Source of the DNA: Nanobdellota archaeon
GTDB taxonomy: Archaea; Nanobdellota; Nanobdellia; Pacearchaeales; GW2011-AR1
NCBI GenBank assembly: GCA_038045985.1
Contig: JBBSXA010000009.1
Coordinates: 1 to 53,888 of the forward strand
Direction: 5' to 3'
Length of the DNA: 53,888 bases
The translations under genes and the position numbers were made by a program. Positions 1 to 53,888 of the stretch are shown in pieces; the first letter of the stretch is position 1; each line of letters opens with the position of its first letter. The notes beneath the pieces are model-generated. The model was given only the letters and a program-made list of their open reading frames with translations, was not told where the DNA came from and did not search any database.

Positions 1-66
1 ATTTTGGTTTTAGCTAATATTATATGGTTTGTCGTTGTGAAAAGGATTTTGAAAAGAAAAAGATGA
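1..66 (+). CDS. 3' end of an ORF cut by the window edge: hydrophobic helix plus basic tail (ILVLANIIWFVVVKRILKRKR*)
   Basis: Open frame from base 1 to TGA at 64-66. It has the same helix-plus-Arg/Lys-tail ending as the other surface proteins in this window. Confidence 0.3.
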   Translation: MLVLANIIWFVVVKRILKRKR

Positions 67-163
67 TTATATTGAAATAAAGAAAAATTTATAAACAGCT
101 ATTGTCTCTGAGGTTCAGCTTATTTTATAAGCTTGACAATTAAATGAAAAGAGGTAATGAGGT

Positions 164-361
164 ATGGATCAACAGAAGATTGTTGTTGTTTTGCTTTTGA
201 TAACAATCATTTTATCTATTGTGACTGTGGCTATTACTTTAGGCACTAATGTTCAGGGCTTGTTCTCTAACAGAGATGCAAGAGTGGCAAACATTCAAAA
301 TATTCCTTCACAAGAAAACGGAAATGTTGCTTTGGAAGTCAGGCCTCAAGGTCAGGGTTAA
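164..361 (+). CDS. small N-terminally anchored protein (65 aa)
   Basis: ORF track. Hydrophobic N-terminus VVVLLLITIILSIVTVAITLG. Its stop abuts the next ATG (TAAATG at 359-364), consistent with an operon. Confidence 0.4.
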   Translation: MDQQKIVVVLLLITIILSIVTVAITLGTNVQGLFSNRDARVANIQNIPSQENGNVALEVRPQGQG

Positions 362-1048
362 ATGGAAACAACTAAAGTTTTGATGGTTATTGCTGTTGCG
401 GCAGTTTTTGCCGCAGCTATTGGGTTGTTTGTAAATCTTGGGTTTTTGGCTAATCTCTCTTCTGTGGGAAGAGTTTCAACTGATGTAGGCAACGCTACTT
501 TATATGTTCAAGGAGTTGCAGATATTGTGTTTATAAAAAACCTTATCAATTGGAGCACCGGACAGGTTGATGATGCTCAAGCTGGTTGCAGTATTACTCC
601 CGCTTCTCCCGCTATTCTTACTGCAATTTTTCCTACTGGAACAATTCAGTGCGGCACATGGCAGGCTCAAACAGGGCTTACTTTGCAGAATAGAGGAAAT
701 ACTCCTGTGAGCGTTAAGCTGAGATCAAGTAATAATGCAACGGGTGGAACTATAGGGCCTTTTATAGGAACTAGTGTTCCTGGAGATATTCCTTTATTGG
801 TTTATGATTGGAGAGTTGCAAATAACCAGTCTGGATCTTGCAATGCTACAATGGGGAATTTAGGGCCGACAACATTTGCTCCTGTCAATTTCACTGTAGG
901 CACAGGTCAAGGAACAATTATATGTGCTAATTTGACAAGCATAGCTACAGCTAGGCAATTGAATATAGAGTTTAATGTGACTATTCCTACAAGCGCACCT
1001 GTAGGTCAGAAGTTAAGCCAGATCACAGCAGAAGCATTTGTTATTTAA
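362..1048 (+). CDS. secreted/anchored beta-rich protein, candidate fibre or sheath subunit
   Basis: N-terminal hydrophobic segment. Gly/Thr/Asn-rich body with N-x-S/T sequons. C-terminal motif IPTSAPVGQKLSQITAEAFVI resembles the ends of the 35588 protein and of the 30036 protein. Confidence 0.55.
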   Translation: METTKVLMVIAVAAVFAAAIGLFVNLGFLANLSSVGRVSTDVGNATLYVQGVADIVFIKNLINWSTGQVDDAQAGCSITPASPAILTAIFPTGTIQCGTWQAQTGLTLQNRGNTPVSVKLRSSNNATGGTIGPFIGTSVPGDIPLLVYDWRVANNQSGSCNATMGNLGPTTFAPVNFTVGTGQGTIICANLTSIATARQLNIEFNVTIPTSAPVGQKLSQITAEAFVI

Positions 1049-1104
1049 TTTTTATTTTTTATATTTTCGCAACATATAAAAACTTATTTCGTTATTATTC
1101 TTTT

Positions 1105-2268
1105 ATGGTTTTTGTAAAAGGGGCTTTAGCGGTGTTTTTTGCTTTTGGAATATTTATTTTTAGCATTGAGGGAATTTTTGCTTTGGGAGTCAGCCCTGCC
1201 AAGATTGAAATGAATTTTGAGCCTGGCCTTGAAAAAGATATAAGCTATCAGGTTTTTGGGGGAAACCCTAATGCTGAACTTCAGATTTACGCCAGCGGCG
1301 ATTTGAAAAATTATATTACTTTTGACAAGACAACACTCTCTGGAGAGGGAGGATCTTTTACCGCGCATTTAAAGCTGCCTGACAGCCTTGAAGTGCCTGG
1401 AAGAAATTTTGTTTACATTGGAATCGGGGAAAAAGTTGATCCAGAATTGATACAAGGGCAGATTGGAACTGTTGTTGCCATCAATGTTCTTATAAATGTG
1501 TATGTTCCGTATCCCGGGAGATATCTTGAGGTTGATCTTAAATCCAGCGATGCTAATGTCGGCGAGCCGGTTAGATTCGAATTGAATTTGGAAAGCAAAG
1601 GAGAAGAAGAGATAAATGTCTCGCCTGCAATACAAATTTATTCTGGAGACAAGTTTGTTGAAAATCTTTATTTCTCAAGCAGGCTTATACAAAGCCAGGA
1701 GAAAATCGGCTTAAAGAAAGAATTAGACACTTCCGGTTATAATCCAGGAGTTTACAGGGCTGTTGCTGTTGTTGATTACGGCGTTTTGGCAAGAGATGAA
1801 GAGCAGTTTAGAATTGGGGAGTTAAAAATAGATTTAATTAATTATACACGGCAAGTTGGAATTGGAGGAATAAGGAAGTTTGAACTTGAGATTCAGAGCG
1901 GCTGGAATGATGTTATTGACGGCGCTTATGCTGATATTTATTTTTCTAATCAATCAGGAATTTTTGGAAATTTTAGGACTACTACAACCACTTTAACACC
2001 TTGGGAAAAAAAGAAAATCGACGGATATTTTGACTCGTCTGGGCTCTCTGTTGGAATTTATGACGCGAATATAACACTTTATTATTTTGGAAGGAATGTA
2101 GGAAGCAGCTCAAGCCAGAGCGTAAAAGTAGAGTTTGTGGAAGGCAAGTCCAATATAGGATTGATTTATTATACGGTTTTGGGAGTGGTTATTTTAATAA
2201 TCATTCTCTTTGTTGCCTGGAAGTTTCTTAGGAGGAAAAATGGAAGAAAAATTAGATGGAAAGAATAG
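1105..2268 (+). CDS. surface protein with repeated beta-sandwich-like modules, C-terminal TM helix and basic tail
   Basis: Signal-like N-terminus, then LGVSPAKIEMNFEPG... The C-terminus is YYTVLGVVILIIILFVAWKFLRRKNGRK. Confidence 0.6.
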   Translation: MVFVKGALAVFFAFGIFIFSIEGIFALGVSPAKIEMNFEPGLEKDISYQVFGGNPNAELQIYASGDLKNYITFDKTTLSGEGGSFTAHLKLPDSLEVPGRNFVYIGIGEKVDPELIQGQIGTVVAINVLINVYVPYPGRYLEVDLKSSDANVGEPVRFELNLESKGEEEINVSPAIQIYSGDKFVENLYFSSRLIQSQEKIGLKKELDTSGYNPGVYRAVAVVDYGVLARDEEQFRIGELKIDLINYTRQVGIGGIRKFELEIQSGWNDVIDGAYADIYFSNQSGIFGNFRTTTTTLTPWEKKKIDGYFDSSGLSVGIYDANITLYYFGRNVGSSSSQSVKVEFVEGKSNIGLIYYTVLGVVILIIILFVAWKFLRRKNGRKIRWKE

Positions 2269-2677
2269 AAGGATTTATATTTTGGTTTTAGCATTGCTTT
2301 TTGTAAGCGTGGCTGTTTTTCTTGTTTCTTTTTACATTGACTCAAGAAAGGTTTTGGATGTTAAAGAATTAAATATGAGCCTGACTGTTGGAAATATACC
2401 TGGTTTTGATGTGAGCAAGGACAGACTTGGTTTTGGAGAGCTTGCAATTGGAAACAGCGCCTCCAGAAATGATGTTTATATAACAAATCCTTATGATTTC
2501 CCTATAGAAGTTGATTTTTTAGCAGAAGGAAATATAACTAATTTGATAATATATACAAAAAAACTTGAGCTTTCTCCGGGAGACAAAAGATCTTTTTCTG
2601 CTTCAACTGTAGTTATCTCCAACGAGACTCCTGGATATTATGGTGGGAAATTAATTATTACTTTTAAAAGAGCATAA
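2240..2677 (+). CDS. N-terminally anchored beta-rich protein (start moved to the ATG behind AGGAGG)
   Basis: AGGAGG at 2230-2235, 4 nt before ATG 2240. Hydrophobic RRIYILVLALLFVSVAVFLVSF. The tracked 2210 start would overlap the upstream gene by 59 nt. Confidence 0.5.
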   Translation: MEEKLDGKNRRIYILVLALLFVSVAVFLVSFYIDSRKVLDVKELNMSLTVGNIPGFDVSKDRLGFGELAIGNSASRNDVYITNPYDFPIEVDFLAEGNITNLIIYTKKLELSPGDKRSFSASTVVISNETPGYYGGKLIITFKRA

Positions 2678-2708
2678 TTATTATAAGGAAGCGTTTTTAG
2701 TTAGACTC

Positions 2709-3173
2709 ATGAAAACTGATTTTAAGCTGGGCGTCATATTTATTTTGCTCATTGTCAATTTGGTCTTGCTTCTCTTCATTGGATTCAAGTCAACAGGTTT
2801 TTCTGTTTCTGAAAATAATATTTATTCTTACGATTTTATAAAAGAAGATAAAATTCATTCCAATTTTACTGGAGTTTTTTTTGAGATAGGGAATGCAACT
2901 TTTAGCAGGTTTGAAGATTCTGGAAGCATGGGTTCTTGGCTGGGAGAAGATGCGACTAGTGTTGAGTTTAAGCCAAGAACAGAAGAAGATGTTCATATTG
3001 GTGATGTAATTTCATTCAAGCAAGAAGGAATTTTTATTGTGCATAGAGTAATTGAAAAAGGAATAGATTCTGAAGGAGTTTATTTTGTGACTCGCGGAGA
3101 TAATAATTTCCTTTCTGATGAAAAGATTAGATTTTCCGACATAGAAGGCGTTCTTGTTGCAGTGATATATTGA
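2709..3173 (+). CDS. type I signal peptidase, Sec11/SipW (ER-type) family
   Basis: N-terminal TM, then the catalytic boxes SGSM (Ser), IVHRV (His) and TRGDNN, in the canonical order and spacing. Confidence 0.75.
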   Translation: MKTDFKLGVIFILLIVNLVLLLFIGFKSTGFSVSENNIYSYDFIKEDKIHSNFTGVFFEIGNATFSRFEDSGSMGSWLGEDATSVEFKPRTEEDVHIGDVISFKQEGIFIVHRVIEKGIDSEGVYFVTRGDNNFLSDEKIRFSDIEGVLVAVIY

Positions 3174-3240
3174 TACACTGTGATAAATTTACGGCTTCTT
3201 TGTGGGATAAGTTTTTATATGCTTTTTCCTTATTTCTTTG

Positions 3241-5247
3241 ATGAAAAGAGGTGGGAAAAATTCTTGGAGTGCAAAGCAGATTTTCTTGCTGGTTTTTCTT
3301 TTAGCTGTTACTTTTTTTAATATTTATTATGTATTTTTTTCCTTGAATACGCCTGTTACCGGCTATGGAGTCTCTTCTACAGGTTTTGTTGCATTAACAG
3401 TGGAGGGCGCACCTATAATTAATATTTATGAGCCAAAAAACATGACTTATAATTTCAGTGTCGGCGAGTCCTTGATATTAAATTTGAGTGTTGATGCGAA
3501 TGTGGGCATACAAAGCTGGTGGTATGATCTTTATGATTTTAAGCATGATTTCTGGTTAAATGACATTGCCTTTTCTCCTAATACTACGTTTAATGCGTTT
3601 AGATGGAGCAATCGTATTTTTGTTCATGCTCTTTCTTTAGGGAATTCTGAGTCTGTGAAGAATGTGACTTTCTTTGTTTTTGTGCCTAACTCTCCTCCGG
3701 TAATTTATGATGTTCCAAGCCAGATATTTATCTGCGAGGCTCAGCAGCTTGTGCATGATTTTTATGCTGTTGATGATGACGAAGATGATTTGAGAGGAGC
3801 TATTTTTCCAGAGAATCCGTTTTTTGTCATCCCTGAATTTGGAGTCAGGGAAAATATCACAAGGGTGAACTTTCAGATGGTTTCTGGTCCGCTGAGCAAG
3901 AGCAGCGCAGGAGGCCTTAATGGAGTATACAGAAACTTTTCAGAGCTGATTAGCATCACTGATTTTAATCTTTTAGATTCAAAAAATACTGTAATAACCG
4001 TCATAGAAATAAACAATCCTCCATTTATTGAAGATGTTGGAGTTAAGACTATTTGGAATCAAGGAGAAAATTCTACTTTTTATGAAGAGGTTTTTTCCAG
4101 TGATTATGAGTATTCTTTAGGACACGGAAATTTAATTTACAATCTAACTATATGGAATTCCAGCAGTCAGATAGTTAATTTGTTTGGGATAAATCAGTCT
4201 GGAGTTATTAATTTCACTGCTGCTAACCAAACTCAAATTGGCGTTTACGATATTCAGGTTTGCGTTGAAGATACTGGCCTTCAAAATCCTTATTCTTTAA
4301 TTCAGACTTATTGCAATCAAACCGGAGGATCTATGACTGTTTGTGACAATTTTAGCTTGACTGTCACTAATCAAAATAGAGCTCCTACGATTGTGAATTA
4401 CTCTCCTGAAAATTTGAGATTTAATGCTTCTGGAGCAGATACGATTAAATTTAATATTTCAACTTATGATCCTGATGGCACTAAACCAGATGCTTATTGG
4501 TATGTTGACGGTGTTTTTAAGGAAAAAGATGAAGGCAGTTTTTTTGATGAATTTGATTATATTTTTGGCTGCGAGATTTTTGGGGTGCATAATGTTACAG
4601 TAAATATTACCGATGGTTTGTTAAATGATTCTTTATCATGGATGGTTTCTGTTGGGAATGTTGTCTGCCCTTCTGGCAGCTCACCTAGCGGAGGAGGTGG
4701 AGGCGGGGGAGGCGGTCTTTCTTGCTTTTCTAAATGGGGCTGTGATACATGGAACTTGTGCCAGAACGCCCAGACTTCCCTTAATGTAGGGCTTCTTTCT
4801 GGAGAAGATTACAGGGATATTGAAAGCTCTTGCGCTGAACAGGAATTTGGAGATGAAGCGTGCGGCTTTCAGATAAGAGGATGCAGTGATCTTAGCATGT
4901 GTTTTTTAAGTTCAGGCAAGCCTGCAGAACTGCAATCTTGCGCTTATACTGAGAACCCTAGCTGTGAAGATGGAATAAAAAATTGCCATGACTCTGGATG
5001 CGAATTCCTTGTTGATTGCGGAGGTTCATGCAATGCGTGCCCGACATGCTCTGACAAAATAAAAAATCAGGGAGAAGAAGGAATTGATTGCAGCGGTCCG
5101 TGCCCTTGGAGGTGCATTCCTGAAGTTCCTCTGTTAAAAAGAAGCACAACGCTTTATATCTTTCTGATTATAGCGTTAATTCTTATAATAATTGTTATAA
5201 TAAGATTGATAAGAGTTTTGAAATATAATAGAGAGACTGGAAGGTAG
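3241..5247 (+). CDS. cadherin-like surface adhesin with Gly8 linker, Cys-rich C-terminal module and TM anchor
   Basis: Signal anchor. Motifs NSPPVI / NNPPFIEDVG / NRAPTI sit at module boundaries. Paralogous to the 36941-38875 protein. GGGGGGGG linker, about 30 Cys in the last 150 aa, ending ...IIIVIIRLIRVLKYNRETGR. Confidence 0.75.
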   Translation: MKRGGKNSWSAKQIFLLVFLLAVTFFNIYYVFFSLNTPVTGYGVSSTGFVALTVEGAPIINIYEPKNMTYNFSVGESLILNLSVDANVGIQSWWYDLYDFKHDFWLNDIAFSPNTTFNAFRWSNRIFVHALSLGNSESVKNVTFFVFVPNSPPVIYDVPSQIFICEAQQLVHDFYAVDDDEDDLRGAIFPENPFFVIPEFGVRENITRVNFQMVSGPLSKSSAGGLNGVYRNFSELISITDFNLLDSKNTVITVIEINNPPFIEDVGVKTIWNQGENSTFYEEVFSSDYEYSLGHGNLIYNLTIWNSSSQIVNLFGINQSGVINFTAANQTQIGVYDIQVCVEDTGLQNPYSLIQTYCNQTGGSMTVCDNFSLTVTNQNRAPTIVNYSPENLRFNASGADTIKFNISTYDPDGTKPDAYWYVDGVFKEKDEGSFFDEFDYIFGCEIFGVHNVTVNITDGLLNDSLSWMVSVGNVVCPSGSSPSGGGGGGGGGLSCFSKWGCDTWNLCQNAQTSLNVGLLSGEDYRDIESSCAEQEFGDEACGFQIRGCSDLSMCFLSSGKPAELQSCAYTENPSCEDGIKNCHDSGCEFLVDCGGSCNACPTCSDKIKNQGEEGIDCSGPCPWRCIPEVPLLKRSTTLYIFLIIALILIIIVIIRLIRVLKYNRETGR

Positions 5248-5289
5248 GATTTTGAGAAGTTTTAAAAAGTTTGATTTTTTAACATGTGA

Positions 5290-8200
5290 ATGGGGGTTAA
5301 AAGGAAAAGAGGAATTTTCGTTTTAGTTGCGTGTCTTTTTTTTATAATCATTCAGTTTGGAACTATTTCTGCTACTGATCTTCCTCCGGAATCCAGTGCC
5401 CCTTACCCTGACACCGGAACTTTTGTCCCAAGACAAGGGGAAGTAGGGGTTAGAGGAAGCATTGGAATAAGTTTGTATTCTGGGGCAGAGATTTTTATGT
5501 ACTCTTTATCTGTTCCACAGGGAACAAATTCTCTTAAACCAACACTGGAACTTTTTTACAATAGTCATCAATCAAAACTAAGGCAAGATTACATTGGAGG
5601 AGGTTGGTCATTAACACAAAACTATATAGAGAGATTAGTTAATCATTCTTCTTCAAATATATCTGATGATAAATTTGTTCTAGTTTTAAACGGGAATTAT
5701 CAAAAACTTGTTTTTTCCTCTCTTGATCAGAGATATCATACAGAAGTGGAAAGCTTTATGCATATAACAAATCTCTCTGGAGGAGATAATGCCAATGGAC
5801 AATACTGGATTGCTAAAACAAAGGATGGTACATCATACAGATTTGGTTTTATAAATAATTCTGAGTTGATTTCAAATTTACATAATTATACTGTAAGATG
5901 GAATCTTGATCTTGTTAATGATACATATAACAATTCAATATTTTACAGTTATCTTGAAGATCCTTTTACAAATGATAGCGGAACATCTTACTTAGACAAG
6001 ATTGAGTATAACAATGATAAAAGCAGGAAAATTGAGTTTTTGTGGGAGTCAGCAGATAGGCCAGACTTAATTACAACATATGAAGAAGGAAATAAAATCA
6101 GCAATTCTAGGCGATTAAAAGAGGTAATTGCAAGTGCAAATAATTCTTTGGTAAGCAGATATGTAATAGAATATATAAATTTTGAGCCGATTTCTGAATT
6201 GACTTTTATTTCTAACATAACTGAATATGGTAGTGATAATTCCAGTTCACTTTCTCCTACAAAATTTGAATATGATTTTTCTAGTGGGGCTATATGGGAT
6301 GGTGATACAAACGTGAATATGTCTTATCCTATGTGCAGTGGATATTATGATGACCCTCCTGGAACACCAAGAGTGTCTAATCTTTGCTTTGGTGGAGCTG
6401 ATGAGGGCAATATAAGATTCGCTGATGTAAACGGTGATGGTTTAATTGATATTCTGAAAAGTACTGAAGGGAAAGATGCGAGTTCGTGTCCGGGGGGAAC
6501 AGAGCCTTGCGGAGAGTCTGAAATATGGATAAGCAATGGCACTGGATGGACGAATCAAACTAGTTGGAATAAATCCTATCCAAAATGCAGTGGGTATTAT
6601 GGAGATTCTGTAACAACCAGAGAATCTGAGTTTTGCTTTGGAGGATTGGATGAAGATAACATTAGGCTAGAAGATGTGAATGGTGATGGGTTAATTGATA
6701 TCATGAAAAGTAGTGGGGGAATAGATGCGAGTTCTTGTCCTGGGGGAACTAAATCTTGTGGGAGTTCCAGAATTTTAATTAATAATGGAACTGGGTGGGA
6801 TGAAAACACAGCTTGGAATAGGTCCTATCCCAAATGCAGTGGGTCTTCAGAGGATCCGGCAGGGACTCCAAAAGAATCCAAATTATGTTTTGGAGAGAAT
6901 GAGGCTGACAATATTAGGTTTGCAGATGTAAACGGTGATGGATTATTTGATATCTTATACAGTTCTGGAGGTATAGATGGGAGTTCGTGCCCAGGTGGAA
7001 GTCAACCTTGTGGAGAGTCTGAGATATGGATAAATAATGGCAGTGGTTGGGACATAAACGCAACATGGAATAAGTCTTATCCTAAATGTAGCGGAGCTTT
7101 TGGAGATTCTGTAACAGCAAGGCAATCTCAATTTTGCTTTGGGGATAGCGATTCAGATAATATTAGATTTGCTGATATGAATGGTGATGGATTATTTGAT
7201 ATTTTGTATAGTTCAGGAGGAATAGATGCAGGTTCATGTCCGGGAGGAACTCAACCCTGTGGAAGCTCTAGAACTTTAATCAATAATGGCACTGGATGGA
7301 CTAATGATACTAATTGGAAATACCCTAGATGTAGTGGATCTTCCAGTGATCCTGGAGGCACGCCTAAGCAATCTGAACTTTGTTTTGGAGATAGTGATTC
7401 TGATAATATTAGATTTGCAGATGTTAATGGAGATGGATTATTTGATATTTTATATAGTTCTGGAAGCATAGATACAACCTCATGTCCTGGAGGCACTGAG
7501 TCTTGTGGTATATCAATCATTTGGGTAAATAACGGTTCTAGTTGGATTAATCAAACTAGTTGGAATAAGTCCTATCCAAAGTGTAGTGGATATTATGGAG
7601 ATTCTGTGACAACTAGAAAAGCTGATCTTTGTTTTGGAGAGAATGATGCCGATAATATAAGGTTTAGTGATGTTAATGGCGATGGTTTATTTGATATATT
7701 GTTTAGTTCTGAGGGAGTAGATATAGGATTTTGCCCAGGAGGAACTGAAAACTGTGGCAGATCAAGGGTTTATATGAATAATGGAACAACTTTTTTGTTA
7801 AATAAAATAACAAATGAATTTGGAGGCATTAGTCAAATCCATTATAAAGAATCTACATTATTAGATAACACTGGAGATGATAATTTTAGTGATATTGGAT
7901 TTAATATTTGGATAGTGGCAAACAAGACGGAAGATAATGGGATGGATGGAAGCCATAGTGTTCAATCAATTACAACATATAATTATTCCGGAGGAAAATA
8001 TGAGTATTATCCAAAAAATGAGTTTAGAGGATTTAATTATGCTGAAGAGATAATTGGAGACAAAGTAATCAATCATTGGTTTTATCAGGATGATGCAAAA
8101 AAGGGCATAGAATATGAAACTGAAGCCTTTGACAACCAAAGCAATCCTTATTCTAAAGTCTTGCAAACATGGAATTCCACTGATATGGGGAATTACTACG

Positions 8201-10614
8201 TTGTAAATCTTTTAGAAGCTTCAGAGCTGACTTATGATGGAAATCCTTTAAGCCCAAGAGTCAAAAATATCTCTTATGAATATGATAATTTTGGAAATAT
8301 TGTTAAAATACACAATAAAGGGGATATTGATAATTTAAATGATGACAGGTATGAGTATTACAACTATTTAAATAATTCAGCAAAATGGATAGTAAACAAA
8401 CTAAAGAATTACACATTGCTTAAGTTTGATAATTCAACAAAGACAAAAGAAAGGCTTTACAGCTACGACAACCTGGCTTACGGCCAGGCTCCGACTAAGG
8501 GAAGCCTGACAAAAGAAGAACACTGGCTTAGTGCTGGGACTAATCCAGTAATAAATTACAGCTATAACAGCTTTGGAAATTTAATCAATCAGACAGATGC
8601 AAGAGGCTATGTGACTAAATACAGATATGACCTCACAGGCACTTTTGTCAAAAATATAACTGATCCTAAAGGATTTATAACCCAATATGATTACGACTTA
8701 GGAACAGGAAACTTGAATTATATTTTAGACTTAAACAGCAAGTTTACAAATTACACTTATGATATTTTTGGAAGGATAACAAGGGAAATTCAGCCATATG
8801 ACTCTTTAAGCTTCCCTACAAAGAATTATACATATGAGTTTGATGGAATTGCTCCAGAGAAAATAAAAACAAGCCAGAGAGAGCAGAATAACACTGCAAA
8901 TACCTATGACAGCTATGAATTTTATGATGGTTTTGAAAGATTAATTCAGACTAAGACAGAAGCAGATAATAATAAAGAAATTGTCAATGATGTTTATTAT
9001 GACAGCATTGGAAGAGTTGATAAAAAAAGCAATTCGTATTTTACAGCTTTTGACAGCAACTATACAAATGCAAACTCAACTGTAAACTTCACAAAATATT
9101 CTTATGATATTTTAAATAGAGTTGTTAACACAACAAACTCTGATTCAACTTCAAGCAATGCAACTTACTCCCATTGGAACGTTACTTTTTATGATGAGAA
9201 TGGAAACAGGCTGGATCATTCTATGAATGCTTACAATCAAATAGTTGCAATAAGAGAATACAATCAAAACCAGACTTACATAACAAAATACACTTATGAT
9301 TCATCAGACAACTTACTAAGTATAACTGATTCATTAAATAATACATGGAACTATACTTATGACAGCCTCAGCAGAAAAACCTCTATGAAAGATCCTGATA
9401 CAGGAATCAGCAATTACAGCTATGATGCAAATGGCAATTTAATCCAGCAAATCTCTGGAGGCGGCAACCTCATAACAGGCGATAATTTCTATCGCGAATA
9501 TGACAATTTCGGCAGATTAAAAGCAATCTACGAAGGAAACGACAACAGCACATTAATTGAGCAATACACTTATGATCCTAACGGAGAGAGAATAAAAACC
9601 TTCAATAATATTACAAACACAACAACATACACTCCATTCAGAGAGTTCATGCAGATAAGAAATTCTTCTGGCATTTTTAATTACACTTATATTTATGACA
9701 ATGATATTTTAGTAGCTCGTATCAACCCAGATGGAAGCAAATGGTTTTATCATGCAGATCATCTTGGCTCGACGACGCTGATAACAAACCAGAGTGGAGG
9801 TATAGTAGAGAACACCTTTTACTTACCCTATGGAGAGGTAGATAGTGGGGGAACGCAGGAAAAGAAATTGTATGAAAACAAAGAATTTGATTTATCAACA
9901 GGACAATATTACTACGGAGCTAGATACTATGACCCATACAAACAAATCTTTATTCAGCCTGACAGCATAATACCTAATGTGTATGATCCGCAGCAGTTGA
10001 ACATATACTCGTTCAAAAGAACAAATCCGTATACTTATGTGGATCCGAGTGGGCATTCTATAATAGATTTTGCTACTCTCCTTGGAAACTATGTAACAAA
10101 AAAGTTTGGCTATTGGTTATTAGGAAAATCTTATGAGGGTGCCACTAGTAAGATTGAAGCACCCAAAGGGAGCAAGTTTTATGCAGACTCAGTTGATATT
10201 AGTATTGGGGGAATTAGTACGGCAACGAAGGTCGTTAGTAAGGCTGATGATTTAGCAGATGCATTTAAATTTTTGGATAAAGGAGAGAATATTGGAAAGG
10301 GAGCTAGTAAAGTTGATGAAGTTGCTGGCATTGGTAAAAATTTTGGTAGTGGGATGACAATAGAAAAAATAGATCCTAATAAGATAAGTCATATCTTACA
10401 ATCTCAACACAATTGGGGAAAGGTCGTTGATAATCCTGATAACTGGGATCAGATTTCTAAGGTTATTGACGATGTTTTGAAAAGTGGAAGTAAAATTCCC
10501 CATAGTTCACAGCCTAATATAGATGTTTATACAAAACAAATAAAAGGACAAACAGTTGAAGTTAGGTTTAATAATAAATATGGAATAGAAAATGCTTTCG
10601 TACAAAATGGATAA
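5290..10614 (+). CDS. Rhs/YD-repeat polymorphic toxin with TcB/TcC-like architecture
   Basis: In order: SpvB/TcdB-N-like LSVPQGTNSLKPTLELFYNSHQS...GGGWSL; six FG-GAP modules (DVNGDGLxDI); YNYSGGKYEYYPKNEFRGFNY; many YxYDxxGN repeats; Rhs core YHADHLGSTTLITNQSG...YYGARYYDPYKQIFIQPDS...NPYTYVDPSGH; then a 186-aa unrelated tip. Confidence 0.9.
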   Translation: MGVKRKRGIFVLVACLFFIIIQFGTISATDLPPESSAPYPDTGTFVPRQGEVGVRGSIGISLYSGAEIFMYSLSVPQGTNSLKPTLELFYNSHQSKLRQDYIGGGWSLTQNYIERLVNHSSSNISDDKFVLVLNGNYQKLVFSSLDQRYHTEVESFMHITNLSGGDNANGQYWIAKTKDGTSYRFGFINNSELISNLHNYTVRWNLDLVNDTYNNSIFYSYLEDPFTNDSGTSYLDKIEYNNDKSRKIEFLWESADRPDLITTYEEGNKISNSRRLKEVIASANNSLVSRYVIEYINFEPISELTFISNITEYGSDNSSSLSPTKFEYDFSSGAIWDGDTNVNMSYPMCSGYYDDPPGTPRVSNLCFGGADEGNIRFADVNGDGLIDILKSTEGKDASSCPGGTEPCGESEIWISNGTGWTNQTSWNKSYPKCSGYYGDSVTTRESEFCFGGLDEDNIRLEDVNGDGLIDIMKSSGGIDASSCPGGTKSCGSSRILINNGTGWDENTAWNRSYPKCSGSSEDPAGTPKESKLCFGENEADNIRFADVNGDGLFDILYSSGGIDGSSCPGGSQPCGESEIWINNGSGWDINATWNKSYPKCSGAFGDSVTARQSQFCFGDSDSDNIRFADMNGDGLFDILYSSGGIDAGSCPGGTQPCGSSRTLINNGTGWTNDTNWKYPRCSGSSSDPGGTPKQSELCFGDSDSDNIRFADVNGDGLFDILYSSGSIDTTSCPGGTESCGISIIWVNNGSSWINQTSWNKSYPKCSGYYGDSVTTRKADLCFGENDADNIRFSDVNGDGLFDILFSSEGVDIGFCPGGTENCGRSRVYMNNGTTFLLNKITNEFGGISQIHYKESTLLDNTGDDNFSDIGFNIWIVANKTEDNGMDGSHSVQSITTYNYSGGKYEYYPKNEFRGFNYAEEIIGDKVINHWFYQDDAKKGIEYETEAFDNQSNPYSKVLQTWNSTDMGNYYVVNLLEASELTYDGNPLSPRVKNISYEYDNFGNIVKIHNKGDIDNLNDDRYEYYNYLNNSAKWIVNKLKNYTLLKFDNSTKTKERLYSYDNLAYGQAPTKGSLTKEEHWLSAGTNPVINYSYNSFGNLINQTDARGYVTKYRYDLTGTFVKNITDPKGFITQYDYDLGTGNLNYILDLNSKFTNYTYDIFGRITREIQPYDSLSFPTKNYTYEFDGIAPEKIKTSQREQNNTANTYDSYEFYDGFERLIQTKTEADNNKEIVNDVYYDSIGRVDKKSNSYFTAFDSNYTNANSTVNFTKYSYDILNRVVNTTNSDSTSSNATYSHWNVTFYDENGNRLDHSMNAYNQIVAIREYNQNQTYITKYTYDSSDNLLSITDSLNNTWNYTYDSLSRKTSMKDPDTGISNYSYDANGNLIQQISGGGNLITGDNFYREYDNFGRLKAIYEGNDNSTLIEQYTYDPNGERIKTFNNITNTTTYTPFREFMQIRNSSGIFNYTYIYDNDILVARINPDGSKWFYHADHLGSTTLITNQSGGIVENTFYLPYGEVDSGGTQEKKLYENKEFDLSTGQYYYGARYYDPYKQIFIQPDSIIPNVYDPQQLNIYSFKRTNPYTYVDPSGHSIIDFATLLGNYVTKKFGYWLLGKSYEGATSKIEAPKGSKFYADSVDISIGGISTATKVVSKADDLADAFKFLDKGENIGKGASKVDEVAGIGKNFGSGMTIEKIDPNKISHILQSQHNWGKVVDNPDNWDQISKVIDDVLKSGSKIPHSSQPNIDVYTKQIKGQTVEVRFNNKYGIENAFVQNG
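6290..7800 (+). repeat. six tandem ~83-aa FG-GAP-like modules (in-gene tandem repeat, ~250 nt period) with four conserved Cys each
   Basis: Repeated W-N-K-S-Y-P-K-C-S-G ... C-F-G ... D-N-I-R-F-A-D-V-N-G-D-G-L-F-D-I ... S-C-P-G-G-T-x-x-C-G ... N-N-G-T-G-W. Odd and even modules alternate (DPxGTP/CGESEIW versus GDSVTxR/CGSSR). Confidence 0.85.
9616..9968 (+). repeat. copy A of a ~353-nt direct repeat (Rhs core coding sequence)
   Basis: Aligns base by base with 11689-12041. Includes long identical runs, e.g. tatgacaatgatattttagtagctcgtatcaacccagatggaagcaaatggttttatcatgcagatcat. Confidence 0.9.
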
Positions 10615-11083
10615 TAGCAGTTTAATTATAGATATTGAAAGAGGAGATTATTATAATGCAAAAAAGAAAATGAAACAAATTAAATTTTTGGAATTTAAAA
10701 ATTTGCTTTTTGATTATACCCATATCAATGAAAATAACAACATACTTAAATTTTTAAAATATTTATTAAAAAAAGAAAAATCTAAGAAAAAATTAGTAAA
10801 GTTATACTTGCTTGCTTCTGGAATTGTCGAATCTCCACCATATCTTTACAAACTTAAGAATGCTTATAAACTATCTTTAATTTATCTAAGAAAAGCACTT
10901 AGATTAGATCCAAGCAATATTGTGGTTAAGTCCTGCATTTTATTTCTATATGGCTCTCCAGGAGTAAATTTAAAAGAGAAGGAAATTGAAATAATAGCAA
11001 AAGAAGTTTTAGAACAAGAGTCAAAAAATAAAATTGCCAAGAAGGCTTTGGACTATTTAGAAGGGAAAGCTAAAAATAAATAA
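10607..11083 (+). CDS. putative cognate immunity protein (helical, TPR-like)
   Basis: The ATG at 10607 overlaps the Rhs stop (aATGGATAAt). The position immediately after the toxin tip is the canonical immunity slot. No family recognised. Confidence 0.5.
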   Translation: MDNSSLIIDIERGDYYNAKKKMKQIKFLEFKNLLFDYTHINENNNILKFLKYLLKKEKSKKKLVKLYLLASGIVESPPYLYKLKNAYKLSLIYLRKALRLDPSNIVVKSCILFLYGSPGVNLKEKEIEIIAKEVLEQESKNKIAKKALDYLEGKAKNK

Positions 11084-11102
11084 AATATCAAAAAATCCAA
11101 AC

Positions 11103-11678
11103 ATGTCCGAAAGTAAATACAACTTAAAAAAGATAGATGGTTGGTTAATCTTCTTCATAGTAACAATCATCTTTTTTCTACCTGTGTTAAATATCTATGA
11201 GTTCTTTAAAAATCCAATTTTTGGAATTGGAGGATATTTTGACTTATTTGGCATGGTCACTGCTATGATTTCATCTGGAATTTTTCTTTTATTTAAAAAA
11301 AGTTACTCAATAACCTTTACAAAGGCAGTATTAATTTCCTTTTTTATTGCTACAGTAGTTTATTTTCCATTAAAAGGATCTATTCTGGTAATAAATATTC
11401 TTTATCCAATAATTTGGTTTGTTTATTTTAGTTATTCTAAAAAAATGAATGTAATATATGGAAAAATAAAACCTCTTAAAAATGGAAAACTAGTTTTACC
11501 AATTTTTTCAATGATTTATTCCATAATCTCTCCAATTTTAGGATTAGTCATGAGTATTTTTTCTTTGAAACAAATTAGAAAAAATAAAAGATTAAAAGGT
11601 TTTAGATTATCTGTTTTTGCATTAGTAATTTCAATTATTTTGATTATCTTTGCGATCTTAGATTTAATATTTATTTAA
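11103..11678 (+). CDS. multi-pass membrane protein (about 5 hydrophobic segments)
   Basis: ORF track; hydrophobic throughout. Lies between the immunity candidate and the orphan Rhs core. Confidence 0.5.
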   Translation: MSESKYNLKKIDGWLIFFIVTIIFFLPVLNIYEFFKNPIFGIGGYFDLFGMVTAMISSGIFLLFKKSYSITFTKAVLISFFIATVVYFPLKGSILVINILYPIIWFVYFSYSKKMNVIYGKIKPLKNGKLVLPIFSMIYSIISPILGLVMSIFSLKQIRKNKRLKGFRLSVFALVISIILIIFAILDLIFI

Positions 11679-11679
11679 A

Positions 11680-12102
11680 ATGAAATCAAACACAACAACC
11701 TACACTCCATTTAGAGAGTTCATGCAGATAAGAAACTCTTCAGGAGTTTATAATTATACTTACGTCTATGACAATGATATTTTAGTAGCTCGTATCAACC
11801 CAGATGGAAGCAAATGGTTTTATCATGCAGATCATTTAGGTTCAACAACTTTGATTACAAATCAGTCTGGAGGTATAGTAGAGAACACCTTTTACTTACC
11901 CTATGGAGAGGTGGATAGCGGCGGAACGCAGGAAAAAAGGCTTTATGAATCTAAGGAGTTTGACAGTGCAACAGGGCAGTATTATTATGGCGCAAGATAC
12001 TATGACCCATACAAACAAATCTTTATTCAGCCTGACAGCATTGAGAATTCAAAAGAGTTAAAATGGAAAAGCAATTTATGGTTAAAAGGGCTGAAAAAAT
12101 AG
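11680..12102 (+). CDS. orphan Rhs core fragment (140 aa) lacking the DPxG cleavage motif and any toxin tip
   Basis: About 90% aa identity to residues encoded at 9616-9968 of the main rhs gene. Homology ends exactly at ...IFIQPDSI, followed by 19 unrelated residues and a stop. Confidence 0.75.
   Translation: MKSNTTTYTPFREFMQIRNSSGVYNYTYVYDNDILVARINPDGSKWFYHADHLGSTTLITNQSGGIVENTFYLPYGEVDSGGTQEKRLYESKEFDSATGQYYYGARYYDPYKQIFIQPDSIENSKELKWKSNLWLKGLKK
11689..12041 (+). repeat. copy B of the ~353-nt Rhs-core direct repeat
   Basis: See copy A at 9616-9968. Confidence 0.9.
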
Positions 12103-12104
12103 AA

Positions 12105-13253
12105 ATGAAAAAGGAAAAAATAGAGGAAGGAAGAGAGGAGAATAGAATCGTTCTGATTCTGGTGGCAGTTGCCTTATCATTGTTAATTCTTCCAAATATC
12201 TCAGCATCAATTCAGAATTTATCTTATGACAGCGGAAAGAATACAATCAATACAAGTTATGACAGCAAAAACAGAATTCTGAATCAGACAGGAGATTCTG
12301 ACTGGAATAAATATTTTTATGATGTTGGCATGAATGACACAATAACCAATATAAGCAATGATGATAATGTTGCTATTAAGTATGAATATGATAATAAAAA
12401 GAGAGTTATTAAAGAGACAAAAGAAATTGACGGCTTAATATTTGAAAGAAAGAGCTCATTTGATTCCTTTGATAGGCCAGTAAATTTATATGGCTCAATG
12501 AATACAATGAATTTTACTTATGGAAACAATTCATTGGTTTCAGCCATATTAAATGTAATTAGCTCAATATTCTATAACGAGCAGAAACAGCCTTTAAATA
12601 AGACTTACAACAATAATCTTGCCACTAATTTCACTTATTATGTTAATTTTAGACTCAAGGAAATCAAAACAGGCAATAAACAGGGCTTATTTTATAGTTA
12701 TGATAATGCTGGAAATGTAAAAAACATTAATGATACTGCAAACTTAAGAGTTTATTCCATGTCTTATGATAATTTAAACAGATTAATAAGCGCCGACATA
12801 AAAAATAATGCAAATTCAAGCGATAATCCTATTAATTACAACTATAACTCAATAGGCAATATATTGAACAGCACTTCGCCCAGCAGAAATTTAACTTATT
12901 ATTACGGCCAAACCAGAGTTCATGCACCAATTTCTATAGATGATGGAGCTTCTTCACAGCTAATTGATGTTTACAATTTAACGCATCTCAATACACAGGC
13001 TGTTAAAAGACTAACTTTTGGCTTCTTTATCCAGAATCTTAACAGCTCAACAATGAATAATATTTCTTGGAATTTTAATACAGGGCAGAGTAATATAACT
13101 TCCGTAACAAATTCAACACTTATTTCAAACAAGAGCAAATATGTTATTGTAGAATATGAATATCAGGGAACTGGCATAGAGAATCGAACAGTGATCGCAA
13201 CAGCGTCATCAAATGGCATTTCAGACTCAGAATCAATTGAGGTGATAGCATGA
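12105..13253 (+). CDS. short secreted YD-repeat protein
   Basis: Signal anchor IVLILVAVALSLLILPNISA, then YD-type repeats (LSYDSGKN, SYDSKNRIL, YEYDNKKRVI, YSYDNAGNV, MSYDNLNRL). ATG 12105 lies 2 nt after the orphan's stop. Confidence 0.65.
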   Translation: MKKEKIEEGREENRIVLILVAVALSLLILPNISASIQNLSYDSGKNTINTSYDSKNRILNQTGDSDWNKYFYDVGMNDTITNISNDDNVAIKYEYDNKKRVIKETKEIDGLIFERKSSFDSFDRPVNLYGSMNTMNFTYGNNSLVSAILNVISSIFYNEQKQPLNKTYNNNLATNFTYYVNFRLKEIKTGNKQGLFYSYDNAGNVKNINDTANLRVYSMSYDNLNRLISADIKNNANSSDNPINYNYNSIGNILNSTSPSRNLTYYYGQTRVHAPISIDDGASSQLIDVYNLTHLNTQAVKRLTFGFFIQNLNSSTMNNISWNFNTGQSNITSVTNSTLISNKSKYVIVEYEYQGTGIENRTVIATASSNGISDSESIEVIA

Positions 13254-15199
13254 AAATAAATCTGGATAAAAAGAGAAAAGTGACGTTAGGAATATTCATA
13301 GTTTTAACTATTTTAATATCTTTGATTTTGTTTGTTAAATCTTTAGGTGAAACAAGCTTAAATTTCAATGATTTAAATTCTCAATGGGAAATAAATAATG
13401 AGAAACTAATTTATTACTTCGACAAGGATTCTGGCTTAAAATTTAGTAATAATAAAGATTATTATGAAAATAGGTTAGAGATTTGCGTTTATATTGGAGC
13501 AAATGAAAATTGTATTGATAAGCTTAACTTGAATCAGCCAATTTACGACGGTAAAAACATAGATTTAATAGGAACTTATGAAAATGAATTATTTGTCTTT
13601 AATTTAACTTACAGAGTTTCCAATGAAATAAGGCAGTTAAGCTGGGAAAACATGGAAATCAAGCATGAGCTTGAATTAATACCTAGATTGACATTAAAAA
13701 CAGGTATAAATGAAGATGTTGGCATAAAATTCAGGTTTAAAGATATTAATATGGAAAATACTTCAGAAAATGATTATATTTATATTGGCAAGAAGAAATA
13801 CTTTTTGAATCAAAACTTGGATTTAGAATTTGAAAATATAACTCAAATATTAGAAAGCAAAGACACAACTTATACAATTAATCAAGATTGTTATAATTCT
13901 TGTGAGTTAGATAATATAAATTGCGAAGATAGATGCAGAATTGCTGATGAGAAAGTTGTAGGATATATCTATAAGAGCTTGCCTTATTTTATGATCCAAG
14001 AAAGAAATGAGTTTCAATGGCTTTTATGGGATGAAAGCCTTGATTATAAATTAAATATTAAGACAGAAGAAACTCAATACAATGCTCCAGTAACTTTGGA
14101 GATTAATTTCGGAAAAGTCTCTGAAGCAACAACTTCTTTGTACTGGTATGATCCTCAAGTCAAATTTTACGATAATTTTGACGATAATTCCTTATCTTCC
14201 AATTGGACGGAGATTAATCAAGATGCAGGAAGCGATTTAAAAGAAGAAAATCAGATTTTGAATTTAACAACAGGGCCAGGATATGCCCATACAGGTACAA
14301 CTGCTTTGATAGGAGATAAATGCCCTCTTGCTGATGGATGCAATCCAATAGAATATGACAAATCTGGAAATTATACAATAAGCTTTGACTGGAAATTTAA
14401 CTGGAATGGGTCAAAAGCAGGGCATGATGGAGTATGGATAATGCATCCAGATGCTCATATGAATCCATCTGATGGTGGAAACAGAGAGCTGACCTATTAT
14501 TCAGGAGTTATGGGAAGAACACTTTTCTACTCTTTAGGAAGAGGATGCGCTGCAGGAACAAATGAAAGCGTATTAATTGCTGCTGATGACAATTCAAGCT
14601 CCTGGCATTGCACTTGGGAGCATGAAGTTGCAAGAAATAACAGCAATATTTTTACAGAGGCTGCTTGGTATTCTGTAAAGATACTTGTTAATTGGAATAC
14701 AAATTATACTGAAGTAAGAGTGAATGACAACATTGTTGCCAATGGAACAATTAATTCAACATGGGCAAGTGCAATAGGCAGTAAATTTAGAGTTGAGATG
14801 CATGTATCGCATTATCCTTACACAAGCGCAAGCGAGAATGACAATTATGACAATTTCACAATTTATGATTACTGGGTTTCTGCTTCATCTGCAAATGAAT
14901 CTCATGGCAGAAATGCAATTGTTGAAGGAATAAACAACATAATTCCCAATTCAACAATTTACACTGATTTTGAAGTTGATATAAGGTATTTCAATGGAAC
15001 TCAGGCAAGAGGCAGTTTTGATAAAGTTGCTTTCTTAAATAATCAAACATGGGCTTTCAATTACATAACAGGAAGTGAAAGCTCAACAAATTTAAACAGC
15101 AGTTCATATAAAATATTCAATGTTTGGGAGAAAGGCGGACTGACTTACAGCCAGATTGTCAGCCAGGTTCAGAGTTATATTAATCAGACAAAAATATAG
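13250..15199 (+). CDS. secreted protein, C-terminal half possibly a concanavalin/LamG-like lectin fold
   Basis: ATGA overlap with the upstream gene. Signal anchor. Segment FYDNFDDNSLSSNWTEINQD...LNLTTG is typical of LamG-like domain starts (weak, by eye). Confidence 0.55.
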   Translation: MKINLDKKRKVTLGIFIVLTILISLILFVKSLGETSLNFNDLNSQWEINNEKLIYYFDKDSGLKFSNNKDYYENRLEICVYIGANENCIDKLNLNQPIYDGKNIDLIGTYENELFVFNLTYRVSNEIRQLSWENMEIKHELELIPRLTLKTGINEDVGIKFRFKDINMENTSENDYIYIGKKKYFLNQNLDLEFENITQILESKDTTYTINQDCYNSCELDNINCEDRCRIADEKVVGYIYKSLPYFMIQERNEFQWLLWDESLDYKLNIKTEETQYNAPVTLEINFGKVSEATTSLYWYDPQVKFYDNFDDNSLSSNWTEINQDAGSDLKEENQILNLTTGPGYAHTGTTALIGDKCPLADGCNPIEYDKSGNYTISFDWKFNWNGSKAGHDGVWIMHPDAHMNPSDGGNRELTYYSGVMGRTLFYSLGRGCAAGTNESVLIAADDNSSSWHCTWEHEVARNNSNIFTEAAWYSVKILVNWNTNYTEVRVNDNIVANGTINSTWASAIGSKFRVEMHVSHYPYTSASENDNYDNFTIYDYWVSASSANESHGRNAIVEGINNIIPNSTIYTDFEVDIRYFNGTQARGSFDKVAFLNNQTWAFNYITGSESSTNLNSSSYKIFNVWEKGGLTYSQIVSQVQSYINQTKI

Positions 15200-15210
15200 A
15201 TAAGATTTAT

Positions 15211-15250
15211 AAAGTTACTTTACGTTACTTCTAATTACTAAAAGTAACTT
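15211..15250. promoter_or_regulatory. inverted repeat AAGTTACTT / AAGTAACTT plus a third half-site, just upstream of the RHH gene
   Basis: aagttactt at 15212-15220; cgttactt at 15223-15230; aagtaactt (exact reverse complement) at 15242-15250. The ATG is at 15256. Confidence 0.5.
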
Positions 15251-15255
15251 ATATT

Positions 15256-15450
15256 ATGGCAAGGAAACCAAAATTTAAAGATTCTGTAGTTAAAATTGAT
15301 TCTGTTCTAAATGAAAATATAGAAGAATTTATTTCTGATGACGAAAATAGACTAAAATTTGTTAGTAAGAAACATTTTGTGGATTTAGCAATCCAGAATT
15401 TTTTTAAGAAAATTAAAGAAGATGGAGATACTAAGAATGAGAAACATTAA
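15256..15450 (+). CDS. small ribbon-helix-helix (CopG/MetJ-like) DNA-binding protein
   Basis: 64 aa. Basic N-terminal strand (RKPKFKDSVVKIDS) followed by two predicted helices. Overlaps the start of the giant adhesin gene. Confidence 0.45.
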   Translation: MARKPKFKDSVVKIDSVLNENIEEFISDDENRLKFVSKKHFVDLAIQNFFKKIKEDGDTKNEKH

Positions 15451-18400
15451 AATAAAGAAACCTTTATTTTTTGCAGTTTTTTTACTAATTGTAATTTTAG
15501 TTGTAAATTTTATTCTGGCTGTACCTAATTTTTTAACTTCTGGCTCAACTAATTATACAAATGAAGATTCTTCACCTTCATTTTGGATAAACTTTACAAA
15601 TCTAACAAATAACAGCTTAAATGAAATTTTGGTTTTTGATATACTTGAGATTAGCTCTTCTAACTCATTACATTCTGGATTTACATTAAGTAATTACACG
15701 TGGATAACTTGGAATGACACTTCAGCAAAAACAAACTCTAGCAAAGGTATAATGAATATTAATGCAACTAGAGATAATGAAACAGGTAGATTTAATGTTA
15801 CAATATTTGTTGGTAATTATCCAGAGAGGGTTGGAGAATCTAGACCCTTTTATTTTGAAGTCAACGCAACAAATGATCCTCCAAATTTTACAAATATTAA
15901 TACAACTTATAATATAACCTCCCTAGAGCCCTTGTTTTTGCACTTGAATGCGACAGATGAAGAGGGGCATTATCCCTTGAATTTTACAGTTGCCTTTAAC
16001 AGCACTTCATGCGTTCATGCATCTTGGAGCGGCATGAACAATAACCAGAATTGTTCTCTGTTTGGGTTTGGATTTAATTTCAGCCATACTAACAATCTTT
16101 CTGCGTTGATGAATTTCACGCCGACAGCCAATCATGTCGGAACTTATTATGCAAATATTTCAGTCGTGGATTTTGGAGCGAGATATAACAGCAGCGCTTC
16201 TCCATATCAAACATCTGATTATTCTTTGAATAAGACAACTTATTATTCAAGCACAGTAACTTTTAATATATTTTCTTCCTTGAGCCTTAATACAGGCAAT
16301 TGCGACAATAAAATATTTCAAGAAAATCAATATGGATCCTGCAATGTGACTGTAAGAACAAAGGGAGCAGCAGACAGCTTGAACATATCTTCTTATGCAA
16401 TTTTAAGACATTACGCCTCTGGCCAAAGCTCTGTAAGCAACACGAGCTGGTTTTATTTGAATCACACAAATATTTCCTCTAATTTTGAGTATAATGTCAC
16501 TATAAATGTGTCTCCATCCAAGACTGAAATAGGCAATTGGACAATTAATTTTACAGTCACAGACACGACTTACAGCGAAACCTCAACTTCCCAAATTTAT
16601 GTTTATGTGAACAGAACTTCTAATGATGTTCCGGATCTTGACAGCATAAGCAATGTCAACACTTCTATAAATTTGCTTACTGTCATAAATTTGGCAGTCT
16701 ATGATGATGATTTGCTTGTTCCGGACAAAAATTCCAGCTTTGGCGGATTTAATGAGACAACAACTTTCAACAGGACAATATTAAACCAGTCTAATTTATC
16801 CCAGCAATTAAGTTTGTCCAATTTTAGCATAGGGATTTTGCAGATGCCTGTTTCAGGTACAAACAGGACAACCGCTGAAATAAGATTTACTTCAAATTCC
16901 AGCGATGTTGGAAGCTATACAGTCAATATAACTGCAAATGACTCTCAAGGCAGCAGAGATTTTGGGATTTTTAACCTTAGTATAATAAACAATTCTGCGC
17001 CTGATTGGAATAGCACTTTAACAACCAACTTTTCATTAACAGAAGACACTTTATTCTATCTTAACTTAAGCCAGAATGTTTCTGACTCTGATGGAAACAC
17101 GCTGACTTTTTCTTATGCTAATGACACCTCTTTTGACAATTTCAATTTGACAAGCGCAGGAATAATTAACTTTACGCCGAGAGATGCTGATGTAGGCCAG
17201 CATATTGTTAATATAACTGTCAGCGATGGATATTTAACAGACACAGCGCAATTTAGCATTAATGTTTCAAATGTCAATGATAGCGTCTCTATTATAAGAA
17301 TCTCCACAGCAAATGCCAGCACTAATGAAACATTCAATTATATTCTAGGCGCTTCTTTGGTCAATTTGACTGAGGATAACTATACTACTTTTACCCTTTT
17401 AATTGAAGATGATGATTTTAAGATTCCCAGCGGGCAGAAGTCTTATTATAATGAGAGCTTAACAGTTAACTTGGCTATTCAGGGCCCTAATACAACTCTT
17501 TTTAACTTTACATATGACAGCATGATAACTTCAAACAGGTCGGTTTATGTTTCATCTTTCACTCCGAGAAAAGCAAGTGTAGGAAATTATAATGTTACGG
17601 TTAATGCCTCTGACCGGAATGGAACTTTCAGCTCTCTCTCTTTTACTATGACTGTCCTTAATGTAAGCCATAATCCAGTAATGTCGAGCTTGTCTAATCA
17701 GAGTTCTGCAGTAAACAGAAGTTTTTATTATGATGTGAACGTTACTGACACAGAAAATGGAAATGACACTTCGGGCACGAACACCAACTTTACTTTTTCT
17801 TACACTAATTTGTCTGGAAATAATATTTTTTCAAGCTATTTCAATACTACAACAGGTGTTTTTAACATAACTTTTAATTCAAGCCATGCCGGCTCTTACG
17901 GCTTGAGTGTTACAGTTACTGACTCTGGAGGCTCTACTGACACAGAGACTTTCTGGATTTTTGTCTACAACTCCCCTAATGTCACATCACCTGCTTCAGG
18001 TTATGTTTTTAATCAAACTGAGAATACAACATCAATTTTGAATTTCACTGTAAATCATACTGTTTTAGACAATTTGACTTACTTGTTTTATGTGGATGGA
18101 ATCACCTGTGCTTATCAGAGTAATTTAAATTGCAATTATACCTCTTCTCTTTTAAGAAATACAGTTAACTATTATGGAAATGGAACCAGCTACAACTGGA
18201 GTTTTACACCTAATTTTACAGATGAGACTTATGGGCTTTTGAAAAATCTAACTTTAGTCGTATATCCTAATTCAAGCTCTCTTGTAAATGCAAGCCAGAT
18301 TAACACGACTGTTGTTTACAAGCTTAACATAAGCCATACAAATTCTCCTCTTACTTTTAGCGGAGATATCAGCGACAAAGGTCCGGTTACGCACGACAAT

Positions 18401-19408
18401 GATATTACTTTTAGTTTGACGGATTATTTTTCAGATGCAGATTACAGCGATTCTTATTACGCTCAAAGCGTTACTTGGACTTTGAATAGCAACACTTCTT
18501 TGATTACTTCAAGCGTTTCTTCTTCGTGGGCATTAACTTTAAGCGCTTCGACTGCTGTTATTGGATCGGTTAATATAACTGGAAATGACGGCTCGACTAA
18601 CGCTACAAGCAACCAGTTTATTGTTATATTCACAGAGCCGAGCGTTTCGTCGAGCAGTTCCTCCTCCAGCAGCAGCGGCGGAGGGGCGTCAGAGATTCCT
18701 GTTTCATTAAAAATCCTGCTTCCTGACCCTATTTCAGCATTTCAAAAAGACAAGATAGTCCTGCCTATAACTTTGCATAATACCGGATCTGTGGTTTTGA
18801 ATAGAGTCAGCCTTTTTGCCAGTGTTGCTTACAACGGCTCTATTGCTGAGGATATTAATCTTACTTTTGATAATTCCTATTTTAACGCTATTGGCATTGG
18901 AGAAAAAAAGAATACTACTTTGACAGCTAATATAGATACTAACAGGCTCGGGCTTTATGAAATAACTGTAAATGCTTCTGTAGATATTCCTGATTACAAT
19001 GACTGGGGAAAGATTTATTTAACAATTAAAGAAGGGGAGAATATTGAAGAGAAAATATTGTTCACAGAAGAATTTATTGTCAGCAATCCCGAATGCATTG
19101 AACTTAAAGAGCTTGTTGATGAGGCAAGAGAGTTTTTGAGTTTTGGAAATACCGAAGCTGCTATAAAAAAGACTGATGAGGCTTTAGATGCATGCAAAAG
19201 TGCGATTGCGCAAGCAGGCAAATCAAAGATAAAGGAAATTATTGAGAATAAATTTTACAGGTATTTAGCTATATCTGCAATAGTTGTCCTTTGCGTAGGC
19301 GTCTCTTATTATTCTTATAAAAGAATCAAACTTAAAAGAATGAGAGGGGTCTTTGCACAGCAAGATATAAAAAACAGAAAGTATTTAGAGCGTCAATATG
19401 GAAGATAG
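15437..19408 (+). CDS. giant cadherin-like repeat surface protein with Ser/Gly linker, C-terminal beta-sandwich, helical stalk and TM anchor
   Basis: Module boundaries NDPPNF / NDVPDL / NSAPDW / NVNDSVSI / SHNPVM. Cadherin-like ends such as VNITVSDGYLTDTAQFSINVSNVND. Linker SSSSSSSSSGGG. Ends AISAIVVLCVGVSYYSYKRIKLKRMRG. The start could also be 15422. Confidence 0.8.
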   Translation: MRNIKIKKPLFFAVFLLIVILVVNFILAVPNFLTSGSTNYTNEDSSPSFWINFTNLTNNSLNEILVFDILEISSSNSLHSGFTLSNYTWITWNDTSAKTNSSKGIMNINATRDNETGRFNVTIFVGNYPERVGESRPFYFEVNATNDPPNFTNINTTYNITSLEPLFLHLNATDEEGHYPLNFTVAFNSTSCVHASWSGMNNNQNCSLFGFGFNFSHTNNLSALMNFTPTANHVGTYYANISVVDFGARYNSSASPYQTSDYSLNKTTYYSSTVTFNIFSSLSLNTGNCDNKIFQENQYGSCNVTVRTKGAADSLNISSYAILRHYASGQSSVSNTSWFYLNHTNISSNFEYNVTINVSPSKTEIGNWTINFTVTDTTYSETSTSQIYVYVNRTSNDVPDLDSISNVNTSINLLTVINLAVYDDDLLVPDKNSSFGGFNETTTFNRTILNQSNLSQQLSLSNFSIGILQMPVSGTNRTTAEIRFTSNSSDVGSYTVNITANDSQGSRDFGIFNLSIINNSAPDWNSTLTTNFSLTEDTLFYLNLSQNVSDSDGNTLTFSYANDTSFDNFNLTSAGIINFTPRDADVGQHIVNITVSDGYLTDTAQFSINVSNVNDSVSIIRISTANASTNETFNYILGASLVNLTEDNYTTFTLLIEDDDFKIPSGQKSYYNESLTVNLAIQGPNTTLFNFTYDSMITSNRSVYVSSFTPRKASVGNYNVTVNASDRNGTFSSLSFTMTVLNVSHNPVMSSLSNQSSAVNRSFYYDVNVTDTENGNDTSGTNTNFTFSYTNLSGNNIFSSYFNTTTGVFNITFNSSHAGSYGLSVTVTDSGGSTDTETFWIFVYNSPNVTSPASGYVFNQTENTTSILNFTVNHTVLDNLTYLFYVDGITCAYQSNLNCNYTSSLLRNTVNYYGNGTSYNWSFTPNFTDETYGLLKNLTLVVYPNSSSLVNASQINTTVVYKLNISHTNSPLTFSGDISDKGPVTHDNDITFSLTDYFSDADYSDSYYAQSVTWTLNSNTSLITSSVSSSWALTLSASTAVIGSVNITGNDGSTNATSNQFIVIFTEPSVSSSSSSSSSSGGGASEIPVSLKILLPDPISAFQKDKIVLPITLHNTGSVVLNRVSLFASVAYNGSIAEDINLTFDNSYFNAIGIGEKKNTTLTANIDTNRLGLYEITVNASVDIPDYNDWGKIYLTIKEGENIEEKILFTEEFIVSNPECIELKELVDEAREFLSFGNTEAAIKKTDEALDACKSAIAQAGKSKIKEIIENKFYRYLAISAIVVLCVGVSYYSYKRIKLKRMRGVFAQQDIKNRKYLERQYGR

Positions 19409-20573
19409 AGGTGAGGAAATAAAGAGCTGGCTTAAAGAAGCCATTCGAAGAGGGTATTCTGATTTGGAAATTAGAGATCTTCTTAATAGCAATGGATATT
19501 CTCCAGAAGAAATACATGGTGTTTTTGTGATGAAGAGAAAATTTAAGAAAAATAAATTAATTTTTCAAAAGGACAAAGTTAAGCTTAACAGATTTTCTAA
19601 GACGTCAGAGCAAGTTCCTGAAGAGATTAGAGAAGTTTATGATCTTCTTCTGCAGACTAGAATAGAAGTCGCGAAAGTTATTATAGGGCAGAAAGATGTT
19701 GTTGATGCTTTTATGTGCGCATTGCTTTGCGACGGCCATGTTTTGCTTGAAGGAGTTCCCGGAATAGCCAAGACTCTTCTTGTTAAGACTTTGGCGCAGG
19801 CATCTGGCTGCCTGTCCCATAGGATTCAGTTTACAGTTGATCTTCTTCCCAGCGATATTGTCGGGATAACTACTTACACTCCTGAAAAAGGCTTTGAGGT
19901 AATCAAAGGCCCTGTTTTTGCTAATTTTATTATTGGTGATGAAATAAATAGGAGTCCTCCAAAAACTCAGTCAGCTCTTATAGAAGCAATGCAGGAGAAG
20001 CAAGTTACTATTGGAAAGCAGACTTTTCCCCTGCCAAGCCCTTTTTTTGTCATGGCAAACAACAATCCATTAGAGAGCAGTGGTGTCTATGATCTTCCTG
20101 AGGCGCAGGTGGACAGATTTTTGTTTAAGGTTATTATGGGCTACCCAAATGGAAGTGAAGAGGTCAAGATTATGGAAGATAACATGACTCTTAGAAAGTT
20201 TGAGAGTTTTGACATTAAGCCTATCCTTTCGGCTGAAAAAATATTGGAAATGCAGGAAATTACAAAAAAAATTCATATGGATGATAAAATCAAGAATTAT
20301 ATTGTAAGGCTTGTTGAAAAGACAAGAAAAAGAGATTTTGACAACGGGAAATATATCGAGTGGGGCGGGAGTCCGAGAGCGAGCATTGGAATCTTTATCG
20401 CTTCAAAAGCCTGGGCTTTAATGAATGGAAGAAACTATGTTATTCCCCAGGATGTCAAGGACATAGCGCACTATGTTCTCCGCCACAGAATAATATTAAA
20501 TTACAAGGCAAGGGCAGAAGGAATAACTTCCGACAAGATTATAGATGAGATTTTTGCGATAGTTAATATTTGA
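19398..20573 (+). CDS. MoxR-family AAA+ ATPase with ~70-aa N-terminal extension
   Basis: GHVLLEGVPGIAKT (Walker A), ANFIIGDEINR (Walker B), QSALIEAMQEKQVTI, and the GGSPRA C-terminal lid. Overlaps the adhesin stop by 11 nt. Confidence 0.85.
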   Translation: MEDRGEEIKSWLKEAIRRGYSDLEIRDLLNSNGYSPEEIHGVFVMKRKFKKNKLIFQKDKVKLNRFSKTSEQVPEEIREVYDLLLQTRIEVAKVIIGQKDVVDAFMCALLCDGHVLLEGVPGIAKTLLVKTLAQASGCLSHRIQFTVDLLPSDIVGITTYTPEKGFEVIKGPVFANFIIGDEINRSPPKTQSALIEAMQEKQVTIGKQTFPLPSPFFVMANNNPLESSGVYDLPEAQVDRFLFKVIMGYPNGSEEVKIMEDNMTLRKFESFDIKPILSAEKILEMQEITKKIHMDDKIKNYIVRLVEKTRKRDFDNGKYIEWGGSPRASIGIFIASKAWALMNGRNYVIPQDVKDIAHYVLRHRIILNYKARAEGITSDKIIDEIFAIVNI

Positions 20574-20635
20574 CGCAATTCTCTTATGGATTGTATATTC
20601 TGAAACATACAAAACTTTATAATTTATTTTATCTG

Positions 20636-21040
20636 ATGGTTTTGATGGCTGATTTAAGCACTGCGAAAAACTGCATTGATGCAATGATAAAAGAAGGGAT
20701 TTATAAAGGAGAAAGGGTAGGGAGAGTAACAAGAGATATTGGAGGAATCACTTCCCAGGTTTCTGGATTTCCTATTTATAACAAAGGACAGATTGTTTTA
20801 TTCAGGCAGGAGGAAGATTTGCCTGAAGGCACTTTGTCTACAGAATTGCTGAGAAGGGAATATGAAAAGATGGGAAAAAAGATGCCCAATAGTTTTGTGA
20901 CTGTTGAAAGCCCTTTGTCGCCAGGTGAAATTGCTAAACAAAGAGAAAGAGGCTCTTTGATAACTACTGTAAAAACGACTGTGGGTGTGCCTAGAAATTA
21001 CATAACTTATCTAAAGTATGTTAAGAAGATTGTTATTTAG
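20636..21040 (+). CDS. hypothetical protein (134 aa from the first ATG)
   Basis: ORF track (tracked TTG start at 20570). TATA-like ctttataattt lies upstream of ATG 20636. No family recognised. Confidence 0.4.
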   Translation: MVLMADLSTAKNCIDAMIKEGIYKGERVGRVTRDIGGITSQVSGFPIYNKGQIVLFRQEEDLPEGTLSTELLRREYEKMGKKMPNSFVTVESPLSPGEIAKQRERGSLITTVKTTVGVPRNYITYLKYVKKIVI

Positions 21041-21138
21041 AAAGTTTTTCCTTTTTAGAGGATGTTAATTGATTTCTATTTATTTGTTAGTCGAAGACTT
21101 TATTAATATTAATTACATGCTTTATAAAAGGGGTAAGA

Positions 21139-21492
21139 ATGGAAAAAAGAAATTGGGTAATATTAATTATTTTGGCTGTTTTGATAATTTTAGTTTTTCT
21201 ATTCAAAGATTTTCTTATTGTGAAAAATGAAGAATTAGTAAAAGCTGATTACTGTGAACAGACCAGCGACTGTGTTCTGGCTGTTAATCCAAGCAGCTGC
21301 TGTGTTTGTCCTATGCCTTATAACAAAAAAGTTGTTGAGCTTGAAGATAATCTAATTGCTTATGATGAAAATGTTAATTATTTATTATATGATAAAGATG
21401 CAGATTGCAGAAATATAGCTTGTGAAGCCTGCCCGCAATTAGGCAATTTAGGGTGTTTACAAAATAAATGTTTGAATATAATCCCTATTTAA
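21139..21492 (+). CDS. small secreted Cys-rich protein
   Basis: Signal anchor, then 11 Cys (CEQTSDC...SSCCVCP...DCRNIACEACP...GCLQNKC). Confidence 0.5.
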   Translation: MEKRNWVILIILAVLIILVFLFKDFLIVKNEELVKADYCEQTSDCVLAVNPSSCCVCPMPYNKKVVELEDNLIAYDENVNYLLYDKDADCRNIACEACPQLGNLGCLQNKCLNIIPI

Positions 21493-21496
21493 TAAA

Positions 21497-22408
21497 ATGC
21501 CAATACAAAAAAATATCCCTCAAAAGAAACTTAATGTAAATGTTGCTGATGCAATATCTGAATTCCAGTCTGTAATGAAAGAATTCAAGCTTAGAAAAGA
21601 CATCTACAGGATTATTTTCAGGGGAAAAGGGCTTGAATTTGAATCTTACAGAGATTTTTCTCCTGATGAGGATGCTTCTGATATTGATTGGAAAGCCAGC
21701 TCTAGAGCCCAAAAACTTCTTGCCAAGCAGTATAAAGAGGAAAGAGATTTGAAAATAATGTTTTTAGTTGATGTGGGAAACAACATGGTTTTTGGATCTG
21801 GGGAAAAATTAAAATGCGAATATGTTACAGAGCTTGTTGCCGCTTTTTCAAAAATAATTCTTGAATCAAATGACAGAGTAGGCATTTATCTTTTTTCAGA
21901 CAGAGTCAAGTATTTTATAAGCCCTAAACTTGGGGAGAGACATTTTCAGTTTATGATTGATTTGCTTTCAACGCCTAAAACTTATGGAGGAACAACAGAT
22001 ATTGATCTTGCAATTGATTATGCTATGAGGTATTTAACAAGCTCAATTAATTCAGTTATTTTGATATCTGATTTTTTGAGAATTTCAAAAGATACAGAAA
22101 AAGCAATTGATCTGCTTTCTAATAGGTTTGAAACAGTTATTATTAGGGTTAAGGATATTCTTGATCTAACTCTTCCTGATGTTGAAGGGGAAATAGTTGT
22201 TGAGAGCCCTGTTAACGGGGAGCAGATTGTGGTTAATCCAAAAGTTGTCAAGAGTTCTTATGAAAAATATGCTTTTGAACAGTCAAAGGCGGTTGAAGAT
22301 ATTTTTAAAAACAGCGAAGCTGATTATCTTGATCTTCTTACAAATAAGAGCTTTGCCATTCCTCTTGCAATGTTCTTGAAAGAAAGGCTGGACAGGAAGG
22401 CAAGATGA
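21497..22408 (+). CDS. DUF58 family protein (MoxR-associated, VWA-like)
   Basis: DIDWKASSRAQKLLAKQYKEERDLKIMFLVDVGNNM matches the DUF58 signature. Sits in the usual MoxR-DUF58-VWA order. Confidence 0.75.
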   Translation: MPIQKNIPQKKLNVNVADAISEFQSVMKEFKLRKDIYRIIFRGKGLEFESYRDFSPDEDASDIDWKASSRAQKLLAKQYKEERDLKIMFLVDVGNNMVFGSGEKLKCEYVTELVAAFSKIILESNDRVGIYLFSDRVKYFISPKLGERHFQFMIDLLSTPKTYGGTTDIDLAIDYAMRYLTSSINSVILISDFLRISKDTEKAIDLLSNRFETVIIRVKDILDLTLPDVEGEIVVESPVNGEQIVVNPKVVKSSYEKYAFEQSKAVEDIFKNSEADYLDLLTNKSFAIPLAMFLKERLDRKAR

Positions 22409-23325
22409 ATTTCTCACTTTTACACCCTCAGTATTTATTTTTGCTGATTGGAATTCCATTGCTTTTTGTGATATATTTTATGTCTTTTGGAGGAAAGAAG
22501 AAAAAAGCTTTGAAGTTTGCTAATTTTGATGCAATTGCCAGAATTGAAGGTGTTGATTTTTTCTCTAAAAATGTTGTTATTCTTACACTAAACATTATAA
22601 TAATTGCTGTGCTGGTGTTTGCTGTTTCCGGCCTGACACTTCATACTACTGCTAGAACAAGCTCTTTTTCTTTTATTATTGCTATTGATTCCTCTCAAAG
22701 CATGCTTGCTGATGATTTAATCCCTGATAGGATTAGTGTTGCTAAGGGAACAGCGGTTGCTTTTGTTAATTCAGCACCTGTTGATGTTAGATTTGGAGTG
22801 ATATCTTTTTCGGGAGGCTCTAAGATTGAGAAAGAGGTTACAGACAGAAAAGATGAAGTTAAGGGAGCTATTAATGGAATTCAAGTTTCTGGATTTGGCG
22901 GAACAGATCTTTATGAAGCTGTTGTGACTTCTTCAAATCTTCTTGGAGATGAAGGCCATAAAGCTGTGGTTATTTTAGGAGATGGCCAGATAAATGTCGG
23001 AAGCATTGATGATGCTGTTGATTATGCAAATAAAAGAGATGTTCTTGTTCACACTATTGGAGTTGGAACAGAAGAGGGTGGACAGACAGAGTTTGGGTTT
23101 TCTAAACTGGATGAAGACTCACTTAAAAGTCTTGCTTACAATACTGGAGGAATTTATTCAAGAGCCGATAATGAAGAGAATCTGACTTCTGCTTTTTATG
23201 ATATTTTGGATTTGACTGAAAAAAAAGTTTCTATAGAGCTCTTTGATTATTTGCTGATTTTTTCAATTATTCTTGTTGTCTTTGAATTTTTTCTTGCCAA
23301 CACGAGGTATGTTAATCTGCCTTGA
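22405..23325 (+). CDS. membrane-anchored von Willebrand factor A protein (BatA-like)
   Basis: N- and C-terminal TM segments. MIDAS motif DSSQSM...GGTDL...LGDG. ATGA overlap with the DUF58 gene. Confidence 0.8.
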   Translation: MNFSLLHPQYLFLLIGIPLLFVIYFMSFGGKKKKALKFANFDAIARIEGVDFFSKNVVILTLNIIIIAVLVFAVSGLTLHTTARTSSFSFIIAIDSSQSMLADDLIPDRISVAKGTAVAFVNSAPVDVRFGVISFSGGSKIEKEVTDRKDEVKGAINGIQVSGFGGTDLYEAVVTSSNLLGDEGHKAVVILGDGQINVGSIDDAVDYANKRDVLVHTIGVGTEEGGQTEFGFSKLDEDSLKSLAYNTGGIYSRADNEENLTSAFYDILDLTEKKVSIELFDYLLIFSIILVVFEFFLANTRYVNLP

Positions 23326-24054
23326 TTATTTTGCCTGCTTCCAGAGAATTTCAAAATATTTTTTGTAACCTTCTGCAACATTTTTATCTTTTATAAGAAA
23401 GGCGTAAGGATTTTCTGTAAAAACTGCAATTGCCACATAATCTCCTACAATTATTGTTTCTTGAAATTGTGCCAGTGATTCATTAACATATCTTATGTTT
23501 GTTAATTGTTTTTTCCCAATTTCATTTCCTCCAACATTTTTTACTACATTGTCAAATAATTGTCTTGATGGAAGTTTGTTTGCTATTCTTCTTTCATGAA
23601 GATTAAGCCACCATGTTAAGCCCATAATTTTTACAGTAATTGGTCCTCCCCCATAGGTTAGATATTCTTTTGCTTTTGCATTAATCATTATGTTATAAAC
23701 TTCTTTTATTCCTCTTACTCCTTTGTAGATTGTTGCATTCTCCTCATTTATTTTTGATTCTTGTTTCTTCTTTAACTCAGGCAGAATTTCTTGAAATCTT
23801 CTTTTTTTGTCTTCTATAAATTCAAAGAATGATTCTGGATTTGTTGCCTGATAGATCTTCTTTTTGCCTTCTAATACAAAGTTTATTATTCCTTTTTCAA
23901 TTAGAGAGTTGAGTGCTCTATGTGTTACAGAATTTGGAAGTTTTGATTTTTTAAGTATTAACCCTGCAGTTGAAGAGCCTAATTCAAGCAGAGTAATATA
24001 AACTTTTATTTCTGAATGGCTTAATCCTAGGTCTTCTAGTATATCTGTATCCAT
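23326..24054 (-). CDS. TrmB-family transcriptional regulator
   Basis: N-terminal LEDLGLSHSEIKVYITLLELGSSTAGLILKKSKLPNSVTHRALNSLIEKG winged HTH, plus a TrmB-like C-terminal domain. Confidence 0.75.
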   Translation of the reverse strand: MDTDILEDLGLSHSEIKVYITLLELGSSTAGLILKKSKLPNSVTHRALNSLIEKGIINFVLEGKKKIYQATNPESFFEFIEDKKRRFQEILPELKKKQESKINEENATIYKGVRGIKEVYNIMINAKAKEYLTYGGGPITVKIMGLTWWLNLHERRIANKLPSRQLFDNVVKNVGGNEIGKKQLTNIRYVNESLAQFQETIIVGDYVAIAVFTENPYAFLIKDKNVAEGYKKYFEILWKQAK

Positions 24055-24201
24055 ATTTTCTTCATGTTTTTTGAATATTTAATACTTTCTATTTATACTA
24101 CCAATTGGGAGGATATAATTATATATAGTGTTTATTGTTACTATGATTAAGTAGTTAGTTACTGACTACATAGCAAATTAAATGAAAAGGAGAAAAACAA
24201 A

Positions 24202-24555
24202 ATGACAAAAAATTTAACAAGAAATGACTTAAGAAACTTCAGAAATGTAACAGTAAAAGGTTTTGGTTTGCAGGATCACTGTGAGTTTGATGTTTTTGCT
24301 GAGAATTATGATTCAAATGGTCGTGGCGAAGCGCAAGGTTTGGAAGTGATAGATGTAACTATGCTTAGCCCATTTAGATTTGAAATAAGTGATAGAAGCG
24401 GAAATTTTTATGGAACTTATCTTGGCAGAAAAGAAGCACATAGAAAAGCATATGAAATTGCTTCAAGAATTGCAAGGAAAATAGCTGGAGAAAATAATCT
24501 TCCAGTTTCTTATTGTGTTCCATATCAGGAAACTCCAAGGAGTGATTTAAGATGA
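24202..24555 (+). CDS. hypothetical protein, paralogue of the next gene
   Basis: GGAG upstream. The C-terminal helix GRKEAHRKAYEIASRIARKI matches GANKKAHKLALEFANQISE of the next ORF. ATGA overlap. Confidence 0.5.
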   Translation: MTKNLTRNDLRNFRNVTVKGFGLQDHCEFDVFAENYDSNGRGEAQGLEVIDVTMLSPFRFEISDRSGNFYGTYLGRKEAHRKAYEIASRIARKIAGENNLPVSYCVPYQETPRSDLR

Positions 24556-24932
24556 CAACAAAAAACTATAGGATACATTATAGAATCCCTCAAGAATCTG
24601 GAGATATAGAAGTAAGAATGCTTGATCAATCTCTAACTCAAGCCCCTTCCGTATATTTTGTTGAGTGGAATACTGGGGATCGGGCAGAAGAAATAGCAAG
24701 AATATCTGGATCTAAATTCAGTGGGATAAAATATAACTTAGTTGGTAGCTTTATAGATAGGACGTTTGATAAACCTACTTTCTTGGATTCTGCTTTTACT
24801 TTAAAAGGGGCTAATAAGAAAGCGCATAAGCTAGCACTGGAATTTGCAAATCAAATTTCTGAAGATAATAAGCCTAGAGTTAGGGACCTTTCTTTAGAAG
24901 ATAAGGCTAGCCAATCCAAGAGATATTTATGA
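24552..24932 (+). CDS. hypothetical protein, paralogue of the previous gene
   Basis: As above. Ends in tandem in-frame stops TGATGA. Confidence 0.5.
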   Translation: MTTKNYRIHYRIPQESGDIEVRMLDQSLTQAPSVYFVEWNTGDRAEEIARISGSKFSGIKYNLVGSFIDRTFDKPTFLDSAFTLKGANKKAHKLALEFANQISEDNKPRVRDLSLEDKASQSKRYL

Positions 24933-25103
24933 TGAGAAGAGAAAAAACTGGACAAATATAATGTTTGTAGAGGCAATTTTGCGCCTTACCATCTTGATGC
25001 AGGTCCTGTTAGAGCTGATCCTGTTTATGGAAAACTGGAGAAATTTAAAGCAGTTTATAGTTGGGATAGTCCTAGCGGATCAGAAAGAGTTGCAGAGCAT
25101 CTT

Positions 25104-25286
25104 ATGCCTGATATGAAAGCTAGGCAGATGAATGAAAGAACATATAATTATGTTAAGAAAATGCCTTTATGGTTTCTTAAACTAGAATTCGCAGTCAAGC
25201 ATGAGAGAGACAGAAAACTTAGAAGGTCAATAGGTCAAAGATTAGATTATATGTTCCAAGAGGGAAAAAAGGAATGGACTGATTAA
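25104..25286 (+). CDS. hypothetical small protein; the frame is open a further 56 codons upstream without an ATG
   Basis: ORF track. The same frame as 24552-24932 stays open from 24936. Confidence 0.3.
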   Translation: MPDMKARQMNERTYNYVKKMPLWFLKLEFAVKHERDRKLRRSIGQRLDYMFQEGKKEWTD

Positions 25287-25296
25287 TTTTTTTAAA

Positions 25297-25770
25297 TCAT
25301 ATTTTACCAAGCCTCATTCTTATTTCCTTAATCTGATTTTCATTCAATTTTCCTAATATTTCCTTGGATTTTGAATGAAAGAAAGGGGCTTTTGCAATAA
25401 TCAAGTCAGAATCAGTTTTTTGCACAACTCTGTCGACATAATATTGAATGGCACTCCTGCAATCAAATGCCTTGTTTATAATTTTTATATCATCTTTATG
25501 GTAAAATTCTGATAAAAACTCTTCCATAAACTTTAATGCGCATGAATGAATCTCACATTTTATTCCAATTTTCATTAAAACAGCATATAAAGAATAATAC
25601 ATTGAATAGTAACAAGCTGAAATTGAAAATCTTAGACTATAATTCTTTTCTCTATTCATTGTTTCTAAGGCATCTTCTGCCATGTTTAGGTAACCTTTTA
25701 CCAAATTATCATTAGGCTCAATTATTTTAATTCCATCTTTTTGCCCGCAACACCATTTTATATTTGCCAT
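25297..25770 (-). CDS. HEPN-domain protein (toxin-like partner of the adjacent nucleotidyltransferase)
   Basis: All-helical 157 aa. Overlaps the upstream MNT gene by 13 nt, the classical HEPN/MNT pairing. The HEPN call rests partly on context. Confidence 0.55.
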   Translation of the reverse strand: MANIKWCCGQKDGIKIIEPNDNLVKGYLNMAEDALETMNREKNYSLRFSISACYYSMYYSLYAVLMKIGIKCEIHSCALKFMEEFLSEFYHKDDIKIINKAFDCRSAIQYYVDRVVQKTDSDLIIAKAPFFHSKSKEILGKLNENQIKEIRMRLGKI

Positions 25771-26318
25771 ATTAATTCTATAAACTCTTCTACACCTTTT
25801 AGTACAATATGATTTTTAATTATTTCTTTAATTAAAACATCTTTTTTATTAACCTTCTTTTTATCAATTTTAACAATATTTATTTTGATCTTATATAACT
25901 GCTCTAAATCTTTTATTTCTTGAATTTTCCCAATAATTAATATGTCTAAATCAGATTTTTCATTAGTTGAAAAATTAGCATAACTGCCAAATATCACAAG
26001 AATTCCATTACTCCTTGATTCAAGTTTATTAAATAGGTCTTTGAATTTTTTATACCTTTCAATGAAATTTATTTTTCTGTTGATTTCAATTAACTTTATT
26101 ATTTCTTTGATATTATGGTTAAGATTATTTAAATAATAATACTTGTTTTTGCCTTCAATAGAGAATTTTAATATGTGTTCTTTTTCCAGCCTAATTAATA
26201 TGTTAGAGACTGTTTTTTGGTTCATCTTTAGCTTTTTGGCAATGTCTCTTCCATAAATCTTTTTATTATAATCTCCCGCAAAATTCTTTAAAACCTCTAA
26301 AACTTTATTATTGAGCAT
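25758..26318 (-). CDS. minimal nucleotidyltransferase (MNT) fused to an N-terminal winged-HTH
   Basis: FGSYANFSTNEKSDLDILIIG equals the GSxxxGx(n)SDxDxL polymerase-beta NTase motif. N-terminal GRDIAKKLKMNQKTVSNILIRLEKEHIL HTH. Confidence 0.7.
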   Translation of the reverse strand: MLNNKVLEVLKNFAGDYNKKIYGRDIAKKLKMNQKTVSNILIRLEKEHILKFSIEGKNKYYYLNNLNHNIKEIIKLIEINRKINFIERYKKFKDLFNKLESRSNGILVIFGSYANFSTNEKSDLDILIIGKIQEIKDLEQLYKIKINIVKIDKKKVNKKDVLIKEIIKNHIVLKGVEEFIELIWQI

Positions 26319-26410
26319 TATATTACTCGTATGAGTAATAAAGTATTTAAATGTTTCTATATCAATTTAACTGAAAAGATTGAAAGATATTTAGGAAGAA
26401 ATTAATTTTC

Positions 26411-26935
26411 CTATCTTTTCTTTTTTCCCAGAAATTTTATTTTTGATGCAATCCCTTTTTTTGACGGGTTATTTTGAGCTGCTTTCTTGTCCAAGATTTC
26501 TTTTTCTTCTTTCGTGATTATTTTGTTGCCTGCCACTATTTCTGCCAGCTGTTTTAATAATTCCTGGATGCTGTCTTTGTCTATTTTGCTTCCTGAATAA
26601 AGGAGCAACGTCATTCTCTCGCAGAATTCTTTTGCTTTTTTGTTATTTTTTCTCTCAAATATTTCGGAAAGCTCGGAGTATTCAGGCGCTCCGCTTACAT
26701 GGAAAGCTTCTCTGAAAAAAGATTTTCCTACTTTGTCAAGATAGTGGAGAGACTCTTCCGGCTTTTCTATATTTACCATGGCAATTTTTTTTATGTAAAG
26801 CTGGTTTGGAGTAAACCTGTGCTGAAGAAATTTTATATGAAGTTTTTTTTCCAGAAAAGTCAGTATTATTAGAAATATTGATATTATTCCTATAAATCCT
26901 AAAAGTATGTAGCCTAAGTTTGAAATGAGAGACAT
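26411..26935 (-). CDS. N-terminally anchored helical protein, unknown function
   Basis: ORF track. One N-terminal TM, a helical Lys/Glu-rich body and a basic tail. Confidence 0.45.
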   Translation of the reverse strand: MSLISNLGYILLGFIGIISIFLIILTFLEKKLHIKFLQHRFTPNQLYIKKIAMVNIEKPEESLHYLDKVGKSFFREAFHVSGAPEYSELSEIFERKNNKKAKEFCERMTLLLYSGSKIDKDSIQELLKQLAEIVAGNKIITKEEKEILDKKAAQNNPSKKGIASKIKFLGKKKR

Positions 26936-27198
26936 TATGAAAACAACCTATGGTTTTTTTCTATTTTCCTCAGATAGTTATTAATGGCAATTTCTGCTCG
27001 ACCATTGGAATTGATATTCATAATTAATTTTTGCCAATTCCAATAATCTCGTTGCCTCCGAGGAAATCGTACTAGGCAGACCTCCTTTATTTTCATATTT
27101 TAGAAATAGCTAGGAAAGTATAAAAAGGTTGCTTTTGAGATTATTTATGGTTTTTTTATTGCAATAATCTTTAAATATCGCTTAATGTTTGCTTGATT

Positions 27199-27618
27199 AT
27201 GGATCAATGCGGAAATGATTTGTCTAGAAAAACTGGGAAAGTATGTACTTTTTTGGAGCTCTGTGGAACGTCTCAAGATTTGGTTTTAGTTCTTTCTGCT
27301 TTAGATAAAAAAAAGGATATTAGAGAGAAATATTCTATTTCTATAGATGATTGCGTAAAACAGGTGGATAGAATTGAACGATATTTGGAAGATCTAAAAA
27401 GCAGCAAGGTTTATCCTCCGGTGCTAAAAGAGGGAGAAGATGAGATTGCTCTTGACTATTTTTTGAAGAGAGGGAATGATTTGAAAGATGTAAGGCTTTC
27501 TTTGATTAATCTAAGAGATAAAAGACCTTTAAGCCAAGATGAATCTAAAGTCTTAATGGACTTTTATGATCATCAGCAGAAATATTGCCTACAAAGGCTC
27601 GATGAGTTGATCCTTTAG
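27199..27618 (+). CDS. hypothetical protein
   Basis: ORF track (tracked TTG 27193; first ATG at 27199). No family recognised. Confidence 0.4.
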   Translation: MDQCGNDLSRKTGKVCTFLELCGTSQDLVLVLSALDKKKDIREKYSISIDDCVKQVDRIERYLEDLKSSKVYPPVLKEGEDEIALDYFLKRGNDLKDVRLSLINLRDKRPLSQDESKVLMDFYDHQQKYCLQRLDELIL

Positions 27619-27699
27619 ATAAGTTTGGCATCAAAACGTTTAAATATCCTACTAAATTATTCACATTAACATAATCCCGGGTGATCTTTGGGTTGCCCG

Positions 27700-28266
27700 A
27701 TGTTTATAATGGAATCTATTCTTTTATTCATTGATGCAGGTTATTTATCTCATATTTCTAAACATTTTGGAAGGAACAAACCATTAAGATATAAAATAGA
27801 AAATTTTGCTGTTAATCTTTGCAAATATTTGAATCTTGATTGTAAAGAAATTTACTTTTATATTGCCCCTCCTTTTCAGAGCCCAAAACCTACGGAGGAA
27901 GAAAATAATAGAAAAGCTAATTATGATAAATTCATCTCTAAATTGAAGAAAGTTTCTCCGAAGATTAATATTCGGGAAGGAAGGTTGCAAAAGATTGACA
28001 ATATTTTCACACAAAAAGGTGTTGATACTTTGATGACAATGGATCTATTGAATGTAAGCCAAAAAAGAGAAACCAAAAATGTTGTTATTATAACTTCAGA
28101 TACAGATTTTGTTCCTATTATAAAACATGTAAAGCAAGATTATGGGATTACAGTTATATTAGCTTATTTTACAGATAGAAAAAGAAAGTCTGCGTTTTCT
28201 ATGTCCAACCATTTATGGAAAGCAGTTGATAAAAAAATTTTAATTAAACCGGAGTTTTTCAGCTAA
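27700..28266 (+). CDS. NYN/LabA-like (DUF88) putative RNase domain protein
   Basis: LFIDAGYL...GVDTLMTMDLL...IITSDTDFVPIIKHVK match the acidic NYN motifs. First ATG is at 27700. Confidence 0.6.
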   Translation: MFIMESILLFIDAGYLSHISKHFGRNKPLRYKIENFAVNLCKYLNLDCKEIYFYIAPPFQSPKPTEEENNRKANYDKFISKLKKVSPKINIREGRLQKIDNIFTQKGVDTLMTMDLLNVSQKRETKNVVIITSDTDFVPIIKHVKQDYGITVILAYFTDRKRKSAFSMSNHLWKAVDKKILIKPEFFS

Positions 28267-28267
28267 A

Positions 28268-29455
28268 ATGCTAATCGGTCTTGTTGGAAAGCCGTCTGTT
28301 GGGAAAAGCACTTTTTTTAAAGCTGCTACTCTGGCAGAGGTTGAAATTGCCTCTTATCCTTTTACTACAATAAAGCCAAATCACGGAATAGGATATGTCA
28401 GAGTTTCCTGTATTGACAAAGAGTTTAATGTTAAGTGCCATCCCAGCCATGGATTTTGCATAAATGGAGAGAGGTTTGTCCCTGTTGAGCTGATGGATGT
28501 TGCCGGCTTAGTGCCTGGAGCTTCTGAAGGAAAAGGGCTTGGAAACCAGTTTTTGGATGATTTAAGGAAAGCAGATGTTTTTGTTCATATTGTTGATGTT
28601 TCCGGAACAACTGATGAAGAAGGCAAGTTTCTTGAGAACAAGGAGCATGATGTATTGAAGGATGTGGCTTTTCTTGGAAGAGAGCTTGATTTATGGTATT
28701 ATAATATTTTGTCAAAAGTCTGGAAGACTTTCTCAAGGCAGTTAGAGACGGGGCAAGAAGTTAATTACGCAAGGGCGATTGCAAAGCAGTTTTCAGGATT
28801 AGGGGTTACAGAAGAGCAATCAAAAAAAGTTTTGAGGCAGTTTTCATCAGAGAAATTAAGCTCTTGGAAAGAAGAAGAGCTCTTCAAATTTGCATCTCTT
28901 CTTAGAGAAGAAAGCAAGCCAATGATTATCGCAGCTAATAAAATTGACACTGAAAAAGGCAGAGACAATTATCTTAGATTAAAAAAAGCTTTTCCTGATA
29001 TAATGATTGTGCCTTGCAGCGCTGACTCTGAGCTTGCGTTAAGGCAGGCCGCTAAGACTGGAATTATTGAGTATGTTCCCGGAGACAGGAATTTTAAAAT
29101 TGTAAAAGAGCTTAAGGAAAGGCAGAAAGAAGTGCTTGAAAGCATAAAGAAGGATATATTAGATATTTACAATGGTACTGGAGTTCAGCAATTGTTGAAT
29201 TCTGCTGTCTTTGATTTTCTTAAATACATAGCTATATTTCCTGCTGGAGCAAGCAAGCTGGCTGACAGCAAAGGCAATATTCTGCCTGATTGTTTTTTAC
29301 TACCTCCTGGCTCAACAGCTCTGGATTTTGCTTTTTTTCTTCACACAGATTTTGGGAAAAACTTCATAAAGGCAATTGATGCCAGAAGCAAAAGGTCTCT
29401 GGGAAAAGATTATGTTTTGAAGAACAGGGATGCGTTGGAGATCGTTACTAGATAA
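28268..29455 (+). CDS. YchF/Obg-family translation-associated GTPase with C-terminal TGS domain
   Basis: GLVGKPSVGKSTFF (G1), YPFTTI (G2), DVAGLV (G3), NKID (G4). TGS-like end GKDYVLKNRDALEIV. Confidence 0.85.
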   Translation: MLIGLVGKPSVGKSTFFKAATLAEVEIASYPFTTIKPNHGIGYVRVSCIDKEFNVKCHPSHGFCINGERFVPVELMDVAGLVPGASEGKGLGNQFLDDLRKADVFVHIVDVSGTTDEEGKFLENKEHDVLKDVAFLGRELDLWYYNILSKVWKTFSRQLETGQEVNYARAIAKQFSGLGVTEEQSKKVLRQFSSEKLSSWKEEELFKFASLLREESKPMIIAANKIDTEKGRDNYLRLKKAFPDIMIVPCSADSELALRQAAKTGIIEYVPGDRNFKIVKELKERQKEVLESIKKDILDIYNGTGVQQLLNSAVFDFLKYIAIFPAGASKLADSKGNILPDCFLLPPGSTALDFAFFLHTDFGKNFIKAIDARSKRSLGKDYVLKNRDALEIVTR

Positions 29456-29459
29456 ATAA

Positions 29460-29849
29460 TTATGTAGAATCTGGAAATAGTTTTATCAGTGGTTTTCTGT
29501 CTTTTAATATTTCTTTAATTTCAGCAACAGACATTTTTCTCGTTGCTTTATTAGTCTCAACTTCTAATTGAGAAACTCTTTCTTTAGGTAAATAAAATAA
29601 ACAACCTATTGCTCCTGCTGGAAACCATGCTCGGCCATATGCATCTTTAAAAGTTGTATAATCTCTTGAATTTTCTATTAAAATACTAAAACCCTCGTCT
29701 TGTGTAAAAGGAAATAAAAATCCAACTAGACTTTTACTTTCATCTACAAGAGGCTTTTTCTTTAATATATGTCCGTATTCAGTTTGGGATATTAGTTCCC
29801 CTTCTTCTAAAACTTTTTTTGGATCTAAGAAATGATATTCTTTTGCCAT
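29460..29849 (-). CDS. hypothetical protein
   Basis: ORF track. Divergent from the giant beta-helix gene. No family recognised. Confidence 0.4.
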   Translation of the reverse strand: MAKEYHFLDPKKVLEEGELISQTEYGHILKKKPLVDESKSLVGFLFPFTQDEGFSILIENSRDYTTFKDAYGRAWFPAGAIGCLFYLPKERVSQLEVETNKATRKMSVAEIKEILKDRKPLIKLFPDST

Positions 29850-29927
29850 ATTTATTGAGTTGGTTAGTAATTTATAAACATTTGTATGCTAGATTTCAAT
29901 TTTTCTTTTGAATCATCGACTTTAAAT

Positions 29928-30038
29928 AGTTACAGCACATTAAACCTTTTAGGAAAAGGTTTCCAAAATGAACCTTTAGAAAAGGTTCCCAAATGTTTAG
30001 GGGGAAAGGTTTTCAAAATAAGAGGTTTTTAAAAAGTG
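29928..30038. promoter_or_regulatory. array of palindromes AACCTTT-N3-AAAGGTT and four degenerate tandem units GRAAAGGTTYYCAAAATG ending at the GTG start
   Basis: Palindromes at 29942-29962 and 29970-29988. Units at 29953-29970, 29979-29995, 30003-30020 and 30021-30038. Confidence 0.6.
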
Positions 30039-33000
30039 GTGTACGAACGTTATATTTATAGAAACGGAAAGAAATTTGGTCCGTATTATTATCATACCTA
30101 CAGAGATAAAGATGGAAAAACTCATTCTAGATATGTTGAACATCATGAGTTACAGCACGCTAAACCTTTTGGAAAGGTTTCCAAACCATTTTTTTCCCAT
30201 ACCCAATCTCTTAATTTTGGAAAACACAAAACACTTTTTGTTTTGCTTGCCGCAATTTTTGCTATAATATTTACTGTTATTTTTTTGAACTACCAATTTT
30301 CCGGAAAAGAAGTTAAGTATGAAAAATCTGATTCTTTGATTTCAAGCATTGGAAAAGGAATTTATTCTTTTGTTACTGGCTTAACTTCAGATACTCCTGA
30401 AGAGCCTAGTGCAGGGGGTGTTACAAGCGATGGAAGTTTAGCCAGTGATTCAGGCTCTGTAAATTCTGCTCCAGATGAATCTTCTGACGTTGGCTCTAGT
30501 GAAACATTTGCATCTGGAGAGTCAACTCAAGAAGTTCAACCAGAGACCATTCCTGAAATTGCAACTGATGATGGTTCAAGTGATGCAGTGAATGAAACAA
30601 CTGAAGAAATAAATGAAACTGATGTTAATATTGATAATGAAACAACGCAAAATGAGATAATTGGAAATATTACTAATCAGCCTGCCTTAGGGGAAGACAG
30701 TATGGTTGTAAAGGTTAATGTGACAAATCAAACAATCTCAAATGAGACTTCTATCAATGAATCTACGGCAAATATTACCGAGTCTAACCTGACAGTTGTT
30801 GAAAATATGACTAACGTTACTGTCGTGAATGAGACGATTAATATTACAACTCAAGTGTCTATTAAACAATACAGCGCTGTTCTTGGAAAGCCTGTAAAAT
30901 GGGAGAAAAAAGTTGTAATAGGCATTGAAGGGGCAAACTCCACTGAAAACTTAGTTATTGATTTGCCAAAAGAGGCAGGCAATGTTTCTGTTAAAAAGAT
31001 AAGGGATGGTGTTGAGGAGGAGGTCGATGTTTTTGTTTCTGATATAAATGAGATAAAAGAGGTCGAACCTACACAAAAAGAAGCTGTTGAACAAGAGGGG
31101 AATATTTTTACAGGCACTTTTAGTTTCTTCTTAAATTTCTTTAGAAGCATGACTGCGAGAGTTGTTGATATTCAGAAAGAAAGCGATTCTGTTAAAGTAG
31201 ATGTTCAGGAAACTTTGGAAGATAAAGATGAACTAGTTGTAGAATATTATACTGATGCTCCTTACTCTGTTGAAGAAGAATCAGGCAGGGGGAAAAAAGT
31301 CTTTGTTGTTTCTCCTAGTGAAGTTGATTATGAGAATGTTTTGATATTTACAGAGTTGAATGAATCTTTGAACATTAAATCTTCAGGTAGTGTAACTGTT
31401 TATTGGGAGGAAAATAAAACTTACATCCCTATAGAAAGCATTCAGGATTTAAATCAAAATGGAATCTATGATTATATTGAATGGGTTGCACCTCATTTGA
31501 GCAACCAGACTTTTACTATTATTGTTATAGTGAAAGCAGAACATCTTGATTCAAATAAGAATTTTATAAGCAATATTTATGAAAGTGTTAAAGAGCTTGA
31601 TGGAAACTGGAGTGAAGCAATACCTTCTCAGCATTATGTCAGAGTCACCTTTGAGAAAAACCTTACTTATGAAAATGATATAACAATCTATCCAAGAATT
31701 GTGAATGGAACGCCTAGAATAGAAGTTTATGAAAAAAATAAAACGGAAATAATTGCTGAGTTTGGTAGTGTAACTGAAAATGAATATAATAAAGTTTATC
31801 TAACAGGATTGAATGAAAGCCAGGATACTTTTGATTTGAGAATCTTGGATGGAGAGTTGGAGTTTGACCATATTATTGATCCTACTGCAGGACCTAACTC
31901 TTCAACTTTTGACACTACTATAAGACCAACTTCTTGCGGTGGAGAAGATAGAAATGCAGGCAATGATTTTTCAGATGCTTGTGATGGAACTTATCCAAAT
32001 TCCACTTGTGGTAATGGAGGGGATCTTGTGAGTTGCAATGATGCTTTTAACGAGACGATGCTTTTTTCACAAATAGGCGGCCAGGAATTTGCAGGAATTA
32101 AAGTAAATATTTCTAATTCTTCAATAACTAACTGTGGAAGAATTGATAAGGTTTTTGCTTGTTTTGAATGGTGGATAACTTCAGGTTCTGGCACTAGCTG
32201 CAGGGTTACTGTTTCTAATGGAACAACAGAGTCTGATGTAAATACCACCTGCCCTACAACAACTGCTAATCCTGGCGTTTATTGTCAAGATGTCACTTCT
32301 AATTTAACATGGACTTGCGGTAATTTTTTTCAGATTACAAGCGAGTCTTATATTGAAAGTGAAGTTAGGCACAATTCTGGTTTTTCTAAAACAGCTAATT
32401 GGGATGTGCTTTATTATAATATTAGCTATACAAACAATCCTCCTAATGTAACTTTGTTATCTCCTGCAAATGCAGCAAGTTTGTATGGCTCAACAAATTT
32501 GTCTTTTAGCTGCAATGTTACGGATGATAAAGACATTGTCAATGTAACTCTTTATGGAAATTGGTCAGGTGGATGGCATGCAAACCAGACAGCAAGTCTC
32601 ACAGGCGCTCCCAACGTTTCTGTCAATGTGTCTTTTAATGTCAGCGTTTTGCCTACCGGAAATTATTTATGGAACTGTTTGGCTTATGATAATGATTCAC
32701 TAGCAGATTGGGCAGATTCAAACAGGACTTTTACATTTGACCAATGCTCTTTGACGCAAGTTTCTTCAAGCACGACTTTGACTTCTGACAATTGCGAGTA
32801 TTATAATGTTACAGCCAACAATCTTGTTTTTGACTGCGCGAATTATAAAATTTATGGAGAGAATACAGACACTTTTTGGGGGATTCAAGCTACAAACAGA
32901 GATAATTTAACAATTAAAAATTGCAGAATGGAGCAATATGCAAAAGTAGTTTTATTTAATTCAACAAATAATTCTCTAATAACGAACTCAACGCTTTATA

Positions 33001-35432
33001 ACAACAGCCATATTAATGTGACAAGTGTTTTGACTTACGGAATTTATTTTGATAAAGCTCATAATAATACTGTTAACACTACCAACATAACAAAACTTTG
33101 GAGCAATTCAACGAGTAATGCAACTTGTTATTCTGGAAGCCTTTATGCTTTCTATATAACTGGCTCCAACAACACTCTTTTTAATAATTCAATAGTGAAT
33201 GATATTAATGGCCAGTATTATGGGATTCAGGATGAGGTCTGTTCTGCAGGATATACTACTATAGGAGAAGGAATTTATACTCCGGCTAGCGGTTATTCAG
33301 ACAACATTGATGTTTTGAATTCAAATCTTTCAAGTATTTATAACACAGTTATTTATTTGGATAATAACTCTGATGTTTTAATAAATAATTCAAGAATTAG
33401 CTATGCCATGACTCTTGTGCGTATAGGTCCCGCAAGCAAGATTGTTAATATTTCAAACAGCCAGCTTAATTATAGCACTTCTACGGCAGTAAGTGTACTT
33501 TCTGGAATGTCCGGCAAACTATTAATAAATAATAATCAAATTCATCATCATTCAAGCGCTACTGCTGTAGGAATAAGCATTATTTCTGATGTGACTAATG
33601 GGGCGGATATTATTGGAAATACTTTTTCAAATATCTCTTCAAATTATATTGAAACTCGGTCTGATAATTCTAACATAAGCAATAATTTTTTTAGAGATAC
33701 GCCATCAGGATTTGCATCTAGCGGTATTCTTATTGAACCGCAGGCGGCTTCCGCATTTTTGAGCAATAACACATTCTTTAATTTTGGAAATTCATTGAAC
33801 TCTTATGCTGTGAGAATTCGCGCCGTGGCCAACGCCTCTTATTTTAACATCACTAACTGCGGAGTCGGATTTCTTATAGACACTTCTATTGTTAATTCCA
33901 GTGTTTGGAATTCGACAATAACTAACTGCACTAAGGATTTTTCAATAAATACTGGGGCAGATAATTTTGAGCTTTATAATGTTACATTCAATAAGTCAAG
34001 GGCTGATTTCCAAAGTGACGGAAGCGGTTTTATGGAAGTATTTTATCAGTACAGAACAAATGTAACAAACCAAAATTTAGCTGCGGTTAATTTGGCAGAT
34101 GTTAGTATCAAAAATGTTTCTGGAACACAAATTTCAGATGCTCAGCTTACAGATGCTAATGGTTTAACTAATTATGAATGGGTTATGGAATACATTCAAA
34201 AAGGAGATGCGAATTATACTTCCGGATGCACTGGCTCAACTTTTTACATAAACTGCTCAACTCCTCATAATGTGACTGCTTCCAAAACAGGATATTCTAC
34301 AAACTCTACAAATATTACAATAGACCAGTCAAAGACAGCTTGGATTATGATAGAAAGCCCTTTTATTTTGGCCTATGTCCCAACAACAATTAATTTTTCA
34401 ATTGTTGAAAACAATAACCAGACATTCAGCATTACTTATACTAATGCCAGCGCTGTGACGATTAGGTGGTTTGTCAATGATACTGAACAAACTGGCTCAA
34501 CCAATTCAAGCCAGTATATTTGGGTTGGAAATTTCTCACAGCAAGGGTTTTATAGGATTAAAGTTAATTTAACAGATTCTAATGGGGCATTTGATGAGCA
34601 GATTTGGTGGATGACTGTAAATAATACTTATCCAACAGTTGATTTGAATTTAACTTACCCTGTGGGAAACTTGAACGCAACTCAAAACCAGTTTTTTAAT
34701 GTGACGCTTAATGTTACCTGCAGGACAGCTGATTGCGGAACTATTAATCTAAGCTTGTTTTCTAATAATAGTTTGGTTAATACGACAACTGGAGCAATGC
34801 CTTATTATACAAATATGTCTAATCCTTATACAACAGTTAATTTGAATTTCAGCAATTCGCAAATTGTTAATTTCTGGGTGAATGCAACTGGAAATATAAA
34901 TTATAATTCAACTTTTGTTGCAAATGCAAATTTGACAGATAATACTTCCATAAGCAATGCAACAAGCGCTTTTAATGTTACAATTGTCAGTCCGTCGTTT
35001 TCTGTTTCTATTTCGCTTTCTTCAAGGCTTTCTCAGCAGATAAATTGGACTTTAACAAGCCTCCCTGCCTATAATCAATCTGCACAAGGAAATAATGGAA
35101 CTGGGTTGACTGAATATTATGTTGATATCCAGGTTGAAGGCGGGACAGCTGATATATACGTGAAGGCTAATGATAATCTTACGACTCCTGGAGGAGATAT
35201 TTTGGGAATTGGAAATGAAACTTACAGCTATAATTATACCAACTTAAGCGTGCCTAGTGACATAAAAACTTCTTTAACAACAAATTATTCTGATAACAAA
35301 ATTGGAAATGCAATGAATAATGGCAGCGTTATTTACTTGAAATTTTTCCTGAATGCTCCTGCAGGACAGGCTGCTGGAACTTACAATAACAGCCTGTTGT
35401 TTAAAGCAGTTCAAACAGGGCAAAGCCCTTAA
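30036..35432 (+). CDS. giant surface protein: cytoplasmic N-tail, TM, acidic Ser/Thr-rich stalk, parallel beta-helix region, Ig-like modules, fibre-subunit-like C-terminal domain
   Basis: GTG start. TM at LFVLLAAIFAIIFTVIFL. PbH1-type repeats (NNSLITNSTLYNNSHINVTS, NISNSQLNYSTS, INNNQIHHHSS). The last ~150 aa are homologous to the next gene product. Confidence 0.8.
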   Translation: MVYERYIYRNGKKFGPYYYHTYRDKDGKTHSRYVEHHELQHAKPFGKVSKPFFSHTQSLNFGKHKTLFVLLAAIFAIIFTVIFLNYQFSGKEVKYEKSDSLISSIGKGIYSFVTGLTSDTPEEPSAGGVTSDGSLASDSGSVNSAPDESSDVGSSETFASGESTQEVQPETIPEIATDDGSSDAVNETTEEINETDVNIDNETTQNEIIGNITNQPALGEDSMVVKVNVTNQTISNETSINESTANITESNLTVVENMTNVTVVNETINITTQVSIKQYSAVLGKPVKWEKKVVIGIEGANSTENLVIDLPKEAGNVSVKKIRDGVEEEVDVFVSDINEIKEVEPTQKEAVEQEGNIFTGTFSFFLNFFRSMTARVVDIQKESDSVKVDVQETLEDKDELVVEYYTDAPYSVEEESGRGKKVFVVSPSEVDYENVLIFTELNESLNIKSSGSVTVYWEENKTYIPIESIQDLNQNGIYDYIEWVAPHLSNQTFTIIVIVKAEHLDSNKNFISNIYESVKELDGNWSEAIPSQHYVRVTFEKNLTYENDITIYPRIVNGTPRIEVYEKNKTEIIAEFGSVTENEYNKVYLTGLNESQDTFDLRILDGELEFDHIIDPTAGPNSSTFDTTIRPTSCGGEDRNAGNDFSDACDGTYPNSTCGNGGDLVSCNDAFNETMLFSQIGGQEFAGIKVNISNSSITNCGRIDKVFACFEWWITSGSGTSCRVTVSNGTTESDVNTTCPTTTANPGVYCQDVTSNLTWTCGNFFQITSESYIESEVRHNSGFSKTANWDVLYYNISYTNNPPNVTLLSPANAASLYGSTNLSFSCNVTDDKDIVNVTLYGNWSGGWHANQTASLTGAPNVSVNVSFNVSVLPTGNYLWNCLAYDNDSLADWADSNRTFTFDQCSLTQVSSSTTLTSDNCEYYNVTANNLVFDCANYKIYGENTDTFWGIQATNRDNLTIKNCRMEQYAKVVLFNSTNNSLITNSTLYNNSHINVTSVLTYGIYFDKAHNNTVNTTNITKLWSNSTSNATCYSGSLYAFYITGSNNTLFNNSIVNDINGQYYGIQDEVCSAGYTTIGEGIYTPASGYSDNIDVLNSNLSSIYNTVIYLDNNSDVLINNSRISYAMTLVRIGPASKIVNISNSQLNYSTSTAVSVLSGMSGKLLINNNQIHHHSSATAVGISIISDVTNGADIIGNTFSNISSNYIETRSDNSNISNNFFRDTPSGFASSGILIEPQAASAFLSNNTFFNFGNSLNSYAVRIRAVANASYFNITNCGVGFLIDTSIVNSSVWNSTITNCTKDFSINTGADNFELYNVTFNKSRADFQSDGSGFMEVFYQYRTNVTNQNLAAVNLADVSIKNVSGTQISDAQLTDANGLTNYEWVMEYIQKGDANYTSGCTGSTFYINCSTPHNVTASKTGYSTNSTNITIDQSKTAWIMIESPFILAYVPTTINFSIVENNNQTFSITYTNASAVTIRWFVNDTEQTGSTNSSQYIWVGNFSQQGFYRIKVNLTDSNGAFDEQIWWMTVNNTYPTVDLNLTYPVGNLNATQNQFFNVTLNVTCRTADCGTINLSLFSNNSLVNTTTGAMPYYTNMSNPYTTVNLNFSNSQIVNFWVNATGNINYNSTFVANANLTDNTSISNATSAFNVTIVSPSFSVSISLSSRLSQQINWTLTSLPAYNQSAQGNNGTGLTEYYVDIQVEGGTADIYVKANDNLTTPGGDILGIGNETYSYNYTNLSVPSDIKTSLTTNYSDNKIGNAMNNGSVIYLKFFLNAPAGQAAGTYNNSLLFKAVQTGQSP

Positions 35433-35460
35433 GCTTTTAACAATTTGTCTTGTTTTTAGC

Positions 35461-35492
35461 AATTATTTTTTAATAATTTTTTTATTTTTTCT
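35461..35492 (+). terminator. T-rich tract downstream of the giant gene (candidate archaeal oligo-T terminator)
   Basis: aattattttttaataatttttttattttttct, 30 nt after the stop codon. Confidence 0.3.
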
Positions 35493-35587
35493 ATACCTAC
35501 TTTGAAATTTTGCTATTTTTAATTTTCTGACGGTTCTGATGAAATCTTTATAATAATCTTTATAAAGTAGAGAGCTTAGTATTTGTT

Positions 35588-36205
35588 ATGGAAGAGGTGA
35601 CTGAAAAGAAGGGACTTAGAGACAACTTGTTTGTGCTTTTTTTTGGAATTATGTTTTTGTTTTCTCTAGTTATGATTTTTAATCAGGGCTTTAAAACAAC
35701 AGGATATGCTACGGAAGCCACCACTACTTCAAATGTCACTATTTCCACTTATTTTGCTGTAGAGATGAGTGCAAATCTTACTAATGGAATTCAGTTTGGC
35801 TCTATTTCTACGCTTCCTGCTGCAGATCAAAATGCCACTCATAATTATGACGGAGTTAATACTACTCCAAATGGAACCGGAACTTCCATGTGGATGAATG
35901 TATCTAGTGACAGCAATACTAATGTTAGCTTTTGCATTAAGGCAGATGCTTTGAATACCTCTGGTGGAGATGTTATTGGATTGGCAAATGAAACTTATCA
36001 TAATGCCACTAGTACAAATTCGACTCTGCCAATGAACGGCTCGCAGCTTGGACTTACTACAAGCTATGTTTCTGCCGGGCCGAATATTGCTGTAAATAGC
36101 AGGAATTTTTACAGGTTTTGGCTGGATGTTCCTGCTGCTACTGCATCAGGCACTTATGATAATATTGTTAGTCTTAAAGGTGTGGCAGTAGGAGGCGCCT
36201 GCTAA
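35588..36205 (+). CDS. secreted beta-rich fibre-subunit-like protein, homologous to the C-terminal domain of the 30036 protein
   Basis: Signal anchor. KADALNTSGGDVIGLANETY matches KANDNLTTPGGDILGIGNETY. LDVPAATASGTYDNIVSLKGV matches LNAPAGQAAGTYNNSLLFKAV. Confidence 0.65.
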   Translation: MEEVTEKKGLRDNLFVLFFGIMFLFSLVMIFNQGFKTTGYATEATTTSNVTISTYFAVEMSANLTNGIQFGSISTLPAADQNATHNYDGVNTTPNGTGTSMWMNVSSDSNTNVSFCIKADALNTSGGDVIGLANETYHNATSTNSTLPMNGSQLGLTTSYVSAGPNIAVNSRNFYRFWLDVPAATASGTYDNIVSLKGVAVGGAC

Positions 36206-36225
36206 CTCTTAAAATAGAAAATAAA

Positions 36226-36879
36226 ATGCAAAAAGAGGTTATAAAAGCTAGTCTAATTGTCGTTTTAGGAGCGATTATTTTTAGTAATTTTATTTATTCT
36301 GGACTTGGTATAAAGTATAGCCAGGAATCTGCTTTAGTTAATGAAGGGGGAAGCGCTTGCTTGACTTATGAGGTTTATAATCCATGGTCTGATGATTCCA
36401 ATGTAATAATAGGAGTTTCTGATGAATTGAAAGGGGTTTTAATTTTGCAGGAAGCAGAGACAAAGTTTGTTCCTGCTTATACTTCCAGCCAAAATGCAAT
36501 TCCGGTGAAGTTTTGCTTTAAAGTTCCCAGACTTTATGCTAGAGACTGCCTTGTAGGAAATTTTTTGTGCAAACTTGACTGCAACGAGGACATGAAAATT
36601 TATGAGGGAGACGTTGCTGTAAGAACTGTGCCTGGAGACGATGTTGGAGGAGGAATTGGAGGCTCTACAACTACTGCAGTTGTCGGCGCTCCTTTAAGGA
36701 TTAGAGTTGCTTGCGCGCCTCACACAAGAGATTATACTCTGCTTTATGCTTTTGCTGCGGTGATTTCTGCCTTGATTGTGGCATCTATTCTTTTCAAAAA
36801 GTACAGGAAGCCAAAAGAACAGAGGATTAAGGAGAAAATGCAGAAGCTTAAAGAGGAAATGCGAAAAACAAAGAAGTAG
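36226..36879 (+). CDS. secreted protein with C-terminal TM anchor and basic tail
   Basis: Signal-like N-terminus, 8 Cys, ending AAVISALIVASILFKKYRKPKEQR... Confidence 0.55.
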   Translation: MQKEVIKASLIVVLGAIIFSNFIYSGLGIKYSQESALVNEGGSACLTYEVYNPWSDDSNVIIGVSDELKGVLILQEAETKFVPAYTSSQNAIPVKFCFKVPRLYARDCLVGNFLCKLDCNEDMKIYEGDVAVRTVPGDDVGGGIGGSTTTAVVGAPLRIRVACAPHTRDYTLLYAFAAVISALIVASILFKKYRKPKEQRIKEKMQKLKEEMRKTKK

Positions 36880-36940
36880 ATTGCCTGGCTTTTTTCCTTT
36901 AAAGACAACATATAAAAATAAAAAAACCTTTCTATTGTTT

Positions 36941-38875
36941 ATGAGTGTTAAGAGGGAGTGGCTGATTTTTTTTATTGTATTAACAGTTGCATTTGGAATT
37001 TTATTTAATCTGCGGTTTTTAGGGCTGTCAGTTGCTAATACTACTTCAAATGTTACTGTAGCCTCTTTGAATACTCCTCCAGCTATAGGAAGCATTAATG
37101 ACTCTCTTTATGTTTGTGAAAATGAAATTCTCGATTATGAATTCAATGTTACTGACATAGATGGCGATGTTCTTATAGGTTCCATTAATCCTGAAAATCC
37201 TTTTTTTGTTTTTTGGATAAGACAGCCTGCTGTGTCTGTTACAACTTTTGCTATTGTTTCCAGCTCTATTTCAAAGGTAATAATTGGAGGCGTTAATTCT
37301 GGAAATAAAACTTACGTAGAGAATGTCAGCGTCAAAGATGATTTTTCTTCAAGCTGCTGCTTTGATTATAAACAAACAAACATTACTGCAATTGAAATAA
37401 ATAACGGTCCTTTAATAGAAGATGTGGGGGTAAAAACTGTCTGGACATCAGGAGATAATTCAAATTTTTATGAAGTTGTTGCTGTGAACGACACTGAATA
37501 TAATCTAGGTTATGGAACTTTAAATTTTACAGTTTCTATATTTAATTCTTCAGGAATATCTTTGAACTTATTTAATATTACAAGTTCTGGGGGAGTCATT
37601 AATTTTACTGCTAATTCTAGCACAGTTTTAGGAGTCTATAATGTAACTGTTTGTGTTAATGACACAGGCCTTTCAAACCCTTTTGTTAATATAAGCAGTG
37701 TTTGCAGCCAGACAGGAGGTTCTTTGAGTGCTTGTGATAATTTTAGTTTGACTGTTACCAGCAGCAACAGAGCTCCAAATATTACTGCTTATTATCCAAC
37801 GAGTTTGAGTTTTAGTTCATCTGGAACAGATAGTTTATATTTCAATATAACAAAATATGATGTTGATGGAACAATTCCTGATGCTTATTGGTATGTGGAC
37901 AGTGTTTTAAAAGAATATGACTCTGGAAGCTCTGTTGATAGTTTCAGCTATTCATACGGCTGCGGCGTTTCTGGAGCACATAATGTAACCGTGAACGTTA
38001 CTGATGGCTTGCTTTGGACTTCTTTAACATGGAATGTCAGCGTTCAATCTGTTTCTTGCTCATCAACTTCTGGAGGCAGTGCAGGAGGAGGGGGAGCTGG
38101 AGCCGGCATTATTTCTGAAAGGTTTAGCATTGAACCGCAGTTTATAGCTACCAAGATTTTTAAAGGAGAGGGAAAGAGTTTTGATATAAAAATAAAAAAT
38201 GTAGGAAGTGTTGATGCTAATATTGTTACTGGCATTGAAAATATTTCAGATCTTGCTTTAGTTAGTGAGGATAATTTTTTATTGAAAGTTGGCGAGGAAA
38301 AAATTGTCAAAGTTTATCTTTATTCTCTGAGCATTGCCAAGTCTGGAGTTTATTATGGAAAGATTTTTTTTCAAGGTCAGACAACTAAAGTTGCAGTCAG
38401 TGTTGTTCTTGAAGTTAAAGACAGAGAGCCTTTGTTTGATATTAGTGTTGAGGTTCTTCCAGATTATAAAACTGTTACAGCTGGCGATGATATGACAGTT
38501 AGCGTTAATATGCTGAATGTCGGGCTTTATGGAACAGCAGTTGATGTAGAATTTTATCTTTTTATTACTGATTTCAACAGGCTTATTATTTATGAAACTT
38601 CTAAGGAAATGGTTGCCGTGGAGAAAAATGTCTCTTTATTAAGGGATTTAAGAGTTCCTTTTGACACTTCTTCTGGAAATTACCTTGTCCTTGCTCAGGC
38701 GAGCTATGGGAATATCAGCGCAACAAGCTATGACACTTTTGCTGTTGTTGAGAAAAAATATCTTAGAGCAGCTTATTTCTTAATTTTGATGTTTATACTT
38801 GCATTGCTGCTGCTTATACTTTTCTTGATATGGAAAAGGAGAAAAAAGAAAAAAGAGGAAGAAAGGTATAGGTAA
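36941..38875 (+). CDS. cadherin-like surface adhesin, paralogue of 3241-5247, with a beta-sandwich C-terminal module instead of the Cys-rich one
   Basis: Start moved to ATG 36941 (MSVKREWLIFFIVLTVAFGILF signal). The tracked 36776 start overlaps the previous gene. NNGPLIEDVGVKTVW...DNFSLTVTSSNRAPNI...DAYWYVDSV align with the 3241 protein. Confidence 0.75.
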   Translation: MSVKREWLIFFIVLTVAFGILFNLRFLGLSVANTTSNVTVASLNTPPAIGSINDSLYVCENEILDYEFNVTDIDGDVLIGSINPENPFFVFWIRQPAVSVTTFAIVSSSISKVIIGGVNSGNKTYVENVSVKDDFSSSCCFDYKQTNITAIEINNGPLIEDVGVKTVWTSGDNSNFYEVVAVNDTEYNLGYGTLNFTVSIFNSSGISLNLFNITSSGGVINFTANSSTVLGVYNVTVCVNDTGLSNPFVNISSVCSQTGGSLSACDNFSLTVTSSNRAPNITAYYPTSLSFSSSGTDSLYFNITKYDVDGTIPDAYWYVDSVLKEYDSGSSVDSFSYSYGCGVSGAHNVTVNVTDGLLWTSLTWNVSVQSVSCSSTSGGSAGGGGAGAGIISERFSIEPQFIATKIFKGEGKSFDIKIKNVGSVDANIVTGIENISDLALVSEDNFLLKVGEEKIVKVYLYSLSIAKSGVYYGKIFFQGQTTKVAVSVVLEVKDREPLFDISVEVLPDYKTVTAGDDMTVSVNMLNVGLYGTAVDVEFYLFITDFNRLIIYETSKEMVAVEKNVSLLRDLRVPFDTSSGNYLVLAQASYGNISATSYDTFAVVEKKYLRAAYFLILMFILALLLLILFLIWKRRKKKKEEERYR

Positions 38876-38877
38876 GA

Positions 38878-39576
38878 ATGAAAATGGATTTTAAGAGAAT
38901 TTATTCAACGTATAGACTCTTAATATTGTTATTGCTTATCGCTTTAATTCTTTTTGTTATTTTTTTGATCCCTTTTCTTATTTGGGGTTCTTTTTTTAAA
39001 ATTTTTACAAACCCAGATTCTATTAGGGAGTTTATTTTATCTTATGAAAACTGGGCTATTTTTGTTTATGTTATTATCAGTATTTTAGTGGTGATAGCTC
39101 CTCCTTTACCTAATGATATTGTTCCCATAGTCGGGGGAATTGTTTTTGGTTTTTGGATAGCATTAATATTTGGAATTTTGGCTAGAATAATTGGTTCTAC
39201 TATTAATTATTGGCTTGGAACTAGAATCAGAAAAGGAATCTATGTTAAATTGATTAGTTTAGAAGAACAAGAGAAATTAAAGAATTATACTAAAAAGATT
39301 GGCTGGCAAACCATCTTTATTTCTAGATTTTTGCCAAGTACAGATACTGATTTAATTGCTTATGTTGCAGGAATAGCTAAAATGAGATATCTAACTTTTA
39401 TTGTTGCTTCTTTCTTTGGAATGTTGGTGCCTGTTGCAGGAAGTATACTTATAGGAGCTTCTTTGCTGACTAATAAATACCTTTTCTTTTCACTTATTGC
39501 TTTCTATATAGTTGGAATTCTTTTTGCTCCTCAGATTATTAAAAGATTTATTAAAAAAAATGAAAATAAAAGTTAA
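38878..39576 (+). CDS. TVP38/TMEM64 (DedA/SNARE-associated) family membrane protein
   Basis: Multi-pass. RFLPSTDTDLIAYVAGIAKMRYLTFIVASFFGMLV is the family motif. Confidence 0.65.
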   Translation: MKMDFKRIYSTYRLLILLLLIALILFVIFLIPFLIWGSFFKIFTNPDSIREFILSYENWAIFVYVIISILVVIAPPLPNDIVPIVGGIVFGFWIALIFGILARIIGSTINYWLGTRIRKGIYVKLISLEEQEKLKNYTKKIGWQTIFISRFLPSTDTDLIAYVAGIAKMRYLTFIVASFFGMLVPVAGSILIGASLLTNKYLFFSLIAFYIVGILFAPQIIKRFIKKNENKS

Positions 39577-39769
39577 AGTAAAGCCAAAATCTGGAAGACA
39601 AGAAGTTGAAAAGATTTCAGAAAAGGAATATTTTGTTTATTTGAAAAGCTCTCCTGAAGAGAATAAGGCAAATGTCGAGCTTTGCAAGTTGCTACAAAGG
39701 TATTTTAAAAGAGAAGTCAGAATAAAATCAGGATACGCAAACAGAAATAAAATTATTGAGGTAACTTAA
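39560..39769 (+). CDS. DUF167 (YggU-like) protein
   Basis: MKIKVKVKPKSGRQEV...SSPEENKANVELCKLLQRYF...VRIKSGYANRNKIIEV follows the DUF167 pattern. Start moved to ATG 39560. Confidence 0.65.
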   Translation: MKIKVKVKPKSGRQEVEKISEKEYFVYLKSSPEENKANVELCKLLQRYFKREVRIKSGYANRNKIIEVT

Positions 39770-39770
39770 G

Positions 39771-40154
39771 ATGAAAGCGCTTTCAATAAAACAACCATAC
39801 GCGGAATTGATTTTGCAAAGCAGGAAAACAATTGAATTAAGAAAATGGAATGCTAATTTTAGGGGAGAGTTTTTAATTCATTCTTCGAAAACTCCCGATT
39901 TGAATGCCATGAAGAAATTTGGTTTTAATAATTTGCCTTGTGGTTTTATTCTTGGAAAGGTTAAATTGATTGAGGTTAAACATTATCTAGATGAAGAAGA
40001 GCATACGAAAGATAGAGACAAGCATTTAGCTTCTAATTTTTTTGGAAATTTTGGTTTTGTACTTAAAGATATTGAAAGAACAACTCCCATTGCAGCCAAA
40101 GGGAATTTAAATTTCTGGGAGTTTGATTTTTCTAAGAGGAATCTAATTATATAA
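39771..40154 (+). CDS. ASCH (PUA-like) domain protein
   Basis: LSIKQPYAELILQSRKTIELRKW is the typical ASCH N-terminus. Confidence 0.65.
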   Translation: MKALSIKQPYAELILQSRKTIELRKWNANFRGEFLIHSSKTPDLNAMKKFGFNNLPCGFILGKVKLIEVKHYLDEEEHTKDRDKHLASNFFGNFGFVLKDIERTTPIAAKGNLNFWEFDFSKRNLII

Positions 40155-40295
40155 TGGGATGTATGGATGGTACTTTGGAGGTTCTATTCCTTGAGCAAGA
40201 GTATATTTTTTTATTAATTTCATCACTTTTTCGAAATTTTCCAGGTTTTCTATAGCCTTTTTTCCTTTTTGGATTTTAGCTTCAATTGTTTTCAT
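40143..40295 (-). CDS. possible 50-aa ORF not in the track (MKTIEAKIQKGKKAIENLENFEKVMKLIKKYTLAQGIEPPKYHPYIPLYN)
   Basis: Hand translation of the minus strand. Convergent with the ASCH gene and overlapping its end by 12 nt. No other support. Confidence 0.2.
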   Translation of the reverse strand: MKTIEAKIQKGKKAIENLENFEKVMKLIKKYTLAQGIEPPKYHPYIPLYN

Positions 40296-40341
40296 TTAAT
40301 TATACAGATAAACTTATATATAAATTTTTTTATATTATATT

Positions 40342-40734
40342 ATGAAATACGAACCAGCTCCAGATTTGCAAGAGAAGGCAGATAAAATTTCTGTAGCTCT
40401 TTTTCCGCATGTTAAAGTGGATAGAGTCAGATGTTTTAGGAGTTATGGGACTTCTACTCGCGGAACGATTGCAAGATGCCACGCTCTTGGGAAATTGATG
40501 CAGCACGCTCTTGGAATTAAAGCAGTTTATGCTTTGGAATTTATTCATGAAAGGTTTGATAAAATGAATGAAGAGGAACAGACAAAAGTCATAATTCATG
40601 AATTGATGCATATTCCCAAGACTTTTGGCGGCGGTTTTAGGCATCACGATCATGTTTGTGAAAGTAATGTTAATATGAATTATAAAAATTATAAAAAATT
40701 GACAGGCGACGATGGAAAAAAAGGCTGGTTTTGA
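40342..40734 (+). CDS. predicted zinc metallopeptidase (HExxH)
   Basis: VIIHELMHIPKTFGGGFRHH. Size and motif fit the small archaeal predicted metallopeptidases. Confidence 0.5.
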   Translation: MKYEPAPDLQEKADKISVALFPHVKVDRVRCFRSYGTSTRGTIARCHALGKLMQHALGIKAVYALEFIHERFDKMNEEEQTKVIIHELMHIPKTFGGGFRHHDHVCESNVNMNYKNYKKLTGDDGKKGWF

Positions 40735-40774
40735 GTATAATTAACCTTTTAAATTAAATTCTTTGTTTATCTTT

Positions 40775-41503
40775 ATGTTTGGAATTTTAGACAGGCTTTA
40801 TGTGATGGGAAAAAAAAAGGTATTTCATGAAGATATTGATTGGAGGGCACAGATAACTGATGATAATTTTTGTGAAAGCTGGTATTGTTTTGTGCCTAAG
40901 GTTGTAGCGAAGAAGGAAAAAATAAGAAAAGGAATTTTGCCTCAAAAAGGGAAAGTTTCTGTTTATACTACTTCTTATGTTAATTTAATTGTGCCAAATG
41001 CTATACAAACGAGAGATAATTTGAGAGAGATATATTATGATTCTTTAGATAGAATGAGTGAAGATGTTGAACAAGGAAGAAAAATTAGTGTATTAGGGGT
41101 AAGCATAGGAAATGTTTTATCTGTGAGACTTGCAAGCGAAGTTCCTTATGGGAAGCTTAACTCTTTGGTTTCTATTGTTGGTGGAGGAAGATTGGGAATG
41201 TCTGCTTGGGATAGCATTGCTACCAAAAGTGCTGCCCAAAATTCTGGGTTTAGCAAGGTTGAAGAATATGAAGAAGTTTTGAGTGAGTTTGCACCTATTA
41301 AGTATTTGGGCAAGATTCATGCAGAGAGAGTTTTTGCAAGATTTGGAAGCAGTGATTTAATGATAAGATATAATCCTCATGGGCAGCAGCTAAGGCAGGG
41401 ATTAGAAAATATGGATTCAGATGTTAAAGATATCAAAACTTATTTATGGGCAGATCATAGTTCAACAATATTAAAGGCAAGCGGCGAAGAGATTTATAGA
41501 TAA
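40775..41503 (+). CDS. alpha/beta-hydrolase-like protein
   Basis: Nucleophile elbow GVSIGN (GxSxG). The start is uncertain (tracked TTG 40763; ATGs at 40775 and 40805). Confidence 0.4.
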   Translation: MFGILDRLYVMGKKKVFHEDIDWRAQITDDNFCESWYCFVPKVVAKKEKIRKGILPQKGKVSVYTTSYVNLIVPNAIQTRDNLREIYYDSLDRMSEDVEQGRKISVLGVSIGNVLSVRLASEVPYGKLNSLVSIVGGGRLGMSAWDSIATKSAAQNSGFSKVEEYEEVLSEFAPIKYLGKIHAERVFARFGSSDLMIRYNPHGQQLRQGLENMDSDVKDIKTYLWADHSSTILKASGEEIYR

Positions 41504-41533
41504 TATTAAATAGCTTTTTTCTTTCTTTAATAA

Positions 41534-41893
41534 ATGAAAAAGGTGAAAGTTTCTTTTAAATTTAATGGCAAAAAACTTAGTTTTAATGTTATAAAATGTG
41601 ATGGCTTTCGAGAAGGAATAGGATTAATGTTTAGGAGAAGAAAAAGCGCGCCGGCGCTTTTATTTGAGTTTTCAAAGTCAAATAAGCTGGCTTTTAATAT
41701 GGCGCTGACTTCTCTCTTTGTGTTTTTTAAGTTTGCTGCGATTTGGCTCGATGATAAAAATAATGCTGTTGATTTTAAGATAGTTCGGCCTTTTATTTTT
41801 GCAATAAATTCAAAAAAACCATTTACGAGGATAATTGAAGTTCCTCTAAATGAGAAATATCGTGAAAAATTAAAATTTTTAGGAATTAAATAG
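41534..41893 (+). CDS. DUF192-like protein
   Basis: REGIGLMFRRR...ALLFEF...IWLDDKNNAV loosely follows the DUF192 pattern. Confidence 0.4.
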   Translation: MKKVKVSFKFNGKKLSFNVIKCDGFREGIGLMFRRRKSAPALLFEFSKSNKLAFNMALTSLFVFFKFAAIWLDDKNNAVDFKIVRPFIFAINSKKPFTRIIEVPLNEKYREKLKFLGIK

Positions 41894-42005
41894 CTTTTGC
41901 CGATAATGGAATTAATGCCTTTGGAGATTCCTCGACGGTAGTTAGAAAGGTTTAAAAAGACTTTTTGCCATATTCCTCTATAAAAATTAATAAAAGGAGG
42001 TAAAA

Positions 42006-42143
42006 ATGGGTGTAATTATTGTAAAAAACGCAATTAAGAGAAAGCCGGGCTGTCTTTATTACGTTGATGGCAAGGGAAATGTTTGTGAAGCTAAGATGGC
42101 TAGAGGCGGCAAGAAGAAATCTAAGGCAAAGAAGAGAAGATAA
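42006..42143 (+). CDS. 45-aa basic protein missed by the ORF track (MGVIIVKNAIKRKPGCLYYVDGKGNVCEAKMARGGKKKSKAKKRR)
   Basis: Strong Shine-Dalgarno AAGGAGGT, 6 nt upstream. TATA-like ctataaaaatt about 30 nt upstream. Replaces the overlapping, implausible tracked ORF 42064-42258. Confidence 0.55.
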   Translation: MGVIIVKNAIKRKPGCLYYVDGKGNVCEAKMARGGKKKSKAKKRR

Positions 42144-42209
42144 TTCTTCTTATTTTTATTATCTATTTTTTTTGGTTAATTTTATATATTTGATTTTTGT
42201 TTTTATTTT

Positions 42210-42695
42210 ATGGTTAAATCTTTTCAAGATAAATGTAGAAGGCTTGCAGTCAATATAATTAAAAAGTCCTTTCCAGAATTAAAGAATAAAAGGATATTGG
42301 TTTTTACAGTTCCCTTTCGAAAAGCTTATAGCGGAATGATATTCTGGCTTTTTTGGCCTCTTCCACAATTAATCTTTATAAATAAAAAGAGAAACAAAGA
42401 ATCTATTCAATATTTGAATGGTCTTTTATGTCATGAAATTTGTCATTTGGTTCTTATTGAAAGAAGAGGTTTTGCAAAAAGTGTCTTTAGAGGAATTTTT
42501 TATTTTATTATTCCTAAATTAAGAAGATTAATAGAAGATGAAGTTAACCGATTTGCGATTCAAAAAGGTTATTCTAAAGAAATTCATTTTTTTACCAAAA
42601 AAGTTGAAAAAAAGAAAACTTCCGCTGGAATTCAAAGATTTTACATGAATTCCGAAGATATTAAAAACTATGCGAAATCTGTAGGAAAATGGTAA
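42210..42695 (+). CDS. HExxH protein, putative metallopeptidase
   Basis: LLCHEICHLVL. Overlaps the kae1 start by 7 nt. Confidence 0.4.
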   Translation: MVKSFQDKCRRLAVNIIKKSFPELKNKRILVFTVPFRKAYSGMIFWLFWPLPQLIFINKKRNKESIQYLNGLLCHEICHLVLIERRGFAKSVFRGIFYFIIPKLRRLIEDEVNRFAIQKGYSKEIHFFTKKVEKKKTSAGIQRFYMNSEDIKNYAKSVGKW

Positions 42696-43813
42696 TTGTT
42701 TTAGGCATCGAATCAACAGCGCACACATTCGGAATTGGAATTGTAAAAAATGGAAAGATATTAGCAAATGTTAAAGATGCTTACACAACTGAAAGTGGAG
42801 GGATAATTCCTATTGATAGTGCTAAACATCATTCTCTTGTTGCTGATGAATTAGTTAAGAAGGCTTTGAATGAAGCTAAAGTTTCATGGAAAGAAATTAA
42901 AGGTATTGCTTTTTCACAAGGACCCGGGCTTTCTCCATGCCTTCTTGTTGGCTTGAGAAAAGCTAAAGAGCTTTCTAAGAAACATAAACTTCCTTTGATT
43001 CCTGTTAATCATTGTGTTGCGCATTTGGAGATTGGAAGAATCACTGGAGCCAAAGATCCAGTTCTTTTGTATGCTTCAGGAGCTAATACTCAGATAATTG
43101 CTTATTCGTCTGGAAAATACAGAATTTTCGGCGAGACCTTGGATTTGGGGATTGGAAATTTTATAGATACTTTTGCAAGGTATTTAGGACTAGGATTTCC
43201 AGGCGGTCCAAAGGTTGAACAGCTCGCAAAGAACTCTAAGAATTATATTGAATTGCCTTACACTGTCAAGGGAATGGACATTACTTTGTCAGGAATTTTG
43301 ACAAATTTAAGGCAGAAGATTGAAAAGATAAATTTAGATAATAAACCCCTCTACCATCTCCCAGACCACCCACCCTTACTAGATAATGTTAATAATAAAA
43401 GTTATGATAATATTAATTTTAAAAATGATGTTACTCTAAATAATTTAGAAAATAAAAATAAAATAAATTATACAAAAGAAGATTTAGCCTTCAGCATGCA
43501 GGAAACTGTTTTTGCAATGCTTGTTGAAGTTTCTGAAAGAGCTTTGGCTCATGTTGGAAAAAAGGAATTAGTTTTAGGAGGGGGGGTTGCATGCAATTCA
43601 AGATTTCAGGAAATGTGCAGGGTTATGTGTGAGGAGAGAGGTTGTAAGTTTTATGTTCCTGAAAAAAATCTTCTTGTGGATAATGCAGGAATGATAGCCT
43701 ATCTTGGAGAGATTATGTTTAAAGCGGGAATAAAGTTTGAAGGCATGAAAGCTGAAGATTTGGATATAAAACCAAGAGAACGAACGGATGAAATAAATGT
43801 AACTTGGCGTTAG
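42689..43813 (+). CDS. kae1: tRNA N6-adenosine threonylcarbamoyltransferase Kae1, with a ~40-50-aa low-complexity insert
   Basis: GIESTAHTFGIGIV, VNHCVAHLEIGR (metal His pair), GGGVACNSRFQEM, DNAGMIAY. Confidence 0.9.
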   Translation: MVIVLGIESTAHTFGIGIVKNGKILANVKDAYTTESGGIIPIDSAKHHSLVADELVKKALNEAKVSWKEIKGIAFSQGPGLSPCLLVGLRKAKELSKKHKLPLIPVNHCVAHLEIGRITGAKDPVLLYASGANTQIIAYSSGKYRIFGETLDLGIGNFIDTFARYLGLGFPGGPKVEQLAKNSKNYIELPYTVKGMDITLSGILTNLRQKIEKINLDNKPLYHLPDHPPLLDNVNNKSYDNINFKNDVTLNNLENKNKINYTKEDLAFSMQETVFAMLVEVSERALAHVGKKELVLGGGVACNSRFQEMCRVMCEERGCKFYVPEKNLLVDNAGMIAYLGEIMFKAGIKFEGMKAEDLDIKPRERTDEINVTWR

Positions 43814-43841
43814 CTTCGTGAACATTGGGAAGTTCACGTCG

Positions 43842-43880
43842 CGAGAAAGAACGGATGAAGTGAATGCGAGTTGGAGATGA
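43842..43880 (+). repeat. degenerate second copy of the kae1 3' end (encodes RERTDEVNASWR*), 30 nt after the real stop
   Basis: Compare 43775-43813, encoding RERTDEINVTWR*. A 7-bp hairpin (cgtgaac/gttcacg, 43817-43838) lies between the copies. Confidence 0.7.
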
Positions 43881-43881
43881 A

Positions 43882-44184
43882 TTAATTAACTAATCCTCTG
43901 TATCTGTCGTCTTTTTGTATTCTGTCTACCAAATGGTCTCCACTTGGAGTTTCTTTTAATTTTTCGCAGATAGAATAAAATAAATCTTTTCTTTGGTCAT
44001 TTATCAATTTTTGAGATGCAGCCATTTTGTTAATTTCAATATAAAATCTATTTTTTATTTCCACTATGCTTAGAGAGCCTGATTTTTTGTTTATCCCAAT
44101 ATTGTCGATTACTAATTTTGTTAACTCTTCAAGGTTTATCATAATTTGCGGATGATTAAAACATTTAAAAGAGTTTATATTCAT
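43882..44184 (-). CDS. hypothetical protein (100 aa)
   Basis: ORF track. No family recognised. Confidence 0.4.
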   Translation of the reverse strand: MNINSFKCFNHPQIMINLEELTKLVIDNIGINKKSGSLSIVEIKNRFYIEINKMAASQKLINDQRKDLFYSICEKLKETPSGDHLVDRIQKDDRYRGLVN

Positions 44185-44201
44185 GGTGCTAGTTAGAAAT
44201 G

Positions 44202-44209
44202 TTTATAAA
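44202..44209 (+). promoter_or_regulatory. TATA box candidate for the L7Ae operon
   Basis: tttataaa with an A-rich BRE-like flank (agaaatg). It would place the transcript start near 44231-44236. Confidence 0.45.
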
Positions 44210-44230
44210 CTCGCTATTTTTCCCTTTCAA

Positions 44231-44251
44231 GTCCGATGACATTGTGAGGAC
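44231..44251 (+). promoter_or_regulatory. kink-turn (K-loop) RNA motif in the L7Ae 5' leader
   Basis: GUCC-GAU-GA-C-AUUG-U-GA-GGAC. Perfect 4-bp C-stem (GUCC/GGAC), 3-nt bulge, and tandem sheared G.A/A.G positions exactly as in the K-turn consensus. 34 nt upstream of the ATG. Confidence 0.6.
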
Positions 44252-44284
44252 ATAGTCCTTACTTAATTAAACTTTGAGATTAAA

Positions 44285-44587
44285 ATGGATATTTATACTA
44301 TTGTTGACAAGGCAAGAAGAACTGGCAAAATAGAGAAAGGAACTAACGAAGTTACCAAAGCAATTGAAAGAGGCACTGCTAAGCTTGTTGTTTATGCCGT
44401 AGATGTTGAACCTAAAGAAATTGTTCAGCATATCCCTGTTTTATGCAAGGAAAAAGGAATTCTCTGCAAAGAGGCGGATAATAAGCAGAAGTTGGGAATT
44501 GCCGCAGGGCTTTCTGTTTCAGCTTCTTCTGTTGCAGTTATAAATGCTGGTGATGCTGAAAAAGATATTGCTGGTTTGAAGAAATAA
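44285..44587 (+). CDS. rpl7ae: ribosomal protein L7Ae (K-turn binding)
   Basis: [41 protein letters not shown] matches the L7Ae core. Confidence 0.9.
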
Positions 44588-44597
44588 TTTTTAAAAA

Positions 44598-44768
44598 ATG
44601 GAAACTTTAGAGATCCCAATTATGAAGAGAAGTTATGTTCCTTCTATAGAGAACATTATTTTTGGAGACATTCCTTTAAGCTTCAAGGTTGGCTTTCAAT
44701 CCTCTTATATTCAAGCAGCTATAGAATATTTAAGAGAATTTAATCAATCATTTCAAAATAGAAAATAG
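44598..44768 (+). CDS. possible 56-aa ORF between rpl7ae and rps28e (METLEIPIMKRSYVPSIENIIFGDIPLSFKVGFQSSYIQAAIEYLREFNQSFQNRK)
   Basis: Hand translation. It fills the whole intergenic gap. No family recognised. Confidence 0.3.
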   Translation: METLEIPIMKRSYVPSIENIIFGDIPLSFKVGFQSSYIQAAIEYLREFNQSFQNRK

Positions 44769-44788
44769 GTAAATTAATTATTTAAAAA

Positions 44789-45115
44789 ATGGCAAAAGCA
44801 CAGAAAACTCAACAGAAAACTCCACAACAGCAACAACAACAGCAACAGCAACCTAGATCGGCAGGGTCAAGAGGATCTGAGAAAATTCTTGGAGAGGTAG
44901 TTCCTGCTCTTGTTCAGGAGATTATTGGGAGAACTGGTTTTAGAGGCGAGATTACTCAGGTTAAGTGCCTTGTTCAGGCTGGAAGAGATCAGGGAAGAGC
45001 AATGAGAAGAAATGTCAAGGGGCCTGTCAGAGTCGGCGATTTTTTAATGCTAAGAGAGACAGAAATAGAAGCAAGAAGAATTAAGTCTAAAGTAAGCAAA
45101 GGAGCGTATACGTAA
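44789..45115 (+). CDS. rps28e: ribosomal protein S28e with a ~35-aa N-terminal extension containing poly-Gln
   Basis: [21 protein letters not shown]...[26 protein letters not shown] is the S28e core. N-terminus [15 protein letters not shown] (CAA/CAG run at 44824-44850). Confidence 0.9.
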
Positions 45116-45180
45116 TGATAAAAATTAAAATTTTTATGCGATTCGCCCAAGCTTGGTCAAATCGAGGAGCGTATACTTAA
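45101..45180 (+). repeat. 15-nt direct repeat (ggagcgtatacKtaa) bracketing a 50-nt spacer with the palindrome ccaagcttgg
   Basis: Copy 1 at 45101-45115 is the last codons plus stop of rps28e. Copy 2 at 45166-45180 abuts the ATG of the inserted gene. 14 of 15 positions are identical. Confidence 0.7.
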
Positions 45181-45181
45181 G

Positions 45182-45472
45182 ATGGCATTACTTGAATATG
45201 AGAAAAGTGGTGGAAGCTCATGCGTAAAAAATAACGAAACTTGCAACACTAGAGAATTAGCAACTTTATTTCATACTATAAATGATTTTGATTTTTTTGA
45301 AGTAAATGAATTTGAGTTATCGAGAAATAGTCTATCTAGAGAGGTGAGTAGATCTCCTTATTTAAATAAGCATTCTATTGAAATTTTTGATTCTCCTAAT
45401 CCTGGATGTTATATTGTTTATGTAAAGAATAATAACAACCATCTCGGGGCCTTTGGAGGCGTGGCTGATTAA
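45182..45472 (+). CDS. hypothetical protein inserted in the ribosomal cluster
   Basis: ORF track. No family recognised. Confidence 0.45.
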   Translation: MALLEYEKSGGSSCVKNNETCNTRELATLFHTINDFDFFEVNEFELSRNSLSREVSRSPYLNKHSIEIFDSPNPGCYIVYVKNNNNHLGAFGGVAD

Positions 45473-45473
45473 A

Positions 45474-45776
45474 ATGAAAAGTTTGTACAATGGCGAGGGG
45501 GGAAAGTTTTTGGAAATTGCTGATTCAGATGGCGGAAGAGATATATATGATTCATATGTTATGAAAGTTAATGAGTATTTTTCGACGGGAAATGATAGTG
45601 ATGTTTTTGAGATAAATAGTTTGGACAAAGAGGGGTTGGCTGCTTTAACTTTGAGATTGAATGATCAGGATAGAAAATATAATATTAGAGATATACTGGT
45701 TCTTGATGCCAGAAGTGGAACACTAACATATTCTGTTCATATAACAACGATGGAGGCTAAATCTTCAAATGCCTAA
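45474..45776 (+). CDS. hypothetical protein inserted in the ribosomal cluster
   Basis: ATG 2 nt after the previous stop. Overlaps the rpl24e start by 8 nt. Confidence 0.45.
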   Translation: MKSLYNGEGGKFLEIADSDGGRDIYDSYVMKVNEYFSTGNDSDVFEINSLDKEGLAALTLRLNDQDRKYNIRDILVLDARSGTLTYSVHITTMEAKSSNA

Positions 45777-45972
45777 ATGTGTTTATTGCGGGAGAATGTA
45801 TGAGCTTCCTAGAGGATTGACCCTTGTCGGCAAAGATGGAACTATAAACTATTTATGCTCTTCAAAGTGCAGGAAGAATAGAGTTATGAAGAGAAGAAAA
45901 GTCAGATGGGTTATAAAAGGCAAAAAAGTTATGGCTGCTGCGGAGAAGTTAGCTGCGGAAAAGAAGAAATGA
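45769..45972 (+). CDS. rpl24e: ribosomal protein L24e
   Basis: CVYCGRMYELPRGLTLVGKDGTINYLCSSKCRKN zinc-ribbon pattern of L24e. Confidence 0.85.
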   Translation: MPKCVYCGRMYELPRGLTLVGKDGTINYLCSSKCRKNRVMKRRKVRWVIKGKKVMAAAEKLAAEKKK

Positions 45973-46136
45973 TTTGGCTAGCTGTAGTTCGCTTTATTAA
46001 TCGTTATACCCTACAGCTTGCTGTAGGGTGAAAGCCAAAGAAAATCTATTAAACGCAAACTTGTTCTAAGTTAAATGGAAAATGAATTGTGTAAATCAAG
46101 TCATTTTATCTAGATGCCACACAGCTTGCTGTGTGG
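45973..46136 (+). other. two related 8-bp-stem hairpins sharing the core ACAGCTTGCTGT; candidate structured RNA or terminator region
   Basis: ccctacag-cttg-ctgtaggg at 46009-46028, enclosed by tttggct/agccaaa (45973-45979 and 46033-46039). ccacacag-cttg-ctgtgtgg at 46117-46136. Confidence 0.4.
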
Positions 46137-46319
46137 AGGTTCACTGATTGCTCAAATTTAGGTTTCATCAAGAATTCTCGCTAATACTAAATTAATTGTC
46201 TAATCTTTTACTGTGAAGGCATTAATATAATTAAATTTATAAGCGAGGCGAAGCTGAGCGATTTCGCGAAGGTATTTTTTATTAATCAATTTCTGAAAGA
46301 GATTGCGAACAGAGAGAAT

Positions 46320-46622
46320 TTAACACAACTTCTCTTTTTGCTCTAAACTCCTAGGATCTTTCCAGTTTTTATTAAACTGAACAAAAGCGCCTGTAATTGG
46401 GCTTATGCTTTTGATTTGTTCTTTTTCACACTCGATTAAATTATCTTGACAGAAGTTGTTTTCATCGCATATCGCCTTCGTAAATGAATGGATGTTTTGA
46501 TATTGAATATCTTTTTGAGTTGAGAATATTGATAAAGATGCAATGAAATTTAAATTTGAGATTAATAGAATTGTAGACAACGCTAATATTAATACAGTTA
46601 TGACTATTGTGGATTTTAACAT
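46320..46622 (-). CDS. small N-terminally anchored protein with Cys motif
   Basis: ORF track. TM VITVLILALSTILLISNL, then CDENNFCQDNLIEC. Confidence 0.4.
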   Translation of the reverse strand: MLKSTIVITVLILALSTILLISNLNFIASLSIFSTQKDIQYQNIHSFTKAICDENNFCQDNLIECEKEQIKSISPITGAFVQFNKNWKDPRSLEQKEKLC

Positions 46623-46895
46623 AAACTAATAGGTATACGGCTCATTTTTATATTTTTATGCAGTCAGAGGCATTATAAAAACTTAATAAATCCTGTCTTT
46701 CTTTTAGAGTTAAACCAAGGTTTTATAAATGCTTTTTTACTTGCTTTTTCGAGAGTGTTTTTAATGGTTTTATCGACGGAAAAATATGTTTTTAAGGGGA
46801 AAAAGTTTATAAAGGATATTCTCTTAAAATTAGCATAAATTTGAGTGTTTTTACATCAAATTACAAGAATTAACACTTAGTTAGAACTAACCAAA

Positions 46896-49800
46896 ATGGC
46901 AAATAAAAATGATTACGGAGCAGAATCAATAAAAGTTCTGGAAGGGCTTGAAGGGGTTAGAAAAAGGCCCGCAATGTACATAGGAAACACTGGAAAAGAA
47001 GGATTGCATCATCTAGTCTATGAAGTAGTAGATAATTCTGTTGACGAGGCTTTAGGAGGCTATTGCAAGGAGATTGTTGTTACAGTCAATAAGAATGGCT
47101 CTGTGACTGTTGAAGATGATGGGAGGGGAATTCCTGTTGATATTCATCCTATTTATAAGGTTCCTGCCTTGCAAGTTGCTTTAACAAAATTGCATGCAGG
47201 CGGAAAGTTTGACAAAAAATCCTACATGATTTCAGGAGGGCTTCATGGTGTGGGTCTTTCTGTTGTTAATGCGCTTTCAAAAAAACTTATTGTGGAAGTT
47301 AAGAGAGAGGGCAAGATTTACAGCCAGGAATATTCTAAAGGAGATCCAAAAACAAAATTAGAAGTTGTTGGAAAGTGCGGCGATGAGAGTGGAACTAAAG
47401 TAACTTTTTGGCCTGATGAAGAAATTTTTTCTACAGTTGATTTTGATTATAAGGTTTTAGAAACTAGATTTAGGGAAATAGTTTTTTTGAATGCAGGACT
47501 TAAAATTGTTCTTTATGATGAATCTAAAGACAAGAAAGAAGAATTTGTTGCTGCGGGTGGTTTGATCGAGTTTGTCAAATGGATAAATAAGGCGAAAGAA
47601 GTTTTACACAAACCTATTTATTTTAGAAGAGAATCTAATGGAATTACCATAGATGTTGCAATTCAGTATAATACCGGTTATAATGAAAATATTTTTGGTT
47701 TTGTCAATACAATAAATACTGTTGAGGGCGGGACTCATGTTTCCGGGTTTAAAACTGCTTTAACAAGGGTTATTAATGATTATTTGAAGAGAACTGGCAA
47801 TGGCAAGGAGCTTGAACTTTCTGGAGAAGATACAAGAGAGGGTCTTACTGCTATTATCTCTATTAAGATTCCTAATCCTCAGTTTGAGGGGCAAACAAAA
47901 ACAAAGCTTGGAAACTCTGAAGTTAAAGGTCTTGTTGATTCTGCTGTTACTTCTGCTCTTGCCGAATTTTTTGAGGAAAATCCTCCCATTGTGAAGAGAA
48001 TTGTGACCAAAGTTATGGAGTCTGCGAAGGCAAGATTAGCTGCTAAAAAAGCAAGAGATCTTGTGAGAAGAAAAAGCGCTTTTTCGCTTGGTGGTTTGCC
48101 TGGAAAATTAGCTGACTGCTCCACTAAAACAAAAGAAGAAACTGAATTGTATATTGTTGAAGGAGATAGTGCGGGGGGGTGTTTTGCTGGAGAAACAGAA
48201 ATTGCATTAACTGGGGGTAGAAATTTGTCTTTTTTAGGACTAGTCAAGGAATATAATGAAGGTAAAGAAAATTTTTGTTATACTATAAAGAACGATGGAA
48301 GTGTTGGGGTTGAAAAGATTGAAAATGTTAGATTAACAAATAGAAATGTTGAGGTTATTAAAATTGTTTTGGATAGTAATGAAGAAATTGTTTGCACTCC
48401 TGATCATAAGTTTATGCTAAGAGATGGAAATTACAAAGAAGCTAGAGATTTAAAGAGAGAAGATTCTTTAATGCCTTTACACAAAAGAATTTCTAAAATA
48501 GGGGGCAGAATTACTATTGAAGGTTATGAAATGGTTTGGGATCAAAATAAAACTTGGATCTTCACTCATGTTTTGGCTGATGAGTATAATCTAAGAAAGA
48601 ATATTTATCTTAAAAAACAAGGTGACCATAAACATCACATTGATTTCAATAAATTGAATAATAATCCCAATAATATAATTCGATTGCCTAAAGATGAGCA
48701 TATGAATCTTCATTTGGATAATTTAAATAAAACTTTACATAGAGAAGATGTTAAAGAAAAAGCAAGAGAAGCACATAAAGATATCGATTACAAGAAGAAA
48801 GTTAGCGAATGGGCAAAACAGCCTTTGATTAATAAAATGCTATCCAATAGGGCTAAGCAACAATGGCAAAATCTAGAATATAAAGAATTTATGAAAAATA
48901 AATTCAAAGATTTTTATGATTCTAACGAAGATTACAGAAAAATTAATAATCAAACTTTGAATGACCAACAAAAAATATACTGGTCTAATGCGGAAAATAG
49001 AAAAATAGCTGCTGAAAAAGTTAAAAGATTTTTTGAAGAAAACCCTGATGCTAAAGAGTACCTTTCAAGTTTGGCTAAAGAACAATGGAAGGATGAAGCG
49101 TTAATTATTTGGAGAAGACAAAAGACAAAGGAACAATGGACTCCTGAATTTAGGGATAAGAGGAAAGAAAGCTACAACAAAACATATTATTCTAAGACTA
49201 TAGCTCTTATGAAGAAAACTTTTGAGAAAGATGGTAATTTAGAAAATTTTGATAGAATAAGAATAAACAATAATGATAAAAGTATACTAAGTATGGAAAC
49301 TTTTTGTTCAAGATTTTTTAATGATGATAAAACTAATATGTTGGAAGCTATAAAAAATTATAACCACAAAATAAAAAGGATTGAAAGACTTACAGAAAAA
49401 GTTGATGTTTATGATTTAGAGGTTCCTGGAACTCATAATTTTGCTTTGGCTTCAGGGGTTTTTGTGCATAATAGTGCTAAACAAGCAAGAAATAAGGAAT
49501 TTCAAGCTATTTTGCCGTTGAAAGGAAAGATTTTGAATATTGAGAAATCCAGTCCAGCAAAAGCTCTTTCAAGCGAGGAAATTACAAATATGATTACTGC
49601 GATTGGGACAAGTGTCGGTGAGCAGTTTGATTTAAATAAATTGCGTTATAATAAAATTATAATAATGACTGATGCTGATGTTGATGGTGAGCATATTAAA
49701 ACTTTGATGTTGACTTTTTTCTTTAGGTTCATGCCTCAGCTTATTGAAAATGGAAATATTTATGCTGCAATGCCTCCTTTATACAGAGTAAGAAAGGATA

Positions 49801-50072
49801 AAGACTATTATGTTTATTCAGAGGGGGAATTAAAAAAAGTTATGGAGAAAATGAATAATGCGAATGTTACAAGGTTTAAAGGTTTGGGAGAAATGTCTTC
49901 AGATCAGCTTTGGGACACTACTATGAATCCTAAAACAAGAAAGTTGAAAAAAATATTCATCGAAGATGCTATTGAGGCTGATAGAGTGATTTCAATGTTG
50001 ATGGGCGATGATGTTCAAGCAAGAAGAGAATTCATTCAAGAAAATGCGCAATATGCAAATTTGGACATTTAA
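46896..50072 (+). CDS. gyrB: DNA gyrase subunit B, interrupted by an intein
   Basis: YGAESIKVLEGLEGVRKRPAMYIG, HHLVYEVVDNSVDEA, EGDSAGG|...|SAKQARNKEFQAILPLKGKILN, IMTDADVDGEHI. The extein is 627 aa. Confidence 0.95.
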   Translation: MANKNDYGAESIKVLEGLEGVRKRPAMYIGNTGKEGLHHLVYEVVDNSVDEALGGYCKEIVVTVNKNGSVTVEDDGRGIPVDIHPIYKVPALQVALTKLHAGGKFDKKSYMISGGLHGVGLSVVNALSKKLIVEVKREGKIYSQEYSKGDPKTKLEVVGKCGDESGTKVTFWPDEEIFSTVDFDYKVLETRFREIVFLNAGLKIVLYDESKDKKEEFVAAGGLIEFVKWINKAKEVLHKPIYFRRESNGITIDVAIQYNTGYNENIFGFVNTINTVEGGTHVSGFKTALTRVINDYLKRTGNGKELELSGEDTREGLTAIISIKIPNPQFEGQTKTKLGNSEVKGLVDSAVTSALAEFFEENPPIVKRIVTKVMESAKARLAAKKARDLVRRKSAFSLGGLPGKLADCSTKTKEETELYIVEGDSAGGCFAGETEIALTGGRNLSFLGLVKEYNEGKENFCYTIKNDGSVGVEKIENVRLTNRNVEVIKIVLDSNEEIVCTPDHKFMLRDGNYKEARDLKREDSLMPLHKRISKIGGRITIEGYEMVWDQNKTWIFTHVLADEYNLRKNIYLKKQGDHKHHIDFNKLNNNPNNIIRLPKDEHMNLHLDNLNKTLHREDVKEKAREAHKDIDYKKKVSEWAKQPLINKMLSNRAKQQWQNLEYKEFMKNKFKDFYDSNEDYRKINNQTLNDQQKIYWSNAENRKIAAEKVKRFFEENPDAKEYLSSLAKEQWKDEALIIWRRQKTKEQWTPEFRDKRKESYNKTYYSKTIALMKKTFEKDGNLENFDRIRINNNDKSILSMETFCSRFFNDDKTNMLEAIKNYNHKIKRIERLTEKVDVYDLEVPGTHNFALASGVFVHNSAKQARNKEFQAILPLKGKILNIEKSSPAKALSSEEITNMITAIGTSVGEQFDLNKLRYNKIIIMTDADVDGEHIKTLMLTFFFRFMPQLIENGNIYAAMPPLYRVRKDKDYYVYSEGELKKVMEKMNNANVTRFKGLGEMSSDQLWDTTMNPKTRKLKKIFIEDAIEADRVISMLMGDDVQARREFIQENAQYANLDI
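48180..49472 (+). mobile_element. 431-aa intein in GyrB at the EGDSAGG/S site, with an HNH-like endonuclease core
   Basis: Starts CFAGETEIAL (block A). TPDHKF (block B). Ends VYDLEVPGTHNFALASGVFVHN followed by Ser+1. Internal HKHHIDFNKLNNNPNNIIRLPKDEHMNLH. Confidence 0.85.
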
Positions 50073-50113
50073 AATGAAAATAAAAAGAACCAAAGCAAGA
50101 AATTTAAAATAAG

Positions 50114-50425
50114 ATGAAATATATTATTGTAATCACAACTGTAGGAAGCAAAAAAGATGCAGAAGAGCTGGCAAAGAAAATAGTATCTTCAAAATTGGGA
50201 GCATGTGTTCAGATAAATGAAATAAAAAGTTATTATGCATGGAAAGGGAATCTAGAAATGTCAGGTGAATTTAGATTAATGATAAAAACTACTGATGATA
50301 AATATAATTTACTACAAGAGTTTATTATTAAAAATAGTGAATATGATTTGCCTCAGATTATAGCAGTTAACATTGAAAAAGGATATGATAAATATTTGAA
50401 TTGGATTAAGGAGGAATTAAAGTAA
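50114..50425 (+). CDS. cutA: divalent-cation tolerance protein CutA
   Basis: IVITTVGSKKDAEELAKKIVSSKLGACVQI...SYYAWKG...E..LMIKT...LPQIIAV is the CutA1 pattern. Confidence 0.8.
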   Translation: MKYIIVITTVGSKKDAEELAKKIVSSKLGACVQINEIKSYYAWKGNLEMSGEFRLMIKTTDDKYNLLQEFIIKNSEYDLPQIIAVNIEKGYDKYLNWIKEELK

Positions 50426-50428
50426 AAG

Positions 50429-50737
50429 ATGAAAATAAAAACAAAATCAATATTCATAGCAATTATTTTGGCAGTTATTGCTTTATCTTTATTTGCGGTT
50501 GTGAAGAATTTCAAGAATCCAAATGTTGTTAAGAACCCAGACAGTGAGAAACTGGATTTTTATGATGAGGACTGGCTAGATGATAATTGTGAGTGCTTGG
50601 AGCATAACAGGACTGCCTGCCGTTTTGATGGATATATCTACAGCAATGGATATTGCACGAGTGGCAATAATTTTACAAATCCGATAAGAAAATGCTCGCA
50701 GTATAATTGTTCGGAGGGAATTTTTGAATTAAATTAA
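50429..50737 (+). CDS. small secreted Cys-rich protein
   Basis: Signal anchor plus 7 Cys. Confidence 0.45.
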   Translation: MKIKTKSIFIAIILAVIALSLFAVVKNFKNPNVVKNPDSEKLDFYDEDWLDDNCECLEHNRTACRFDGYIYSNGYCTSGNNFTNPIRKCSQYNCSEGIFELN

Positions 50738-50746
50738 TACATAACC

Positions 50747-51037
50747 ATGGCAAAAAAATCAAAACTTCAGACACCTCAATGGATGCTTGATGGCTACGAT
50801 TCAGAGGCAGAGTATATGAAGGATAGGGGCATCTCTAAGAAAAAAGTAAAAGGCAGAACTTTCAAAGTAAGAAGCTGCCCTAAATGCGGAAGCAGTGATG
50901 TTTTTGTTGTTCTTATAGGTGAAGAAGGCAAGAGGGCAGATAACTGGGAGTGCAAGAAGTGCAAATGGAATGGAAAAAACGTCAAAGAAGAAGAGCTTTC
51001 TGAAGAAGAATTTTTAGAAAGGATGGAGAAAGAATAA
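50747..51037 (+). CDS. zinc-ribbon protein
   Basis: CPKCGS...(x19)...CKKCKW. Confidence 0.5.
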   Translation: MAKKSKLQTPQWMLDGYDSEAEYMKDRGISKKKVKGRTFKVRSCPKCGSSDVFVVLIGEEGKRADNWECKKCKWNGKNVKEEELSEEEFLERMEKE

Positions 51038-51234
51038 TGGAAGATATCATTGAATTTGAAACGGATGAAGAAGCTGAAGAAATTGAATTCAGCTTGTCAA
51101 GAGATGAGATTGATGAGTGGATAAATGAGCTGACTCTTTTGAAAGAAGAAAAAATTCCTATAATCTTGATGATTGATGATGAGACTTTCTTGAAAATAAA
51201 TTATGGAGAAGAAAATGACCGACGAAAAACCTGA
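51037..51234 (+). CDS. small acidic protein
   Basis: ORF track. TAATG junction with the previous gene. Overlaps the gyrA start. Confidence 0.35.
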
Positions 51235-53677
51235 AGACAATCTAGAAAAAAATAATGGCGATATTGAAAAAGGCGTTTATAACACTGAAGTCTCTGAGGA
51301 AATGAAGAAATCTTATTTAGATTATGCCATGAGTGTTATAGTTGCAAGAGCGATTCCTTCTGTTGAAGATGGTTTAAAACCTGTTCAGAGAAGAATACTT
51401 TACGCAATGAATTTGATGGGGCTTAAACCAGGAACTCAGACAAAAAAATCTGCAAGGGTTGTTGGAGATACCATGGGTAAGTTTCATCCTCATGGAAATC
51501 TTGCCATTTATGATACTTTGGTAAGAATGGCTCAGGATTTTTCTTTGAGATATCCTTTAGTTTATGGTCAGGGAAATTTTGGTTCACTTGACGGAGATCC
51601 GCCTGCAGCAGACAGATATACTGAAGCTAGATTGAATGCTCTTTCAATGGAATTGTTGCAAGATATTGACAAAGAAACTGTTAAGTTTATTCCTAATTAT
51701 GATAATTCTACAAAAGAACCAGAATTGCTTCCAGGAAAATTGCCGACTTTGATGATTAATGGAGCTTCAGGCATTGCCGTTGGTATGGCTACAAATATTC
51801 CTCCTCATAATTTGACAGAAGTTTGCGATGCGATAAATGCCTGCATAAAAAATCCGGATATTTCTATTTCAGAGCTTTCTGGAATTGTTACAGGACCAGA
51901 TTTTCCAACAGGAGGGGTTCTTCAAGGAGATATTCTTGAGCTGTATAATACTGGAAGGGGAAAATTAATTGTCAGAGGAAAGACAACTACAGAAGACATG
52001 AAGAATAAGGAAGCAATTATTATTACGGAAATTCCTTATATGCTGAATAAAACTGATCTTGTCAAGCAAATTGCCGAAATAATTCAAAATAAAAAAATAA
52101 ATGATATTTCTGACTTGAGAGATGAATCTTCAAGAGGCAAGATTAGGATTGTTCTTGAGTTGAAAAAAGGCGCTAATCCCAAATTTATTATTAATTCTCT
52201 TTACAAATACACTAGATTGCAGGATTCTTTTAGCTGCAACTTTTTGATGTTAGTCAATGGCCAGCCGAAAGTTTTGAATCTCAAGCAAATTCTTGAAGAG
52301 TACGTTAAGTATAGAAAACATATTGTAACAAATAGATGCAAATTTGAATTGAATAAGGCAAAAGAAAGGCAGGAAATTGTTGAGGGTTTGCTTATTGCCC
52401 TGAAAAATATTGATGAAGTTATTGTCACAATCAAAAAATCTAGAAATGCTGCTGAAGCTTCTGATGCTTTAGTCTCTAAATTCAAACTTACAAAAAAACA
52501 AGCTCAGGCTGTTTTGGAAACAAAGCTGCAGCAGTTGACTTCTTTGGAAGTTGAGAAACTTAAAAAAGAACATACAGAATTGAATGAAACAATTGATCGG
52601 TTGGAAAAAATTTTGAGTGATGTCAAGGAAATATTAAAGATTATTTCCAAAGAAGTTACCGAATTAAGAACTAAGTATGGCGATAATAGAAGAACACAAG
52701 TTCTTCAGAGAATAAGCGAGATTTCTGAGAAGGATCTTGTTCAGAAAAAAGAAGTTGTTGTCACAATTACTGATAAAGGATATTGCAAGAGAATGGATGT
52801 TAAAGCTTATAGGGAGCAGAAGAGGGGCGGCAAGGGAGTTATTGGAAGCAATCTGGCTACTGGTGATTTTGTAAAGCAGCTTATAACTTGTTCAACTCAT
52901 GATTACTTGATGTTTTTTACATCTAGAGGAAGAGTTTTATGGTTAAAGGCTTATGAAATTCCAGAAGCAGAAAAATACAGCAAGGGAAAAGCTGTGATTA
53001 ACATTTTGAGCTTGAGCAATGAAGCTGTGACAAATGTAATTTCAGTTAAGAATTTTAATGATTGTTTGTTTATGACAACAAAGAAAGGGGTTGTTAAGAA
53101 AATTTCATTGAGCAATTTTTCAAAGCCTAGGGCATCTGGTGTTAAAGCAATGAACCTTCCAAATGATAATTCAGATAATCTTATTGGTGTGGAGATTGTT
53201 AAGAAAGGTCAGGAGGTTTTCATGGCAACTAGAAAAGGAAAAGCAATTAGATTTGGCGAGAATGAAGTTAGGGAAATGGGAAGAGCTAGTTATGGCGTTA
53301 CAGGAATAAAACTTGATAAGGATGATGAAGTTGTTTCTTTAGAAATCCTTGATACTTATGCTATTTTGACAATTACTAAGAAAGGTTATGGAAAGAGAAC
53401 TGAAATTACGGATTATAGAAAAACTGCGAGGGCTGGAAAAGGAGTTATTAATTTGAAAGTTTCCGATAAAACTGGTGAGGTTGTTACAACTGTTTCAGTG
53501 AGTGATAAAGATAGTGTTATATTTACAACTGCCAAAGGGATTGTTATACGAACCTCTTTAGAGAATATAAGAGTCATGGGAAGGGCTGCACAAGGTGTGA
53601 GGATTGTGAAACTTCAAGAAGGAGATTCTGTTACAGACATGACTAAGATAGAGGAAGATAATGGGATTGTTGAATAA
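51203..53677 (+). CDS. gyrA: DNA gyrase subunit A
   Basis: [29 protein letters not shown]. Active-site [11 protein letters not shown]-terminal beta-pinwheel repeats. The start could also be 51215. Confidence 0.95.
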
Positions 53678-53888
53678 TTAAACCAAGTATTCCAGCACAT
53701 TATTTACTTTATATAAAAGTCTTATACATAGAAAGATTGGAGAAGTAAATAATATGAAGACAAAAGAGATGATAAATCAAAAGATTAAGCTAGCCATTCA
53801 ATAAACAGATAAGAAATGTTTTTAGGTGAGAAAATTAATAGTTTAGCAAGAAATCCGCATAGTTTAATGTGCGGATGAATTGCGTTAC

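Follow-up and report, generated by a model that had tools for sequence, protein, structure and literature searches.

An Rhs cocoon protein of TcB/TcC type with a predicted RNase cargo and a candidate immunity gene in a Pacearchaeota-like DPANN archaeon

Introduction

The interactions of the ultra-small DPANN archaea with their neighbours, whether exploitation or conflict, are largely obscure, and only a few of the offensive systems of archaea have been put to the test. Polymorphic toxins of the 'TcdB/TcaC' class combine a signal peptide, SpvB and integrin-like propeller domains, RHS repeats, and a variable C-terminal toxin with an immunity gene (Zhang, Aravind et al. 2012, PMC3482391). Euryarchaeota are among the carriers of this class; Ntox35 toxins are listed in the same survey with T2SS and RHS, without a link to the TcdB/TcaC route or an archaeal example (PMC3482391). 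The survey predates the sampling of DPANN archaea.

A contig of a Nanobdellota archaeon (GCA_038045985.1, JBBSXA010000009.1; the 53,888 nucleotides analysed here are referred to as the window) carries a gene, rhs, whose product has the domain order of such toxins. The locus raises the question of whether an encapsulated Rhs toxin is truly resident in an archaeal genome, as an earlier, sequence-only reading had proposed, and how such a toxin would be released. The analysis reported here supports an Rhs cocoon of TcB/TcC type that is made as a single chain in a true archaeal genome, and whose toxin would be encapsulated and released by autoproteolysis.

Results

Domain architecture of the Rhs protein

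The rhs gene is a genuine open reading frame at 5290-10614 on the plus strand, which begins with ATG and encodes 1774 residues. Profile HMMs and two structure models, computed separately for the N-terminal and C-terminal halves of the chain, give the order signal peptide, SpvB-like domain, six-bladed FG-GAP propeller, TcdB_midN, YD shell, Rhs core, and a 185-residue tail. The features of the gene are as follows.

5290..5376, plus strand: N-terminal signal peptide or signal anchor, residues 1-29, MGVKRKRGIFVLVACLFFIIIQFGTISA|TD (from the translation)
5461..6273, plus strand: SpvB-like N-terminal shell domain, about residues 58-328 (Pfam SpvB, model, Foldseek)
6310..7779, plus strand: six-bladed FG-GAP (integrin-like) beta-propeller, residues 341-830 (repeats, model, Pfam)
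7654..8052, plus strand: TcdB_toxin_midN region, residues 789-921 (PF12256, 60.5 bits)
7780..9726, plus strand: YD/RHS-repeat shell, residues 831-1479 (RHS_repeat, YD_repeat_2x, TEN_YD-shell)
9727..10056, plus strand: Rhs-associated core and aspartyl autoprotease plug, residues 1480-1589 (TIGR03696, alignment to TccC3)
10057..10614, plus strand: polymorphic C-terminal cargo, a linker followed by Ntox35 (Pfam Ntox35)

The N-terminus, judged by eye on the translation, combines a basic n-region with a hydrophobic core of 17 residues and an ISA|T site. LVAC at residue 15 was considered as a possible lipobox; this was dropped because the hydrophobic core runs 13 residues further, to ISA|T. Neither Pfam nor NCBIfam profiles detect a PAAR, prePAAR or VgrG-binding N-terminus; the Sec-type signal is followed by SpvB (PF03534; 30.6 bits over residues 69-228, where the cut-off is 22; E 2.6e-7), a match visible only when the N-terminal 340 residues are scanned alone. 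The SpvB-like domain is modelled with pLDDT above 90, and Foldseek retrieves the N-domain of SpvB (6p0x; E 1e-11, TMt 0.61) together with TcB chains.

The propeller consists of six repeats of about 83 residues, each with a D-x-N-G-D-G loop and four cysteines. The sequence-only reading had counted six FG-GAP blades, in agreement with the six D[VM]NGDGL repeats and the six four-stranded blades of the model; FG-GAP_3 (36.8 bits) and FG-GAP profiles also match. All 24 non-signal cysteines of the protein lie within residues 349-822, four per blade. The model of the N-terminal half has a pTM of 0.83, and in the PDB its first 13 matches are TcB proteins without exception (TcdB1, TcdB2, YenB; E 1e-37 to 1e-30, TMq 0.55-0.62), followed by the next match at 1e-14. 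As modelled, the N-terminal half is specifically TcB-like.

The YD shell is matched by RHS_repeat (91.4 bits), YD_repeat_2x (39.5 bits), and a precomputed TEN_YD-shell assignment. It is modelled as all-beta hairpins with pLDDT mostly above 90, and its closest folds are TcdB2-TccC3 (E 1e-30), Rhs, and teneurin shells, which bears out the run of YD repeats seen by the sequence-only reading. The main ORF is without a shell segment of about 250 residues that is found in 91 of the 120 best homologues; 26 relatives are likewise short.

The Rhs-associated core (TIGR03696) spans residues 1511-1589 (51.7 bits, cut-off 32.5). TccC3 is its best sequence match in the PDB, and two catalytic-type aspartates, D1558 in QPDS and D1585 in VDPSGH, align with the two catalytic aspartates of TccC3; PDB entry 6h6f names the mutant D651A. 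Both aspartate columns are invariant across 40 family members, and similarity stops there. From these features, self-cleavage is predicted at H1589|S1590.

The sequence-only reading had described the Rhs core correctly, and both its domain order and its quoted motifs were found at the order and positions claimed. It had also named profiles for checking these domains, and SpvB, TcdB_toxin_midN, FG-GAP, RHS_repeat, and TIGR03696 all matched. The paired search for TcdB_midN and TcdB_midC was fruitful in its first half only: midN is present at 60.5 bits, and TcdB_toxin_midC (PF12255) finds no match in the protein even at E<=1. The motif that had been assigned to midC, YNYSGGKYEYYPKNEFRGFNY (residues 897-917), falls within the TcdB_midN match.

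A predicted Ntox35 RNase as cargo

The cargo comprises 185 residues (20.1 kDa, pI 7.8). Its end matches Ntox35 (PF15534) at residues 1694-1763, nucleotides 10369-10578, scoring 34.6-37.7 bits where the cut-off is 23.6, and this domain is predicted to be an RNase of the BECR fold. The histidine pair of the family is intact (H1701 and H1707, H-x5-H), with the same spacing as H199/H205 of the Staphylococcus aureus toxin. An Ntox35 toxin has been reported to be bactericidal in an H205-dependent manner and to have a paired immunity protein (bioRxiv 10.1101/2025.07.24.666436). The link between tail and toxin is drawn from the Pfam profile and one tblastn/BLASTP match, and the similarity to Ntox35 is distant. 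The cargo is 38% identical to an Ntox35-like ORF in a related locus (L019); a word-indexed search with the 185-residue tail alone returned no match, and in the C-terminal model the cargo has a pLDDT below 50. The tail had previously been called unrelated and given 186 residues. It is indeed present, with 185 residues after the predicted cut, and ends in a known toxin domain above the Pfam cut-off.

An immunity gene candidate and an orphan core lie downstream

Four genes follow or overlap the end of rhs on the same strand.

10592..11083, plus strand: candidate cognate immunity protein, 163 residues (158 from the ATG at 10607) (homologue synteny)
11103..11678, plus strand: DUF4190 multi-pass membrane protein, between the two core copies (Pfam DUF4190)
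11680..12102, plus strand: orphan truncated Rhs-core ORF, 140 residues (nucleotide copy of the main gene)
12063..13253, plus strand: stand-alone secreted YD-repeat protein, 396 residues (BLAST to the family)

The ORF at 10592-11083, the start of which overlaps the rhs stop codon, encodes a helical, weakly TPR-like protein of pI 9.7 with 61 representative homologues. One of these (P0127, 41% identical) directly follows the Ntox35-like ORF in loci L016-L019, another (P0123) follows an Ntox35 C-terminal remnant in L012 and L013, and a third (P0124) lies within an island that also carries Barstar. Homologues are thus found directly 3' of Ntox35 domains or remnants in two further independent contexts on unrelated contigs, and because of this synteny the ORF is likely to be the immunity gene for the rhs toxin. 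The DUF4190 match of the next gene scores 27.8 bits, under the cut-off of 35; this gene is a possible second immunity or accessory gene.

Nucleotides 11687-12041 of the orphan core are a copy of nucleotides 9614-9968 of the main gene, with sharp edges and 87% identity (309/355). The codon differences between the copies are 30 synonymous and 7 non-synonymous. The orphan keeps the first catalytic aspartate and is without the second. We considered whether it could be a spare toxin cassette and rejected this, since the ORF ends 19 codons past QPDSI and carries no toxin. The copy is taken to mark the gain of the toxin-immunity cassette by recombination.

The 396-residue YD protein, to which RHS_repeat matches weakly, corresponds by BLAST to about residues 1200-1520 of 91 of the 120 homologues, that is, to the last shell segment that is missing from the main ORF. 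Similar stand-alone YD genes occur in three related loci (L007, L010, L011).

A polymorphic family in DPANN archaea

The rhs protein has at least 587 relatives, and those that are named are almost all from DPANN archaea; 17 of 18 homologues with a taxon name are archaeal. The closest, at 37-49% identity, are on contigs of Pace-, Woese-, Nano-, Micr- and Altiarchaeota, several of them 0.76-0.93 Mb in length. One full-length relative (38% identity) resides on a 6.9-Mb Desulfobacter chromosome (L003). Among the best 120 homologues, the 1774-residue protein counted, 41 possess the Rhs core. Thirty-nine relatives align as far as residue 1589, at the D-x-x-G motif, and continue into unalignable tails of 53-240 residues with a mean column identity of 12%. 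These tails bear different toxin domains, including AHH/HNH and Ntox35. As read from the alignments, this swapping of tails after a conserved body is polymorphic-toxin behaviour. No Rhs core or toxin is found in the same chain in 76 of the best 120 relatives, and in related loci such coreless B-like genes are followed, with a 4-nucleotide overlap, by small genes encoding core and toxin.

The literature searched contains no description of this DPANN family and no paper joining DPANN and YD repeats, and an earlier description may exist. Within that literature the paper on SPEARE proteins (PMC6642349) alone touches on the topic.

Genomic context

Genes for Kae1, L7Ae, S28e, and L24e are present in the flanks of rhs, and the best named relatives of Kae1 are from Pacearchaeota and Nanoarchaeota (60-73% identity). 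The sequence-only reading had cited these archaeal neighbours together with a Sec11-type signal peptidase; the former stand, and no such peptidase is detected in the window by Pfam or by a search for the S-M-x-P motif. An identical protein with identical neighbours for 10 kb on each side is encoded on a 35-kb contig that was assembled independently from Hainich groundwater. The GC content of rhs (0.35) and its GC3 (0.27) equal the values of gyrA, gyrB, and kae1, and the profiles of GC, GC3, codon use, and tetranucleotides are continuous across the window. The tetranucleotide correlation of rhs with the rest of the window is 0.89, versus about 0.96, and dips only in the internally repetitive propeller (0.60), so that the continuity check proposed by the earlier reading comes out as continuous apart from this region.

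The rhs protein contains 57 N-x-S/T sequons where 28 are expected, an enrichment shared by the other secreted giants of the window. All but one (56 of 57) lie within residues 118-1464, and none is in the cargo. The independent assembly, the continuous composition, and this enrichment argue that the contig is archaeal rather than chimeric, and exclude mis-assembly as far as sequence alone allows. The sequons and the cysteine pattern further support an extracellular protein that is resident in the archaeon.

None of the large ORFs of the 54-kb window matches a TcA-like gene, VRP1, TcA_TcB_BD, or a neuraminidase-like domain, in keeping with the earlier statement that the window holds no TcA-like translocator. 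In nine related loci, no ORF above 300 residues without Rhs-type segments is listed on the same strand as the rhs gene, and none is TcA-sized. The upstream genes at 362-5247 match no Pfam family and have no counterpart beside the relatives of rhs, so that no conserved accessory or translocator gene emerged. Searches for tRNA or Rfam elements in the window gave no match.

Discussion

With a TcB-like N-terminal half, a TccC3-like shell and core, a sound contig, and no TcA in the window, the central proposal of the sequence-only reading, an encapsulated Rhs toxin in an archaeon, is upheld. We consider it probable, at roughly 80%, that this locus of a Pacearchaeota-like DPANN archaeon encodes both a polymorphic Rhs toxin of BC type, made as a single chain and exported by Sec, and the immunity protein that goes with it, and that the toxin tip was gained by recombination.

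By analogy with TcB-TcC and Rhs structures, the shell would close around the C-terminal 185 residues after export, the core would cut the chain after H1589 and thereby leave a 20-kDa cargo free within the cocoon, and the propeller would shut the other end. More tentatively, contact with a target cell may cause the cargo to exit and degrade RNA in the target cytoplasm, the release might proceed without a TcA syringe, and the 163-residue immunity protein could shield the producer and its kin. The tip, consisting of toxin, immunity, and DUF4190 genes, would have been acquired via recombination within the core, leaving the truncated core copy downstream.

Three other explanations were weighed. Since Rhs and Tc proteins are typically bacterial, a bacterial fragment could have been mis-assembled or mis-binned into an archaeal contig; the Desulfobacter relative, the slightly lower tetranucleotide correlation of the gene, and the bacterial context of the closest Ntox35 and immunity pair (with TsaE, YacP, and F-ATPase gamma) would fit such an origin. 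This is nevertheless very improbable given the identical protein and neighbours on an independently assembled contig, base composition equal to that of gyrA, gyrB, and kae1 with a tetranucleotide dip confined to the propeller, sequon enrichment like that of the window's other secreted proteins, and closest homologues on archaeal contigs, several of them 0.76-0.93 Mb long. Alternatively, the protein may be a surface adhesin or scaffold in which toxin delivery has been lost and the shell and propeller attach an episymbiont to its host. Teneurins retain a YD shell without toxin function, a role as a device for interaction with the host has been discussed for the BC-toxin-like region of nanohaloarchaeal SPEARE proteins (PMC6642349), neither TcA nor another translocator was found, and most of the best 120 relatives are without a core or toxin in the same chain. 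We regard this as unlikely, because the rhs protein keeps both catalytic aspartates, an above-cut-off toxin domain with its histidine pair, and a syntenic immunity gene, because the tails of its relatives are polymorphic, and because the coreless B-like genes of related loci precede overlapping core and toxin genes.

The protein could also belong to a true ABC (Tc) toxin with canonical syringe delivery, the TcA being encoded elsewhere in the genome. In favour of this, the N-terminal half resembles TcB specifically, down to a six-bladed propeller that in TcB is the TcA-binding gate (PMC6868009), and the 54 kb in view are part of a genome of probably about 0.8-0.9 Mb. Against this, which we judge somewhat less likely than an adhesin, stand the absence of TcA-type domains from the window and of TcA-sized neighbours from the nine related loci, the protein's own Sec signal, and the cost that a gene of ~7.5 kb would impose on so small a genome. 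Moreover, the class that joins signal peptide, SpvB, propeller, RHS, and toxin is widespread, and TcA is not obligatory for it (PMC3482391). The two disulfide-capable cysteine pairs per blade would also be expected to hinder the unfolding and refolding by which TcA triggers the gate.

The exported single-chain toxin favoured here is closest to the TcB-TcC cocoons of Photorhabdus (TcdB2-TccC3) and Yersinia (YenB-YenC2), which are its best PDB matches in fold and sequence and have the same order of SpvB-like domain, propeller, TcdB_midN, RHS shell, autoprotease core, and hypervariable cargo. TcB and TcC together amount to about 2150 residues, whereas the archaeal protein is one natural chain of 1774, so that its cocoon is smaller and Rhs-sized, with a shell of about 1100 residues outside the propeller. 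Unlike TcB-TcC, it has its own Sec signal, four cysteines per blade, and an archaeal host, and neither TcA nor TcdB_midC was found. Its cargo, a predicted 20-kDa RNase accompanied by a candidate immunity gene, follows an anti-prokaryote logic, in contrast to the ~30-kDa anti-eukaryote enzymes of TcC. It shares with bacterial Rhs effectors (the T6SS proteins RhsA, RhsP, and Tse15) the YD cocoon, the TIGR03696 core, a D-P-x-G site for C-terminal self-cleavage, polymorphic tips, immunity genes, and downstream orphan cores. WapA, a Sec-dependent bacterial Rhs protein, is grouped with these effectors. The archaeal protein differs from them in having no PAAR, VgrG, or prePAAR, and a propeller and SpvB domain of TcB type, rather than an N-terminal plug, would close its cocoon.

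The S8-BetaH-Ntox35 diffusible toxin of S. aureus belongs to the same toxin family; its first helix carries two histidines with a spacing of six residues, and it has its own immunity protein in the cytosol (bioRxiv 10.1101/2025.07.24.666436). Its carrier consists of BetaH and an S8 peptidase rather than an Rhs cocoon, and the likeness between the toxin domains is distant and seen by profile only. The SPEARE proteins of Nanohaloarchaeota (PMC6642349) are likewise giant surface proteins of DPANN archaea with a region predicted to be BC-component-like. They comprise 3,300-8,500 residues (one short form has 655) and contain regions of protease, adhesion, and restriction-endonuclease type, along with a membrane anchor at the C-terminus; unlike the rhs locus, they have no described module of core, toxin, and immunity gene.

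The archaeal protein fits the definition of the 'TcdB/TcaC' class exactly, including the downstream immunity gene. That architecture, already catalogued (PMC3482391), has hundreds of DPANN homologues, and the protein is a fairly unremarkable representative of this large and seldom discussed archaeal branch of a known class of toxins. With a predicted cut site, two catalytic aspartates, two catalytic histidines, and a candidate immunity gene, the locus offers a compact and tractable candidate for study. That TcB/TcC-like cocoons are common in DPANN archaea with no visible TcA poses a problem for the Tc and Rhs field, namely how a cocoon with a propeller gate would be emptied in the absence of a syringe. 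A bolder, speculative extension, which we put forward as doubtful, is that the DPANN archaea share, as a group, a modular, TcA-independent BC-cocoon system, comprising fused forms as well as B-like genes with overlapping 'mini-C' genes for core and toxin. In such a system an exported, glycosylated cocoon would dock on a neighbouring cell via its disulfide-stapled six-bladed propeller, and the nucleases would cross an S-layer and just one membrane by a route of gating and entry yet to be described. If so, these cocoons would be a main weapon of DPANN archaea in the conflict of episymbionts with their hosts or competitors.

Domain organization of the archaeal Rhs protein

The Rhs gene and the ORFs downstream of it are arranged as follows.

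5290-10614 (+), main ORF, TcB/TcC-type Rhs protein
10592-11083 (+), candidate immunity gene, 163 aa
11103-11678 (+), DUF4190 gene
11680-12102 (+), orphan Rhs-associated core
12063-13253, stand-alone YD-repeat protein
13250-15199, 649-aa secreted protein

The main ORF is intact and encodes a product of 1774 aa, in which profile searches recovered the elements in the order that had been read from the sequence, with the motifs where that reading had placed them. SpvB, midN, FG-GAP, RHS_repeat and TIGR03696 were all matched. TcdB_toxin_midC alone failed, giving no match in the main ORF even at E<=1; the 'midC-like' motif described earlier is present at residues 897-917, but it lies within the midN match. 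The tail, previously called unrelated, has to be reassigned, as its C-terminal part is a catalogued toxin domain, Ntox35.

Table. Profile matches in the main ORF
SpvB: residues 69-228, 30.6 bits (cut-off 22), appearing only with the N-terminal 340 aa scanned separately
FG-GAP_3 and FG-GAP: propeller
TcdB_toxin_midN: residues 789-921, 60.5 bits
RHS_repeat: 91.4 bits
Rhs_assc_core (TIGR03696): residues 1511-1589, 51.7 bits (cut-off 32.5)
Ntox35: residues 1694-1763, 34.6 bits (cut-off 23.6)

Predicted structure of the TcB-like half and the YD shell

As folding was limited to 1200 aa, the chain was modelled as two overlapping halves with family alignments. The model of residues 29-1000 (pTM 0.83; pLDDT >90 in the SpvB-like part) contains a propeller of six blades with four strands each, with pLDDT ~85-90 in the blade cores and 50-60 in the Cys-rich loops. 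TcB chains (TcdB1, TcdB2 and YenB; E 7e-37 to 2e-30, TMq 0.55-0.62) fill the first 13 places among its PDB matches, the next match falls at 2e-14, and T6SS Rhs proteins at ~1e-13. Because of this sharp drop behind an unbroken run of TcB chains, the N-terminal half, as modelled, is TcB-like in particular rather than a generic Rhs protein. The gate that binds TcA, the translocator subunit of Tc toxins, is a six-bladed propeller in TcB (PMC6868009). Residues 781-1774 were modelled as a beta-hairpin shell with pLDDT mostly >90 and a tail at <50; in the PDB this half is most similar to TcdB2-TccC3 (E 1e-30, TMq 0.43-0.46), with Rhs and teneurin shells ranking next.

All 24 non-signal cysteines of the protein are within the propeller (nt 6334-7755, residues 349-822), four per blade in the pattern C-x16-C and C-x6-C. 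Approximately 40% of the relatives have propellers without Cys, and most others carry about two per blade. The cysteines may add rigidity to a domain whose unfolding is required for opening in TcB. N-x-S/T sequons are found almost entirely in residues 118-1464 (56 of 57), and the cargo has none. Judged from its sequence features, the protein would be exported via Sec, and its shell would be extracellular, glycosylated and disulfide-bonded.

The Rhs core and the Ntox35 cargo

The best PDB sequence match of the core region is TccC3 (E 4e-8). D1558 (QPDS) and D1585 (VDPSGH) align with the TccC3 aspartates of SSDP and DPDGL, which, from counting in the aligned sequence, we take to be D651 and D674; a D651A mutant is named in PDB entries among the fold matches. 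Across 40 aligned family members the columns of both Asp show no variation, and family similarity ends abruptly after D-x-x-G-x. The cut is predicted between H1589 and S1590, and the cargo that it would free comprises 185 aa (20.1 kDa, pI 7.8).

Ntox35 has been linked to RHS repeats and is predicted to be an RNase of the BECR fold (PMC3482391). One Ntox35 toxin, from Staphylococcus, kills Listeria in an H205-dependent manner; its first helix bears two His, H199 and H205, and its immunity protein is cytosolic (bioRxiv 10.1101/2025.07.24.666436). The His spacing of the archaeal domain, SH1701ILQSQH1707NW, is the same as that of the Staphylococcus pair.

A large family with fused and split forms

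A homologue search with the main protein, in which 8000 candidates were scored, returned at least 587 matches at E<=1e-5, the best 120 of which (E<=5e-187) share 33-49% identity with it. Seventeen of the 18 relatives with a taxon name are archaeal (Pacearchaeota 6, Woesearchaeota 5, Nanoarchaeota 4, Micrarchaeota 1, Altiarchaeota 1), and the remaining one belongs to Ignavibacteria. A scan of species-representative genomes yielded 10 related loci, located in Woesearchaeota (4), Altiarchaeota (1), MAGs titled 'uncultured Methanosarcinales archaeon' (4) and a 6.9-Mb Desulfobacter chromosome (1). Several relatives are on contigs of 0.76-0.93 Mb.

Among the 120 best relatives, 76 are B-like, lacking a core but bearing an additional YD segment at the end, 15 carry this segment followed by core and tail, 26 (main protein included) run from the shell directly to core and tail, and 3 fitted no class. 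At three related loci (L003 7989-14044, L009 3-6592 and L011 1-6236), the end of a coreless B-like gene overlaps by 4 nt with the gene after it, a 'mini-C' gene of 393-416 aa that comprises ~130 aa of YD repeats, the Rhs core and a ~180-aa tail, and is far shorter than TcC proteins, 97% of which are reported to have 851-1050 aa (PMC7861908). More core-bearing genes or cassettes lie beyond 'mini-C'.

In the 39 relatives whose alignment extends through the core, tail length ranges over 53-240 aa and the tails cannot be aligned with one another (12% column identity); few of them match known toxin families, AHH/HNH among these. Judged by alignment, such variability of the tails is the hallmark of polymorphic toxins. 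A common pre-toxin segment of ~50 aa (IPVD..D.GF...D...L......N...L..D..GA..P..TG) precedes differing toxins in homologues P0010, P0014, P0026, P0034, P0037, P0043, P0074, P0081 and others, and many other tails have a Gly/Ala-rich, transmembrane-like stretch directly after the cut site.

A second core downstream of the main gene

Nucleotides 11687-12041 are a sharp-edged copy of main-gene nt 9614-9968 (87% identity, 309/355). The orphan core ORF, 11680-12102, ends 19 codons past QPDSI and keeps the first catalytic Asp, without the second Asp or a toxin. Across 117 codons the two core copies differ by 30 synonymous and 7 non-synonymous changes, which argues that both were functional while they diverged in separate lineages. 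The main and orphan cores bracket the toxin, immunity and DUF4190 genes, and we infer that this arrangement would be a scar left when homologous recombination within the core exchanged the tip, as happens at bacterial rhs loci.

The ORF at 12063-13253 encodes a signal peptide and a stand-alone YD-repeat protein with the YD segment missing from the main ORF. Its terminal YD segment is found in 91 of the 120 best relatives, and similar stand-alone genes occur in L007, L010 and L011. The 649-aa secreted protein that follows (13250-15199) resembles, at its C-terminus, the gene upstream of the relative in L005.

The candidate immunity gene

The start of ORF 10592-11083 overlaps the rhs stop codon, and 61 representative homologues of its product were found, most of which are 143-165 aa long and consist of a single domain. 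One of these, P0127 (41% identical), is encoded in L016-L019 by a gene that starts 4 nt ahead of the stop of an Ntox35-like ORF (38% identity to the Ntox35 domain of the main protein, E 2e-16), with a further fragment of Ntox35 and another copy of the immunity gene downstream, on a contig bearing the bacterial markers TsaE, YacP and F-ATPase gamma. In L012/L013 a remnant, KGYRVEVRLNENYGPNTVFVE*, upstream of homologue P0123 matches the last 24 aa of the main protein's Ntox35 domain. Homologue P0124 is part of a row of small genes including Barstar (L014 7600-11400), which adjoins TraC/TraG-like conjugation genes on a 406-kb contig and looks like an immunity-gene island. No toxin was found upstream of the homologues in L020 and L021. 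Because Ntox35 or its remnant is upstream in some contexts and absent in these two, the pairing, as read from gene order, is recurrent but not universal, which fits immunity genes also occurring as orphans.

Archaeal setting of the locus

The archaeal flanking genes Kae1, L7Ae, S28e and L24e named in the sequence-only reading were borne out, and the best named relatives of the Kae1 are from Pacearchaeota/Nanoarchaeota (60-73% identity). The Sec11-type signal peptidase named with them was not found: the scanned ORFs of the window gave no Pfam match for it, and the S-M-x-P motif is absent from ORFs >90 aa.

The contig derives from a 0.1-um groundwater fraction. Four lines of evidence gave no sign that it is chimeric. 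A 35-kb contig from a separate assembly encodes an identical protein, flanked on both sides by the same genes over 10 kb. The GC (0.35) and GC3 (0.27) of the main gene are like those of gyrA, gyrB and kae1, its codon use correlates with that of housekeeping genes at 0.85, and the tetranucleotide profile is continuous, its sole dip (0.60) coinciding with the internally repeated propeller. The 57 sequons of the protein compare with 28 expected from composition, an enrichment common to other secreted giants of the window, whereas cytoplasmic proteins are at expectation. The closest homologues of the main protein are archaeal.

Elsewhere in the window, 15422-19408 and 30036-35432 encode giant proteins of 1328 and 1798 aa, both predicted to be secreted, with weak Ig-like matches only and 7.5 and 6.3 sequons per 100 aa, ~2.6x the composition-based expectation. 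Directly after the first is a gene row of MoxR AAA+ ATPase, DUF58, VWA and BatA-like VWA (19398-23325). At 25297-26318 (-) a HEPN gene adjoins a nucleotidyltransferase (MNT) gene; a fused MNT-HEPN family has been described as unusually conserved in DPANN (PMC6393860). S28e (within 44789-45972) has a poly-Q-rich N-terminal extension, and two family-less ORFs (45182-45472 and 45453-45776) separate it from L24e in an otherwise conserved L7Ae-S28e-L24e cluster. The gyrB gene (46896-50072), upstream of gyrA (51203-53677), is split by an intein (Intein_splicing, residues 455-859, with a weak HNH_3 match within).

Discussion

The main locus combines its domain order, conserved catalytic residues, modelled TcB-like and YD-shell folds, polymorphic tails and a syntenic partner gene. 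By analogy with solved TcB-TcC and Rhs structures, the exported protein would form a closed cocoon, cleave itself and hold the free cargo inside. Profile searches of the 54-kb window agree with the earlier statement that it contains no TcA-like translocator, detecting no TcA-type domain, and no TcA-sized gene was found beside nine related loci. The presence of an immunity gene points to the producer's own kind as possible victims and thereby favours competition among relatives. In a host archaeon or a bacterium an RNase would be effective too, and the nearest relatives of the toxin-immunity pair are bacterial; the target may therefore be any of these.

The architecture of the main protein is that of the 'TcdB/TcaC' polymorphic toxin class, defined in 2012 by a signal peptide, SpvB with an integrin-like propeller, and RHS, and reported in Euryarchaeota (PMC3482391). 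Public annotations name its relatives 'toxin TcdB middle/N-terminal domain-containing protein' or 'RHS repeat-associated protein', and the SPEARE proteins of Nanohaloarchaeota have been noted to contain a BC-toxin-like region (PMC6642349). Given this definition, these annotations and the SPEARE precedent, the protein belongs to a known class; the size of the DPANN branch, its occurrence in fused as well as split forms and its lack of TcA seem under-described. The domain order read from the sequence is confirmed, and the interpretation as an archaeal encapsulated-toxin system is, with corrections, supported. The main locus is a solid, testable archaeal toxin-immunity candidate, but it is not rare and does not represent a new type of system.

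Follow-up and report, generated by a model that had tools for sequence, protein, structure and literature searches.

A truncated Rhs core fragment behind a DPANN archaeal polymorphic-toxin gene is probably a degraded orphan of C-terminal displacement

Introduction

Displaced tips and orphan rhs-CT/rhsI modules are well described in enterobacterial rhs loci (Jackson et al., 2009, PMC2935791; Poole et al., 2011, PMC3150448; Koskiniemi et al., 2014, PMC3967940). C-terminal displacement, which leaves orphan core fragments of varied length, is the established model (PMC2935791), and recombination between main gene and orphan in Salmonella proceeds through 522 bp at 95% identity (PMC3967940). Fragments lacking both the demarcating motif and the immunity gene have been reported for CDI systems (PMC3150448). 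Archaeal RHS-repeat toxins with toxin and immunity cassettes were described from Methanosarcina acetivorans (Zhang et al., 2012, PMC3482391), in the same work that predicted the fold and activity of Ntox35. A full-text literature search found no paper pairing DPANN with RHS or YD repeats.

The locus described here lies in a 53,888-nucleotide stretch of DNA, hereafter the window. As in enterobacterial rhs loci, a full-length gene is followed by a co-oriented 3'-core repeat fragment, the tip/immunity region is of low GC content and the homology between main gene and orphan is usable for recombination (355 nt at 87% identity here). The differences are that the host is a DPANN archaeon and the window is without T6SS context, that the protein is a TcB-TcC-like fusion, that the orphan is without the full core repeat, DPxG motif, tip and immunity gene, so that it is a relic and not a usable cassette, and that a conserved YD/Ig gene, in most relatives part of the shell protein, delimits the array. 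The degraded CDI fragments resemble the orphan in retaining upstream homology while having lost the motif, toxin and immunity gene, but belong to a bacterial two-partner-secreted filament, whereas the present gene encodes an archaeal Rhs shell. With the Tc TcB-TcC cocoon (TcdB2-TccC3, YenB-YenC2) and teneurin-like YD shells the protein shares FG-GAP, TcdB_toxin_midN, the RHS shell and a C-terminal core, and sequence matches span the core up to the cleavage site; it differs in that its tip is a polymorphic-toxin RNase domain, and identity to the solved structures is low. A TcA-like partner was not recognized in the window, though several of its large ORFs are without a family match. Unlike the Methanosarcina case, the present family is abundant in DPANN metagenome bins.

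Results and discussion

Main Rhs gene and toxin cassette

The features of the locus are as follows.

5290–10614, plus strand: main Rhs gene, 1774 aa (Pfam/NCBIfam and PDB sequence matches).
9614–9968, plus strand: repeat copy A, main-gene aa 1443–1560, NTTTYTPF...IFIQPDSI (repeat search, pairwise alignment).
9970–10059, plus strand: conserved core end, aa 1561–1590, IPNVYDPQQLNIYSFKRTNPYTYVDPSGH, with a PxxxxDPxG-type autocleavage motif (TIGR03696, family C-termini).
10060–10611, plus strand: true variable tip, 184 aa, after DPSGH (Ntox35 by Pfam).
10592–11083, plus strand: immunity candidate, 163 aa, soluble (ORF list; role from position).
11103–11678, plus strand: membrane protein, 191 aa, multi-pass, weak DUF4190 match (ORF list, Pfam).
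11680–12102, plus strand: orphan ORF, 140 aa, consisting of MKS, a 118-aa core fragment and a 19-aa unrelated tail (ORF list).
11687–12041, plus strand: repeat copy A', 87% nucleotide and 94% amino-acid identical to A, mosaic (pairwise comparison).
12042–12104, plus strand: orphan tail, an out-of-frame reading of the next gene's leader (sequence; layout matches the P0127 locus).
12105–13253, plus strand: X-Ig gene (conserved MKKEK start at 12105; homology to the gene after P0127).
13250–15199, plus strand: 649-aa ORF overlapping the X-Ig stop (local BLASTP, tblastn).

The main gene is a predicted Rhs/Tc-type polymorphic-toxin gene of a DPANN (Pacearchaeota-like) archaeon from Hainich groundwater. 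An earlier sequence-only reading had recognized an Rhs polymorphic-toxin locus here, and the domain matches agree. The product begins with a hydrophobic signal-like segment and passes from a TcB-like FG-GAP/TcdB_toxin_midN part through a YD/RHS shell (PF05593, E = 3.6e-26, plus TIGR01643) and an Rhs core to the Ntox35 tip. A TEN_YD-shell match is on record for the protein, and its PDB sequence matches include Rhs, TcdB2-TccC3, YenC2 and teneurin-like shells. TIGR03696 is complete (aa 1511–1589, model positions 1–76 of 76). The core closes with NPYTYVDPSGH, in which His replaces the usual Leu of PxxxxDPxGL; this core end aligns to ...NPIQWIDPTG, the C-terminal end of PDB chain 8h8a. Family C-termini after QPDxx conserve ...YxPQxLNxYSYxxNNPYxYxDPxG, and unrelated tips follow the same motif in relatives. 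Judging from family membership, the core should autocleave between Gly and His of ...DPSGH, freeing the encapsulated Ntox35 RNase. Ntox35 (PF15534, BECR-fold RNase) covers aa 1694–1763 (approximately nt 10369–10578), with E = 3e-8 for the whole protein and 3e-9 for the tip alone. Homologues of the tip are all distant among 1.84 billion cluster representatives, the best being 37% identical.

Copies A and A' enclose the end of the Rhs gene, the 163-aa ORF and the 191-aa multi-pass membrane protein. The 163-aa ORF overlaps the Rhs stop by 23 nt, has a GC content of 24.8% (33.7% in the window) and gave no family match at E ≤ 0.01, immunity families included, with TPR matches below threshold; its position makes it the likely cognate immunity gene of the Ntox35 tip. 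The membrane-protein gene (GC 23.4%) may encode a second or orphan immunity protein. The overlapping immunity candidate and membrane protein had been noted by the sequence-only reading, which also took everything from QPDSI onward as divergent tip; the first 30 aa of that segment are instead conserved core. TIGR03696 (positions 1–76 in the main gene versus 1–56 in the orphan), the family C-termini and the alignment to solved Rhs/TcC structures are all at variance with a core/tip junction at QPDSI.

Repeat copies A and A'

Copy A comprises the last shell strands and the first two-thirds of the Rhs core. It aligns with A' without gaps over 355 nt (309/355 identical, 87%) at an offset of 2073 nt, and both copies are in equal codon phase of their respective ORFs. 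The repeat thus lies where it had been placed from the sequence (9616–9968 and 11689–12041) and extends 2 nt further leftward; the reported identical runs of about 70 nt and few peptide differences also stand, the longest runs being 69, 47 and 45 nt and the peptides differing at 7 of 118 positions (111 identical). Homology does end at one shared codon, but this would hold for any ungapped repeat and is uninformative.

The description 'near-identical duplication', on the other hand, does not survive comparison. The copies have dS of ∼0.73 and dN/dS of 0.07, with 9, 5 and 33 differences at codon positions 1, 2 and 3, and are strongly mosaic: three blocks at 100% identity (69, 45 and 47 nt) are interleaved with blocks at 66–86%. 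A six-codon run is entirely synonymous yet carries 11 nucleotide changes, and the block HLGSTTLITNQS is just 66% identical between the two copies and 84% identical between A' and locus L018. Codon shuffling shows that the differences cluster non-randomly, with p = 0.002 when the longest run is considered and 0/20,000 when the top three are, and the identical blocks have 58–75% nucleotide identity to other family loci, i.e. they are not conserved at the nucleotide level. Because of the dS of ∼0.73 and the blocks at 66–71% identity, we would say that A and A' are diverged alleles patched by gene conversion, with no recent copying. The mosaic could partly stem from recombination with third alleles before the copies met, and not from conversion between A and A'.

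Orphan ORF and its border

The orphan ATG lies 1 nt past the stop of the membrane-protein gene. After ...QPDSI the ORF continues for 19 codons (ENSKELKWKSNLWLKGLKK) to a TAG at 12100–12102, and the deletion junction is placed at 12041/12042. TIGR03696 matches model positions 1–56 of 76. No DPxG motif or toxin domain was found in the orphan, no Pfam match in its tail and no immunity gene behind it, as the sequence-only reading had reported; the core end with the autocleavage motif occurs in the main copy only, and the gene that follows is the conserved X-Ig gene. Because the conserved core runs 30 aa beyond QPDSI, to DPSGH, the orphan is cut inside the folded core domain and not at a recombination hotspot. 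The ORF itself is intact, with its own ATG and free of stops and frameshifts, which is compatible also with selection on a small protein. A usable toxin/immunity 'silent cassette' was considered and rejected, as the orphan is without core end and motif, tip and immunity gene of its own.

The X-Ig start lies 2 nt past the orphan stop (the longest ORF would start at 12063). X-Ig has a signal-like N-terminus, ∼240 aa of YD repeats ending in YYYG..HAP and an Ig-like C-terminal domain, and aligns along its entire length with the gene that follows P0127 (40% identity, E = 2e-73). It lies downstream of cassettes in L010-12, L015 and L018-21 (six related locus types) and forms the conserved right-hand limit of the array of toxin and orphans.

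The arrangement of the locus is not an assembly artefact. Gene order is identical on three long contigs, the exact orphan protein occurs on three contigs in a single arrangement, and the full arrangement is unchanged in at least four samples. The junction from the membrane-protein gene to A', together with A'-specific variants, is matched at 100% identity in independent unitigs or contigs of three other runs or assemblies (L026, L027 and L028), and the junction from A' to X-Ig at 100% identity in a further one (L024). No deletion junction between the copies was seen in any contig or unitig from at least four samples.

Relatives of the locus

Among the matches listed are ∼120 full-length relatives of the main gene; those with a named taxon are all DPANN archaeal but one, which is bacterial (Ignavibacteria). 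In L015, L018 and L020 the order is shell-core-tip, small ORFs, X-Ig. L019 has a main gene and two orphans before X-Ig, each orphan with core end, tip and membrane-like immunity-candidate ORF, and L021 has three core copies ahead of X-Ig, its orphans keeping the core end. [quoted passage not shown] The present orphan is likewise a partial core downstream of the main gene in matching orientation, in the slot that orphan cassettes occupy in L019 and L021, in line with the earlier view of the second copy as a displaced core fragment.

Comparable truncated fragments are found in three other DPANN loci. The P0127 shell gene (four contigs) reaches only 19 aa into A and ends against the X-Ig start, giving the same layout as orphan and X-Ig, with an ATGA stop/start overlap and a different core break point; P0003 and P0014 end ahead of DPxG. 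No homologue had the same truncation point or tail. To have called the orphan unusual was an overstatement in view of these loci and the CDI counterparts (PMC3150448). The alternative tips looked for in relatives are plentiful across the wider family; for this shell gene none was seen (one arrangement in at least four samples; next-best shell relative 44% identical).

Origin of the orphan

Copy A' is probably the degraded last orphan of a C-terminal displacement, with its tip and immunity gene deleted and later conversion between A and A'. By recombination, the resident gene would have acquired at its 3' end a toxin cassette consisting of core fragment, core end, tip, immunity gene and membrane-protein gene, supplied as a linear fragment or circular intermediate, and the resident core fragment would thereby have been displaced downstream. 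The cassette's immunity-candidate and membrane-protein genes, at 23–25% GC in a window of 34%, support displacement. A deletion that began within the core, past QPDSI, and reached the X-Ig leader would then have stripped the orphan of core end, tip and immunity gene, consistent with the earlier suggestion that the displaced tip has since been deleted, and the three identical blocks would have arisen afterwards, through gene conversion of short patches between the two copies. Alternatively, the resident gene may have lost its toxin before the displacement, as in the P0127 locus, and gained a new one afterwards. Because the best shell homologue beyond this gene is just 44% identical, we infer the pre-displacement and pre-deletion states, and the order of events, without seeing them in a relative.

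We regard the orphan as the usual residue of toxin-tip exchange and not as a new kind of element; the feature is of a known type, and its archaeal setting is what is new. It cannot supply a toxin, and its sole foreseeable activity is that of a 355-nt direct repeat. Crossover between A and A' would cause an in-frame loss of the 2073-nt toxin-immunity unit, the product being a shell protein of 1579 aa that has no toxin; a role purely as recombination substrate for diversification, as had been proposed, is therefore unlikely.

The same crossover underlies an unlikely alternative in which A and A' form an arm/disarm switch or cassette-mobility device, the 2073-nt unit being excised as a circle and re-inserted at core-bearing loci, with P0127-type loci as 'empty sites'. 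The matching codon phase of the direct repeats, the evidence of past exchange between them, the existence of a toxin-less relative with a short core stub and the circular intermediate (tip plus core fragment) proposed for enterobacterial rhs (PMC2935791) are all in keeping with it. However, contigs and unitigs from at least four samples show one full arrangement and no deletion junction, the P0127 break (19 aa into A, versus 118 aa here) is not the product of this crossover, and a mosaic of 87% identity is a poor recombination substrate; the excised state would also be without immunity and selected against where siblings are armed, an argument made in PMC3967940. That the 140-aa orphan is an expressed small protein with its own role, for example a shell decoy or assembly factor or an upstream ORF coupling translation to X-Ig, seems less probable still. 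The intact ORF, its close spacing to the genes on both sides, the low dN/dS between the copies and the finding of no terminator-like site in 9400–13400 would suit such a protein, and Salmonella orphan Rhs elements are reported to act as stand-alone toxin-antitoxin modules (PMC7043789). Yet the fragment lacks a signal peptide and breaks off within a folded domain, its truncation point and tail recur in no homologue, and the ORF before X-Ig in L019 is a membrane-like immunity candidate, which means that a core ORF is no conserved coupling element; the low dN/dS can date from the full-length-gene stage and have been upheld by conversion.

A recent intragenomic duplication of the 2073-nt unit (segmental or tandem, or by replication slippage), with the second tip lost afterwards, would account for the A-B-A layout and the identical runs of 45–69 nt, but is already contradicted by the divergence pattern: the dS and dN/dS, the significant clustering, the blocks at 66–71%, the changes in the synonymous six-codon run and the block in which A' is nearer another locus than A leave it very improbable. 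Least credible is an assembly artefact merging an armed strain with one having a truncated, toxin-less gene. Short unitigs do break exactly within the identical blocks, as at repeats or strain bubbles, but both junctions of A' are matched in other runs or assemblies and the three long contigs agree.

In 91 of 119 relatives the shell protein itself contains, as a fused part, a segment homologous to X-Ig. The 649-aa ORF downstream of X-Ig has its homology to the C-terminal portion of P0175, a 2576-aa fused relative (BLASTP against relatives, tblastn against loci).

Organization of the repeat

The main gene of the locus and a short orphan reading frame share a direct repeat of 355 nt, whose copies (A and A′) align without gaps at 87% identity (309/355) with an offset of 2073 nt in a repeat search and pairwise alignment. 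A sequence-only reading of this stretch had already described the repeat correctly to within 2 nt. Codon phase is the same in both reading frames and the encoded peptides (118 residues each) differ at seven positions. In the orphan, the core fragment is followed by ENSKELKWKSNLWLKGLKK and a TAG stop codon (12100–12102).

Features of the locus
5290–10614, main (shell) gene, 1774 residues
9614–9968, repeat copy A, within the main gene
from 10592, soluble protein of 163 residues overlapping the main-gene stop codon; immunity candidate by position
from 11103, membrane protein of 191 residues with a weak DUF4190 match
11680–12102, orphan, 140 residues
11687–12041, repeat copy A′, within the orphan
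12105–13253, X-Ig, a gene with YD repeats and an Ig-like domain
Main gene, residues 1511–1589, RHS-associated core TIGR03696, model positions 1–76 of 76
Main gene, residues 1694–1763, Ntox35, family profile match

This arrangement is not an assembly artefact, since the exact orphan protein occurs on three contigs with identical gene order and the junctions from the membrane gene into A′ and from A′ into the next gene are 100% identical to the window in contigs or unitigs from ERR3858118, ERR3858116 and ERZ1292638. Short junction contigs end within the identical blocks, as is expected at a repeat. A chimeric assembly is contradicted by these independent contigs, which span the junctions.

Extent of the core and the toxin tip

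Family profiles identify FG-GAP repeats, TcdB_toxin_midN, RHS repeats and a complete RHS-associated core in the main gene product, and its core region aligns with solved Rhs proteins, TcdB2–TccC3, YenC2 and teneurin-like shells as far as their cleavage sites. Five to six tandem repeats of ∼250 nt (83 residues; 60–75% nucleotide identity) at 6316–7814, inside this gene, encode FG-GAP-like '...DVNGDGL.D...' propeller blades.

The motif QPDSI had been taken for the junction between core and tip, but the core of the main gene continues beyond it (IPNVYDPQQLNIYSFKRTNPYTYVDPSGH). The TIGR03696 model spans this continuation, whereas the orphan matches only model positions 1–56 of 76. In a comparison of C-termini, family members retain ...QPDxxxxxxYxPQxLNxYSYxxNNPYxYxDPxG, and the Rhs chain of PDB entry 8h8a aligns to the window through ...NPIQWIDPTG, its own C-terminal end. 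The variable tip therefore begins at about residue 1591 (nt 10060) and the orphan is truncated within a folded domain; QPDSI marks the presumed end point of a deletion and not a recombination hotspot. By comparison with RhsA and TcC, for which the catalytic aspartates would correspond to D1558 and D1585 of the main gene product, the orphan presumably lacks the second catalytic aspartate and the cleavage site.

The tip matches Ntox35, a polymorphic-toxin domain predicted to be an RNase with a BECR fold (PMC3482391). A search of the tip against 1.84 billion cluster representatives returned only distant Ntox35 relatives with no cassette boundary in common. Alternative tips in close relatives, which the sequence-only reading had proposed to look for, did not appear: a search with the full protein against 5.8 billion proteins gave no case of the same shell with another tip and, as the next-best shell match is only 44% identical, these data hold no strain-level tip variants.

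Family profile searches gave no match for the immunity candidate and only the weak DUF4190 signal for the membrane protein, and tblastn found no homologue of either in any fetched locus. Their genes (10592–11678) have a GC content of 23–25%, lower than in the tip (35%) and in the window overall (34%), which fits a foreign or fast-turnover cassette. With an RNase tip that would act in the cytoplasm, the membrane protein may, speculatively and by analogy with the related locus L019, be the orphan immunity gene of an earlier membrane-acting tip. Promoter-like matches in a promoter and terminator scan were at chance level; the consensus used is bacterial and the host is an archaeon.

Age and mosaic structure of the two copies

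Differences between A and A′ number 9/5/33 at the first, second and third codon positions, with a dS of ∼0.73 and a dN/dS of 0.07, and they alternate with blocks of complete identity.

Nucleotide identity of A and A′ by block (coordinates in A)
9616–9693, 86%
9694–9762, 100% (69 nt)
9763–9794, 66%
9795–9839, 100% (45 nt)
9840–9921, 71%
9922–9968, 100% (47 nt)

This clustering is strong: under shuffling of codon columns the longest run has p = 0.002, and the sum of the three longest identical runs was equalled in none of 20,000 shuffles. Family-wide nucleotide conservation is not seen, as other loci are only 58–75% identical to the window within the identical blocks. Within the 66% block, A′ resembles locus L018 (84%) more than it does A, and main/orphan core pairs at other loci are 66–86% identical. 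Given the dS and dN/dS values, the clustered differences and the block in which A′ is nearer to L018, A and A′ are therefore diverged alleles that were held under protein-level constraint and probably patched later by short conversion tracts. A recent duplication of the unit is contradicted by this divergence.

Gene order in related loci

Scans with the core peptide returned four loci from genomes and six from metagenomes; none is near enough to polarize the events, and their synteny, examined by tblastn of the window modules against the fetched loci, is very informative. The conserved order is a shell gene with core and tip, small ORFs, optional orphans and then X-Ig, which in the relatives is the ortholog of window 12105–13253.

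Core copies and orphans at related loci
L015, L018 and L020, orphan absent
L019, main gene and two orphans, then X-Ig; both orphans keep a complete core end, a tip of their own and a small membrane-like ORF (immunity candidate)
L021, three core copies ahead of X-Ig
P0127 locus (four contigs from different sources), toxin wholly absent

X-Ig is a separate conserved gene that borders toxin and orphan arrays on the right (in the window and in L010–L012, L015 and L018–L021). In the P0127 locus, the shell gene stops 19 residues into segment A, continues for 15 unrelated codons and ends in a stop codon that overlaps the start of X-Ig. The X-Ig of that locus is 40% identical to that of the window over its full length (E = 2e-73), including the MKKEK start and hydrophobic N-terminus. 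What the orphan encodes in its 19-codon tail is the X-Ig leader (63 nt) in a different frame, and the stop codon of the orphan falls 2 nt ahead of the conserved X-Ig start codon at 12105. A′ thus fills the slot of the last orphan in the conserved array order and has evidently lost whatever lay from QPDSI to the X-Ig leader.

Core fragments that stop before DPxG also occur elsewhere among DPANN loci, in P0003 of marine loci (NNPYK/MWIRAGMMRY) and in P0014 of another Hainich contig (QPDSIIPDVYNTTPQ). In these loci (L002–L007, marine; L008, Hainich H51) the fragments adjoin short pieces of the shell N-terminus (residues 46–265 in L002 and 4–164 in L008), and all look like heavily decayed Rhs loci.

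Two other readings of this region were rejected. That the longest reading frame through X-Ig, starting at 12063, is left over from a second, paralogous shell gene was discarded, since six other locus types carry its ortholog as a conserved gene in its own right. Fusion of A′ to X-Ig by frameshifting at the A-run near 12094 was dismissed on inspection: there is no in-frame canonical slippery heptamer, the fused protein would have a signal-like segment buried within it and conservation of the arrangement is lacking.

Of 119 full-length relatives, 91 contain the X segment as a fused part of the shell protein. X occurs without the core in 76 of these and ahead of core and tip in the other 15, and 25 relatives have the core without X. 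P0175 (2576 residues) is colinear with the window shell to about residue 1393, then with X-Ig and then with ORF 13250 (13250–15199); its toxin module is a separate 'mini-Rhs' gene upstream, with a signal peptide, a short YD stretch, core and tip. The frequent fusion and this colinearity make it appear that, in the window sub-lineage, the toxin module and orphan array lie between two parts of what is elsewhere a single polypeptide, and this position in turn suggests that X-Ig is the oldest displaced C-terminus of the shell gene.

Stand-alone mini-Rhs genes, in which a signal peptide leads into ∼50 residues of YD repeat, the Rhs core and a toxin tip without any shell, are found at L009 7479–8717, at L013 9383–10939 and among many matches of 200–500 residues in the tip search. 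In the L009 example the tip is DUF2380 and the immunity gene DMP19-like, and a shell gene that lacks a toxin follows directly downstream.

Proposed history of the locus

A history that would accommodate the observed repeat and mosaic, the truncation point within the core, the conserved border of the array and the complete orphans and toxin-less truncations of relatives begins with a cassette (core fragment, core end, Ntox35 tip, immunity candidate and membrane-protein gene) that probably entered by homologous recombination in the YD/core region. By analogy with the C-terminal displacement model, which includes a proposed circular intermediate bearing a tip and a core fragment (PMC2935791), the incoming cassette would have displaced the resident C-terminus. 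A deletion, before or after displacement, would have taken away the core end, tip and immunity gene of the displaced copy, and gene conversion between A and A′ would have come afterwards. In Salmonella, recombination between main gene and orphan has been shown experimentally through 522 bp at 95% identity (PMC3967940).

The observation made in the sequence-only reading is confirmed, and its interpretation is supported in part. Its view of the orphan as a displaced remnant agrees with our results, its placement of the core–tip junction does not, and its other proposal, that the copy serves only as a recombination substrate, is unlikely: a crossover between A and A′ would yield only a toxin-less protein of 1579 residues and would lose the immunity gene, and A′ is therefore not a diversification resource. 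An arm/disarm switch or a mobile cassette is improbable for the locus, as no available assembly contains a variant junction and the break point of the P0127 locus differs from that of the window. We regard as unlikely, too, though slightly less so, the broader combination in which the 2073-nt unit (which may comprise core end, Ntox35 tip, immunity gene and membrane gene) is excised and re-inserted via A/A′ and moves among DPANN archaea by homologous recombination through the conserved core, with P0127-type loci as vacated sites and X-Ig as the oldest displaced C-terminus; X-Ig would then have split from an originally single shell gene and later been domesticated as a separate secreted protein. 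A functional orphan protein of 140 residues is improbable: its reading frame is intact with an ATG start, but what it encodes is part of a domain, lacks a signal peptide and has no homologue with the same end. The orphan is an ordinary decayed remnant, part of the routine debris of Rhs loci.

Host and biological setting

The contig derives from a 0.1-µm-filtered Hainich groundwater metagenome. Almost all source-named relatives are labelled Pacearchaeota, Woesearchaeota, Nanoarchaeota or other DPANN, and genes for a YGR210-type GTPase, a Kae1-like TsaD and a TrmB regulator lie in the window; these labels and genes point to a DPANN archaeon as the source. The layout is that of the main/orphan architecture of enterobacterial Rhs loci, here in a DPANN archaeon and with a degraded orphan. 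Fragments that, like this orphan, have neither motif nor immunity gene have already been described at CDI loci (PMC3150448).

RHS polymorphic toxins are known from a few archaea (PMC3482391), and polymorphic toxin systems are predicted in many archaea and described as uncharacterized (PMC8416519, citing Makarova 2019). No paper that connects DPANN with RHS or YD repeats came up in full-text searches, and the literature examined has almost nothing on polymorphic toxins in DPANN; this setting looks under-described. In the ultra-small DPANN archaea of groundwater, Rhs/Tc-like toxin genes accompanied by orphan arrays appear common. The present locus is a further clear example of a C-terminus that was displaced and then decayed, and its gene-conversion mosaic has statistical support. 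Such loci give access to two questions: by what means episymbiotic archaea compete or attack hosts, and how toxin modules become grafted onto shell proteins.

Elsewhere in the window, a second giant ORF (30036–35432, 1798 residues) has no family match. Directly downstream of the Rhs locus, 15422–23325 encodes an Ig-domain protein of 1328 residues followed by MoxR-type AAA ATPase, DUF58 and VWA/BatA genes, and looks like a MoxR–VWA operon. At 25297–26318 (minus strand) a HEPN-domain gene adjoins a nucleotidyltransferase gene, resembling an MNT/HEPN toxin–antitoxin pair. The DNA gyrase B gene (46896–50072) contains an intein (Intein_splicing, residues 455–859), and gyrA lies at 51203–53677.
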